Assembly (NCBI GenBank): GCA_026026165.1
Contig: JAPEUD010000013.1
Coordinates: 434,001-498,000, forward strand
Source of the DNA: Sarea resinae
Lineage: Eukaryota
Direction: 5' to 3'
Length of the DNA: 64,000 nt
Shown: positions 1 through 64,000 of the stretch, piece by piece
Position numbering within the stretch: position 1 is the stretch's first letter
Layout of the letters: each line of letters starts with the position of its first letter
Notes under the pieces: model-generated
What the model saw: the letters and a program-made list of their open reading frames with translations, nothing else
Database searches by the model: none
What the model was told of the DNA's origin: nothing
Program-made: the position numbers and the translations under genes

Positions 1-3000
1 AGGTATAAAAGACTATATAAAGATTACTAGCTTAACTAGACTAAGATATTTAAGCAGCTTCTATATTATTATAAGAGTATTATATCTTATAGTATTAAGA
101 CTATACTAGAGTATCTTATAGATTAGGATAAGTTTAAGAAATTACTGCTAAAAGATTACTCTAATTAGGATATAGAGTAGTAAATTAACTCTTAAGCTTA
201 CTTTAAAGCCTTTAAAAAGAAACTCTATTTAAATATAGAAGAGATCTATTAATATTATTATTAGTTCTAGAGTATCTCTTAAGCTCTATACTAGAAAAAC
301 AAGCTTAATACCTATACCTATATATTATAGTTTCTCTAAAGCCTTTCTTAAGATATCTAAGTTAAAGTTATTATATATAGCTATATTAACTTAGATAATT
401 ATAACTCTACTAATATTAACTTTAAGAAGATCTTTAATATTGCTATTAAATAATGTTAATCTATATAGGCACTATAAAAGCTAGATAAGACTAAGCTAAT
501 AAAGATAGTAAAAACCTTAATTAAAGGATAATATCTAGCTCTAAAGGCTATAGTAGTAGGACTACTCTAACCTCTAGTTATATAAGATTATATAGAAAGA
601 ATAATAAGTAAGAAGGTTAATAAGGTTATAGATAAATTAGTAGATAAGTTAGCTAGCTTAATAATTCTAATTAAGGTAGTTATAGCAAGTGCTATAAATA
701 TTACTAAGCTCTTTACTTAGATACTATCTTTTATCTTAAAAGCTATAAGCGCACTAAACTACTAGATTAGCTAGCAGAATAATAGAATAGATCTAGCTTA
801 TAATACAAACTATACTTAATTAACTAGGTGTTTTAGATATAGTGACTAACGCTATAGATTTGCTAATTGCTTATTAATATAGCAGCTCTTTATAAGTAGG
901 AAGATTTATTTTAATAAGCATTATTAAATATATTAGGGTCTTAAAAGGCAAGGTAGAATAGAGTTATATATTTCTCCTAGCAAATATTAAGCTCTCTTTA
1001 TTAATAGAGAATAGAAAAAGATATATAATAAGAAGAAGAAGTAACTAGGCCTTAGCTTAGCAGTTAACTTAGTAAGAGTTAGTTCTATTTATACAGTAGA
1101 TTTTAAACTAGATAATATAGATATAGAAGCTAATAATTATAACTAATTAAATATCTATTTAGTAAGATAACTTAAGAGAATCCTTAGATAAGGATCTAAC
1201 TCTAATATATAGAAACCTATATAGGACCTAGATACTAGAGTCTATAAGAGGCGAATTTAAGAGAAAGAAAAGTTACCTATAGCTAAGAATATCTACCTTA
1301 GAATATACTAGAGCAGTTGTGTTCTTAAGAAGAGAGATATAGTTTATTATAAAAAACAGCCTCTATAATATTCTAGCCTAGCTAGTAGTTCTAAGAAAAG
1401 AGTAGAGTTTACTAAGCTAGAGCTAATAGATAAGGTAGAGAAGATATATTAATAAAAGATTTATTAACGCTAATTATCTAATTACTTTAAAGAAGATACT
1501 AACCTTACTTCTCTTATTAATATAATACTAGATTAGTAGCTTAACTATATTATTATTAAGGATCTTCTTTTAAATACACCTAAAGTTTAGAAGCTTTTCT
1601 TTAAGAACCTTAGAGAAGAGTTATACTCTTTAGGTAGAAGATTAGAAGGTTATCTTATAGCTAGATAGTATAATATAGACTACCTAGTAATAGTTAAAAA
1701 GATAACAAGTAATAATTACACTAAGGAGAAAATACTAAATTCTATATTATATACTACTAAGTGTATAATAGTAGAAGTAAGTATTAAAAGAAAAGAGAAT
1801 ATAAAAGCACTATTAGATAGTAATACTAAGATATATCTAATAAGTCTATTAATAGCAAAGAATCTTAGGCTAAGTTAGACCTCTTAACTAGCTACTATAA
1901 TAATTAGCATTAAAAGAAAGCTAGCACTATTTATAGGATGCGCTAAAGATATTAAGGTTAATATTAGAGGTATTACTACTAGAGTGCCTATTTTTATTAC
2001 TACTTAACTAGATTAACTACTTATCTTTAATTAACCTTATTAGATTGCTACTTATATATACACTAAGATATAGGATAATAAAACAATAATATACACTATA
2101 TTCTTAGAGGACTAACATTATTTAAAGATATTTAGTGCAGTATAAGTAGGAAGTTTATCTAATAGAAGGTATACTAATATGTTCTCTAGCTAGAACTATT
2201 TAAACTAGATAGCAGACGCTATTCTAAGTAGGCGTTTGCTATAACTATAAGACTAATATAGTAAGGCTTAGAAGAAGAAGACAAGTAGAAACTAGATAAT
2301 ATAGTTAGAGATTTCTTTAGAATAGACTAAGAGAATAATAATTTAGTTAAAGAGTTTAAAGCGTTATATATAGGTTAAGAAGAAACTTACTAGTTTTCTA
2401 AGAGAATACCTAATCTAGAGTTAAATCTAAAAAGAGATATTAACTTAGCCTATATCTATATAATATATAAGAAAAAGAGAGATAAAGTTAGACTAGTTAA
2501 TACATTAGTATTAGATAGTAGTAAGCTTAGAAGAGTAAAAGACTAGAAAAGAGAGTTAGAAAAAAGAGATATATTAGGCTATAAAATATTACACAAAAAA
2601 GACCTAGACTGTTTAGAAGAAGACTTTAACACGTTATAAATTCTAAAGTTTTTAAAGTTGTAAAGAGAATCTTATATTACACTAGAGAGATTAGAGATAA
2701 TAGTTGTAAGAGATAATATATTAAATTAAGAAAAAGAGATGCTTACTACAATGCTTTATAACTATAAGAAGGCCTTTATATAGGACTTCTTAGAGATTAG
2801 CAAGGTCTAAAAAGAGGTAGCGCTACTATAAGAGATACAAACTATTCTATATACTACTTAGTAAGCTAATAGTTTTTTAGTTCTATAAGCACTAAACAAA
2901 GTAGTTATTAAAATGTTATAAGAGTAACTAAAGAATAGGCTACTAGAACACTACTACAGACTATACTAAAACCTATAGTTTCTAGTTAAGAAGAAGTCTA

Positions 3001-5117
3001 GAAAGTATTATATAGTTAATATAGTAATAGTAATAAACAAGGTTATAATTTAAGATATAAACCTCTTACCTTTAGTAAAAGAATTTTCTAAGGAATTTAC
3101 TAGCATATAAGTTGCTTTACTTATTAATTTCTTTTTAGGATATAATTAGATTAAACTTATAGAAGAATGCTAGGATATAACTGCCTTTATAACACCTCTA
3201 AGCTTGCTTTACTAGATAACTTTACCTTAAAGAGCTATAAACTTAGTAGTGTAATTTGTTTGTATTATTATAAAGATTCTTAGCAACTATATTCCTAATC
3301 TTACTTAACTTTTTCTAGATAATATTAGTGTTAAAAGGCCTTAATCTAACTATAGAGGCAAAGAAATTTTACTTAGAATTAAGCATTATATAGCTAAGTA
3401 TATCTAATCACTTAATAAGGTTCTAGTAGATATAGAGCGGTCTAGCTATATAGTATCTAGTAAGAAATCTTAATTCTATATAAGAGGTATTAAGATTATT
3501 AGCTATGTCTATAACTTAGATAACTAACACTCTAACAGCACTAAAGTGCTAAAGATTATTAAATAGCCTAATTATTAGAATGTTATAGAAGCTAAGGCTT
3601 TTATTAGCATATATATCTACTATAGAATCTTTATTAATAGGTTTGCTATTATTGCTAGGCTAATCTTTATTCTATTTAAAAAGGATAATAAGTTTATCTA
3701 GAGACCTAAGCAGGTTCTAGCTATAGATAAGCTAAAGTACACTCTTACTACTACACTAGCACTAGTAACTATATTATATAAACTAAGAGAAAGAGAGATT
3801 ATACTTAGAGTTAATACTAGTAGAGAAGGCTAGAGAGCGAACCTTATACAAGTTAATCTAAAGACTAGAAAAAAGCACTCTATTTAATTTAAAAGTAGAC
3901 TCTAGAATAACATAGAGAAAAGGTATAATATAGGAAAGTAAGAATGCTAAGGCCTATTAAAAGCACTAAAGAAAGTCTAAGTCTACCTATATAGTTAGAC
4001 CTTTATAGTAGAACTTAATACTAATACTCTAGTTATATAACTTAATATACCTATAGCTAACCTTTCTAGTGCTCTTATTATATAATAGCTTATATAGATC
4101 TGTCTTTTTAACTTTACTATTTAATATGTTCCTAGTTAAAAGCATAGTGCTACTAATAGATTATCTTATTAGCTAGCTACTATAGAAGATATTGCTAGTA
4201 TAGAGAATAAGGCAGATATTAACAATATAATAGACTTAGAGTTATACCTTGTTTAAGTCTTCTTTATATCTATAAATAGTGATAGTGTAGAGGTAGAACC
4301 TCTATTACCTCTTAAAGATAGTTATTTAAATAAATTACAGAAGATTATATAGTAGCTTCTTTCTCTAGCCTAGCTAGTAGAAATAAGCGCTAAAGAGTTC
4401 TATAAGTTTAAAAATCATGCTCTAAAATTCTTAGTTTAGGACTATTATTTATTTAAGCGTGCTTCTAAGAATATACTACTCTAATAAGTTATTAACTAAG
4501 ATATAAACAAGGCCTATATCCTAGAGAAAGCTTATAATTAAAGAAGACACTAAGGCTAAGAAGGCACCTATTAGTGTATCGCAGATAAATACTAGTAGAG
4601 CAATCTATATCTAGAAGTAGCAATATATATTAAGAGCTGCTAAAAGTGTTAGAAGAGAGCCTCTAAATAAGAAAAGAAGGCTTTGCACCTAACCTAGTCT
4701 TTTGCCTACTAGAAGAAGGTTAGCCTTAATATAATATATATACTAGCATGCTAGAATAAAAAGAACATTATTATAGCCTAAGATAATTTTTCTAGCTAGG
4801 TAGAAGCACACGCTATAAGAGACGCTACCTTTGCTACTATTACTAAATTCCTTTATAAGGATATTATCTGCTACTACAAATGCTTTTAGAAGCTAGTTAC
4901 TAATAGAGGACTAGAAAACAAGTAGTCTATATATGTTCTTATAAAGAAGTATAGAATTAATCACGTTATAGTCTTAGTATACTATTTATAAGTAAATAGT
5001 CTAGTAGAAAGAAGTTATACCTCTATTATTAACACACTAGCTAAGATAATAAACAAAGGTATAGGAAACTAGGTCTAGAACTTATATATAGTCCTATAGG
5101 CTAACTACACTATAGTT
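1..5117 (+). mobile_element. Ty3/Gypsy LTR retrotransposon relic, copy 1 (gag-protease, RT, RNase H, integrase; 3' truncated)
   Basis: Frame 1: gag with Zn-knuckle relic starting TGT at 829, and protease IKALLDS at 1801. Frame 3: YKKKRDKVR at 2466, RT motifs EFSKEF..LINFFLGYN (~3080-3150) and FLDNISVK (de-RIP FLDD, 3312), RNase H VNTSREG*R (~3810), integrase zinc region (~4545-4650) and core to ~5117. The order PR-RT-RH-IN defines Gypsy. Confidence 0.93.
2199..2242 (+). promoter_or_regulatory. Candidate -1 programmed ribosomal frameshift signal (T TTA AAC plus hairpin)
   Basis: Heptamer TTTAAAC at 2199-2205 is correctly phased in the gag-protease frame and directly followed by TAG. The RT frame is -1. 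A 12-bp stem ATAGCAGACGCT/GGCGTTTGCTAT (two G-U pairs, 10-nt loop) lies at 2209-2242. Confidence 0.72.
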
Positions 5118-6606
5118 ATTAGAAGTAGTCTACTAACTCTTTATCTACTAGATTATTCTTAAGACCTAGTTGTAAAGCTATAGCTCTAGTATAGTTCTAG
5201 TATAGTGTTCTAACTAGAGAGTCTCTTTATATAAGTCTCTTCTAAGTATAAAGAATTTGCAATGCTACCTTATTAGTTGCTTACTTTTTACTTATTATTA
5301 AGTTAATAAAATGTTTAGGCATTAGGTTAAAACAAGTACAGCCTTTTACTACTAGTCTATTAGCTAGCTTAATGTCTGTATCTTCTTCTAGTTTCTTATA
5401 GCTAAGCTAAGAGATAGGTAATATAGGTAGTAAATCTCTAGCTTATCTAAATTCTACTTTATCTATAGTAGTCTTCTTAGTAACTAGCTCTTTAAATAGC
5501 TCTTTATTATTTTTTATCTATAAACTATAGTTAGATTAGTTATCTATAGGATTATCTTATACTAGAGCCTCTTTTATAGTGTTCTCTTTCTTAGTATAAT
5601 ACTTTAGGATATTATATAGTCTAGTCTATACTAAGTCTGCTAAACATAGAACTCTATTAACATTAATTATACCTCTAACCTTAATAAGATCTTCTGTTGT
5701 AAATTAAAATAGCTTTAGTGTTATTCTCTTTTAAAGTTGCTTTACTACCTTAGCTAGTTGCTTCTAATCTCTTAAGGTTTGTTTAATAACTTTCTTAGAA
5801 AGGCCTTATTTACTTATCTTTAGAAGTCTCTTTATAGCTTTACTATTTGCTAGTTCTATTACTTTAGCAAATCTATACTAGGCTGTAATTGCTTTTATTT
5901 AATCTATATAATTTCGCAATATCTTAGCATGCAATATATAGACAGCCTAATTATATCTCTATTTGTTTTCTATTTTCTTATATCCTTTAGCAATACACTT
6001 ATTCTTATCTTAATATTCTTTAGCTAGCGCCTATATCTATAGAGATATAGCAGATAGATAATTATAAACATATATAGTAAGGATAGAGTCTCTAGCTAAT
6101 TTAGTCTTATTCTACTTATAAAGTTATAAATATTAGTTATAGTATTTAGATATTTTATTTGTAAAGGACTTATAAAAGGTAACCTTTATAGCAGTATTAG
6201 TAATCTCTCTAATATGCTAGTGTATTGTAGTAATATTATAGAACCTCTAACTCTAGATTATTAGGAACACTAACTGTTATATAACTCTAGTAGTGTTTAT
6301 TATATTATTTATTGTATCTTTTAGCCTAGCTAGCTCTTTTTCTTACTTAGGTATTTCTTAAGCAAGTAATAATAACAACTAAGTATTAATCTACTCCTAT
6401 ATATAGTTAGGTGATTCCTTAGCTAGTTTAGTCTAGCTATATACTTTAGAAGCTTGTCTTAGTCCTTTACCTTTAACTTCTTTATTAATAATAGAGAGGT
6501 TAAACTATATAGTAGAGGTAATAAAGAGGTCTTAGCTATTGCTTTTAGATAAGATTAATAGTAGCGCTAGAGTTCTTTCTTATATAGAGAGTTACTAGCT
6601 AGCTAT
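5118..6606 (-). pseudogene. Mutated long accessory ORF (~496 codons, 3' truncated) downstream of Gypsy pol, function unknown
   Basis: One frame reads as protein-like from a probable ATG>ATA at 6606 to the junction at 5118. All stops seen are TAA/TAG. Contains EKELARLKD, CTCF and de-RIP LCWNHTRA..QLGL segments. Confidence 0.7.
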
Positions 6607-9451
6607 TTTTAGCGATCTTTTATCTTCTAGACTATCTAGAAGATTAAAGAGAATAAACTATCTTAGGTTTAATAAATAATGTCTAAGTGTACTAATAAAT
6701 TTCTTCTAGCAATACTAGGAGATTTTTCGCTAGGAATTCTAAGAGATTATTATCTTATCTAATAAGTAAATAGCTGTATTCTAATTAGATAGAAGATAGC
6801 TATAATAAGGCTTTAGTTATTATCTAATAAAGTAAGAGATAATAAGTGCTAATAATAAGCAAGCTAATAGAATAAACAGAATAAGCAAACTAATAAGGTA
6901 AGAGTATAAATAAATGTTTAGTTACAAATCTAGATAAAGTAGCAGCAGTAAGCAGTTATAGATATAGAGAATATACAAATATTTAGGAAAGATAGAGGAT
7001 CTTACTAAGAGATATTCTCTTATAGTCTTTGCTTAGCAGTTATATAACTAGATTTCTACTAATAATTATTAGATATTAGTATTAAAAAAGTGTTATCTTG
7101 CTTTTCTTTATAGTGAATTTTAGCGTGTTATTAAGTTAAAGTAGTAGTAGTAGTATTAGTAATATGCTTAAGTAAGGTTCTTTATTACCTATATTACTTC
7201 TTTATTTACCCTTACTTTTAGGTGTGTTTTACACTAAAAAGTAAGGTAAAAGTGAGATAAGTTTAAGATAAGGTTAAGTAAGTAGTAAAAACAGTCTTTA
7301 TAACGCTAACTAAGGTAAATAGTAGTAGTAAAGCGAATATATAATGCTTATACAAGTTAAGAATACCTGCTATATAATTTTACTAACTTATAGTATTATT
7401 AAATTTAGATAGAGACTATATACTCTATAGTGTTACTCTTTAGGTCTAACTAAGAGATTAGGCTAGTAGAGTCTATTTTACCTTAATATAAGCTAAAGAA
7501 GTAAAGTAATATAATGTGTAATAAATTAGAAATATTATTGCAGATTATTAGGTATACTATGTTATATAATATAAGCTGCGCCTCTTATACTTCTAGCAAG
7601 GTAGACTATAGTTAAAAAGATCTAGCTAGATAAGATTATATATATATACACCTCTCTTTAGTTTCTTTTAGAACTTTTAGCTAGGCTAGAAAGTTTTATG
7701 CTATATAATTAGCTAAGGTAGAATAACAACAGCAAATAATCTTCTATAAAGCACTAAGGCCTATAAGGCCTTATATTCTTCCTAAGTTACTTAATTATTA
7801 TTATTATTAAGGTCTTTAGACTAAATATTAATAGTATTATCTGTTGACTTATCTTTAATCAGATAATTAAGTATAGAGGTAAGTAATTATACGTTTATAG
7901 CAGACTTAGGTAGAGAAGGTTAGTATATAAATTTCTTTAGATAATTTCTAAGTGCAGTGCTATTTAACTTAGCGCTGTTAAGTTTAGTAAGTTAGTAAGT
8001 TCCTTAGATAAGGTTAGTCTATATAATATAATAGAGATCTATCTACCTATAGCAGAGTTTGCTTTAAAGCAAATAGTCTATAGCAAGCTTAGTGTTATAA
8101 AGTAATACTATATTATTAACGTTAAATTTATCTAGGCAGAGATTATAAACTTTATTAAATGCTTCTTTACCTTATTTATATATATAGTGTAGATATAGTT
8201 AGGTCTCTTATAGGTCTTTATTACAGCGTTACATTTGCTAAGCCTATAATACTAGCAGTTCTATAGTAGTTTAGACTAAGTTTTAGTCTAATACATGCTA
8301 GGTAAGAAGGTCTAATTTAATAAGTAAGACTATGTTATATCTATATAGCACTTAATAAGGTGTCTAGCTAGTAGAGACTTAAACTGTAGTGCAGTTAGCC
8401 TATAGGACTATATATAAGTTTTAGACCTAATTTCCTATACCTCTATCTGTTATCTTAGCTAGCGCGTTAATAATAGAGGTATAACCTCTTTCTACTAGAC
8501 TATTTGCTTGTAAGTAGTATACTAAGACTATAACATAATTAATTCTATACTTCTCTATAAGAATATATATAGACTACTTATTCTATAGTCCTCTATTAGT
8601 AACTAGCTTCTAAAAGCATTTGTAGCAGCAAATAATATCTTTATAAAGGAATTTAGTAATAGTAGTAGAGGTAGCGTCTCTTATAGCGTGTGCTTCTACC
8701 TAGCTAGAAAAGTTATCCTAGGTAATAATAATGTTCTTCTTATTCTAGCAAGCTAGTATATATATTATGTTAAGGCTAACCTTCTCTTAGTAGGTAAAAG
8801 ACTAGGTTAGGTATAAGGCCTTCTCTTTATATTTAGAGGCTCTCTTCTAACACTCTTAGCAGCTTTTAATATATATTACTACTTCTAGATATAGATTGCT
8901 CTACTAGTATTTATTTGTGATACGCTAATAGGTGCTCTCTTTACCTTAGTATTCTCTTTAATTATAAGCTTTCTCTAGGATATAAGCTTTATTAGCGTCT
9001 TAGTTAATAACTCTTTAAAGTAGTATATTCTTAAAAGCACGCTTAAATAAATGTTAGTCCTAAACTAAGAATTTTAGAGCGTGATTTTTAAACTTATAGA
9101 ACTCTTTAGCGCTTATTTCTGCTAGCTAGACTAGAGAAAGTAGCTATTATACAATCTTCTATAATTTATCTAAGTATCTATTCTTAAGAAGTAATAGAGT
9201 TTCTATCTCTACACTATTACTATTTATAAATATAGGAAAGACTTAAACAAGGTATAACTCTAAGTCTATTACATTGTTAATATCTGTCTTATTTTCTATA
9301 TTAGCAATATCTTCTATAGTAGCTAGCTAATAAGATAATCTATTAGCAGCACTATACTTTTAACTAGGAATATATTAAACAATAAAGTTAAAAAGGTAGA
9401 TCTATACAAGCTATTAAATAATAAGAGTACTAGAAAGGTTAGCTATAAGTA
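5118..9451 (-). mobile_element. Ty3/Gypsy relic, copy 2 (end of RNase H, full integrase, 3' region with extra ORF)
   Basis: 8382-9451 is the reverse complement of 4048-5117 with mainly transition differences. It continues into the integrase C-terminus (de-RIP GNRLKKF ~7930-7950) and ends ...FAVVI near 7700. Assigning 5118-7690 to the same element is inferred from co-orientation and the absence of a visible boundary. Confidence 0.85.
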
Positions 9452-9479
9452 CTTAGGTGCTTAAGAGGTATATTCTAAC

Positions 9480-10900
9480 ACTAGTTTAAGACTAGCTTAG
9501 TATAGTCTTAAGGGTTCTATTACTATAGTATAGTATTAACACTGTCTTAATACAGTTTTATATTAGTTATAATACAGTCTTAAACTAAATTTTAGTGTTA
9601 AGACTATATAAAATTCTAATACTATCTTAACACAGGTTTATATTAGTTATAATACAGTGTTAAACTTATTCTAGCAGTTTAAGACTGTCTTTATACTGTC
9701 TTAAACTTAGGGTTAGTATTAAACGTACGTTTAAATTTAATACTATCTTAATATAGGTTTGTGTTAGTTATAATATAGTCTTAAACCTAGGCTCTAGTGT
9801 TAAGACTATATAGGATTCTATTACTATAATAAGACTAGTTTATAGTAGTTATAACACAGTCTTAAATTTAGCTGTAGTATACACTTATCTCTATATAGGT
9901 TTAAGTAGAGAACGACTCTATATCTAGCTGTATTAATATAGTCTTAAATTTAGCCTTAGTATACACTTATCTCTATATAGGTTTAAGTAGAGAATAACTC
10001 TATATCTAGCTGTATTAATATAGTCTTAAATTCAGCCTTAGTATGCACTTATCTCTATATAGGTTTAAGTAAAAAACAACTCTATATCTAGCTGTATTAA
10101 TATAGGCTTAAGTTTAGCAGTAGTATGCACTTATCTCTATATAGGTTTAAGTAGAGAACGACTCTATATTTAACTGTATTATCTGTATCTAACTGTATTA
10201 ACTTGATCTTAAATTTAGCTATAGTTAATAAGACGTTTGATAAAAGAAGTGCGAAAACTTATTTTACATAAAAAATTGTTAGATGTCTTAGAGTAAAGTC
10301 TGCCTTTAAGTACTCTAAAGTTTAGGTTAGTTTAAGTTAAGAACAACCTAGTCTTAAATCCTATCCTAGGTATCTAGCTGTATTAATATAGTCTTAAACT
10401 TAGCTATAGTGTGTATCTATCTTTAGGTTAGTTTAATTAAAGCATAACTCTATATCTAATTGCATTAATATAGTCTTAAATTCTGTCCTTAGTATCTAAC
10501 TATATTAATATAGTCTTAAATTTAGCTGTAGTATGTATCTGTCTCTAGGTTAGTTTAAGTTAGTAACAACCTAGTCTTAAATCCTATTCTTAGGTATCTA
10601 ACTGTATTAATACAGTCTTAAATTTAGCCTTTAGTATGTATTTATCTCTAGTAAGTTTAACATAGTATGTATTTGTCTCTAGCAGGTTTGACTTAGAGAT
10701 AGCTCTATATCTAACAGTATTAACACAGTCTCTAGCTAGGGCGTTAGTTCTAAAACTAATTGTAATTATTATACTATGTTAAGATAGGTTTGTATAGGTA
10801 ATAATACAGTCTTAAACCTATATATACAGTATTAAACCTAGCTCTTTATATCCTATTATCTTAGTACAAGCTCTTATTAGGAAAACAACAGTCTTAGACT
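9480..10900. repeat. Left subterminal repeat array, including an 82-bp tandem repeat (about 4 copies, ~9861-10190)
   Basis: Recurrent motif AATAYAGTCTTAAA. Unit starts at 9861, 9943, 10025 and 10107 give an 82-bp period. Confidence 0.9.
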
Positions 10901-11879
10901 AGGTTATAGCATTAGACGCAGTAGATATTAATTGCTAGTACGCACCTCTCTAGTAGTATTAATATAAAGTTAAGTAGGTGATTATATAGTTAGAAAACAA
11001 GTAATTTTTTCCTGTTTAGACACTCTACTTAGATGTTAAACACGCTATAGAAATTAAAACTAATACTAAAACCTATCTCTAACTAGCACTTAAACTAGGC
11101 TTAAAAACAGACTAAAACCTTTATAAACCACGCAATTACACTACTTAAATCCTAGACACATTTTATATAGCAAAACCTATCTGCTACCTTAGACCTAAAC
11201 CTATGTCTAGGCTACTAACTAGATATATTAGGCAGGTAATTAGATACTAGAACTGCTTGTTTAGTTGTGCAGATCTATATATACTTAAATTATCGCTTAT
11301 TATAGGCCTCTCTTTCCTTTTAGTTAGAGTAATTAGTGTAGTAATAGGATATTACTAGTTAAAATTGTTTAGTAGCGTTCCTCTAGCTTGTTATACTCTA
11401 AGAACAGTCGCTAGATATAGACCTATTGTATTAGACTCTATTGCGTTAGATTCTTTATAGCTAACACGTTATAGAGAGACAAAATAGACGCACTAAATTA
11501 GTGCTAAAGCAGAACACCTAGATAGTCCTAATAACTCCTTATATAGTTAATAAGATAGCTATAACAACTACTTAATAACCTACTACTAAGGCATAATTAG
11601 TAGAATAGTATAAAGCAAAGAGATTAGAAAGTGACTGCTCTTTTAGAAAGGAAGTAGTAAGAGAGCTCTTAATTAATTAATTTAACTAAAGAATAAAGAA
11701 CTGCTCTGCTTTTAAAAGCTGCCTAAAAAGCTAAACATAACTAAACTAATAAACTTTTCTAAATTAATCCTAACCCCTTAACATAATACTATCCTCTTTA
11801 AACTATATGCCCTAAGAACAATATATATAACTTGCTAACTAATCCTAACTAAACTATTCTAACCTATAACAACGTTAGA

Positions 11880-13690
11880 ATTATAGAGCTTTCTCTTCTA
11901 GATTAGACCTGCTAGGTAACTTAAATAGCTAGCCTAATCTTCTTCTTAATTAAGACAATAAGTGTTGTTTGCTAAGAGTCTCTAGTTTAGCCTTATCTTC
12001 TATAGCTAGAGTTATAAGAGGGCTTATATTGCATTAATATTAATAGCTAGCTAGTAAAGAGGCTATAGGATTGATTTAATATAATGCTATTAATCCTTTA
12101 TCTTTATCTTCTAGTTGTCCTATTAACTCTTTAGCCTATAACATATTAGACGCTATATATATATATATATAAGATAACAATTAATATTTACTAATAAATC
12201 TTCTGCCTTAGCAGCCTCTAATGTGATACTAGATTGACTATTATATCTATTATTAGATAATAGGCATAATATAGCCTCTACTTAGCGCCTTACTACCCTT
12301 ATGTAATAGTCTACTAGGTAGTCTATTACTCTCTAAGGATTAGCTACACATGCTATTATTATCTTACCTAAACCTTTAATAACCTTATAGTGTTCTTAGA
12401 ATGCTATTTTAATCCTATCTAGATACTTTTACATGTGTAGTGCTAGCCTAGCCTTATATACTTTAAAGTCTTATAGAAAGTTATTGTATTAACTCTATAC
12501 ATTATCTATTAGCCTGCATATAATTTTGTCTATAGCTACACTAACTAGTTAGTTAGCTATTTAAATAAAGTTATCTGCAACTACTACACTCTTTTTATTA
12601 ACAATCTTCTAATTTATAAGGAATCTTCTAGCTTCTTAGTATAGAAACATATCTAATCCTACTTTCCTATAGTCCTTTAGCTCACTCTTTTTAGAGAGCA
12701 AGCAATCTTATATTATTGTTCTAATTTTTCTCTAGTTTATCTTTAGTGCCTAGGGCTTTATTATTAGCAATATAGGACACCTATTAGGCCTCTAATTATT
12801 GTATAGCCTATGTTCTAGTACAACATTGCTGTTGTTATTCTACTTGCTCTTACAACTTAAGAAATTTAATTCTAGTCTCTAAGGTGTTTTGTTGTAAATA
12901 CCTAGGAGGTAGTAGTAAGTAAGTAACACTTAAACTATATACAGCTGTATATTTGCTCCTTATATATATATAGTAGAGGAAGATCTTAGATTGTTATATC
13001 TAGCCTATGTTTAGATAGGATTATTAAAAGTCTCTTAAGTTAGTATATATAGTTAGAATCTTACCTTAAGTGCTATCTGTTATAAGTATATATTATATAG
13101 AGATATATCCTTATAGTGTAGGCTAAGAGAAGGTATACTCTGCTCGCGTTATTAGCTGTGTAGAAGCATATTCTAATACTATTAGCTGCTAGAAGAGATG
13201 TTTTAGAACTACTAGCTGCTAAGAGATATGTTTAGATATAGTTAGCTGCTAGTAGATATGTTCTAGAACTGCTAGCTGCTAAAAGACATGTTCTGCTTGT
13301 GTTAGCTACTAGCAGATATGTTCTAATACAGTTAGCTATAGCAAGGTATGTTTTGCTTATATTAGCTGCTAGCAGACATATTCTAATACAGTTAGCTATA
13401 GCAAGGTATGTTCTGCTTATATTAGCTACTGCGTTAAGGTATGTCTTAGAACTACTAGCTGCTAAGAGATATGTTTTACTTGTGTTAGCTGCTAGCAGAT
13501 ATGTTCTAATACAGCTAGCTATAGCAAGGTATGTTCTACTTATGTTAGCTACTATATTAAGGCATTTCCTAAGACCTTTTATACTAATACAGTTAATATA
13601 AGTTAGTTAATCTAGAGATCACTCTTTACCTAAGGTTAGAGTGCTGCTTATATTAAGTCTAGACGTGTTATAATTATATAACTACCTAGC
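11880..13690 (-). pseudogene. Mutated spliced cargo/accessory gene B of the large DNA element (repeat-rich N-terminus plus unknown domain)
   Basis: Continuous protein-like frame ~12900-12190 (IYNKTP*RLELNF..VGLDMFLY*EARRFL..AAKAEDLL) with intron-like breaks (GTAAG near 13064, GTAAAT near 12190). An upstream exon carries the 30-bp repeats. Confidence 0.6.
13141..13565 (-). repeat. 30-bp coding-type tandem repeat, about 14 units (de-RIP consensus N-M-[SP]-x-x-S-Q-x-x-Q)
   Basis: Units start at 13141, 13171, 13201 ... 13411 (33 bp), 13444, 13474, 13504, 13534. The only length variant is +3 bp. On the minus strand, ATG/ATA and CAG/TAG alternate at equivalent positions. Confidence 0.9.
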
Positions 13691-14169
13691 AAATTAGGAA
13701 ATTAGTAAGATAGCTATATAGGTAGTGTAGAAGGTGTAATAAGGTGTAAGAAGTGCAATAAGGCGTGAGAAGTGTAATAGTTGTAATAGTGTTTTTATAT
13801 AAAAAAGTAAGGGTAGTATAGATACATATAGATTAAAAACTTTGCTATTACTAGTTGTGCCTATTAAGTGTTCTCTTTGCTAGTAAATTAGTTATTAAAT
13901 GCTATAAGCTAGATCACTTAAGTCTGTTACTAGGTAATAAATAAGGTATAAGATTAAGTGATTAAGCTAAGGTAAACAATATAGAGTTAGCCTCTATATA
14001 TAGTAAAACACAGATAGTAAAGTGAGTAAGAGGTAGTAGAATACAAATAGCAAAGCTAGTAAAGAGTAGTGAATATATGTAAAGCAGATACACTTAAACT
14101 AATATATACTCTAATCCTTCTATAAGCATCGCCTTTTCCTAGATTAAACTAACTAACACTAGTAGAACG

Positions 14170-15900
14170 TGTAAAAAATACAGACTCTAATTTGTAATAT
14201 AGAGTTGTTTCTTATATAGTAGTTAGCTATAGCTCTCTTAGCCTATTAGAAGATTATTATCTATGTCTTTATTCTCTATACATTCCTTCTTAAGAACTTT
14301 GTAATTAGAGTCAATGTTTAGATTAATACTAGGCTGTTTTTTAAGAGATTATAGTTTTTTCTTTATGAAATTAGTAAGCGTTAAGTTACTAAAGTTAGTG
14401 TAGTCCTTTATAGCTTTATATATATCTAAGAGATACTCCTTAGTGTACTTCTATAGCGATATATCTATAGAGTTGTTTTCTAAGTCTGTAGTTAATTTAG
14501 TATAAGTAACTAGCTAAAGAAATATGTCTGCTAATAGATACAGATTAGATTCTCTATAACTACACACTATACTAAGTAAAGACTTATAGCAGAACTACTT
14601 CTAAGTAGACAAGGTATAGGCGTCCTAATCTATAAACTTATTAGCGAATTAAAACAGTTCTAGCAACTAGTAGATCTAGAACTAGAGATTTAACTTATTC
14701 TTTAGACGTTTAAAGTCTTATATCTTATTTAAGTAACCTCCTAATGCTTTATCCTTTTATATATATATCTTAGCCTAATCTTATATAAATTAGTATATAA
14801 GTGTAAAAGAACAATAAGCTTGTGCTACACTTACACCTATATGTACTAGAAGTCGCTATTTCTATATCTTAATATTATTAAGCACCTTATGTTTAGCTGC
14901 TTAATATACTTTATAGCCTAGGTCTATACCTTTAAACTCTAATTAAATAGCTTTGTTAAAATTCTAGTTATATAGGTCTTAAAGGAAAACTAGCTAGGTC
15001 TAATACTCTATATAAAATAAGACCTTATATTTGTTACAACTAGTAACCTCTTAGAGGCTATTCTTTTAAGGATCTATAGGTGACTTCTTATTTAAATCTA
15101 GATCTAAGGTTCTATTCTTATTATATAACAGATTGTAAGCTGTCTTATCTAGCGTCTAGTTTAATCGACTTAGTGTATCCTTTCTCTCTAGTCCTAATCC
15201 CTTTCTTTTTACACCTAAAGCAGCCTTATTATTTAAGAAAGACTTCTTAATTTGTTAGACAGATATGTTTTCTTTCTTTATACTAATATCACTTAGACTA
15301 TAAGGTTCTAGACTTATTACAAGCTAGTAGCATATTGTTAGCATATATATATAGTAAGCAGCAAACAATCTTACCTTAGAGAGGTTCTCTTATTAGCGTT
15401 TACAACTAACTTAAGAAAGAGTGTCTCTGCTATTTAAATAGATCTAATAGCTAGGTCCTTACTATTAGTGTAATTAGCATATAGTAAAGCATTATAGAAG
15501 CATGTTTTAAGGCACTTATATTAGGTGTCTGTAATAGTGTATATATAGAGGACTTTGCAATTAAAGATTGTTAGCTGTTAATTAATTTTACTTAACTAGA
15601 TTTTAATTAATTACTACTTCCTTAGCTGCTGTTCCTATAGCTAGATTTTAATTAACTATTGTTTCCTTAGCTGCTGTTCTTATAGCTAGCAATTAATGTT
15701 CTATAACTAGTTTTAGATTTGCTCTTACTAGTATTCTTACTAGGTGTTATATCTACACTTAATAGAAATAAGTCTAGTATAGTATTATCTAGGCTGCTGT
15801 TTAGAAAATCTAGCTCTATCTAAACTTAGGTTAAGCAAATTGCTAGCTATATTAAGCGAATTGCTAGACACCTAAGCTACTATAGTAGGATAGAATTATA
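14170..15900 (-). pseudogene. Mutated spliced accessory gene A of the large DNA element, function unknown
   Basis: Clear intron ~15374-15324 (GTAAG..GCTAAC..TAG), then a frame reading ..YKVY*AAKHKVLNNIKI*K*RLL.., a second intron near 14834-14775, and a further ~190 protein-like codons. The 5' end is uncertain. Confidence 0.55.
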
Positions 15901-16299
15901 TAGGTAATATAAGTAATAAGCGACGTTAGAAAATAGTATTAGATGCAAAGTTAGGTAGTACCTAGTAATCCTTTTAGTGTAGTCCTTATAGATATTAGGT
16001 TATATGTTTTATAATACTAGTAGGTACCTATATACTCTAGATTATATAGTAGTAAGAGTATCTACCTATATAGGTACCTAATAGCTTTAGGTATCTAACT
16101 CTACTAGTTTAGCATTTAATATTACTATATTAAATAGGTTAGCCTTACTAGCTAGAGAGATAAAGTAGTATATAGTAGAACTAAGGTATATTACAAAGTA
16201 GGTATCTTAGCCTATACTACTCTAAACGCAATATATAGCTAGGTATTAAGAGAAACACTTGTTTAGGTTTATAATTACTTTAATATAGAAACATACTAA

Positions 16300-17400
16300 T
16301 CTTAATATACTATCTACTAGATAATCTGCAGATCTAGTGTATATAGGCTTACCTCTATATTAATTAAGCTACTAGAGTATAAATCTTATAAACTAGCACT
16401 TATATTGTTAGACGCTGTCACTTACTATATATGTATAAGTTTTAGTCCTTTAGCAGGCTACAGTCTCTAGTCACATTATTAAAGACTTAACTGCTGTCTT
16501 TCTTAATACTTAGTGTGTTATTGCTATAGATAAAAACTGCTAAGAAAGTGCTTAAATCTATATTAAATGTAAGAGAGATAATAGAAGGCAGCTACTTAGA
16601 GAAATTAGTAGAAACATTTCTATTACCTCTAGTAGTAAAGGCCTATATATATATATAAAGTCTAACGCTATTAATTAGAATATATAGACGCCTTAGCTAG
16701 ATATAGAACTTGTAGTAAAGAGGCTAGCTTAGGCTTAATACTATTAAATATAGGAATGTAAGGACTAGAGTTATACTATCTAGAGTGATAAGTTTTACAT
16801 TACTTATACAGTTATTAAAGGCCGCCTACAAATAATTAGTAGGATACCTAAGGAGAAATAGAAGCTATTTATAGTTAGATCTTACTCGCCTTATATAGAT
16901 ATCTAATTTACAGCTTAGGTAGCGTTTAACTAATAAGAGAAATTAGACTGTGTTATTCTACTACCTATATATAGATAGAAAGGTATAGACTCTAATGTTA
17001 TTATAGATAACGCGTTTAAAGTTAAACTTCTTTAAATATATATCTATAGGTAGAGTTATTTTATTTAGGATAATAGCCTAGCTAATATATCTATAGCAGC
17101 GTTAGAATAGTTTAAGATTTATAAAATTAAGATAGTAGCACTCTTACTATATAGTCCTAACCTTAATCCTATATTAGATCTCTTAGTACTACTATAAGAG
17201 ATTATCTACTGTGATTTTCTAGAGCTATTTAATATAGGACAAGTTAATATTAATATAGCAAAGGCAGATGTATTAGAACAAGCTATATAATAGTCTTTCT
17301 AAAAGATACTATAAGTATATCTTAAAACTGTAGTAGATAGGTACTATAGCTAAATCTAAGCTATACTTAATACTAATAGTTAGTATACTAAGTATTACTA
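16300..17400 (+). mobile_element. Tc1/mariner-like transposase relic
   Basis: RLA*A..D*SYTI*SDK (de-RIP RLAWA..DW..IWSDE, ~16720-16790), FI*DN (QDN, ~17060-17075), YSPNLNP (SPDLNP, ~17150-17170), and a C-terminal I*AILNTNS*YTKY (~17355-17395). No convincing TIRs were found. Confidence 0.85.
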
Positions 17401-17689
17401 AGACTTTAGTCTGCAGAATAGATTTAACTATATCTTCCTCTATATTGTTATTATATATATAATAAAGAGATTAGAAGTATACTAATATGCTTATACTTAA
17501 TAAAGTATTAGAGAAGGTGCCTCTAGAGTATATAGAGCTGCTTATACAAAGTATAGTCTGCTAAGTTTAAGTGATAATTAGTGTAAGCAGTAGATACATA
17601 AGATATTAGACCTTCTTAGCTAGTAATATACTAAATTATAAAGCATTATAATACCTAGTTAAGTTCCTACAAATTAATTAATCCTATAG

Positions 17690-18600
17690 AGTTAATTATA
17701 GTTGCTTAGTTATAAGCTAGGTAGCTAGATACTGTTGTTATATTACTATACATTATATTAAAGACTTATACACCTAGCATTCTTAGCGCAGCCCTATATA
17801 GTGTGCTATAGTAGAATATATATAAAGAGACTTATATAAACAGCCTTTAGAGTCTACTATAAGGACTAAATTTTATAGAGGGTTTAAGGTAATAGCCTAA
17901 GGCTTCTTAGGCTATACTATAATACATAGACTAATAAGGATATAATAGCTAGTAGGCCTAGAGAGAGACGTAGGCTAAAGCTATATAGGTTTAGCTTCTC
18001 TAAGCTAGGATAAATTATTAAGGCTAGTAGTACCTAAAATATATACCTAGGTAGCAACCTAAAGCTAGCTAAGTCTGCTCTATATCTGCTTTAAAATTAA
18101 CTCTTTTATTAGAGTAGAGGTGCTTACCTAGCGAACTATCTACACTAGCTTACCTAGCAGCCACTCTACTCTACTTATTCTATAGCCTACGCTAAATAGA
18201 TATAGGATACATTAGTATCTATACTTAGACTATAGATTATATAGTTCTAGATTAATATCTAGCCTACTTATATAGATAACTAATGTAATTACTCTAAACT
18301 TAAAGCGAAACCTAGCAGACTCTAGCTATAGTGTGTAGCAAACTATTAGCTAAGTAAGAGGTCTAAATACTAAGGCAAAATCCTAGCATCCTTACCTAGC
18401 GCGCTATCTACACTAGCTTACCTAGCAGCTACTCTATCCTACTAATTCTATAACCTGCGCTAAACAGACTAGAGCTTGTGTTTAAATCTAATTAATAACT
18501 AAGGTAGGTATACTTTTACTTTTTAACCTACTACTTAGCTCTACTTACCTACTCTCTTCTAGTTCTTAAGAGAAAAGTAATAGTAACACTAATAATATAT
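17690..18600 (+). pseudogene. Possible mutated ORF C upstream of the large transposase
   Basis: Protein-like frame (ILSAALYSVL**NIYKETYINSL*SLL*GLNFIEGLR..) with only TAA/TAG stops. It contains a ~78-bp direct repeat at ~18123-18200 and ~18391-18468. Confidence 0.4.
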
Positions 18601-18969
18601 AAAGATCTCTTTAACTAGTGTAAGAGTTCTAATTAGAATACAAACCTTATTTTAACCTATCTAATATATAAGATAAGGCTATATAGTATGTATTTCTAAG
18701 TAGGTATTTATTCTTACTATAGTATATCTAGTAGAAAGGTACTTGTAAATACCTAAGATATCTTTTTACAATACATACCTTAAGGCTACTATAAAGAGAT
18801 ATCTACCTATATCTACAACTAAGAGCGACTTTATTTTACAGACATATAAGAATATATGTTTATCTATTATAAGCTATTATACTATTAGTGTATATCTTAC
18901 CTATCTACTTATAGTAGTTAGGTATTTTCTTATATTATACTCTATACTATGTATGCTAATAGCTAACAG

Positions 18970-21900
18970 GTTACACATAATATTAGCTGCTAATGTAGTA
19001 GAAAAATACTATGCTATATACCTTATAATTAGCAGTATAACTAGATCTTTAGCTTGTCTTAGCTATAGAGTAATAATGTAACACATTAGAATAAGTATAA
19101 TTAAGAGAGAGAAAGGTATCTAGATTAACTTAAAGAAGAGGCACTAGATTAACTTAAAAGAGAGGTATTAGATTCTAATAAGAATAAGAATGCATTAGAT
19201 TATAAGACTCTATTCCTTAATATAATAACTAACACAAAAGACTTAGAGCTAGCAGCTAAGGTAGAGAGAGAAGAAGATAATAATAGTGCTATAGAAATCA
19301 ATAAATCTAAACCTATTCTAATTAACAATTACAACTATAACCTTAAGAGCATAGGCTATAGAGATAAAGAAGATATAATGTAAGAGGATTCTAAAGACTA
19401 GGTAGATACTAATAAAATAGCAGACGTTTATCCTATAGATATAGAGATTATAGCTTATACTATAGAGGCTAATTAAATAGATCTATTTGTTCTTAGATTA
19501 GGCCTTTAAGTAGAGTATATAAGTATCTCTTAATAAGAATATATACAACTCTAACAAGTTATACACTTACTCTCTAATTATATAAGGATAAAGGCGTTAC
19601 CTTAGAAGCTTAACACCTTAAAACGTCTGATTAGAAAACGCCTGCCCTTGTTACAGCTTATAAAGAGAAGAATAAGTGTATAAATTTAGAAGCAGCTATC
19701 TATTCTCTATACCTAGAAGGTAGGCTGTGTAGTAATAAACAATTAGATATAGATCTACTTTTACAACCTATAGGAACTAATTAGGCTTATATTATTATGT
19801 CTAACGTTTAGAGAGCAACTACACTTTAGTATAGCATATTATATAGATAGTCTAATAGAGTTATAGCACTCTAAAGCTTAGGGTTTCTCTATAAGGTTGT
19901 GCTTAGAAGATATAGCCTAAGATATCTAAGGAAATATAATTATACCTAGTAACATTGTTAGGATTAGAGGTAGTTATAGGTTAAAAGAAAGAGTAGTCTT
20001 TATTAGTTAGGATTACTACTCTTCTACTTAAGGGTAGTAGTATAGGTTAATTACAATTATAGTGCAGGCTGTTTTAAAGTATCGCTAACTTATAGCTAAT
20101 GCTATAAGACTAATTAAAGCATGTTGTTTAGATATTAAAGACAATAAGCTATTCCTTATAGAGGATAAGAATTTCAATATAAAACTAAGTTAAATAAACA
20201 GTTAAGTGCTAGATGTCTACTTTAACTGCATAAACTATATACAATCTAATACTAAGGATCTGCTAGTAATATAGAATAGCTAGTATATTTACAGAGTTAT
20301 AAATCTAACTTATTACTCTATATAACTGCTCTAAAAATTCCTTGCTATAAGGGTAGAACTAGAAGTAAATCACTTTAGCTATATATATATTAAGACACTA
20401 GCTTTAAATAACAAAGGTAATAGCTAAGAAGTTATTTCTATACCCTTCTTTCTTTTTATAGACAACTTTAGCGTACACTAAAACATATATTATACTGTTA
20501 AGAGATTCTATTAGATCTCTAGTGCTCTAAACTTTAACAAATAAAGATATATAAGCAATGTGTTTACACTATACTTAGGACTCTATAGAGCTTCTATAGA
20601 AGCAATAATTTTAACTATTAAAACAGGTCTCTATTTACTAGACTATAGTATTATTATAAATATCTCTAGTTATAACAGGCCTAGCCTAGTATACGCCTTT
20701 ACTATAGGCCTTTTAAAGGATATACCTTAGTAAGCAGATAATAGTAGGTTTTTAAGATATAATATAAGAATAGGCTATTAGATATGCTTTTATCCTACTA
20801 AATAGAAAGGCAATCTTAACTTTAATGTTATAGATAAAGGTTATTATTATTTTAAGACAACTAGCTATTATAAGGCTATTAATTTTTAACTTATAGCTAA
20901 GGAATGTTAAGACTACACTAGAGTATATAGTATAAGAGAGGAAAGTCTTCTTATAATATATATCTACTTAGCACTTAACTTAATCTAAGGACAGCCCTAT
21001 AACGTACTACACTTAGAGTAGCAAGAATTAGGCTAGATACTACAAAGCTTATTACTAATAGATATCCTTATTACAAAGGAAAAATCTGTATATACTAACA
21101 CATTCTAAGAGTTTATCTATCCTATTAACTAGCTTAGAATATAGAGTCTCTCTTATTATCTGCTGTCTTAGTCTCTATTAGAAGCTAGTTATACTTCTAT
21201 TCTAACTCTATTAATATTAAGATGCTACTCTAATCTAATATAGTATAAAGAGAATTATATTATAGCATTATATAGGCTTAGATTTAAAGAATTTCCTAAG
21301 AGAGTATATCTAAGTGTTGTATAGGTATTTAGAGTTATAGCTAAGGCTAATACACTAATAGGTTCTAAATGCTATACACTAGTAGATAACCTCTATACCT
21401 AGGTTCTAAGTGTAAGATAATGTTACTAGTAGCTCTTATAAGCAGTATATATAGCAAGTAGATACACTATATATATACTAGATATAAGGTATAAAGCATT
21501 ATAATATATAGCACACTTATACTAATAGAGTGTTATATATATAGATAGAATATTAGATAATAATAATAAAGATCCTTTAAGTAATAACAATTATAAGTTA
21601 GATATAGAGGTTAGACTACTACCTGCTATTATTAATCGCGCCTTATAGAATCTTAGCTCTACAAACAACTTATCTAATAATGCTAGAGATATTAATTAAA
21701 TGCTTTTATAATTAAAGTATAAAAAGCTATAGGTAATCTCTAATATATATTCTAAGTTATATCTGCCTAATGTTGCTAATAAATACACTATAGTTATAAA
21801 TGCTAATGTATTAGCTAGAGAGACTAAGTATAAAGAATATAAAGCTATAGCAGACACAGCTACACTAAGTAATCTTATAGGTTACTTGTTTATAAAAGAT

Positions 21901-22664
21901 ATACTTAGGCAGACCTTATAGTTTAGACTTAGTAGTGCTTAGAATAACAATTACTCTAAGCTTATTAAGTCTCTAATAGCGCTAACACAATAAGCTCCTT
22001 TAATTATAGAAGGCTATCTGCTACTATTTAAAAGGCTAAGATTAGACATTAATATTAACGCACTACTAATTAAGGATTTAAATTAGTATCTTAATAGGTA
22101 TTATAGAAACAAGCAATATACTATTAATAGAGACTAGCACTTAAGCACTTAACTACTTAGATCTAAGCTATCTATTTATACTATAACTAGACTATATATA
22201 TAGTGTTAACTATAATTTACACAATATTATAAATTATAGCTATAGGAGAATATAATAGAGAAAGTATTTAGCTTAGATAAATCTATAAGTATTATAACCT
22301 ATATAACGTGTGATTTATTTAATACATAACCTAAAAAGATATAGGCTTAAGTAGTTGTTAATATTAAAGACTATATTACTACCTAGATAGAGCTATATTA
22401 AATTAGTTAGTTATTTGCATATAAGTTCTAAGTAAAGAGATATATCTTTACTATAGTTAATCCTCTTATAGATATTTCTATTACAGATCTAGTCCTAGGT
22501 CTCTAAATCTATAAGATATAAAATCTATAGCTTATTATTAGCTTGCTAGGACTGTATTATTATTAATACATAGTGCTTTTTAATATAATAAGCTCTATAA
22601 AGCAAAAGATAATAGAGCTAAGAGTTATATACTTAATTACAACTAGATAGTAGGCTTCTTATAA
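18970..22664 (+). pseudogene. Mutated large DDE transposase of CMC/CACTA(EnSpm/Plavaka)-like type, ~1200 codons
   Basis: Single frame from an acceptor GCTAACAG at 18969. De-RIP motifs: LFIDDFGVHRNMYR (20452), NVFTLTLGPHGA (~20557), DMPQQADN..GCR.C (20719), PYDVPHSEWQGLG (~20995), WPRIQSP, and PNxHSxLH..EY..NxNVLAGETKHK (E at 21820). Superfamily assigned from recollection of fungal EnSpm/Plavaka-like proteins, not from a search. Confidence 0.75.
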
Positions 22665-23010
22665 GAGAGTTTATACTAAAAGGTATAAGGTAGTGTCTAT
22701 AACATAAGTTCTAAACCTAGATACATTTAGAAAAGGTTTAAATATAATAGATTAACTTAGGACTTTAATATGTTTTAGATAGGTTTAAACTATTAAACAG
22801 TTATATAGTTCTAAACTTATAATATAGCTTTATAGTTCTAAATCTTAATACATTTTAGATAGGTTTAAACCTCTAAATAGTATTATAAGTTTGTATTAAG
22901 TAGTAGTATTAATAGTTTGATTTTATTGTTAGTACTAGTAGTTACTAGACTAGATTGTAGTATCCTAGCTAGTTTATAGTTCTGTTACTAAGATATATCT
23001 CTATAACTAA

Positions 23011-23273
23011 AAATAGTTCTGTACCTTAATATATCTCTATAACTTAAAAGAGTTCTATACTTTAATATATCTTAATACTCTTAAATAGTTCTATACCTTA
23101 ATACATCTTAATACTCCTAAATAGTTCTATACCTTAATACATCTTAATACTCCTAAATAGTTCTATACCTTAATACATCTTAATACTCCTAAATAGTTCT
23201 ATACCTTAATACATCTTAATACTCTTAAACAGTTCTATACCTTAATATATCTTAATACTTCTAAATAGTTCTG
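23011..23273. repeat. Right subterminal 36-bp tandem repeat, about 7 copies
   Basis: Unit AAATAGTTCTATACCTTAATACATCTTAATACTCCT arranged head to tail (e.g. starts 23083, 23119), with no spacers. Confidence 0.95.
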
Positions 23274-24567
23274 TGACTAGGATATAGTTCTATTACTATA
23301 AGATAGTTTTACCTATTCTAGTACTATACTACAATCTAGATACAGTTTTATATATTAAGACAGTCTTAAAACTAGTTTAGTACAGTGTTAAGATATATAG
23401 CGTTAGCACTAAGGTTTGTTTAAGGGTATAAAGTGCATTATAAGAGTCTAGAATGCTTTTTTTAGAATGAAATTCCTTAAACACAGTGTTATTATAGACC
23501 TTAGCATTATCTAAGTGAAATCTTTTTAGCCTTTTTAGGCTTTAATTTTCCTCTTTAGCAATATATTCTTTAAATTTGCTAAAGGTTTCACTTTAATGTT
23601 TTAGAAGGTGAATATCAAGGTATTTTATAGCTAGGTCTAGGAAGGTAACATAGTATTTGTTACTACTAGGTGTTAGAGGTTTTATAGGACTCTCTATATC
23701 ACTACATACAATTTCAAGGTATTCCTTAGGCTTTTCTACAGGGGTTTTACTAGCATGTCTAGTAAATTTAGCCTCTAAGCAAATAGTGCAGTCTTTAATA
23801 TCTAAGTCTTTAGACTTAACACTAAGCTCTGCATTGTTCTCTAGCCTTTTTAGAGCGCTTTCCTCTATATGTCCTAGCCTTTTATACTATATATCTAGGC
23901 TATTATCCTCTATAGTGCTATTTAGCACTATAGGTATAGCTTTAGTCTAAAAGACACTAAGCTTATTAGTATAGGTATCTTTAGCAGTGACACTACCTCT
24001 ATTATCTAGGATAAAGACATTTTTAGGGCTAAAGTTGACTTTATAGCCCTTATTTATAATTGCCCCTAGGGATAGATCATAGCAGGTTTACACTAAAGTC
24101 AGGGATGTATAGGACGTCTCTAATATTTACCACCTGATTTGTTAGGGTAAATATTAGCTTAATGTCCTCTATGCCTGTTGCTATAGTAGAACTACTATTG
24201 TTACCCTACTTTACAGTAGTGTTATAGGGTCTAAGGTTGTTAAAGAGTTCCTTTCTATAGCAGATATGTGTTGTTGCACCTGAGTTAAGAATCCACTCTG
24301 TAACAGTGCTGTTTGACTTGGATTTTACACAGCTATAGGAAGCTTCAGGTGTAACAGTGCCTTTTTATAGCTTTGCAGCAGTACCTTCTAGGACTGTGCT
24401 TATAACAGTGCATTCTAACACTGATTTAGGACAACTATAGGAGTTTAAGCTTGTAACAATGCGTTTTGACACTGATTTAGAGCAGCTATAGGAATTAGAG
24501 CTTGTAGCTATAAAGCTCTTTTCCTCTTGTAATTCCTCTGCTGTAGAGGGGTTAGCCCTATGCTTTT

Positions 24568-25107
24568 TGTTAGAATGTAGCACAAAGATATAAGTAGAGG
24601 AAGGTGCTAAAGAAGTGTAGTATAGAATGATTGTGTATTTTAAACTTAGAAATTCTAGCTATAGAGGTGTAAGGCAGTCAATATATAGACTTAACTGACT
24701 TACTAGAAACTTCTAGTGATGACTAATTACATGAGTGATTTGTAAGCAATAAGCTGACAATGACATAGGCTTTGTAAGAAAGTCAGGAGATAGTTGTGTA
24801 ACCCTTATGTTATAGAGTTCTATAGATGTCTAAGAGATTCTATAGACTTCTAGACAGTTCTAGAACATTCTAGAAAGTTCTAGAACATTCTAGAAAGTTC
24901 TAAAAGGTTCTAGATGCTTAGTCAGCATATAGTGATGCTTAGTCAGCATAGCTATAGAATCTTCTAGAATGTTCTATAAGATTCTATAGAGTTCTATTAG
25001 CTTCTATAGGTCTGTAGAAGCTTCTAGATATATCTATACTGTTATATAACATTCTATAACAGTCTAGATACTTAAGAGTGACTAGAATTAAGGTTATAAT
25101 TCTAACA
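24568..25107. mobile_element. Solo LTR (540 bp) with 5-bp target site duplication CTTTT
   Basis: Begins TGTTAGAAT and ends ATTCTAACA (9-bp perfect inverted termini). CTTTT at 24563-24567 and 25108-25112. It interrupts the Copia ORF between the Zn knuckle and protease. The first ~50 bp match the LTR at 26607. Confidence 0.93.
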
Positions 25108-25984
25108 CTTTTTAGCATTAGGCTTTTTACTCCTTTTTAGGCTAGGATGCTTTTAAAAGCATGTAGACTTATTATAATTATTTAGTCTACAATAGTTATA
25201 GTACTTTTTACTCTTAGAGGTAAGAGCTACCTCTGTATCCTTACTAGTGTTATGACTATTACTACTAGTGCTAGTGCTCTTAGAGATTTTAAACCTCTTA
25301 GAGTTATCTATTAGCTGTGCAAAGATTTCCTCTAGGTTAATATCCTTATCTTTGCTTTTGTTTATTGTTTGTGTAATAATAGTAACTATATTATTATAGT
25401 TACTAGTAAGGTTGTTTAGAGTCTACACAGCTATAAATTTATCAGGCAGAATTAGTTCTCTAGCCCTTAGCTTATTATTTAGCTGCTTGATTTTTATAAT
25501 GTAGGTAGTCCTCTAGATCCTTGCATTTTTAAGAGTTGTATTAAACAACTCTTTGCAGATTAGGAATTCAGAATTAAATCCCTTAGATTCATAGAGATTT
25601 TACAGACTAGCCCACAATTTTTATGGATTAGTGTGATACCTAGTCTGTAACAGTAGGCTATCTGCTAGGGCAAGCCTAATATAGGCTAGAGCTTTTGCAG
25701 ATTTTGCCTTGTAATAGTCTGAATCAATATCTATGCTATTTTCAAGGTCTTTAGACATGACTTTGAAATAGCCCTTTTCTATAAGCAGGGATTCTATCCT
25801 TATAGACTATAAATCCTAATTAGAGCTGCCTTGCAGCTTAGGGATTTTATATGCAGGATCAGATATAGCTGTAATTACTAATCTCCTACTTAATTTCAGA
25901 GAAAAGAACCACTAGCTATTAAGTGTATTCTACTGCAAGTAGTAGAATCACACTAGTATGACTTTTGTACACTTATAGAACTTA

Positions 25985-26160
25985 TAAGTTCTATAGATGT
26001 GTGAAATAGCTGCACAAAGAGTGTCTTATGCTTTTGCACCACTGTTACAAGTTCTATAGATGCATAAAAGATCAGCACAAAGGCTGTTTTGTGACTTTCA
26101 AACTGTTACAGTTCTATAGGTGCGTAAAATTGCAGCACAAAGGCTGTTTGCAGAACACAA
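25985..26160. repeat. About three degenerate ~60-bp repeats in the Copia 5' leader
   Basis: GTTCTATAG.TG...AAA....GCACAAAG..TGT recurs at ~25988, ~26051 and ~26111. Confidence 0.7.
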
Positions 26161-26594
26161 GCTGCTAAGGTGTGCAGAACACAGGCTGCTATACTATAGT
26201 TCTATAGACACAAGCTATAGGTACTATAGGATCTAGGTAAAGGCAGCATATATCAAGCACTTAACTTGCTCTCCTATAGGTGTTTCTCTTTAAAGGGAAT
26301 TATACCTATAAGGCAGCACAAATGATTAGGAAAATCCTTATTAAGTGTGTGTATACCTAATGTCTATAAGTATAGGCTTAGTTTAAGCAGTCTACTCTAA
26401 GTAGTTCTTATCTGTAAGTTAAGTTATATAGCCTCTAGGAGACTATATAAATGCCTAGGGACTATAAAGACTATAGGACCTACTCTTTTTAGGTGAAAAA
26501 GAGGAAGTTTAACTCTTTTCCAAAGGAATTTTAGTGGCTATAGGTGAAAAAGCCACGAAATTATAGGAGGATAGGCTTCTTTAGCAGGCTATTA

Positions 26595-26606
26595 AGGCTT
26601 ATAACC
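26595..26606 (-). promoter_or_regulatory. Copia primer-binding site (initiator tRNA-Met half-molecule type)
   Basis: Minus strand reads ..TTCTAACA GGTTATAAGCCT immediately after the LTR end at 26607. This equals GGTTATGAGCCC with two RIP-type transitions. Confidence 0.8.
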
Positions 26607-27020
26607 TGTTAGAAAGTAGTATAAAGATATAAGTAGAGAAAGGTGTTAAAGAAGTAATAGTATATATTAGAATTATAACCTTAATTCTAATATCTAATAT
26701 AGACTATAAAGTACCTTACCTACTAGAGGTAGACTATGCCTTAAAGAGTAGAGGTAGTTAGGTATTTAGGCATAGAGTAGCTACACTACTAGTACCTAGG
26801 TAGTAAGTAAGTACAAATACAAGCTTTATAATATAGTAATAGAGCTAGGCTTATTAAAATCTCTACATACTTATATAGCGTGGTTTTAGCGCACTAACAA
26901 TTGCGTTACGCGCAATCAAGTTAACACTATGATTTTAGCAGTTGCTCGCGAAATTGCGCTTGTAGCGGTCTATACATGACCTATGATAATACCTCTTATA
27001 ATAATTAATTAATTACTGGC

Positions 27021-28358
27021 CTAATCAAGCCCAACTGCTTCTCTAGCAAGTGCCATTGTCGCTTCTGCACTTGCCCGCGCTTTTTCAGCTCCTTTATTTG
27101 CAATATAGTCTAGATAGCGTCCACTATCCGCCTCGAGAATTCTCTGATACTCTGATCCAATACCTGATAGTCTGCCTGCAACTCGATCTGCGATAATTTC
27201 TTTGAAAGTTCGTATACTGAGTGACTTGAATTCCGTGGCCAAATCTTCGCATGACTTCGCTCTGCCCTCTAGATGGAAAAGAATTTCGATGAGGTTTGAT
27301 ACCCCTGGGCGATCGACAGGATTATAGGAGACCCCCGAGATAGAATCCGTAAGGGCAAATTTAATCTTCCTTCGTATTGTTTCATGGTTGTCAGTAATCA
27401 GTATCCTTGACATGGGATCCTCATGCGACTTCGACATTTTCAGATGTGGCTGTTTCAGAGACATTATTCGCCTTGCTGGTGCTATAGTATGTCAGCACGA
27501 GCAAACTAGAAAGACGACCAGTGAGATATACACATCGCAGTAGTAGGTAGCGGGAAAATCTTGCCGTAAGCATGGTTGAAGCTCGTAGCGCATTCTCGAG
27601 CAAACTCCAAATGCTGTGCCTGATCCTCGCCCACTGGCACATGGGTTGCCCTGAGACCCTTAGCAGAACTTCCGTGATTTCATCTCTAGCAGTTCTAACC
27701 GATGAACCAAAATATCTGCCGCCTGTAAAACCGGATAAGAGAATAGTCCCAGTTTGAGCTTTGTCTTGGCCCAGCCATCTAATGGAGAAGTATCAGGGGA
27801 TAACTGTAGCTTGCTCTGCGCCATACTTTCAGCAGAACGTCAATATAAACGAATCTGATTGCTCGCGTACTTTCCATTGTGTCATACGTGAAAGATAGCC
27901 CATTGAGGCAGCACAGCTAAGGATCCACATCAGTTCGGGATGAGCGGGTACCTGACAACAAATTAGGAGCTGTATCCTTTATAGCATATGATGCTTCGTG
28001 ATTATACCGCAGACTGATGAAAGATAATGGAGCGTTGAGGATCAAGGCCGATGGCGAGGAGGGTCGCGAGTGTCTCTCTTTTCCGTTTGCGCAGCTGATC
28101 TGGATCTTGACGGACCGTGATAGCGTGGAGATCAACGACAGAATATATGAATCTGGTGTCCGAAGACTCGTTGTTCTGTAAGTTGACCCATGCTTGAAGT
28201 GCTCCTAGGTAATTGCCCAAGTGAGGAACACCGGTAGGTTGGATACCGGAGAATACAACTTTTCCTGCGTGATGAAGCTGTGAGGATGTGCAGCTAAAGT
28301 ATCGGCCTGCAAGACAACGCCTGAGTACGACGCCTTTTCTATGAGGGGCTCGGAGCAT
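27021..28358 (-). CDS. MSW1: Mitochondrial tryptophanyl-tRNA synthetase (spliced)
   Basis: [51 protein letters not shown] and KMSKS motifs. Arg-rich presequence from MLRAPHRK at 28358 (start chosen by inference). Confidence 0.95.
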
Positions 28359-28729
28359 TCTTCTTCCATACGTAGTGCTTTGGGCATGGTCCTTTTTGCA
28401 TGGTCCTATGGCGAGTTTTGGTATTTCTTGGGAGATAGTAGTACGGGCTACTTTATACCTCATTTCGTACATTTGGCGACGCGATCCTCAGGATCACGTC
28501 AAGCACTCATGCTCACGTGCACGCAATGCATCTCAAGTTCCTTTGAGATATATGCTTGGATATTTTTCTTAGATTCACAAATAATACGGCCCTCCGCGGC
28601 AGACCGACCTCAAATCGAAGCCTTCGTTGATATAGCTGTTGTCTGCTGGAGAAACGAGAAAATTGAAAGCCCTCTCCGAGCCAAAAGGCCCAAGCAACTA
28701 TTGGACTCGTAATATACAGTACAAACTGT

Positions 28730-29802
28730 TCAAGAGCTGCTGAGAGGCGCGTTGCTATCAACCATGCTTCTAAATTTTTCATTGCCCAACATCTCCAAGA
28801 CCTTTTCCGAGGTTGCTAGATTCTTCTTTCGTCCAAAATGAGCCCATTTGGGCTCGACTACTTGCTTCAAATTTTCCAAGCTGACATCCATAGTCTTGCC
28901 GACACCTGATAATTATCCGTTAGTAGAGGTCCCGGGCCTATATCAAATTCCCTAAAGTAGCTCACCTAATTCTTCGTAATTCCACACATTCGCTTTCATC
29001 CCTATTCCGTAGTATGCGTGTTTTCTCAAGAATGCCAACCATATTTCGACAGTTTCCGGGCTACCGTCATAGATCTGTATGAGACGTCTAACTGTTATTC
29101 TCTCGAAATTTTCTTGACTTTTCTTGTGTACGAAGTTGCCTCGAGGCACAGTCCATCGTTCTGTTATTCGAGGCAGTGGGATCGGACCAGCAGCCGGCAA
29201 ATTCAGATAGTATGCCGCTCGAAGCGCAAAGTCGGCGAAGAATTCGACGTTGCGTACGTTATACGAGCGTAATTGGAGATCGCATGAAGGAACACCGTAT
29301 TGTGCTTGACGCCGAAGAGGCTTCAAATATACTGCTTGGACACTCCGAGGTAGTCGGGGCGTCTCTTTTCCTTCCATCTCCACGGAAGAGTCCCTAAGAC
29401 GTTCAGTAAAGTCCGAAGACCCGAAAATTAGAGGGTGTCTCACATGGCCAGTTCCTCTGGGCTCCTCTTATGGTGCTCTCTGGGTCTGATACGGTATTAG
29501 CGAGGCCTCTGGAAAGGAGCAAATGGCATTACTGACATGGACGAAGTAATACTCTCCTTGCTGACACTTGAGCTGCGGACAGAGCTGGAGATCTTTGCTC
29601 GCGAGGACGGCGCAATTGTCGGAGAGACCTATTCTGATTATGAGCCTTCGCCTTCGCCTTCGCCTTCGCCTTCGCCTTCGCCTTAAAAACCAAGAAGGTC
29701 TGATAGGGAGCTATTCACCTTCAAATGCTGTGTCATTCGCCAAGGAGACTTAAGGAATGGATGGCAAGCCATCGCACCGACGGTTGTACGCCTCAGGAGC
29801 AT
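28730..29802 (-). CDS. RSM10: Mitochondrial small-subunit ribosomal protein uS10m (spliced)
   Basis: LQLRSYNVRNVEFFADFALRAAYYLNLPAAGPIPLPRITERWTVPRGNFVHKKSQENFERIT (S10 domain). Last exon ends ..APLSSS* at 28730. The 5' exons and start are less certain. Confidence 0.9.
29644..29684. repeat. (GCCTTC)n microsatellite, ~7 copies, in the probable first intron of RSM10
   Basis: Directly visible. Confidence 0.95.
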
Positions 29803-30202
29803 GCGAAAATAGACCAACGAATTCAAGTTTGTAGATGAATTTGATTTATCCTCTATGGTCGAAAGGCGATGATGCTCATATGGTACTGCGGTAGATCGCT
29901 ACCTATGTATTGGATCTCAGCAGTATCGGAAAAAGATACCTACGAACCGCGAAGTACTTTATCGCGGTACACTTACCGCCTTGGGGAGATCGGGCAGAAA
30001 ACACCCATTACGGTCGGTACTAAGGGAAGCCAGACAGCTAGGTATCGTTCACTTTCCTTCCTCTTCCTTTTTGTCTTGACAACGCAAGATCAGTGACCGC
30101 CTTGATATAGCCATCATCCTTTAAGGTGTACTTTGTAAGGCGTTGAGCAAATACCTCACAACTCAAACAAAAACCTGAAAGCGATACAATATACACGAAA
30201 AA

Positions 30203-31536
30203 ATGGCACAGATTGCTTCTGTGGATGCCTTCCGGGCCGCAACTGAGGCGGCGCAGCATGTTCAGTCTTTACTACCTCAAGATCTGATGGTACCGAGGAT
30301 TGGAATCATTTGCGGATCTGGACTCGGCGGGCTCGCTGATACCATCCAACCTGAGCCTCGCGTTGAAGCCGCTTATGCTACGATCCCACACTTTCCCAAG
30401 TCCACTGGTATGTTTAAAGAGCAATGTCTACGTACTTTACCTTATGGTAGAAAGCCGTGCCAGCGATCAGAGAATAGCCTTTGACTTATACGTTGAAATT
30501 AAATAAACAGTACAAGGGCACGCCGGAAAGCTAGTGTTTGGACTTTTGGGGCCGAATAAGATCCCTGCTGTTCTAATGGTGGGTAGAGCACAGTCAGTGA
30601 TTCTTAGCGCTCTCAGCAACAAGAGAACTCGCTCACAGCGCAAATTGACAGCTTTTATGAAGGCCACAGCTTGGAGAAAGTGACCTTTCCTGTTCGAACA
30701 CTCAAAATTCTGGGAGTCGAAACCCTTATAGGTGCGTAGAGATTGCTATATTCTTACTGCGCTGACGGTTCTCAAAGTGACCAATGCGGCGGGTGGATTG
30801 GACTCTGCATACGCGGTGGGTGACATTGTTATTTTGAACGATGTACGTCGCTCCGGTCTTGAATGTCAGGGACGAGCAACTAAATTTCTCAGCACTTGAA
30901 TTTGGCTGGCCTCGTCGGAATACATCCTCTCCGTGGTCCAAATGCCGACGACTTCGGTATCAGATTTCCCGCCCTCTCTGACGCCTATGACTTAGAGCTT
31001 CGACAAATAGCTCATACCGCTTGGAAAAAGCTCGCCATCAGCCGGCACCAAAGAAGGATCCATGAGGGTGTTTATGCGTTCGTGGGTGGCCCAAGGCGAG
31101 CAACACCTGTCGGTTAATACAAGACGGCCCTTGAGCTGATAAGACAATAGCTATGAAACCCGGGCAGAGTGTCGGATGTTACATGCTCTTGGTGCTGACT
31201 TGGTCGGCATGTCAACTGTCCCCGAGATCATCGTTGCACGACATTGTGGGCTTCGAATTCTGGCAATAAGCTTAGTGACGAACAACGCCGTGCTTGCTGC
31301 TGGCCCCCGTGGTGACGACGTTCGAATAGAAGGGCTGTCGCACAAGGCGCTAGACAATGTCATTGAACAGGGAAAGGCTAATCATGAAGAGGTTGTGGAA
31401 GTAGGCCATCATGCAGCTAAGGATATGCAAGTAAGTCTGTATAATTATTATCATATAGCTATGTTAATCTGTGCTGACTAGTGTACATAAGGCGCTTGTA
31501 AAGCAAATTGTAGAAGATGTATCTGTAAGACAATAG
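30203..31536 (+). CDS. PNP1: Purine nucleoside phosphorylase (spliced, one GC-AG intron)
   Basis: [40 protein letters not shown] and [20 protein letters not shown] motifs. Stop TAG at 31534-31536. Confidence 0.95.
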
Positions 31537-31910
31537 AGTGTGATTTGGCGAATAACAGTAGTATTAGATTTAGCACTTTAGTATCTGTGATACAGGACAT
31601 CTACCTTGGCTCAATCGTGGGTTGTAGAGCAAGGTTTCTAGTAACAGAGACAATCTACTAACTTGTTAAAAGCTTCTCTCTATCCTTTACAGTAGCAATC
31701 AGTTCTTCGCACTAATAAGACATACGCCCTTACTTACCTACATCTAGGTAGAACGCCTGACGCTGTCTGACAAGGAGCTGTTAAACAACTTGATGTCTTT
31801 ATCGCGCATCTAGAGTCGACGCTAATGGTGCAAACTTTCAAGTAGTGATTGAGTTCGCGAGACTTCACGGTCAGGATTATCGTAGGCTCAGCCCCAGAAG
31901 CAATGCTAAT

Positions 31911-32910
31911 TCAGCTCTTCTTGATGCCCTGCGATCGCCGAGCCTTGAGCTCTTTGTAGTAGGCATTCTTGCCGCTCGTCTTCGCAGACTGGATGTCGTT
32001 GTATTTGCTCTTGAAGCGACCACTTGCCTCTTCGCCGGCAAGAACTTCATCCACAAATGTCTTCTTCCTGTCTTTGTTGAGCAACCTTGCGCTATAGAAC
32101 TCTGTCGGACCTTCCACAATAGTTCCAATGTGAGAATACTCAGGTGCTCTCGTCTTGCCATTCTCCTTCTTATAGTGCCGCTTGGGGTCGAGTACGGACC
32201 GCATATGAAGGAGCTGAAGATCTCTTTTCAATTCCGGTGTGAGGTTTGTGCGAGGGAGATTAAACCATTGCGACCCCGCAGTAGCCTTTTTCTCCTGAAA
32301 ACGAGTCAGCATTGACATACATTTGTAGATCCGAAGATAAGAGGAAAATGATGGGAGTTGCCTCAGAGTAACTATGTAAAGAATACTTTCATCTAGCAGA
32401 AAGGTACCCAAGACGGGACCCGAAGCTCTGCGTCAAGAAAATAATGGGAATATTTTCCTCATAGGCATATCAAGGACTAAAAAGTCGAACGAACCTGTTT
32501 GATTCTTTCTTTCGCCAAGGCCGGATCTTCGACTTGTCGTGGCTTTCCTGACAATTCCCTATCACGATCTCCTAGTAGGCTGGCCGAGTCGACGTGAGCT
32601 ACATCGTTGTGTGAATGGACATATGATGACGGGATTTCTCCAGCATCCAGCTTCGGAAAACTGGGTAAGTATCATCAGTTTTGATGTGTATATATAAATG
32701 CATCAATGCTCTTGTGCTAGACGCTTACCTGGTCACAACGGCCCGTCCTATGTTTGTGGGGAGATTAATACCATCTTGTGTAGCTGCGGGATAGAACGAA
32801 TTCAGTCTTCCTTCTGCTTCCGATAAAAGCTGTTTAATTTGGAGATCAGATAGATCCTCCATGCCTGCCCATTCTTTTGACAAATCTGAAGGCATAGCTG
32901 TACCGAGCAT
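31911..32910 (-). CDS. FCF2: Fcf2-domain pre-rRNA processing protein (spliced)
   Basis: TAGSQWFNLPRTNLTPELKRDLQLLHMRSVLDPKRHYKK..GTIVEGPTEFYSARL. The start is one of the ATGs at 32910, 32895 or 32862. Confidence 0.9.
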
Positions 32911-33650
32911 TACAGTAACCTCATGAGCAGACAGCAAAAGCGGACAAGCTCGAATATCGAGCTAGGATGCGCAGAGCAGGACAATTGAATGTCATAAGGG
33001 CAAGATTAAGATGTGAGGTTTTCAAATGGTGACTGTCGTTGATGAGAGAAAAATTAATGTTGTTGCGACTAGAAGGCTGCTGAAGTACTCTAATCTTGCC
33101 AAGCTCGCTTCAGCAACTATTTTACATAATCCATGGTACTTATCCAACTTACTGTACGTTGTACCTCGTACTAAACACTGCAATTACCCGGCTAGGTACC
33201 TAGGTACTTCGTATACGTAGTGAAAGGAATGCGCACGATGAGATCAATTGCGTTTTCGTACCTTACCTACTTATCCTACCTTCAGAGTGGTAAATAGGTA
33301 TCTACTACGGACCTTATGATTCTCTCGCTCCAACATATATTCTGCTCAGGAAAAATTTGGATGAGCTCTTGTTGACAGGAGCATAGTTTGATCCTAACTG
33401 GATAGTGTGAGCAGCGATTCAAATGGAAGGTCTGCCCTGACGATCAGTAATGCTGTTTCCAGTACGATATTTCTCGCCACTACGATTTCTCGCTACTACC
33501 TAGGTACGTAGTACGTACACTACTTGTTCTGTTGCTACCCGCCCGCTCAGCTGGAGGACTCTATCGGTTTCAAACGGTGGTGCAGGCCACCAGGGCCTCG
33601 TCCAACCTTGGCATCATCGCATATTACCTAAGGTAGCCAACAAAGAGAAC

Positions 33651-33656
33651 TCATCG

Positions 33657-33689
<33 letters not shown>
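33651..33689. repeat. (TCA)n microsatellite in the FCF2-HAP5 intergenic region
   Basis: About 13 triplets with one TCG interruption. Confidence 0.95.
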
Positions 33690-35255
33690 CTGTCCTCCGA
33701 CTTCTGACAACTCAAATCCGTCCGATAAAACGTCCGTACTAATACGGGGATGTTGTGGCCTTCGAAGAAAAAACTTGGGTGGCTAGTAATTATTTGGCGA
33801 TTGAGTACCACCATCAAGGAATACAAAGTTGCTGCGGACTCGACATAATCATTGTGCGTTCATCCTGCATAGCGTCTGCATGCCATGTTGCCGGCGCATC
33901 CCTGACACCCAGAAATTTTCTATTTTCCCTACCCTTTTGTGCTTTTACGGGATACGCAGCTTGATGATGACCGCCCGCGCCTTAGGTGCCGTGATAGAAG
34001 GTCTAGAGTGTGTCCAGCGCATTCATCGGCCGCCTGTAGGTTTGAAGTTTCTCCCTGCAATATATGGATCCGGTCATGGCTCCTCTACCTGCCCACGTTA
34101 TAAACACTATAAGCGTATTGACCTAGCGATGGTAGGCAAAGTGAGGCAGCTGGAGGCCTATAAACGTACGCTACCTACCTTGTGCCTTATAGAAGTAAGA
34201 TCAAGTTGGTCAGAATTGGGTAGCATGTAGGCAGGGAGGTAGGTAGTCACATCAGCGCTGCGTGACGTGACTACGGTATGCTTGCCTACCAGCGCTACCC
34301 GGATACATGTCCGAGGATCCATACATGATTCTATTTGCATTATTGTCAAGCTTCATGGACAAGTCATACAGAGGGCTTCAACAGAATGAAAGCTTATAAA
34401 AGACCACTGTAGCTTTGCGTCCCTATGTTATCTAGATCATAGCATCATTCCTTGTAACGTACAAGATGATGACCGGAACGAGAGAAAAATCTCGCAGATG
34501 CTAGAGTTTTGCCCTGTCGACGAACAAAATTTACTGTTGGGCCGCCCAGCGATCAGCTTCCCCGAGCCAGCGATAGAAACTAGAAATTGGAAGTGCGCGA
34601 CGCGCCAAAGCTCCAAATTCGGCGATCAATATCGCTCAATATTTGTACTACGCAGTAGTGGACGAGTACTGGGGACTGGTAAAAGCATTCAAAAGAGTCT
34701 ACAATATCAAGTACTGACTACTACTACTAAAGCTTGATTCGCTCCAACCTCTCCTGTTGACCACCGACAGGGTGTGCCGGATCGACCAAGGTACCCTTAC
34801 TCGCCGCAGTAGACTACCGTACGAAATACCTAGCTTCTCTGCTCATAATTACACTACACTTTGCCGCTTCTCCTCAACCCAGAGACAACCGAAAGCAGCG
34901 ACGCCATATTGCGATATATTGCGCTTGGTAGACGGGATCGAATTGTTGAGCAGTTGACGGACGGTGATTGTGTGGTTTGCCATCTTGCGCGACCCAATCC
35001 CGCCAACTTGACGGATCCGCGCCTCCTCCCGTTCGGCCCGTTCCTCCTGGACCTCTCTCCACCACCCCTTGAAGCTACGATACTGCGCCATTGCCTCCTC
35101 CATCGCCGTATTGTATTTTACATTTCCTCGGACGTCGTAACTCTCTAGGCGCGGCTACCGTGTTCTGACTGTCGAGAAACAGTTGGCAGCATCGCTGGTG
35201 CGCGCCCCCACCTGCGATCCGCTGATATATTCGAGTGCGCGCAATCGGCTCAGCT

Positions 35256-36673
35256 ATGGATCCCCAGAACCCATCCGGATCCTCTCACGGACAGCAGCCG
35301 CAGCCGCGGTCGCAGCAGCAACAGCAACAGCAACAGCATCAACAGCAACCTGTGTACGACATTTCTACTGGTGGCCATTATGGTATGTTACCGATCGCAT
35401 GTCCTGAAGTTGCATTCTGTGATACCCCTTCAGTCGAATATCTGCTCTTTGCAAGGCGCCTATTTGCTGTGTCAGCGCTGACATAGGGTACGTTTCTAGG
35501 CGCGAGTGCTGCGGTATGCTCCTAATCCTTACCTTCTCTGCTCAATAGTATATTCTCCGTTCGTCAAGGCTTCTTATTCTGATATCTGTTTGTAGCTCTC
35601 GGCTCAAGGTTATGCCCCTGTGCCTGAGCTGTACACTGGCACCTGGGCAAATGTAAGTCTCCTACCGTACATGGAAAATTTCGATAGTAGGCTTTCTCAC
35701 GCGGCGCTCAAATCTCACAGGTGAACCAAGGCCTTCATGGCAATTATCGAGATATTCTTACTACTTACTGGCAACAAACCATCAATTCCCTCGAGACGGA
35801 CACACATGATTACAAGTTACATCAATTACCATTGGCGCGGATAAAGAAGGTCATGAAGGCCGACCCAGAGGTTAAGATGATCTCCGCTGAAGCGCCCATT
35901 CTCTTTGCCAAAGGCTGTGACATTTTTATTACGGAGCTCACCATGCGTGCATGGATTCACGCAGAGGAAAACAAGCGACGCACCCTCCAGAGATCGGACA
36001 TTGCATCCGCATTAGCGAAGTCTGACATGTTTGATTTCTTGATCGACATTGTACCGCGGGAGGAGGCAGCTGCTCATGGAAAGAGAACCACTGGGCAGGC
36101 GGGCGCCCCCAGCGGTGGCCCCCATGCCTCATCAAATGCAACTGCAGTTCCAGGCCAGCTGCCTCAGCAAACGAATGTCGCCCAACAACAGCCATCAACC
36201 CACTCTCAGCAGCAACATCCCATGGGTCCTCCGGATTATGGAGCCTTAGGCCAGCACGCAATTCCTCAGGACCAAGAATACAGACCACAGCCGGGCATGT
36301 ATGCCGGGCCGGTGCAATCTGACCCGACCGGCGCATACGGCCAGCCTCAGCAACAAATGTTCGAGGGGATGTACGCTTACGCACCAATGCCACCACAACA
36401 GGTAAGTTGTTCATTCATTTGGTTATCCGGTCGTGCCAAGATATATATACATCTTTACTCTTTGCTTCGTAGTGAACATGATGCTCAATGTATCGAAGTC
36501 TTTGGAGATGAAGTCCACTGACTGAATCAACCCACCGAATCTAGATGTATCAAGTCAGCCAACGAGGACAAGACCATTCAGGAGGCCAAGATCCCGGGCA
36601 TCACTACTCCCGACATGATGGGGGTGATGGTGATGCTGATGCAGAGGGTGAGAGGGACTATGAGGTGGGTTAG
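35256..36673 (+). CDS. HAP5: CCAAT-binding complex subunit HapE/Hap5 (NF-YC histone fold), spliced
   Basis: [62 protein letters not shown]. Poly-Q N-terminus, 14-nt microexon at 35500-35513, last exon ending ..DYEVG*. Confidence 0.96.
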
Positions 36674-37320
36674 ACTACCTCATCATTGGTGGCATGAAAG
36701 CATGGTCGCACGGACTTCACGACGGTAACGATAGGACAATGGAATATACGGGGAAGCTTGAGGGCGATGCCTATTGGCGTTGTAGGAGATTACCGGAACA
36801 TCTATTCGACTGCGTTAGGGATCCTGAATTCAGTGGTTTTGATATCGTCGATCTTTTTTGCTAATTGAAGCAATTTGCGAGGCTCGACTCGATTTACATC
36901 AGAATGTAATTACCGATGAAAAATGTTGAAAGAAACGTATGATCGAGGCCCGTTGTCTGCATCAAAAACACTGCCGACCAAAACTATGATGCTCGGGGGT
37001 TTCGAACTTCGTAGATCTGCAAACGCGGCTTTCCCCCTATCTGCTGTAAACGAAGCAAGCGCCCGAAGTTGCCCCGTAGTACCTTGACCATCAAGGGAGG
37101 CGAGCATTTCGGAATTCCAACAGACCAGTCCGTCGAAAATACCATGGCGGATCTGTAGCCTTAGACCCTTTTGAGAAGTATATGGTTTGACAAGAGTGGA
37201 GCGTTGACCTTGGCTTTTCAAGGCTTACTCGGACGTCGATCGCCAGTGGCGCCCGGTAGAATGGGTAATCTCAAATGTGTTAGACGTGAAATTGTCGAAG
37301 AAGGGTCGTCGACGCTGTAT

Positions 37321-40156
37321 TCATTTCATGCCAAACCTTGACGAGAGGGTAGTGAATTTGTCAGTTCGAGTAGGAGTCTGTACAGTATGCGTGAGCCTAA
37401 TTGAATGTGAGCTGATAGTTCCGTAAGGGGCTGATATAGATGGATGAAAATTAATTCTCATACTTCTCTAGAAGTAAGGGTCCATTCATTGCATCCACTC
37501 TTCCGTATTTCTTGTTCCGTGTTGATATATCGTAATATTCGTCTGAGTTCTCCGCTTGTAAGAGATGGACTGTCTGTTGAAGTTCGTCCAGATTTTCTCT
37601 TAGAATTGGTACCCCCAAACTGTCAACAAAATCTGCTAGATACTGAACGTCTTTTGATAGAGCTGCTACGCCGTGGGGATTGATCTTTTTGACGTCGGGT
37701 GAAAGTGGGAGCGACTGATTATATGTCAACTATGTTCCTTGCGTGCTGTGTCTGGGTATTCTCCTAGAACGCTTTTGGGCGATGCTTACGAGAATCATGG
37801 TCGCTGCGTGACTGAGAGCATCAAAGTAGATCAGCTCCTTGATTTCTGTAGGAAGCCCTAGAAGTACTGAATTCATTATGTTAGACAAGTACCGGGTCAG
37901 CGTCTGCATGTAGTTGCTTGTCTCCTTCTGAGGTGTTGGTGCCATCCTATCGTGATTGTCAGCCCGCCGCTCAACGTCGTAGATATGAAATGAGATTAGA
38001 AAGAACAGACCAGTCGTACTCTGCAGTCTCGATGAGGTCATCGATCTTTGAGTTTACGAGCTCAAAGATACGTTTTTCGGCAGTCTTTTTGTTGCTTCTG
38101 AACTCTTCGGTAGCATTCAGTACGATTGGTCCTCCAGCAGAGCTCGAGGACCTTGCCGCAAGGAGGAGTTGCTCCAATTCCTGACACGCAATCTCGAAAT
38201 GCTCAAGATTGATGAGTATTTGCACAATTTGCCCAAGGTACTGGGAACTGAGTCTTTCGACCAGTGATCGGCATACTTTCTCGGAAAGCAGCTCGTCAAG
38301 AGACTGACCGCAAAATGAGCTCAGATTCATACTCTGCAGCTATGGAAATCAATATCATACCTTCTGAAGTGTCTCGTCGATGACATTAGGATGTTGGAAA
38401 TGGTCGTCGGAAAAAAAGTAGAATTGGTTTAGAAAATTGCGTATATCGATACAGCACAAAGGATACATTTGAGAAAAGGGTAGAACGCAGGGAAACCTAT
38501 GTGCCATGAGTCTAGTATCTTGAAACGCAATAGAGACACGTACTTAAGTTCTTCCCGGTCCTTGTCGGGGGTGTACCAGCTGACATTGACCACCTTGTCA
38601 TATTCATCCTGATTGTTGATAGGCATCGGCATATAGTCGTCTGTTGACACTATCTTATACAATGGTCAACCGGTTGAACTGAGTCCCCGATATGCAATGC
38701 TTACCTCTTGGAAGTCGTCGCTGAATCTTCTTTTCAGGAGCTCGGCATACTTCTCAAACAGCCTCAAAAGAAACGAGTCTAGAACGGCGACGGAGTAGCC
38801 CCAACCCTGAATAAAAGTTATCAGCTGAATCGTGACCAAATAACAAAATGTACCTACGTCCATTGTTTGGATGAATAGAGCAATGACGCCTTTGATTTTC
38901 AAAAGTAATTCTGCGTTGTCAACTTCTGTCAAGGCGTTGGATACAAGGGTTATAGCAGTTTGACACATAGAGTCCCACAGTTCATCGACCTATAATAGTG
39001 TAAGACCATTAGCTTGCGACTCAATTACCAAGACTTTGAGCACATACATCTACGGGTGATCGCAGATTTGGCGCTTTCTTCATCGTTGCACGCTCTACAA
39101 TGGCAAAGCCAGCAATTCCCTCAAGCAGGCCGCTTAGACTAGCCAGCTCATCATTCACCAATGTAATGGAGGTTGGTAGGAGTAACTCTTTTTGACGTCG
39201 CCGAGTGGCGGCATACTCCGCCCGGAATCTGTCCCGTTGTCCCAAAGCATCATGTATATGCAAACATTCAAAAAGAGGTGTAAAATCTACCTGCACTTCG
39301 TCGTTGTCGAGAACATCAAACTCTTCGCTTTCATCAGAAATCAGCTCCATTGCAGAGTTAAGCTTGAAGCTTTCGAGGTATGAAGTCTTCTCTCCTCGCT
39401 CCTTCTGTCTAGTTCTTCTGAGCTCCGTATGATAGAAAGCCACTTCTCCTAGGAATTGAGACGTCTCGCGAATTCTGTAAAGCCAAGTGTTGAGATCCGT
39501 CATGACAGCCTCGGCGATGAGCTTCTGCGTAGCGGGTACAGAACTCTGGATCATCTCAGCAATCTTGAACTGGGCAACCTCTTTGAGATGAACATTCTGC
39601 AGCTCATCAAGAGCCCGCAAGGCTGCATAGTGATTCTTCTTCCCTAGTAGGTCATGGACGTGGTTTGCCAGCCGAAGCACTTCGAGGCAGTCCCTCAACG
39701 CTTGCGTCGCTTCATCTATATTCTGCCTCACTCCCCGAGAATCGACCAAAGCCTTCTTTTGTTGTGCGAGCTTCTCTGTACTTGCCTGGATTGACTGGTT
39801 TACTGTGAGAATCTGAGACGTCAGGCTCACGGTGCCTTCGCGGACATGTAGAAGTTGGTTGACAGAGTTGACAAATTCCTGGTGATTGGTGCTGCACATA
39901 GCCTCTATATCTGCTTCACGGCGATCGGCACACTGGGACAGCGACTGGATCAACTGCATTGAACGATTGGAATTTGACGCTTCTTTGATGGCGGGAATGA
40001 GCTGGTCAAGGTAGTCGGAGTCCGAGGGCGTAAGGATTATCTGGAGGGAGCTTGTGGTTAGCAAGGACAATTGCAAGTCTTGACTGTAAATTCAATAGAT
40101 ACCTGTTGTACTGCGATTGAAGGGTCATCGCGGGGCTGGAGAGTGGAGGGCATCAT
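37321..40156 (-). CDS. SEC15: Exocyst complex subunit Sec15 (spliced)
   Basis: DYLDQLIP, YAALRALDELQNVHL, WLYRIRE, VDFTPLFECLHIH, IVQILINLEHFE and AEKRIFELVNSKIDDLIETAEYDW motifs. Ends ..SSRFGMK*. Confidence 0.93.
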
Positions 40157-42106
40157 TGGGATGGTTGAAAGCACGCCAGCTCCGCATTGAGCTGGATAAA
40201 GGTAGATTAATAAGGTGACACACAGAACACACAGAATATTGCGGGATGTATCGACATCAATCGCAAAGAGGAGAGTTTATTGACTGCCTGTTGAGGAAGC
40301 AGTAATATGAAGGCCAAGCTCCATTGGAATCGGCACCGTGGATGGAGATTACTAGCTTCTCCCTATATGAGCTGCGGTGTAATCGTACTTCGTACTTGCA
40401 TGTTAAAGATCCATGGATACTACCTACCGTACCTTAGGTAATGCTTGTTCGCTGACGTTGAGGTACGGTATGGATAGTCGCAAGGTATCTGGTACCTATG
40501 GACACACAGCACCCGTGCCAGTACTCGGAGTACTGCGAAGTACAGCAGAGTTAACAATTTACCTACCTACCTACTTTACCTTACCTAGGTACCTAGGTAC
40601 CTCATCCGGAGTAGTAGTAGTGGTAAAATCCTGGCAATGATGCTTGGTACCTAATAGCGATCTTGAGAGAAGGTATTCTCACCAATTTAGGTAGATATCA
40701 TTTCTCCTAGCATTCGCGGCATCAATGTGGGTAAGGTACTGTGTCATATGTACATAGTACACTACCTTAGGCTTTTGACCCCGAGATCATCTCTCGGGTG
40801 AATGAATATCCATGGGTCAGATCTCACACATACCGACCTCGGAAGTACGAGGGTACCTGGGCTGTGCTACCTAAGGTACCTTATGCTGAAATATTCGCTT
40901 ATATATTGAACTATCTACCCTACTAATCGGCAGCAAAAGGAGTGTGTTTATATAGCTAGATATGGAACAATTGATGCCTGAATATATGCCTGATTCAGGC
41001 AATAATTCGGCCATAATTGAGCAGGAAAACTCGCTCAGTTTACCCCTCAATTTGGCCTATGAGGATGTTGAATTCCTCCGGATTACACCGAATTCCTATT
41101 TAGGCAAGTCACATGATCATGATGGATCGGCTTATTCCGAAACCTTACCTACCTTTAGGTACGAGGATACGTAGCTATCTCCTTTAGGCAGTCAGTGTTG
41201 TCAGCATTCCTCTTGCTAGAAAATGGTGTCGACAACTGTAAGGGTGCCATCCGGGTACTCACTACAACTCCAAGGTTTGATGCCATTTTTCAATGATGCC
41301 TACCTTACTTGCCGTTGGCCTCACAAACCACCTGCTATGCCTTATCTCGAGAGTATCTTACCATGGATCCACTTTGAGCTACCTATGTATTGTGGTTCCC
41401 TTGCTAGACATACTAGCCACAGCTTCCCTCGTCGATGTGTATGAAGTAATGCATGTTCCCGGGGCGTCATCCTCATGTATGACTGTTATAACCTCATCCC
41501 CCGCCGGGTCCAGGAACTGCTGCTCTTCCTGCTATTATCCTGAGAGCTGCTGCCTGCCCACCTCCACTGCTGCTGCTGTTGGTGATCACGAACTCCATGA
41601 ACCTTTAGCACTCACGTCCCTAGTCGGGTTTATGATGGACGTTGTCCTCGTTGCCAAAACAGCTCCTCCCCAACTTGAATGGCTGCAGTACGTGCAATGA
41701 TATAATCTGTTCAAAACCCCTGTGAAGAATTGTTGCCAGCGCTTCTTCCATCTTCCACCTCTCTCACCTTTGAAGTTTCACCACCAGAACCCGCCTCACC
41801 CCTCACACTGCATTCTTTTTTCTACCGCGATCATTGACTCTAGATAAACCTTTCATATCCTATCGTGTACGAATCATCTGTACGATCGGCTGTCCTGGTA
41901 TTCAGTCATTTCTCAACTTGGTCATACCCGGCTCAGGATCTGATCGTGAGGGTTGGCAGAACAGCTTGTTTCCGTGAAGCAGCGCTGTTGCCTGCCTCCT
42001 CCGTTACCCAGCCAATTGAGACCTGCCTATACAGCCATCTTCTACAATCTAACATTCATCTACAATTCTTCGAACCTCAACTCAATAGAGCTCTGTGGGA
42101 ACGAAG

Positions 42107-45100
42107 ATGGATAACCAGAATCAATTCTGTCTCACGAGCAGCCCTCGCTCCTCGGACGACAACGAGTCTCACCAGGGCACGCCAGAGACAAAACTCACTG
42201 CCTTTTCTCCCGAAGACACTCGCAATGGTGAGAAAGCTGATAAGGTTTCTCAGACAACCAATTTCGAGATTCCACCCACTTTCTCTCTTGCGAGTACCGG
42301 CCCGAGCTCCTTGAAATCGAATTTGCCAGAAGGCTACCATGACCGTCCTAAGTCAAATTCGAACAAGCCAGCCGTCTTTCATCTTTTTGGTCCTCAGGAA
42401 CTTAAGGATCCCTTCATAGCTGGCAAAGGTCCACAGCAGCTCACCGGCCACATCGAGCATCAGAAACTCTCTCCCACCGCATCAGCGTTCACACCACTCG
42501 GCATGGCTGCTACTTTCAGGCCATCATTTGCGGATTCTGCTAAAGCGGGAATTAGCAGCCCGTTATCTCCCCTCACACCCAGGATGAATGGAATGGAACA
42601 TGGCAATCAATCTGGCGTTAGCTATCTCAACGCTACTTCTGTGCCGGAGGAAACAGCTGGTGATTCTCATCTCAAATTCTTGAATTCGGTTGCATCTGCT
42701 CCGGGTGCCATACCGGCTCCTGCTGCCAGACCGATTGGATCTCGTCCCTCTTCTGTCTCCAACTCACCAGCAAAAGTCCGTGGCTCCTTCAGCATGGATC
42801 ATCATGTATCTCGTTCGCTCATCATTGAACGTATACCAAGGAGCATCCTCGGAACAGAGTTAGGAGAGTTCTTTGATGTAAGTAATCCAGACTAGACTCG
42901 TCTGCCTTTTTGGCTACTTACTTTTCTTCTCAGGTTCATCTTTTCCCCTCTCTTAAAGGTCTTCTTCTGGTAGAGCTCAACAGTGCCGGAAGAGTTTATC
43001 TCGGATTCACTGATATTCGCGATGCCGAGCGGGCCCATCAGAGGGCTCAGAGCCTGAGACCGAATTGGTCCGTGAAGTATATCGCCCCCGACCATTTTGC
43101 CCAGAAGTATCAGCCAGGTGTAGCATCTTGTGTTTCTGCATATGAAGGTCAAATGCTCATCAAAGTTCATTACACCGGTCCGAGCCAGCATTTCAGTCAC
43201 AGCATGATCGAATCGCTCATTCAAGAGCTTCTTGATAATTACGGGGAAATGAAAGCCTTCGAGATATTAAATTCAGCCGAGGCTCCTTTCGTGGATTTCC
43301 GCGCTGAATTCTATGACACCAAGGCTGCAGACGCTGCCGTCAATGCGTTGAACTGCTTCAAGGTTGGCGTAAGTGATTGATTGATAGACTCAGACGGTTG
43401 ATTCTATAGCATCTCCGAAGCTGATCCATTTATAGGGTTGTTCGGTTAGCGTTGTCCGCCATGAGCCTGACCTTGAGAAGCATACGTCTTTTCGTACAGA
43501 ACCATCTCAAGCCTCTGCACGCCCTCGCCAAAAGCATGAGCTAGAAGAGACCTTCAGCCAGATGAATCTGGCTCCTCGCCCGTCGCGGACTAATCAATAC
43601 ACAGATTCATTTTGTAATCCCAATCTTGTGCATCTAAGTCCTACTGGACGGTCAGCAGTACCCCTTGAAGAATATTCTGACAAGTCAAGTTCTATGGGTG
43701 GCTACCATCGTTACAGCTTCCCTAGTCAGAAGAGCTTTGCTTATTCAAATACCTTTGAAAATCGACCGTACGAAGAATGCTCTCCGGAGGGACATTCAGC
43801 TAGTAACTGGAGCTCTTACAGTCCAGGTGCTATTGGACAGGAGCGTGGACAATTCTGCCATCCACAGTATCGCACAGGACCTCAATCACCCCAACGTCGA
43901 GGACAACCCCGCCATGGCGGACGTCACGATCATGGTGGTCACCATAACGTTGTCGATATCGAGCGAATTCGTCGGGGCCTTGATGTCCGAACTACGGTGA
44001 GCTTTCTTGGGTCGACCCTTTTCCGGGCAGATGATTGACGGTCATAGATCATGCTCCGCAACATACCGAACAAGATAGACCAGGTAAGCAGCAAACCATT
44101 TGGCTGCGAATTCGATACTGAGGGTGCGGTAGGCTATGTTGAAAGAAATTGTCGATGAGAGCAGCGCGGGACGGTATGACTTCATGTATCTTCGAATTGG
44201 TAAGTTTCCTCCAAAGGAATATTGCGAGCCTCTTTTGATATTTATAGATTTTGCGAATAACTGCAAGTGCGTTGAGTATTGCAATAAACTTGTGTTGCTA
44301 TTACTAATTGAGATAGCGTTGGTTATGCCTTCATCAATTTTGAAGATGTAAGTGGAACCGAAATCAAATCTTTATGGAAGAGTAGCTGCTGATGCTGGTG
44401 TTCAGCCATGGTTCATCATCGACGTAAATCTCCAGATCCTCTAAATCTCCAGATCCTCTAAGTCTCCTGATCCTCTACTGATTCATATATGTTGATGAAT
44501 AAAGTTTGTGAAAGCTAGAGCGGGACTTCGCTGGTGAGCAGAGCATATGATCGAAGGCTTGCTATGATTCTGAGTCTGACTTGATTGAATAGGAATCGTT
44601 TCAATAGCGATAAAGTGGCCGAAGTCTCCTACGCTAGTTCGTTGTCCTAAAATGTGCTTTCCCTTGAGAAGGTCTAACGACAAAGAACAGCTATTCAAGG
44701 CAAGGACTGTCTCGTGCAAAAATTCCGAAATAGCTCTGTGATGCTGGAGCATCCATCCTTCAGGCCAAAAGTAAGCTTTTCATTCCCGACGTAAGCTATA
44801 GAAGTCTGATCTCGGCTGATCCACTCAGATATTCCATACAGGCACCGGACCATTGGCCGGCACAGAGGACACATTTCCGGGACCAGACAATCCGTCCAAG
44901 ATGCGTCGAAGCGTAGAGAACGCCGAACATGTTGGTAAGCTCTGTCACTTTAGTTCCTTGAAAGCAAATATATCCGAAGACTGATCCGAGTCACTCCAGG
45001 CCTCTTTGCTCCGAGGGCTGGCCAGCACTTCCGTGACGAACAACGCCGCCGCCGCTCCCAGTATGATCGCGGAACTCGTCTCGCCGAATTGGAAGAGGCG

Positions 45101-45205
45101 TACGATTATCAGGTCCAGCGACAGATCGACGATGACTACCACGGCAGAAGTTACAATTCTGGCCATTACGGTCGCTTCGCTCCTCGCCATGACCTGCCTT
45201 ACTAA
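42107..45205 (+). CDS. mei2: Mei2-like RNA-binding protein (C-terminal RRM3/RRM_2), many short exons
   Basis: NVVDIERIRRGLDVRTT/IMLRNIPNKIDQ/AMLKEIVDE..YDFMYLRI/DFANNCN/VGYAFINFED/../WNRFNSDKVAEVSYA/IQGKDCLVQKFRNSSVM assembled across GT-AG introns. Stop TAA at 45203-45205. Confidence 0.9.
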
Positions 45206-46993
45206 TTGAGGAGTTCAAATCATAGCTGCTCTTCGGACTGTTACCCCCTGAGATGATTTCCATACGCGGAAAATTTCTTACGAGCAACCGTCTGGAAGGA
45301 CCTCCGCGTGTCTTTTTGCTACAGCAGTAATAAACATCGAGTCCACAATAAGGCTATTTTCGAAGCACAGGTGGGGCTGCTTTCGTGGCGCATCCATTTT
45401 AGTTTTCTTTTGTATCTGGGTCCAACTTGCACTGAACAGTCTACCTTAGTGATGTTGGGAAACTGCTTGAAGTTGGCGCTCAGCTGGAAAGTACGATCGC
45501 CAGCTGTCAATTTCCTACAATGTAAGGTCTAATCATCTTGGTGGCCTACTCCAAGTTCCTGGGGCTCTGGGAGGAAACGTAAAGCCTTGAAATCTTTGAA
45601 CCGGCTTGAATAAGAGGATCGGTTTTATCGATGCCTAGCCGGATTTTCTCAAAGCCCTCTGGACGATCGACGTTTCCTGAAAAGCTGCTTTGCGTACTTT
45701 TCTATGGGAACTCTGTGTCACGATTTCGCTTTCGCTCACCGGTCAAATCAGTCCCATGGCGAGCTAAGTTGCTCAACCTTGCTGGGATATTTCCTTCGAA
45801 GATCACGGCGTATGAACTTGGCATGATTTTCACATCTCATTCGCTGTGGCACATCATCTCTGGAGGACTGCAAGTCTTATTAGCTAGCTGGCTTTAGTAA
45901 AAAATTACATCAAGTAACACCACGTCTAGAGCAAGTCTGGATAACCCCAGCAACGAGGCTCTCGCGATAATTAGGAGTATCATGCCGAATAGTCATCGAC
46001 AGATTATTTCGATCCTCGATCGTCATTGCTTCGATAAAGAGAGATTAATCAGGTATATTGCCCAAGTAATGTAAGATAAGGAATAGCAAGTGTCGGAATA
46101 CAATATGTAGACGAATTACAAGCAAGTCCTTTAGGGGGCGCTACCCTTTTGCCTTGTTGTCCGACAGCAAGCGGTGATTTGCCGTTCATCGTATCCTGTT
46201 AGCGCAATGGTGGAATTGGTCCCGTCTACTCTGGTGCAGGTTGTAGAATCCTGTCGAAGCTTCTACAGTAGCCGCTCGCAATGGCATGATGAGATTCAAT
46301 GTCAGACTCGATTATATTGATGCGGTCTTGATGCCTGAGTTCTATCTACAAGTCGTTGTCGTTGGGTCGCCTTGTGATGCTCAGATACATTTACACAAGC
46401 GTATGCGCAGTAAGTGCTTCATGAAGTACCGATGACTGTATTCATCTTTCTTTGCACCGCCTTTTCTACCCTACTGGCAGATAATCCTGGAACTGGTGCT
46501 GCTGGAAGGTGAGAAAAGTTGTTCCTGAAATTGAGAGCGCAGCTTGGGCTGGCCAAAATACACGACGACTATTGGCCTGCGGCGCAGGATTGCTTGTATG
46601 CAGCAGGCCGATATCGCCATGGTAGCTGGAGAGCCTGATCTCTCGACATGTGTCTTTGAGTTTCCCTCAGATCGTCTTTGAGGAGCTCGTTGATGCTCAG
46701 TCATATCCACGAAGGCCGAATAGTAAGGGGGAGAGTAAGGAGGGAGACCAAGCTGCTGACATTGGTGTACTCAATCTAAAAGAAAGGGCGCAACAAACAT
46801 ACGGCCCCTATTAATAATTTAGTCAACAGGTTCCTTTAAGGAACCACGGTAACCCTTGAATCCGCCGTGACTCTCGGCTTTGGGGTCATGGGATGGCACT
46901 GTTCAATCTGTGCTGAATTATCAGGCCGGGTGCTCTCGAAGACCGTGAACCGTGATATCTCTGCAGCTTCTCCCTTGACTGTCCGCCTACATA

Positions 46994-49900
46994 TCATACA
47001 ACATCTAAACAAAACAGGAAGCCTCCTAAGGCGACATTGATACACAGATGTTGGGCGAGGCTCCATGCCATACTATACAGGTATTTTGGAGAGAATACGG
47101 TCCAGATGAACAGATGCGTCCTCAGGACCGTACAAGCTGCCATGACGAATAGAAGACTCATCGTGACGAAAAGGGAAAGCAATGTTACATGCCGGAGCAG
47201 TACGTTGTGTGCCCCCGACTCATATTTATCAACCAAGAGCAGAGTGCTCCCCGATGTCCACCATATTGGGCCAGCCCAGTTGCTTACGAAGGTAAGCACG
47301 CCAACCGCGACGACATTATAGCCACTGACTCCATTGTAGGCATTCGACAGATCCACAGAAGAGATCGAATTCGAGCCGCCAAGGGCGAAAAATGAAAGGT
47401 ACTGGAACAGCAGCGTAGTTATTGTGATCTTCGTCTCGGAAAGGTCAAGCGAGCCGAGGAGGTGTAGTTGGAACTCAAATAGAAGGAATAGCGGGATGTT
47501 GGCAACTCGCGACTGCGTTACAAGGAAGAGCGAAAGGAGGTCATGCAGTATCCATCTTGTGCCTGATTTCTCGTGTCAAGATTATTGAAGAAATGAGCTC
47601 TTTGGAAACAACACTGACCGTTGGCGAAGCAATTGACCTTGTTCGATCGCCGCCGAAGCTCGCAGAAGGCAGTCCACGCAACGAACAAACCTATAGCAAG
47701 AAAGACCGTTCTTGCCTGTGTCACAAGCGGTATCTGCTCGAAAGTTGGTGGTATCTTATGTCTGATCCCTGTAAGTAGTTCTGGAGCTTCCACACCCGTG
47801 AAGACCATCTTGAACACGAAAGCGGAAAGGCAGACTGAGATTGAAAGAATAGTTCGAGCCTCCATTGCAGTCCCATAGAGCGGCCGGCGCGATATCCTCT
47901 GCATGATGTCGAAGTATGTAGCAATCACAGCGAGCCACATCACGAGGTTGTGCTTTACAAAGAATGTCATACTTATATCTGGCTCACCAGAAAACTTCTG
48001 ACCGGTTTGATTCCAACGACGAATCAGCCTGAGAGCCACGATGATCCCTGTAGCGGAGAGGCCCAGTCGCCGACTGTCTTTTGCGGAAGATCGAGATCTT
48101 TCTGATATGTCAGTACAACGCGGGATCAACTCTGCACTGAGTGAGATGAAGAGAGGGAGTAATTACTCTCGGAAGAAAAGATATGCCACCCATCCAGAAG
48201 CCGCCCAGTACCAGAAATGCTGTTCTTCCTCGACGTAGCTGCTAGCAAACATCAATGCCCCATAGCTGAACAGTAGCGCGGCGAATATTAGGCCATCCTC
48301 CTTGACCCTGACCAAATTCCGGATTGATATCGAGAAGGCGCACGTAACGGCCAGGGCAGTCACGAGGATACCCTCTTGAAGCTTAATAAGGTCGTAGTTG
48401 CTCGCGGTGCTGCTCATGATTTCTTGAGCACGTTTGCAAAACTGCCTTCGTCAGAGAAGGACACATCGACTAGATTTATTGTTGACTCTGAAATCTTACC
48501 GCTAAAATGAGTGATAAGAGGTCCTGGTCAGCCTCGTTTACTTCCTGCAACAATATATTCAATTCCCTCCACCTGCAAGCAAGATCCGCGACATTTGAAG
48601 AAGGCTCGCTGCAGTCAGCTGAGGCTACTAACTCATCAAAAAGATCACTGGAGAAGGTCGCCTTGACAATTTGCAGAATCTGTAAAGCGTTGTCCATTAC
48701 CAGCCGGACCTTATCGTCATCTACAATCTGTCAGCTGTATCCATCCGAACTGGTAAAAACAAAACGTTACCTTCCCAGAATCCAAGAAGCTCTGGTATGA
48801 AGACGCCGAGATTGTTTCGTGGGACAGGAAAACCAAGCAATCCAGCAAGTGACGGAGCGATGTCAGACTGCTCTACAGTGCGGTAATATTGAAAGTCATT
48901 TTTGGCCTTAACTGGACACTCGACCCCTGAGTATATATCCTTGAATTTAGGTGAAATGAACACTAGAGCGGGAGACGTTTCTCCATCACTCGAACCCCCA
49001 TGATTACCTGCATCATTCATGCCATGATCTCCACAGAGCACAAGAAGAGTCGACTTGAGGGCGCTTTCCTGCTTGAGAGCTTGATAAATTTGTTCCACAA
49101 CGCGGTCCATTTCTATCTGCTTCGGAATCATATTGGGACTAAGTATTGTTAGTATCGCTTTATCGGGTTTCAGATCTGTAGTCAATACCTTCGAGGTCCA
49201 CTTTTGTGGCCTATATGATCAAGGCCAAGATAATGCATGATCATGGTATTCCAGTCCGCCTTTCGCAACTCATCGGGTACATGTCTTGTGACGTTATTAT
49301 CAACTTCTGTGAAGTCCTAAATCATCCACATTAGTCCAACTATTAAGTATGCCCGAGTTGGTACTGACGGAGACAAAAAAGCTCGAGGTCCCATCTGCTC
49401 GGCTGAAAGTATCCGGGAACAGTTTCAACCAAGTATCATCCCCATACATGATCAGTGCCCCCTCCCATCTTGATTTCATTTGTGCCAACCATGTATCTTG
49501 GTGGGCTAGCGTAGATGTAGTGTCCGATTCCGCGAAATTCAATATCACGTCGAGAAAAGAAGGTACAGATCCGGTGGTCATTGCTTTTATTCGGGGCATA
49601 GTGATAGTAGGAGAGGTAGCATGCGCTGTGAAAGGCACCGCCGTGCCCCCGGAAATGAGGCTATCAGAAGATGTCAGTGACTCACGAGAACCTCTTGCAC
49701 GAAACATGCGAACCTGTGCGTAAAGTTGAACCCAGATGCGTGCGAATAGACGAAATCACTAGTGTAGTCATTCAGTATCGATTGCATCCCACTGGAGCGT
49801 TGGTTTTATACCTTCTAAGTGCATCTACAACCATGAAGATGATTTTGTCAAATTGAGCAGCTGGGGGCGAGCCATGACCGGAATCGACATACTCGGCCAG

Positions 49901-50014
49901 CCCTGGTAAGAATGGCTTGTATGGGAAGAATCCGGCGGCGAAGACGAGCAGGGCGACTGGAATCAACACGTTTGTGAGAGACAGCAGAACTAAATTCAGG
50001 GTGCTGGCTTTCAT
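46994..50014 (-). CDS. GPI7: GPI ethanolamine phosphate transferase 2 (PIG-G), spliced
   Basis: FAAGFFPYK..MVVDALR, PTITMPRIKAMTTGSVPSFLD, HYLGLDHIGH, CGDHGMNDAGNHGGSS, FASSYVEEEQHFWY and LRTHLFIWTVFSPKYLY motifs. Confidence 0.94.
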
Positions 50015-50976
50015 TATGCCAGAGGACTTGGCTTCTTTCTAGTGAAACCGTTTCAGCAAAGACAGGACATAGCATCAAGCCATTGACTCAAGCAGGATGC
50101 ATGATCATTCTAGATGCTTGCGATTGAGCACCCTTGAAGTGACAGATTCATCTGACAAGGTACTAGGTAGGGAAGTACAGCGTAAAGTTGCGGTTACTGC
50201 AGTACCTACCTTAGGTAGACTGACATGGGAAGCGCTAAGATAATCAGCCTGGGAGATAATCGGCCTACCAGTCTGTTACAGAGGTACCTTAGGTAGGGTA
50301 TCAGGTACTTACAGTGTTGTGGTATATCCAGTTTGACCTTAGGTACTCGTAGGTATCGCTGGATTATCGTACTGCGCAGTGCTTAATGGAGGGCCTCGGT
50401 CGCAACCCAAGCGATAGCTTGGGTATCCTGACGAGTAGATCGATACCTTAGTATTGGGTCTCTAAGCGAAAGTTTTCTTTTGGAATCTCTCAGCAAGCAG
50501 CATTATTACCCAGGCCAGGAGATAGACGCAGAACATCTCGGCGCTTTACATCCAAGGTCAGGGTTGGAATTTTGAATTACTTTCCCAGGGAACTCCGAAC
50601 TGTCGGACACTTGAAATCATAACTTGTTCATTCGTCCATTTCAAGAATCGTATCTAAGCATATCTTGTAGCGTCTCGCAACGATTAACTCCCGATATGGG
50701 AACATCGAAACCATGAATCGTTCAGGACTCCGAAGAATCGCTATGCAGTACTGTTTTGAGTCACCCAATGTTGGAAGGTGGCTAATTTTCAAGTGCCTCA
50801 TCATAAACATTTTGCATCCCTAAAGAGTACCAGACTATCCTCAACCAGTCTTCGCACCCAGTCTTCCTAGTCCGACAAGTGATGACCCATTGCGCCGAAA
50901 GAAAAAAAAGAAGCGATTTGCCAAACTACCAGCCACTTGAATCCCTAATTGAAATCATGATGACAGCGCTTTCCTT

Positions 50977-51524
50977 TTAGTGCTTCTTAGAAAACTTTGA
51001 CTTCGTCCCAGATTTGCGTTTGGGAAATGTGATGGAATTTCTGGGTTTCGTATTTCGCTTTTTTTGCACTCGACCAGAACGTCTCGTCTTTTGCGATTTG
51101 TGGGAGGCGGCCATCGCTGATGATTCATCTATGTCCATAGCTTCTAATGTTATATCGAATCAGTATCAGACAGGGAGAATCAACAGGAGTCCAAGACCCG
51201 AAACATTCAAGGGATTGAATAAACAGTGAGTGGGCCGACCTTCTGCTTGTTGGTTGCTTTGCGCAATCGTGCCATCTTGGGTGTCCGCACCTATTGATAG
51301 CTTCCGATCAGTTTTATGAGAAGCACTGGAGACCGAGGCTGTCCCGTACCTCTCTCAGTATCCACTTTCAAGTCTTTTGCCTTCGACGAGCGGGGTACGG
51401 ATGCGAGCTCCAGCAGCTTTGTTGACAGCCGTTCTGTTCTCGCATCCTCGATAGGCCCGAAGACCTTGGATCTCAATTTGGATCTGCTGGATTTTTTGGT
51501 GCTCGCTCGTAGACCTTTGGCCAT
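50977..51524 (-). CDS. Small basic protein, DUF2423 (YBL028C-like), spliced
   Basis: MAKGLRASTKKSSRSKLRSKVFGPIEDARTERLSTKL N-terminus and a Lys/Arg-rich C-terminal exon ..NSITFPKRK..KKH*. Confidence 0.78.
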
Positions 51525-52153
51525 GATTGCGTAGAATACGTAAAATATGGATTCTGGTCGTGATTGGGGAAGTTGTGAGCACGGATATCTCAGGTAAGTT
51601 CTATTGGAGAGGAAGGGCTGTCGTCGGAGTTCTGAGGAAATCTCTAATCTCTACCTCCATCAACACTTACATTCGTACTTCGTACTTCGTAGCTTACGCT
51701 TGTAAGTATACCCGTACTGCGCAGTACTCGCATGTTGTTCTGCCATCAACACCGACCTTAGATTTTCACGACTATCCGGACTATCGCGTAAGTGTCTTGT
51801 ATTCCGTACCTTCTGTCGTACCTGAGGCGAAAGATGCGATAGGCATTTTGATAGTGACAGCATTGACAGATCGACAGATCGCACCGCACCCGAAGGTGCC
51901 TCGTGCATTTTCCTTGGGCGTCTTGTTAGGTCGCCTTCACCAGGAATCTTTTCACCAGCTAGACTCTGTACGGAACCGTCTCTTCTCCCGAGAACAAAGC
52001 TTGTTTCCCCCCTCTTCAGTTTGGACTCACAGTCGACCACCTAGCGAAACCACCAATGCCTTCATGACCACGCAGGACATCCATTGTGTGGCGCTGCTGA
52101 GTTCTTGACAAGCCTTATGCGTGCGAGGCTCCTCACACAAAAACACTACCATC

Positions 52154-54162
52154 ATGGCAGCTACATTAGATCCTCAGGTCATAGCTTCCAAAATCAAGAC
52201 TCTCCTCAATAATCAGCTCAAGGCCGTCCTGAAAGCAGAGAACCTTCCTCACTCTGGTGTTAAATCTGCCATGCAGGGCCGGCTGATAACACGTAAGTGC
52301 TGCGCAATGTTCAACGTTGTCATTCTTGATCAGCCTGAGTCTAGCTCTGCTTTTTTTTAACTGCAGCTAAGGCTCACTCTTCGTTTAAAACAGAAATCCA
52401 AGATTATGCGCGGAGAGGGAATGTGCCAGCGTTCAACCGACTGAAAGCCTTAGTCTACAGTCCGGATACAGCACAGACGCCTGGTATCTCTCGATTTGGG
52501 CAAAGCAGTTCTACCCCACCTTCGCCTTCTGGCTACTCGATGCAGAATGGATCTATCAGAGGAGCTGCTCCAGGTTTGCCACGGAACTCCTATGTGTCCG
52601 GTATATAGAACCCTAGCTAATTTGACCGATTTGTGCTAAAGCTACTCCAGGCCGCCTAGTATTCAAGGACAGTCCATTCTATACTATACTTGAACCTTTG
52701 ATCGGAATTACCGAATGCCCTGGTAAGCCTAGCCTATCAAGGCCGTAAGAGACGTTGAAAGAAGAAATCAGGCCAGGCTAATTCAATTACCAAGCTGTAG
52801 CTATGCCAAGTAATAGGCATACTATCACCACAAAAGTGGTATTATCAGCTGCTGTCACGGAGAAATTGAAGGCCAATACTTCTCAGAGAGTGATGGTATA
52901 TTGCGCAGCGGACTCTGGACTCTCGCCGTATTCGAAGCTGGACATTGCCTTTCCCCATCAAGTGGAGATCAAAATCAACCAAGATGAAGTGAAGGCCAAC
53001 CTCCGGGGTCTTAAAAATAAGCCCGGATCGACGAGGCCTGCAGATATAACAGACCTTATTCGAAAGACTCCAGGCTACGAAAATTCTCTAGTGATGACTT
53101 ATGCATTGACAACCAAGGTAAGAAGGCTTCGAGCTTCGAACACGATCCTGTGGAAACGTCCTTTAGCAAGAGTGCCTCTTTTTTCTTCCATACCGGTTCT
53201 TCTCGGAAGCCTTTTGACGAGACTAACTGGCATGGCAGAGATTCTCATTGATCGTGAACCTTGTTCAGAAGCATGGGGTTGACGAATTGGTCAAGAAGCT
53301 TAGGTCTGGAAACGTTATTTCAAAGGAGAAGGTCATCGACGAGAGTATGTTGTAGGCGAAGAGCTACGTTCCGGAAGACTAACCCAGATTAGTGACAACC
53401 AAGGCCCAAGATCCCGATATTGTCACCACCTCTACAGTCATGTCTTTGAAGTGCCCCCTCTCGACGTTACGGATAGCCCTACCATGCAGGTCAACCGTTT
53501 GTACACACAACCAATGCTTCGATGCGACTTCGTTCCTCCAGCTACAGGAACAGGCCCCAACTTGGACGTGTCCTATTTGCAATAAGATCATCGTTTTCGA
53601 AGCTCTTGCTGTAGACCAGTAGGCTTACACCTACTCATCGTGTGGAAAAAATATCCTAACTACTCGCAGATACGTACAGGACATACTCAATAATACCTCG
53701 AGGTCCGTGGAACAGGTTATGATAGAGCCTAATGGTACATGGTCGGAGAATGCCAAGCCAGAGTCCTCCCCAATCCAGCATAGGACGAACTTTGTGAATG
53801 ACGGAGATGATGACGAGCTTGTGGAAATACACGACTATAGAGTAACTTCATTGAAGAACGAGGTCACTCCGACTCCAGCTTTGTCTCGGACGCCACCATC
53901 TTCGTCTCGATCTCCATCTACTGCTTCTGGGGCAGTGCGACCATCTAACAACAAAAGGCCTATCCAGCAAGTCATAGACCTAACTTTCAGTGATGATGAG
54001 GAAGAGGAGCCTGTTCGAGCCCCTAAACGAGTGGCCACGTACAACACTCCTCCTAGTGTTTCGGATGGCCGCTCAGGCTATCGGCCAACAAATGGCGTGA
54101 ACTTACCACTGCCAAAGCAGGCATCATTTCGTACACCCGATTTTGGCCAGCCCAATCGTTGA
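52154..54162 (+). CDS. SIZ1: Siz/PIAS SUMO E3 ligase (SAP, PINIT, SP-RING), spliced
   Basis: LKAVLKAENLPHSGVKS (SAP), IAFPHQVEIKIN..GLKNKPGSTRPADIT (PINIT), MSLKCPLSTLRIALPCRSTVCTHNQCFD..WTCPIC (SP-RING), and the SIM VIDLTFSDDEEE. Confidence 0.93.
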
Positions 54163-54945
54163 AGTGGATCTCGGCCATGAGTCTCCGGTTTCCTCCGGAT
54201 CCGGACTGCTCTATACTTCGAAATGGCGCTTCTATCAAGTAGATTCTCACTTTCGGCGTATGGCTTGTGGGGGAAAATCTTTGGCTTATTCTTTCGGAGG
54301 TCTTTAACATGGGGTGGTTTACTTCCATTTGCTTTACTATGGTGGCGTATTGGCACATGAATGGCTTGATATGGGGACAGCAAGGAAAGTTAGGAAGTTC
54401 GGCTTACGAACCCGGAGTTTTCTGGGGCCAATTCTAGGACTGCAGCAGCATCACCCTTGACCTGTTCTGGTATTTCGCCTGGATGTATCGTCGGTGGACG
54501 ATAAATTGTACAATAAGATATTCCAGATCGACCTCGTGACGATCTGTCTTATGATTGTGTCGTCTACTTAGAATGCAGCATCACTGAATCTGCCAAGATT
54601 CATACCAGTATATGCTGCGTCGTGATCGCATCAAGTTATTATCGCATTTGCCTCCGCCCTCGGCCGTGGTTCTGTCCGATGTAGGTGGTACGATGTGCGA
54701 TGGGAAGTATACTGCGGTAGTGCAAGCGGAGATACCTCGTACCTCGTACTTGTGCTACCCTTTTCGAACACCGAGAGTGTCTACTCCGGAGTACAGTAAA
54801 TGTCGTAGATTAGCAAAGGAAATCAACAACAAGGTGCTCATACGACCACAGCTTCCTCCAACCCGCCATCAAGGTCTGCTGATCAAGGTCTGAGGCCTGC
54901 TCTCCCAAAGTCAACTCGAAAAGCCAACACCAACAGCCGCCTCCA

Positions 54946-55981
54946 ATGTCCTTTGATCCTCCCATTTCGCCCTACAATGCCTCAGACCCGCATGCCACCT
55001 TCCTCAGCTCGTCGTGCCTTGATCTTCTGCTCATCGAGCTAGTTCCACTATCCTTTCGCCTCGCGGCTGAGCTGTCGGCCTCGGCTGCCGGTCCAGCAGA
55101 TAGCAAAAAGGTTGCATCTGCCGCTGCTGCTGCGGATGAAGAGGAGCAAAGAGAGGCCGCATTCTTTAGGCTCGAGATGCTGGGTTATCGGGTTGGGCAG
55201 GGACTGGTCGAGAGGTAGGACTTTCTTTTCTTCTTTCTTTCCATGATTCAATCGGTTCCGGATACATAGTCCGGTGTTCGAGGGCCAAAGGGCGATGCGG
55301 GCGTGGATGATAGACAGAGGGAGGGGCGGACGATGGATAAGCAGAGATGCGTCCAGGAGAATAAGAGATATTGAAAAGAGACTCTCAAGGGAGAGGCCAA
55401 TATTTGCATTTGCTAATCGGGATACTGCTACGGAACCAGATTCTCTCGCGATCGACCCCGTTTCACAGACACTTTGGATGCGATCAAGTTCCTGTGCAAG
55501 GACCTCTGGACGCTCGTCTTCCGAAAACAGATTGATAATTTAAAGACAAATCACCGGGTATGGACATACTCCTCCAGCCATCTAATCTGTGGGCACTGGT
55601 CGTTCGCTTTTTTTTTGCTGGAATTGCCCTTGTATCTTCCGTTCGGACTGGGAGTTCGCGCTGACTCTAATTGCGGATACGATAATTTAGGGAATATACG
55701 TCCTCACAGACAGCAGCTTTCGGCCCTTCTCTCGCATGAGTATGGAGGCGGGGTCTCCTGTGATCAACCGCGCACAGCCGGTACGTTTTCCCTGTTGACC
55801 TCTATCCCCTGCTTTAGGCACATTGAAGCGTGGCTGACTACGACTGAAGTTTCTCTGGTTTCCATGTGGTATCATACGGGGAGCTCTGGCAAATATGGGC
55901 ATCGATGCGACTGTCCAAGCGGAGACGACTGAATTGCCTGGTGCTACTTTTCAGATCAAGACGGTCAATGCGAAGACATGA
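54946..55981 (+). CDS. TRS33: TRAPP complex subunit Trs33 (spliced)
   Basis: RLEMLGYRVGQGLVER/FSRDRPRF..DAIKFLCKDLWTLVFRKQIDNLKTNHR/GIYVLTD../FLWFPCGIIRGAL. Confidence 0.94.
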
Positions 55982-56352
55982 GATTGGTGCTTGAAATTGG
56001 TGTCATTTATGATTTAGCGGCATTGGGCGGCGTTTTCAGGCATTTTCACTTTGCATCATGTCCTTTGGGACAATGAGGAATTATGAAGTGAACATTATCA
56101 GTGCTTAAATCCTCGTTGATGCTTCATTGAAATATTTGATGCGTCGCTCATATCCTTTGATCTTCTTGACGGCTGATCTAGGATTATTCGTCTAGGATCT
56201 CATTACAACCTATCTGACCACGCCAGCAGTCAGCCTAAAACGAGCTTTCAGAGTCGTAGTGTCACCCGCACAATTTGCACGCAGTGACGCACTGAGAGCG
56301 CACACTACTTGAGACTTGCCGATAGGTAGTAGTATAAAGAAAGTGGGGTGGA

Positions 56353-57743
56353 TCACTTCGGTGGGGGGTTCTTGACGAAATCAATCCCTTTCTCGATATT
56401 GCCCTTCAATCCCTTTGCGCTCGCTTCAAGTAACTTCTTTTCGTACTCATTGGCGTGTGGGAGAGGGTTGAGTGCTTTTTCGGCCCCAGAAGGCTAAAAA
56501 AATTATGGTTAGTAAACATTGGGCTGGAGAATGTTTGAAGGGGGGGCATACTCCGAGCTCGATAGGCACAGAGAAGAAATCGACACCGGTTTCTTTAGCG
56601 ATAGCGTCACCACCTTTAACACCAGGAAGATAGACATAAGTTGGCTCAATGATGCCATTTTCACCCTTAAAGGCCTGTATGACCTTCTCCGCGAAACTGA
56701 ACCCGTTGATCAGTCATCATAACTCTTGAGAGAATCCAAAACGAGAATTTTACCGGAACCCAGCATAGGCCATTGACAGGGTCGCAGACCCTGCACCATC
56801 CTTGGCCTTGACAACCTCATCACCACCAAATTGAACACCTAAGATTTGATTAGTTGATCAACTCTTTGATTTCGTTGGAACCGAAAACTCACGGTTGACT
56901 AGAGCGTCCAATTTGTCCGCTGGGATATTGATACTCGGCTTGGCCTGGCTGAAGAGGGGAACAATTGTCTCTCCGGAATGGCCACCAACAACTGGTATGA
57001 CCGTCTTTGCGGGATCCTTCTCGCCGGTGATGCTCTGCACAAAGGTTTCGGCACGAACGACATCTAGTGTCGTTACACCAAAGAGGCGCTTGGGGTCGAA
57101 TACATCCGCAGCCTTCAGTACTTCGGCGGCAATGGGGACCGTAGAGTTGACGGGATTCGAAATAATGAGGACAAAAGCTTTAGGGCTGAATTCTGCGATT
57201 CCCTTTACGAGGTCTCGTACAATGCTGGCATTGATCTTGAACAAATCGTCCCGCGTCATGCCGGGCTTTCCTACAGAAATGTTAGCTCTCAAATCCTCTC
57301 AGATTTGGGATATGTGAGGAATCTACTGGGAATTCCGGCCGGGATGAGGACAACGTCAGCCCCCGTCAATGCATGCCTGAGGCCGTCATTGGCTGGCAGA
57401 TATCCAGAAATTTTCTACTCTTTCGTCAGCTTCAGTCACCCAATTCCCAGTGATGACAAGACATATTTACCGCTATTGACGAAATATGAGAAAGATCTGC
57501 AGTGACACCCGGTGTATTGACGACATCATAGAGAGCCAGATCGTCGACAAGAGGGCTAGCCTTCAAGAGAAGTGAAAGTGGCTAGCAGACTCATTATCAC
57601 CTCATCGTCCAAGTGAGAAATTGGCCATGGACTTACCTGTCCGATTCCGCCGGAGGCACCGAGAACAACTAAGCAGCAATCAATAACACATTCAAAAGAA
57701 TTTATTAAGTGGATGGGTGCTTCTGAATACCTGCTTTGACCAT
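56353..57743 (-). CDS. mdh: NAD-dependent malate dehydrogenase, no mitochondrial presequence (cytosolic/peroxisomal type), spliced
   Basis: [59 protein letters not shown] and [13 protein letters not shown] motifs. Ends ..NPPPK*. Confidence 0.96.
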
Positions 57744-59196
57744 TGTTGCTGTAATGAGAATATAAGTATCGAACGATGTGGTTCGAAGCTCTGGAAAACA
57801 TTGATTTTAGCATGCTAGAAAGCTACATCAATTGCGCAAGGACACAGACCTTTGAAGGGGGAGGGAATAGATTTATGTTTCTCCTGTGGGCTGGTGAAAA
57901 GGAAGAAAGTTTTATGCCTGTATGGGTTGGCTTTGAGGTCGAGAGGACAGATTTTAAATGCTGTAGGGAAGGGGAATCGAGGAGACGATTTGATAATGGA
58001 CGATGGCGGGGTATGTGTTCACACCGCAGTCAAGTAGGCAAAACACCCCCAGCTTAGCTGTCGGGTCTACCGTAAGCGAAGACGTAGAGATGGTAGAATG
58101 ATACCCACCTGGCAGATTGGCAAGACAAATTACATGATGGCACTTCGAGGTTGAGTACTGCTACCTCCGGGTAGCTAGGTCTGCAGCGTCAAGCATGAGG
58201 ATCTACGTAGTGGACAGTACATATGGCGACATGAGAAGATGGGGAATTTTGGTGGGGAAATGACGGAGGAGAGTGCTCGCCCGATCAAGGTTGACGTGCG
58301 GAGGAGAGCCCGGAGAAAATGCTACCCGATAATTACCTACCTCCGGCTTCAGCTTATCGACGCTGGAGCAGCACCTTGCCGTACGACGTACGTTCGAAGT
58401 ACATGTACCTGACCGGTGATCCTTTTAGCAAGGTCCCTCGGTCCAAGCCCATCCATCGCATGGATCCGTTCTTGTTGCCTCGCCCTGCTCCTCTCGGGAC
58501 TCTTCGGCGTCAATATCCAGAGTCGCGGGGATAAATCGGAACTGAAGTGGCGCTCTAATGTCAGTACGATGTTCTAAAGAGGGTCACTATTGGAGAGACC
58601 ACGGCAACTCCTCCAGCTTCCAGTCCATGGGCAGAGTATGTGACGTTCGATTGGCCTCCGATCGGCAGTGTTCATCTGCCTTAACCTTGGGCGATACGTT
58701 CCTCTGGTGGACTCCGGGTTCGCCATACAACGCTTACTCTGGAGTAGACTCGTTGCGTGGCGAATTACGGCCGGAAAAACCTCGAGGGCCGAGGCAATGT
58801 CGCCGTTGCTCTCTACCTCAGGACTACTACGTAGTACATACTCACAGTGGTCTATCAAATCAAAGATCCGGGACTGCCCGTCAGTCTTCGAGCCGGCGAC
58901 CTACTCCGAGTGGAGCAGCTTGGTGCTTCACATAGCTGGACAAGGATATTCACACAGCGCACATACGATATCCAGGCCGGTAACAAGAGGGCACTGGAGA
59001 AGCGTTCCTTTCCTCAAGATCTCGATACGTGTTGCTAGCACCGTGTCACAAAGATTGTTGCTGAAAACATGCCATCATGGATACCTCTGTAGGTCCCGGT
59101 GGTGACACAGCTAGGCCGTCAAACAGTGGATTCTCGCCATCTTGACCTAGATGCCCCTCCCTGCCCTTCCATCTAACAGGCACAGCTCCCAAACCC

Positions 59197-59936
59197 TTAG
59201 GCAGAATCCTTCTCCGCAGCTTTCTTCGCCTTTACACCACGAAGTTTCTTCTCTGGGGTCTCCTTCTTCGGTCGCTGGGATTGGCGAAGAGCGCTGGCAC
59301 GGGCCACGGCTTCTGCGCGAAGGTCCGATCTGTAGCCATTCTTCGCTGTCGTGTTGGCCACAATTTTATAAAGCCTAGAGTCAAACACTTTGAGCCTCTG
59401 GAATAATCAGGGGAGCACGAGCCGTAGACTTACTTCCGGCTAGGAGTGCTGGCGCTGAAGGTCGTCTCGTTGAAGCCGGATGCAGGCTTGTTGACGTTCT
59501 TGGTTCTCTTCGTGATCACGGTGACGCCATTCTTCTCAGAAGACTGAACACCAACAGCCTATAAAAGCCATACCCGTTAGACTCGTCGAATTAGGTCCCG
59601 AAGGGATACCATCATGACTGAAAGGGTGAGGGTGCAGCGAGCGTTTTGCGGCGTACCTTATCGTTCACGAAGCCGCTGTACTGTACCAATTGTTAGTCCC
59701 TCATCGCCCTTCAAGAAGCTCAATGCGCCGAACCTTTCTAGAGTGCTTGTTCACCAAATTCAGGGGATCCCGGGAGAATTGAGCACCACCACCAGTTCTC
59801 CGCTTCACCAGATAGGTGTTGTAGGGGCCTGATATTGATTTTCAATCGGTCAATTTCTCCCCTATCATCACAACTTCTGGGGGAGATGATTCTCACGGGT
59901 AAGTTCCCAGATCAGGTCGGAAGGAGCGTCAGCCAT
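59197..59936 (-). CDS. RPL28: 60S ribosomal protein eL28 (spliced)
   Basis: MADAPSDLIWELT/..NTYLVKR..QFSRDPLNLVNKHSRK/YSGFVNDK/AVGVQ../..YRSDLRAEAVARASA. Confidence 0.94.
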
Positions 59937-60410
59937 TTTTTGCGATATTCGTCAATCTTTGAATCCGTAACAGATCAACTCGAAGATGCAGACAAACCAG
60001 TCGAAGTCGAATTCGTGACTTCGCTCAATCCATTGTGCGTCCTGCGAAACCCTCGGCATAAGCCGCTCGCTTAATGCGGCTGAACGCAAGAGAGCAAGAA
60101 CGTTGATTTATTAGTCATCGTATGCCTGGAGAGCTGGTCCCGATCTGTCTGGATCTTACGTTGGGGTATGCGTATTCGCTCATTTATCGTGTATGCGCCT
60201 AAACAACAGTTCCACTTCGTAGCTTCATCGCAACAGCTGCTCCTACAGGAGTCATTTTGACTGAGGATTCTCTATCTCGTCCTCTTCCTCCCTCTCTTCC
60301 AGGCCTCTTGGAGCTGTTCTGCTTTGACCATCAAAACCTCAAGTCTCTAGACAGAAAGACATCCTTCTTTTGAGCGTCCGTACATTTTTCAGCTAGACCA
60401 CACCTTTGCC

Positions 60411-60840
60411 ATGGGCTATCTCCTCTACTCCCTTTCCTTTTCTTTCTTAGTCCTAGCTACAGGTTGGTGTCTTCATAAAGCTATCTTTACGAAATACTTG
60501 TCGCTGACTAGAGTATGCAGCGCTTTACTTTACCCGCAAGCACTGGATTCCTTACCTGCCCTTTGCCGACTACGTTTATCAGCGCCTTCCTTCCTCATTC
60601 GCTGGCGATATTGAAGCCGGCCTCAGCTCCAACGAATTTGATCTTTCTACCAATCTTGCGTCTGGTGACTCAAGAGCAGGTCTTGACGAACATGGCAAGC
60701 GTGAGGTGCGGAGGATTATGAAACGACGAAGAGTCGGCTTCGACGAGGCGCGTCGGATATACACGGAGCAGCGTTTTGCAAAAAATAACATCGGCCCTGA
60801 TGGGCGTCCCCGCGATCCTAAATTTGTCTCTTTTTCCTAA
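60411..60840 (+). CDS. Small conserved fungal membrane-anchored protein, DUF2015-like (one intron)
   Basis: Hydrophobic N-terminus, then SFAGDIEAGLSSNEFDL..DSRAGLD..FDEARRIY..NNIGPDGRPRDPKFVSFS*. Confidence 0.85.
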
Positions 60841-61409
60841 AGATCCAAGATGTCCGAGATGTCGATACTGGCTTCGGGGACTGGTCAACAATTTGCGCGC
60901 CTGGAGACCCTCTTTGGTAACAGGCGTGTATGAATCAGCTCACGTTCAAAAATATCACTTGCGGCATGAAAATCTCTTTTGTATGGAGCTCTAGGAGCAT
61001 TTTGATTCATTTTCTATCCGGAAGCGTCGGTGTCTAAGGCGCTCTGCTGCACAGTAAATCTTTTTCGAATTTTCTGTACCCTTAGCGCATCTTGTCTTCC
61101 AGCTTCTGCCACAAAATTCTGGCCATTGTTTTCAAGTCGTCCTGCCCGGTCTGCACCTTCTAATCACTACTCCAATAGTATACAAACCTTTTGGTCAATT
61201 TATCCTTGGCTGGAGCCCAATGACCGCTTAGGAATGAGAATAGCACACTGAGTTTGATGTCAAATTCGAGCTTCAGCGTCTCTCATAGTGTTTCTTGCAG
61301 CTCACCTAACGGCCTTTTAAGACAGACGGAAGTCCGAGCGTGTTCTTGAGGTTTTATGATAGCCCACCGTATGAACTTCATAGTTACACTTCAACCAAAT
61401 ATTCAATCC

Positions 61410-62572
61410 TCATCTGCCACCTCTACCATATCCCTGTTGCTGAAAACCTGGTGGTAGGCCTGGCGGAGCGCCTGGTCCGGGCGGAGGTCCGAATCCGGGA
61501 GGCGGTCCAAAGTTAGGCGGGGGAATTCCCATCCCAGGTGGCGGGGTAGCTTGTGAGGGATATGCAACCTGCTGCGGGGGCCCAAAGCCAGGGGGAACGA
61601 AGCCTTGAGGGCCACCGTATCCAGCTCGGGATGGTGGTGGTCGCGCTGGCAATCCCGATGGCGGGGCCGAGAGAGGTTGCGACATCTGTGGAACTGGACG
61701 CTGCGCCGGCGGCTGGACATTCGGGTAAGCGCTTGCAGGAGGGCCTCCTCTCCCATTCAAGAAGCCGTCGGGCCGAGCAATGTTCCCATCCAAAAGTGCA
61801 GCTGGTGCCGTTGGAGTATTCACGCTGAAGAGCTGAGGAGGTAGTGGCTGCGTTTGCGGTTGCACATTGTGTTTCTGGGCCTGTCTCGCAAGCTCTCTTT
61901 CTGCCGCATCTCCATGTCGTTCTCCCTTCCCGTCCTTCTTGTAGGCATACTGGACTGATATTTCGTGATTCATGAGATATTGCTTGTCCATGTTCCGTAT
62001 TGCGTCATCGGAAGCGTCGAAGTTGGAGAACGACACGAACCCATAGCCTTTAGAAAGGTTGGCTTCATCGCGCGCCACCTAGAAGATGATAAGCAACGTT
62101 TTATCTTATGATCTAGAATATGACGAACCTTGGGAGCGGCCACCAGGCTGCCAAAACGGCTGAACGTATCATAGAGAGTCTTCTCATCCACCATGGGATC
62201 CAAATTCCCAACAAACAACTCCGCTCCCACTTCAACAGTCTTTTGCTTGTCCGCAGAGGCCTTGTTGACCCTGATGGGCTTCCCATACAGCCGCACCTGA
62301 TTCATAATCTTGGCCGCATACTCGGCGTCCTCTTCGCTGATGAACTCGACGAAGCCATATCCCTGATGGGTCTGGGTAACTCGGTCTTTGGGCAGGTGGA
62401 CGTTAACAATTCGACCCGCCTGAAGCATCAATTCCCATACCAGGGCGTCTGTAACCCGTTCGTCGAGATTGCCCACGTAGACAGTAGCCTCTTTATCCTG
62501 TTCCCTGCGCAGCTGTCAGAGAGCAACATGGACAGCAAGGAGTCAAATTTACCAATGTCTCGCGCCAGACAT
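61410..62572 (-). CDS. HSH49: U2 snRNP SF3b subunit 4 (SAP49), two RRMs plus Pro/Gly-rich tail, spliced
   Basis: [53 protein letters not shown], and [22 protein letters not shown]. Confidence 0.95.
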
Positions 62573-63773
62573 GCTAGCGATCTAGTGACGATCCTCTCGA
62601 GTATGACAAAATTTCCGAATCTCTGCTGGAAGTCGATGATGGGCTCAAATTGGTTCTCCGACTCTTGCTCACTGCTCGAATGGTGTTCCAATTTTGGTAT
62701 ACCGCTTTCGAAGCGCAAGCACAAGAGGGTAGGCCGCTTAGTCAGCCACGGTCTGTGAAGGCGGGTTTTCTACTGCGGTAGAGATATCACAATCATATTT
62801 TACCTTCATTTCCACATCTCAGTTTGATACTTCTTCGCCATTGTCGCAAACAGCCGGATATCATCTGTCTTCTGCATTCGCCAAAATGCAACTCTCAGAA
62901 GAATCAAAAGTATGTTCCTCGAGGCTCTTCCTGCTTCTTCGTTAGTTCGCGACTGACAGATGCCAGGAGCGGATCACCAAGGTTATCGACCTTTCGAGGG
63001 TCGCCATCCATTAGTATGTTACTCATATGGGAGCATGCGCCTCTGGCTCCATCCTATGGCATTATAAGCTGATACTTGCTAGTGGCTACCTGCCCCTAAT
63101 TATCTATCTTGGTATGGCGAGCTTTACCTGACCTTAAAATAATTTTGAGACTGATCTGTCGTACATAGGCTACACTCGCAGCGAGCCCCGACCCGCTCTT
63201 ATCAGGTATGGAGTTTTGTATATGGCGCAGCCACCAGCGACGATTCGAGACTAACTGGAATTCTGTTGCCTTGATAGACTGTTCTCTCCACTTGCTTGAG
63301 CACGGCATCAAAACCAACTCGCTGGAGTGAGTCGTTTGCGTTGGAGGGGGTAGTTCTACAGAATACGGACACAATGGTCCCCGCTTGAGTGAAAATTGGT
63401 CTGGTGCATTGAGATGGAGTTGTAGGTCCGATTTGGCAGCTTGACGGGCATGGTGTATTTGCCTCAGAGACTCCAATGTATTATAGTATTTGCTTCATGC
63501 ACAGAAAGCCTACCTAGCGACTCGCTCTTTTACAAACACATGTTACCCGTAGCATCCTGGTGATACCTGAGCCATGATATCACCAAATTCGGATTTTCAA
63601 GAGAGGTAGAGTTGCCAGCTCCTTTACATCCCGCCCTTGTCGGGTTTTATTCGGGCAGACAGAAATGGGTAGGTATATGTATACCGTCATCATTGATTCC
63701 TGAACCCTTCAAACCTCACCACATTTCACGACCCAGTTGACGATCTCCACATCAAGCCGCTCCATTGCTATCG

Positions 63774-64000
63774 ATGACTAGCAATAATGGGCTGTCGACG
63801 TCTTCGATTGAAACAATAGCCGGTGCAACAGCGGGCATTGTATCTACACTCGTTGTTCATCCTCTCGAACTGCTCAAAACCCGTCTACAAGGCAAGCAAG
63901 CAACAACAGACCTCCATTTTCCATGAGCGCATAGATTGTTATCATCAAGCAGGCGGCTGACGCCCGCTTCCATCTAGTCGATCGAGTGCACAAATCCCAT
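63774..64000 (+). CDS. FLX1: Mitochondrial carrier family protein, FAD/folate carrier-like; 5' part only
   Basis: IETIAGATAGIVSTLVVHPLELLKTRLQ/VDR carries the carrier signature Px[DE]xx[KR]. GC-AG intron at 63892-63977. The subfamily call rests on only ~45 residues. Confidence 0.7.

Follow-up and report, generated by a model that had tools for sequence, protein, structure and literature searches.

We found that positions 9452-23413 of the window, the 64,000-nt stretch of DNA analysed here, are on balance probably one dead transposon copy, of a large cut-and-paste DNA element that belongs to a Plavaka-like lineage within the CACTA-Mirage-Chapaev-Transib (CMCT) clade, set in a repeat block mutated by RIP. 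The interval contains one verified gene relic, that of the transposase, compared to the five claimed in an earlier, sequence-only reading.

The ~14 kb interval lies in an AT-rich block with a GC content of 0.24-0.31 between 9 and 24 kb, compared to 0.44-0.54 past 27 kb. RIP-mutated repeats show a TpA/ApT ratio above ~0.89 and a (CpA+TpG)/(ApC+GpT) ratio below ~1.03. With values of 1.75 and 0.45, 9452-23414 passes both thresholds, whereas the corresponding values are 0.76 and 1.25 for 27001-64000. The mutation is uniform across the whole 14 kb, and GC content, dinucleotide indices and the stop codons of the transposase relic all bear out the suspected RIP cover.

Both edges of the interval are sharp. 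On the left, 8382-9451 matches 5117-4048, lying in inverted orientation, with 90.4% identity, and this homology ends exactly at 9451. The left flank carries a Gypsy-type integrase zinc-binding relic at ~8834-8981 (Integrase_H2C2, E 4e-4 and 1.3e-3, under the Pfam cut-off). On the right, a minus-strand Copia gag/Pol relic (Retrotran_gag_2, E 1.6e-16; Pol_BBD, 2.6e-15; gag_pre-integrs, 1.4e-5) is interrupted within the integrase at ~23414. Contig depth in sequencing run X1 changes stepwise from 3270-7053 in the left flank to ~400-510 in the interior and 31725-146290 in the right flank. The interval thus does abut two unrelated retroelements, as had been proposed. Target-site duplications of 2-5 bp are a trait of the CMCT clade; here the flanking triplets GTA and GTT are unlike each other, without a duplication, and the flanks belong to two different retroelements. 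A rearrangement may have removed a duplication. Since the flanks come from different retroelements, either ectopic recombination between two copies or a deletion that followed insertion probably gave rise to the present copy.

The ends of the interval (9452 onward, and 23413 reverse-complemented) pair from their first bases, CTTAGGTGCT with CTTAGTGCT, followed by TTTAAGACT. The 80-nt end alignment scores 40, compared to 22.2 +/- 5.2 for ~3000 pairs drawn at random from this RIP block, of which 0.47% reach 40; this chance rate of ~0.5% holds per random pair, for a short and imperfect match between ends that had been picked by eye. The alignment starts at the very positions where the flank homology and the Copia reading frame break off. 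These data agree with the imperfect terminal inverted repeats (TIRs) described earlier. The CC(C/T) start described with them did not hold, as the ends read CTTAG...CTAAG. Both ends contain TTTAAGAC and GTCTTAAA, and the latter occurs 21 times in the window, compared to 4.3 +/- 2.0 expected. The asymmetric 82-bp and 36-bp subterminal arrays are real (Table 1), and the left and right subterminal regions differ strongly: GTCTTAAA is present 15 times on the left and once on the right, and the tandem units are not the same.

Table 1 Features of the interval and its flanks (window coordinates).
Feature	Coordinates	Strand	Details
Left flank, multi-copy retroelement piece	8382..9451	-	Outside the element; inverted-copy identity and depth 3270-7053 vs ~400 baseline
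Left terminal inverted-repeat-like end, CTTAGGTGCTTAAGAGG...TTTAAGACT	9452..9510	+	Pairs, starting at base 1, with the reverse-complemented sequence from 23413 inward
Left subterminal region	9485..10816	+	15 GTCTTAAA (13 direct, 2 inverted); contains the 82-bp array
82-bp tandem array, 4.0 copies	9858-10181		92% matches
Short high-copy repeat (~370 bp)	11480..11847		Depth, contig ends
Internal 30/60-bp tandem array	13171..13554		Repeat search
Transposase relic	19420..22047	+	Single frame (coordinate = 1 mod 3), without frameshift
Right subterminal 36-bp tandem array, about 7-9 copies (7.3-9.2 at 22976-23308)	22957..23308	+	Repeat search
Right terminal inverted-repeat-like end, ...CAGTCTTAAAACTAG...GCACTAAG	23355..23413	-	Pairs with the left end; GTCTTAAA at 23363
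Right flank, Copia-type retroelement of very high copy number (5' half)	23414..26000	-	Outside the element; Pfam and depth

The large plus-strand transposase ORF that had been claimed turned out to be a real relic, of a transposase of roughly 1000 codons; the original ORF probably extends to about 18901-22419. A word-indexed protein search with the RIP-mutated translation scored none of 8000 candidates and a full HMMER scan was needed. By phmmer, the relic had 520 matches among the library proteins at E <= 1e-3, of which 50 reached <= 1e-30, the best being 3.4e-101. All 520 are unnamed hypothetical proteins and the nearest, P0001-P0003, come from lichen fungi of the Teloschistaceae (such as Pyrenodesmia and Gyalolechia); the hosts of the relatives are Pezizomycotina (lichen fungi, Letharia, Coleophoma). 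The repeat block lies in an ascomycete genome and, to go by these nearest relatives, the host is probably a lichen-forming species. Matches by tblastn with 10 relatives were confined to the transposase frame and place, and BLASTP against the relative P0001 gave an E value of 7e-117 with 254 of 893 positions identical. The 876 codons of the relic include 61 stops, 32 TAG and 29 TAA with no other stop type, and these align with W and Q of P0001 (e.g. LGLX/LGLW, DIPXX/DMPQQ). Relative to the family, the first catalytic Asp has become Asn, and the first zinc Cys of the C(2)C motif has become Tyr through a G-to-A change. The types of stop and both replacements show that RIP destroyed this copy. Alignment offsets place a BAH-like part near 19825-20380, followed by the catalytic region at about 20440-21030.

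In two alignments of the family (A1 and A2), D386, D471, C490-x2-C493 and H567-S-E569 (P0001 numbering) are invariant or nearly so. The C(2)C feature of CMCT transposases is present between the second Asp and the Glu, with C490 and C493 invariant in both alignments. For the H(3-4)H feature, H514 is nearly invariant (HGRYH in P0001), and P0007 and P0011 carry another residue in place of the first His. The Plavaka profile PF18759 gave weak matches in 7 of 30 relatives at E <= 1 (best 3.2e-6) and none in the other 23. In another set, one of 14 relatives matched it at 19.9 bits, below the gathering score of 26.3 bits, and one further homolog has a precomputed PF18759 assignment; the relic frames did not match this profile. 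Transposase_21, _23 and _24, domains listed for CMC elements in PMC5751038, were not found in the relic frames or in the 34 distinct relatives scanned (E <= 0.01-1).

The fold was assigned on an AF2 model of P0010, an intact relative (pLDDT 91.0, pTM 0.87), and not on the relic, which aligns with the family over 893 columns. Foldseek placed RAG1 at the top (E 7.5e-5). In a comparison of the model with 48,161 representative chains, nothing but BAH domains, RAG1, BbRAGL and HzTransib appeared in the top 23 rows, and the row after these had a Z score of 5.3. BAH domains matched with Z scores of up to 9.8 over 101-145 residues (126-145 in 20 of 23), mostly model residues 133-310. RAG1, BbRAGL and HzTransib (VIA-align) matched with Z scores of 8.7, 8.0 and 6.7 over 252-341 residues at 8-10% identity, and a separate VIA-align run gave Z 9.8 for the RAG1/Transib-type core. 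An RNase H-fold DDE similarity was thereby found for the family of the large ORF, in the form of this core in the P0010 model; its lack would have counted as a refutation of the earlier reading. From this confident model, the transposase family is predicted to combine a RAG1/Transib-type DDE core with a BAH-like domain ahead of the catalytic domain. Among the titles listed by a full-text literature search on bromo-adjacent homology together with transposases or transposons, none pointed to a BAH-bearing transposase; one may still be in print.

On these results, the relic is best placed in the CMCT clade as a Plavaka-like member, and not in CACTA proper. The earlier label, CMC/CACTA-like, was right about the wider CACTA/Mirage/Chapaev-related clade and the DDE core. 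CACTA/EnSpm proper is not supported, given the lack of a Transposase_21 match in the relic frames and the 34 relatives and of CACTA...TAGTG termini. Plant CACTA/En-Spm elements encode a TnpD with Transposase_21 and a TnpA, and have subterminal repeats, CACTA ends and a 3-bp target-site duplication. The element resembles them in its direct and inverted short subterminal repeats, in a two-gene layout at the family level and in its wider clade; it differs in lacking a Transposase_21 match and CACTA ends, and the partner gene of its relatives is transcribed divergently and shows no relation to Pfam families. A zinc C(2)C motif following the second Asp is common to RAG1-type enzymes and the present family. 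The catalytic core has its closest structural counterparts in RAG1, Transib and ProtoRAG (structures 4wwx, 6b40, 6pqn); sequence identity to these is only 8-10%, and the family has no RAG2-like partner, has a BAH-like insertion and differs in its ends and hosts.

Most CMCT elements have 5'-CA..TG-3' termini, according to PMC12730594. The present element has CTTAG...CTAAG instead, and its T in second position, where A would be expected, is not ascribable to RIP, which cannot turn A into T. PlavakaA/B were rebuilt from Agaricomycotina (PMC12730594). The family shares with Plavaka a DDE transposase with the C(2)C 19 residues past the second Asp, a RAG1/Transib-like fold, fungal hosts, a tendency to extra genes and weak, repeated PF18759 matches. 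It differs in that most relatives fall under the Pfam cut-off or are unmatched (13 of 14; 23 of 30), in its ends (TGT..ACA or CATCA..TGATG in Plavaka), in hosts that are Pezizomycotina and not the Agaricomycotina of that text, in its BAH-like domain and in a partner gene without TET/JBP or other Pfam domains. Giant Plavaka elements of 17.4-19.1 kb, with accessory genes PAG1-3 and tandem arrays of inverted repeats, are described from red algae in bioRxiv 10.1101/2025.02.11.637652. The window copy is like them in its large size, in tandem arrays near an end and in the idea of accessory genes; unlike them, it has no detected accessory gene, and its host belongs to another kingdom. Since multi-gene giants with tandem arrays are already in print there, calling the interval an undescribed system was too strong.

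The size and interior of the interval bear on a different reading, which we consider rather doubtful. According to this, the interval is a mosaic: the Plavaka-like element covers only roughly 16-19 kb to 23413, its true left end is lost or unrecognisable, the left arrays (9452-10816) and the DNA up to ~18.9 kb are other low-copy relics, and the end similarity reflects chance or a shared AT-rich motif. Two relatives with intact TIRs lend weight to this reading, as L053 is just 7.4 kb (60-nt TIRs, 95%) and L070 just 8.8 kb (368-nt TIRs, 78%), so that 14 kb is nearly twice their size. L053 has no subterminal repeats. On the side of a single large element, the spacing between partner gene and transposase is larger, 5.5-7 kb, in L002 and L059; a TIR search in L002 found none spanning the locus. 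Comparison with 80 related loci also favours the mosaic, since 9452-19400 showed no homology of any kind with them. Plain blastn of the interval gave a single 52-nt match. When blastn was run in an alphabet collapsed for C>T/G>A, scores above 100 bits were limited to the transposase part and to a Copia piece at 24646-24901, with reversed-control noise of up to 98.7 bits. Collinearity with the RIP-mutated relatives L055, L063 and L070 was restricted to the transposase part. When the sequences upstream in L070 and L055 were compared with the window in translation, the top score was 37.7 bits, compared to 37.0 for the reversed control.

At least one foreign high-copy piece inside the interval, at 11480-11847, points in the same direction, as do the strongly asymmetric subterminal structure and the flanks, which are not contiguous. 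In run X1, the depth bin 11403-11969 reaches 18069, compared to ~400, and unique contigs stop at 11479 and resume at 11848. Other genomic copies of this piece are less mutated, with C for the window's T at 11641, 11643 and 11787, and a loose end past 11822 resembles the window sequence minus G-to-A and C-to-T changes. We found no inverted repeat bounding the piece and no further copy of it within the window; it may represent a small element nested in the interval, or a repeat that was captured. Apart from these ~370 bp, the interval is not built of the genome's abundant repeats. Its uniform, single-copy depth (~400-510) argues against a mosaic, as does the lack, in the frames scanned, of any Pfam domain of another transposon or retroelement. 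The ends argue against it as well, since they align from base 1 at independently set boundaries and both carry GTCTTAAA and TTTAAGAC. Run X1 was the sole run containing the interval and showed no second copy of it at >=80% identity; runs X2 and X3 contain next to nothing of the stretch. A search of 9000-24000 against Rfam returned nothing at E <= 0.1. The internal 30/60-bp tandem array accounts for the sole ORF of >=60 aa (13299-13601) and for the scarcity of stops in two frames there.

Four extra relics had been claimed: genes A and B on the minus strand, ORF C on the plus strand and a Tc1-like ORF. It is improbable that the interval is instead a gene-carrying giant and that two or more of these four are real element genes hidden by RIP. 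The family does offer precedents. An upstream partner gene is present in 14 of the 21 related loci with >2 kb of upstream sequence, on the opposite strand in 12 of the 14, and in L002 an SNF2-like helicase (PF00176, 5.9e-13) lies between it and the transposase; the red-algal giants of the preprint cited above are a further precedent. In the window, the best partner-profile matches fall in a stop-poor minus frame at ~13.6-15.4 kb (7 stops per 167 codons at 14001-14500) and are not significant (E 0.93 and 1.4). RIP-aware scoring gave the partner gene 40.1 in the window element, compared to 45.7 for the reversed control, and never exceeded that control at penalties of 1.0-3.0 (0.5 was too permissive), whereas the equally AT-rich control L059 scored 110.5, compared to 52.2 reversed. 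The claim of a second gene thus stands at the level of the family and is not supported for the window copy, where the gene was not detected.

A Pfam scan with stops read as X, covering 9401-22002 in the plus frames and 10001-23402 in the minus frames, found no family at E <= 1, and so none of Tc1/mariner, helicase or SNF2; the flanking Copia and Gypsy relics were recovered by this method. The 1789 ORFs of the 80 related loci, and phmmer of the six frames over 8.8-20 kb, matched the transposase alone, and the SNF2 of L002 matched neither the window nor any of the other 76 loci. Genes A and B and ORF C are left unsupported by these searches. The Tc1-like ORF showed no DDE_3, DDE_1 or HTH_Tnp_Tc3-type domain at E <= 1, at a degree of RIP that could mask a weak relic. 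Codon periodicity was weak outside the transposase, in a test of low power even inside the verified transposase. The partner protein itself matched no TET/JBP, SET, methylase, ParB, 2OG-oxygenase or other domain in a Pfam scan. Its model was poor (pLDDT 56, core ~80) and gave nothing in Foldseek at E <= 0.001, and its homolog search returned only 2 near-identical proteins.

We therefore return to a single dead element as the best explanation. When live, its transposase would have comprised ~1000-1100 residues, with the RAG1/Transib-type DDE core, the C(2)C zinc motif and the BAH-like domain ahead of the catalytic domain. This enzyme would have bound the element ends, possibly through the GTCTTAAA subterminal repeats, and cut and re-joined the element. 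The BAH-like domain may have tethered the enzyme to marked nucleosomes, favouring heterochromatic targets like the present retroelement graveyard. The remaining ~9.5 kb (9452-18900) would be element-specific DNA, now single-copy and with unreadable former content; it may once have housed a partner gene, cargo or old nested insertions, and no coding relic is supported there. A wider proposal is tentative, and we consider it possible if somewhat unlikely: an unnamed Plavaka-like Pezizomycotina lineage, abundant in lichen-forming fungi, that combines the BAH-bearing RAG1/Transib-type transposase with a conserved, divergent helical partner, the window copy being a giant form with ~9 kb of RIP-erased cargo.

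For the window itself, the outcome is mostly a correction, to a Plavaka-like rather than a CACTA element and to one gene relic rather than five. For the family, hundreds of unnamed fungal proteins (the 520 matches) come out as RAG1/Transib-fold transposases mostly missed by Pfam, and a conserved partner gene is retained. If real, the acquisition of a BAH domain might be a device that steers insertion into marked (heterochromatic) nucleosomes. A BAH domain that reads histone marks would be the cut-and-paste counterpart of chromodomain targeting by Gypsy integrases, and such mark reading could help explain the pile-up of these elements in RIP-mutated repeat blocks.

We observed that the plus strand of the interval at 9452-23414 retains the RIP-mutated relic of a large transposase ORF, as the sequence-only reading had proposed. 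When 19120-22419 (+) was translated with stops as X, a word-indexed protein search returned no match, and HMMER, run in full over 1.84 billion representatives, returned 520 proteins at E<=1e-3, 50 of them at <=1e-30 and the best at 3.4e-101. BLASTP of the relic against the best relative (E 7e-117, identity in 254 of 893 columns) placed W and Q of the relative opposite the relic's stops. The 1100 codons read contain 79 stops; the 61 found in the 876 codons of 19420-22047 are TAG (n = 32) or TAA (n = 29), as RIP predicts. In the same alignment the first catalytic Asp has become Asn and the first zinc Cys Tyr; both the second Asp and the Glu are retained. The named relatives belong to lichen-forming genera (Pyrenodesmia, Gyalolechia, Seirophora, Gallowayella, Letharia, Sclerophora and Chaenotheca) and to Coleophoma. 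They are annotated 'hypothetical protein', with the sole exception of P0011 ('Glutathione reductase' per its source). The window's first 27 kb form an AT-rich, RIP-mutated block (GC 0.24-0.35, vs 0.44-0.54 beyond). At 9452-23414, TpA/ApT is 1.75 and (CpA+TpG)/(ApC+GpT) is 0.45, compared to 0.76 and 1.25 in the comparison region 27001-64000, and only three ORFs of at least 60 aa occur within 8000-25000.

Pfam detected nothing in the relic frames or in 13 of 14 relatives, and Plavaka in the 14th (19.9 bits). Among 30 aligned relatives, Plavaka reached E<=1 in seven (best 3.2e-6), and neither Transposase_21 nor Pfam's BAH model matched; PF18759 is precomputed for one further homolog. Alignments of the relatives show conservation of D386, D471, C490-x2-C493 and H-S-E569 (numbering of P0001, the best relative). 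C490-x2-C493 corresponds to the C(2)C signature given for the CACTA-Mirage-Chapaev-Transib clade in PMC12730594; that clade's H(3-4)H motif is kept only in part. An AF2 model of P0010, an intact relative (600 residues; 56 sequences), reached pLDDT 91.0 and pTM 0.87. Its residues ~133-310 form a BAH-like beta-barrel, with a window counterpart at ~19825-20380 (+). Foldseek placed RAG1 first (E 7.5e-5, ~340 columns), with BAH domains alongside. VIA-align on Foldseek's list gave Z 9.8 for RAG1 (333 aligned, rmsd 5.0) and 9.4-9.8 for BAH domains (128-140 aligned, rmsd 3.3-4.6, model residues 129-310). When 48,161 representative chains were scanned independently, the top 23 rows held only BAH domains, RAG1 (Z 8.7), BbRAGL (8.0) and HzTransib (6.7), below which Z falls to 5.3. 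The BAH-like domain resembles those of ASI1, ORC1, PBRM1, AIPP3, EBS, DNMT1/MET1, Sir3 and DIM2 (Z up to 9.8), and BLASTP shows the region retained in the relic (LHFSIAYY... opposite MHFGMAEY...). Since the structure scans return RAG1, BbRAGL and HzTransib together with BAH domains, the family is one of DDE transposases of RAG1/Transib fold, in which a BAH-like domain precedes the catalytic domain. The RNase H-fold DDE similarity on which the original transposase claim hinged is thus found in the P0010 model, as a match to RAG1/Transib.

Features of the interval, its flanks and related loci
Feature	Position	Strand	Detail
82 bp x 4.0 tandem array	9858-10181		TRF, 92%
36 bp x 7.3-9.2 tandem array	22976-23308		TRF
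Internal 30/60-bp array	13171-13554		TRF; additional to those of the sequence-only reading
Transposase relic	19420-22047	+	tblastn of ten relatives maps here only, single frame
Left-flank retroelement piece	8382-9451		90.4% identity to 5117-4048, inverted; homology stops exactly at 9451
Right-flank Copia-type element	cut within integrase at ~23414	-	Retrotran_gag_2 1.6e-16, Pol_BBD 2.6e-15, gag_pre-integrs 1.4e-5
Partner gene	L053:3686-4904; L014:582-1829; L033:265-1329; L002:883-1818	-	
L053 complete unit	L053:2560-2619 and 9941-10000 (TIRs)		60-nt TIRs (95%); partner gene -, transposase +
L070 element (= L071)	L070:6158-14983		8.8 kb, RIP-mutated; 368-nt TIRs beginning ATCGGCAAATCTCAAAAG
SNF2-like helicase, two ORFs	L002:2596-6028	+	PF00176 5.9e-13, Helicase_C 3.1e-3; between partner gene and transposase

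The interval's sharp boundaries are real, because the left-flank homology stop, the cut in the Copia element and a change of depth in contigs of X1, the one sequencing run that contains the stretch and probably its source, all fall at its edges. Depth is 3270-7053 in the left flank and 31725-146290 in the right, and about 400-510 inside (9.7-23.3 kb), except for the tandem-array bins (719, 820) and bin 11403-11969 (18069). The left-flank piece occurs twice, in inverted copies 3.3 kb apart, one of which stops at the transposon's left boundary. Its minus strand carries a weak Integrase_H2C2 relic (Gypsy-type integrase zinc-binding; E 4e-4 and 1.3e-3, under Pfam's cut-off). The remainder of the Copia element is absent from the left side. 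The flanking triplets, GTA and GTT, do not match; with a different retroelement on each side, a target-site duplication is not to be expected. The simplest explanation for such unlike flanks would be that two copies recombined ectopically or that a deletion followed later.

The two ends align from base 1, with 9452 onward (CTTAGGTGCT) facing the reverse complement of 23413 inward (CTTAGTGCT), and the alignment goes on through TATAT..CTAAC/CTTAAC and then ACTAGTTTAAGACT. The 80-nt ends score 40 locally, compared to 22.2 +/- 5.2 for ~3000 pairs drawn at random from the RIP-mutated block, of which 0.47% reach 40. This similarity lends modest support to paired ends, strengthened by its start at independently defined boundaries. 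TRF recovered both proposed subterminal arrays, and their asymmetry is real and strong: the window contains 21 occurrences of the motif GTCTTAAA (expected 4.3 +/- 2.0), with 15 of them within 9485-10816 and one at 23363. Separately, one X1 contig at single-copy depth (367) links right-subterminal-like (~23335) to left-subterminal-like (~9534) sequence across 37 other letters. Its possible origins are a shortened derivative of the ends at another locus, a head-to-tail junction, or an alignment artefact arising from shared motifs.

A partner gene accompanies the transposase in related loci. Of 77 non-duplicate loci, its profile detects it in 17. Where more than 2 kb precedes the transposase (21 loci), the gene lies upstream in 14, and on the opposite strand in 12 of those 14. 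This conserved, mostly divergently transcribed gene encodes a helical protein of no known family, with motifs like LDRxIRWN and KNKxL; it has no real Pfam match, its model was poor and the fold search gave no match. In L002, which is the nearest of the intact relatives that have flanks, there is additionally an SNF2-like helicase that was not found in the other 76 loci or in the window. The L002 contig also carries at its end a perfect inverted duplication of 137 nt (10668-10804/11191-11327), most likely an assembly artefact. L055 and L063 are one locus in two assemblies (98% identity over 23 kb). In the AT-rich control L059, profile scoring that allows for RIP picked up the partner gene (110.5 vs 52.2 reversed); the window scored 40.1, under its reversed control of 45.7. 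The proposed gene arrangement, divergent and upstream of the transposase, therefore agrees with what is seen in the family and lacks support in the window copy.

Nor did we find support for minus-strand genes A and B, plus-strand ORF C or the Tc1-like ORF that had been placed in the interval. With stops as X, no Pfam family reached E<=1 in the frames scanned (plus, 9401-22002; minus, 10001-23402); the same method recovered the flanking retroelement relics. ORFs of at least 70 aa from the 80 related loci (n = 1789) gave 105 matches to the window, and none of the 7 outside the transposase lies inside the interval. Searching six frames of 8.8-20 kb against these ORFs with phmmer found the transposase N-terminus only. 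A minus frame at ~13.6-15.4 kb is stop-poor and contains the top partner-gene profile matches, which are non-significant (E 1.4, 0.93).

On balance we lean towards 9452-23413 being a single element. The ends match at independently set boundaries and share GTCTTAAA, no foreign Pfam domain lies inside and depth is uniform and single-copy; RIP is also uniform over 14 kb, which leakage from the flanks can hardly explain. A mosaic is the less likely reading. Against a single element stand the lack of a second copy at >=80% identity in X1, collinearity that is confined to the transposase when L055, L063 and L070 (all RIP-mutated) are compared, a size nearly twice that of relatives with defined ends, the strongly asymmetric ends and a high-copy piece of ~370 bp inside (11480-11847). 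That piece has ~45x single-copy depth in X1, and its other copies are less mutated (C/G where the window has T/A). It is possibly a small element under RIP's length limit, mutated here only because it lies inside a long repeat.

Large, gene-carrying Plavaka-type elements are already known from published descriptions. In PMC12730594, the PlavakaA and PlavakaB elements of Agaricomycotina have ends TGT..ACA or CATCA..TGATG and 2-3-bp duplications, and Plavaka is grouped with EnSpm, Transib and RAG1. A preprint (10.1101/2025.02.11.637652) reports red-algal Plavaka elements of 17-19 kb that contain three accessory genes as well as tandem arrays, and PMC5751038 links Transposase_21, _23 and _24 domains to fungal CMC. 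Compared to Plavaka as described in these sources, the present lineage differs in host group, ends, BAH-like domain and partner gene. In conclusion, the window copy is a dead, only partly readable member of this Plavaka-like lineage.
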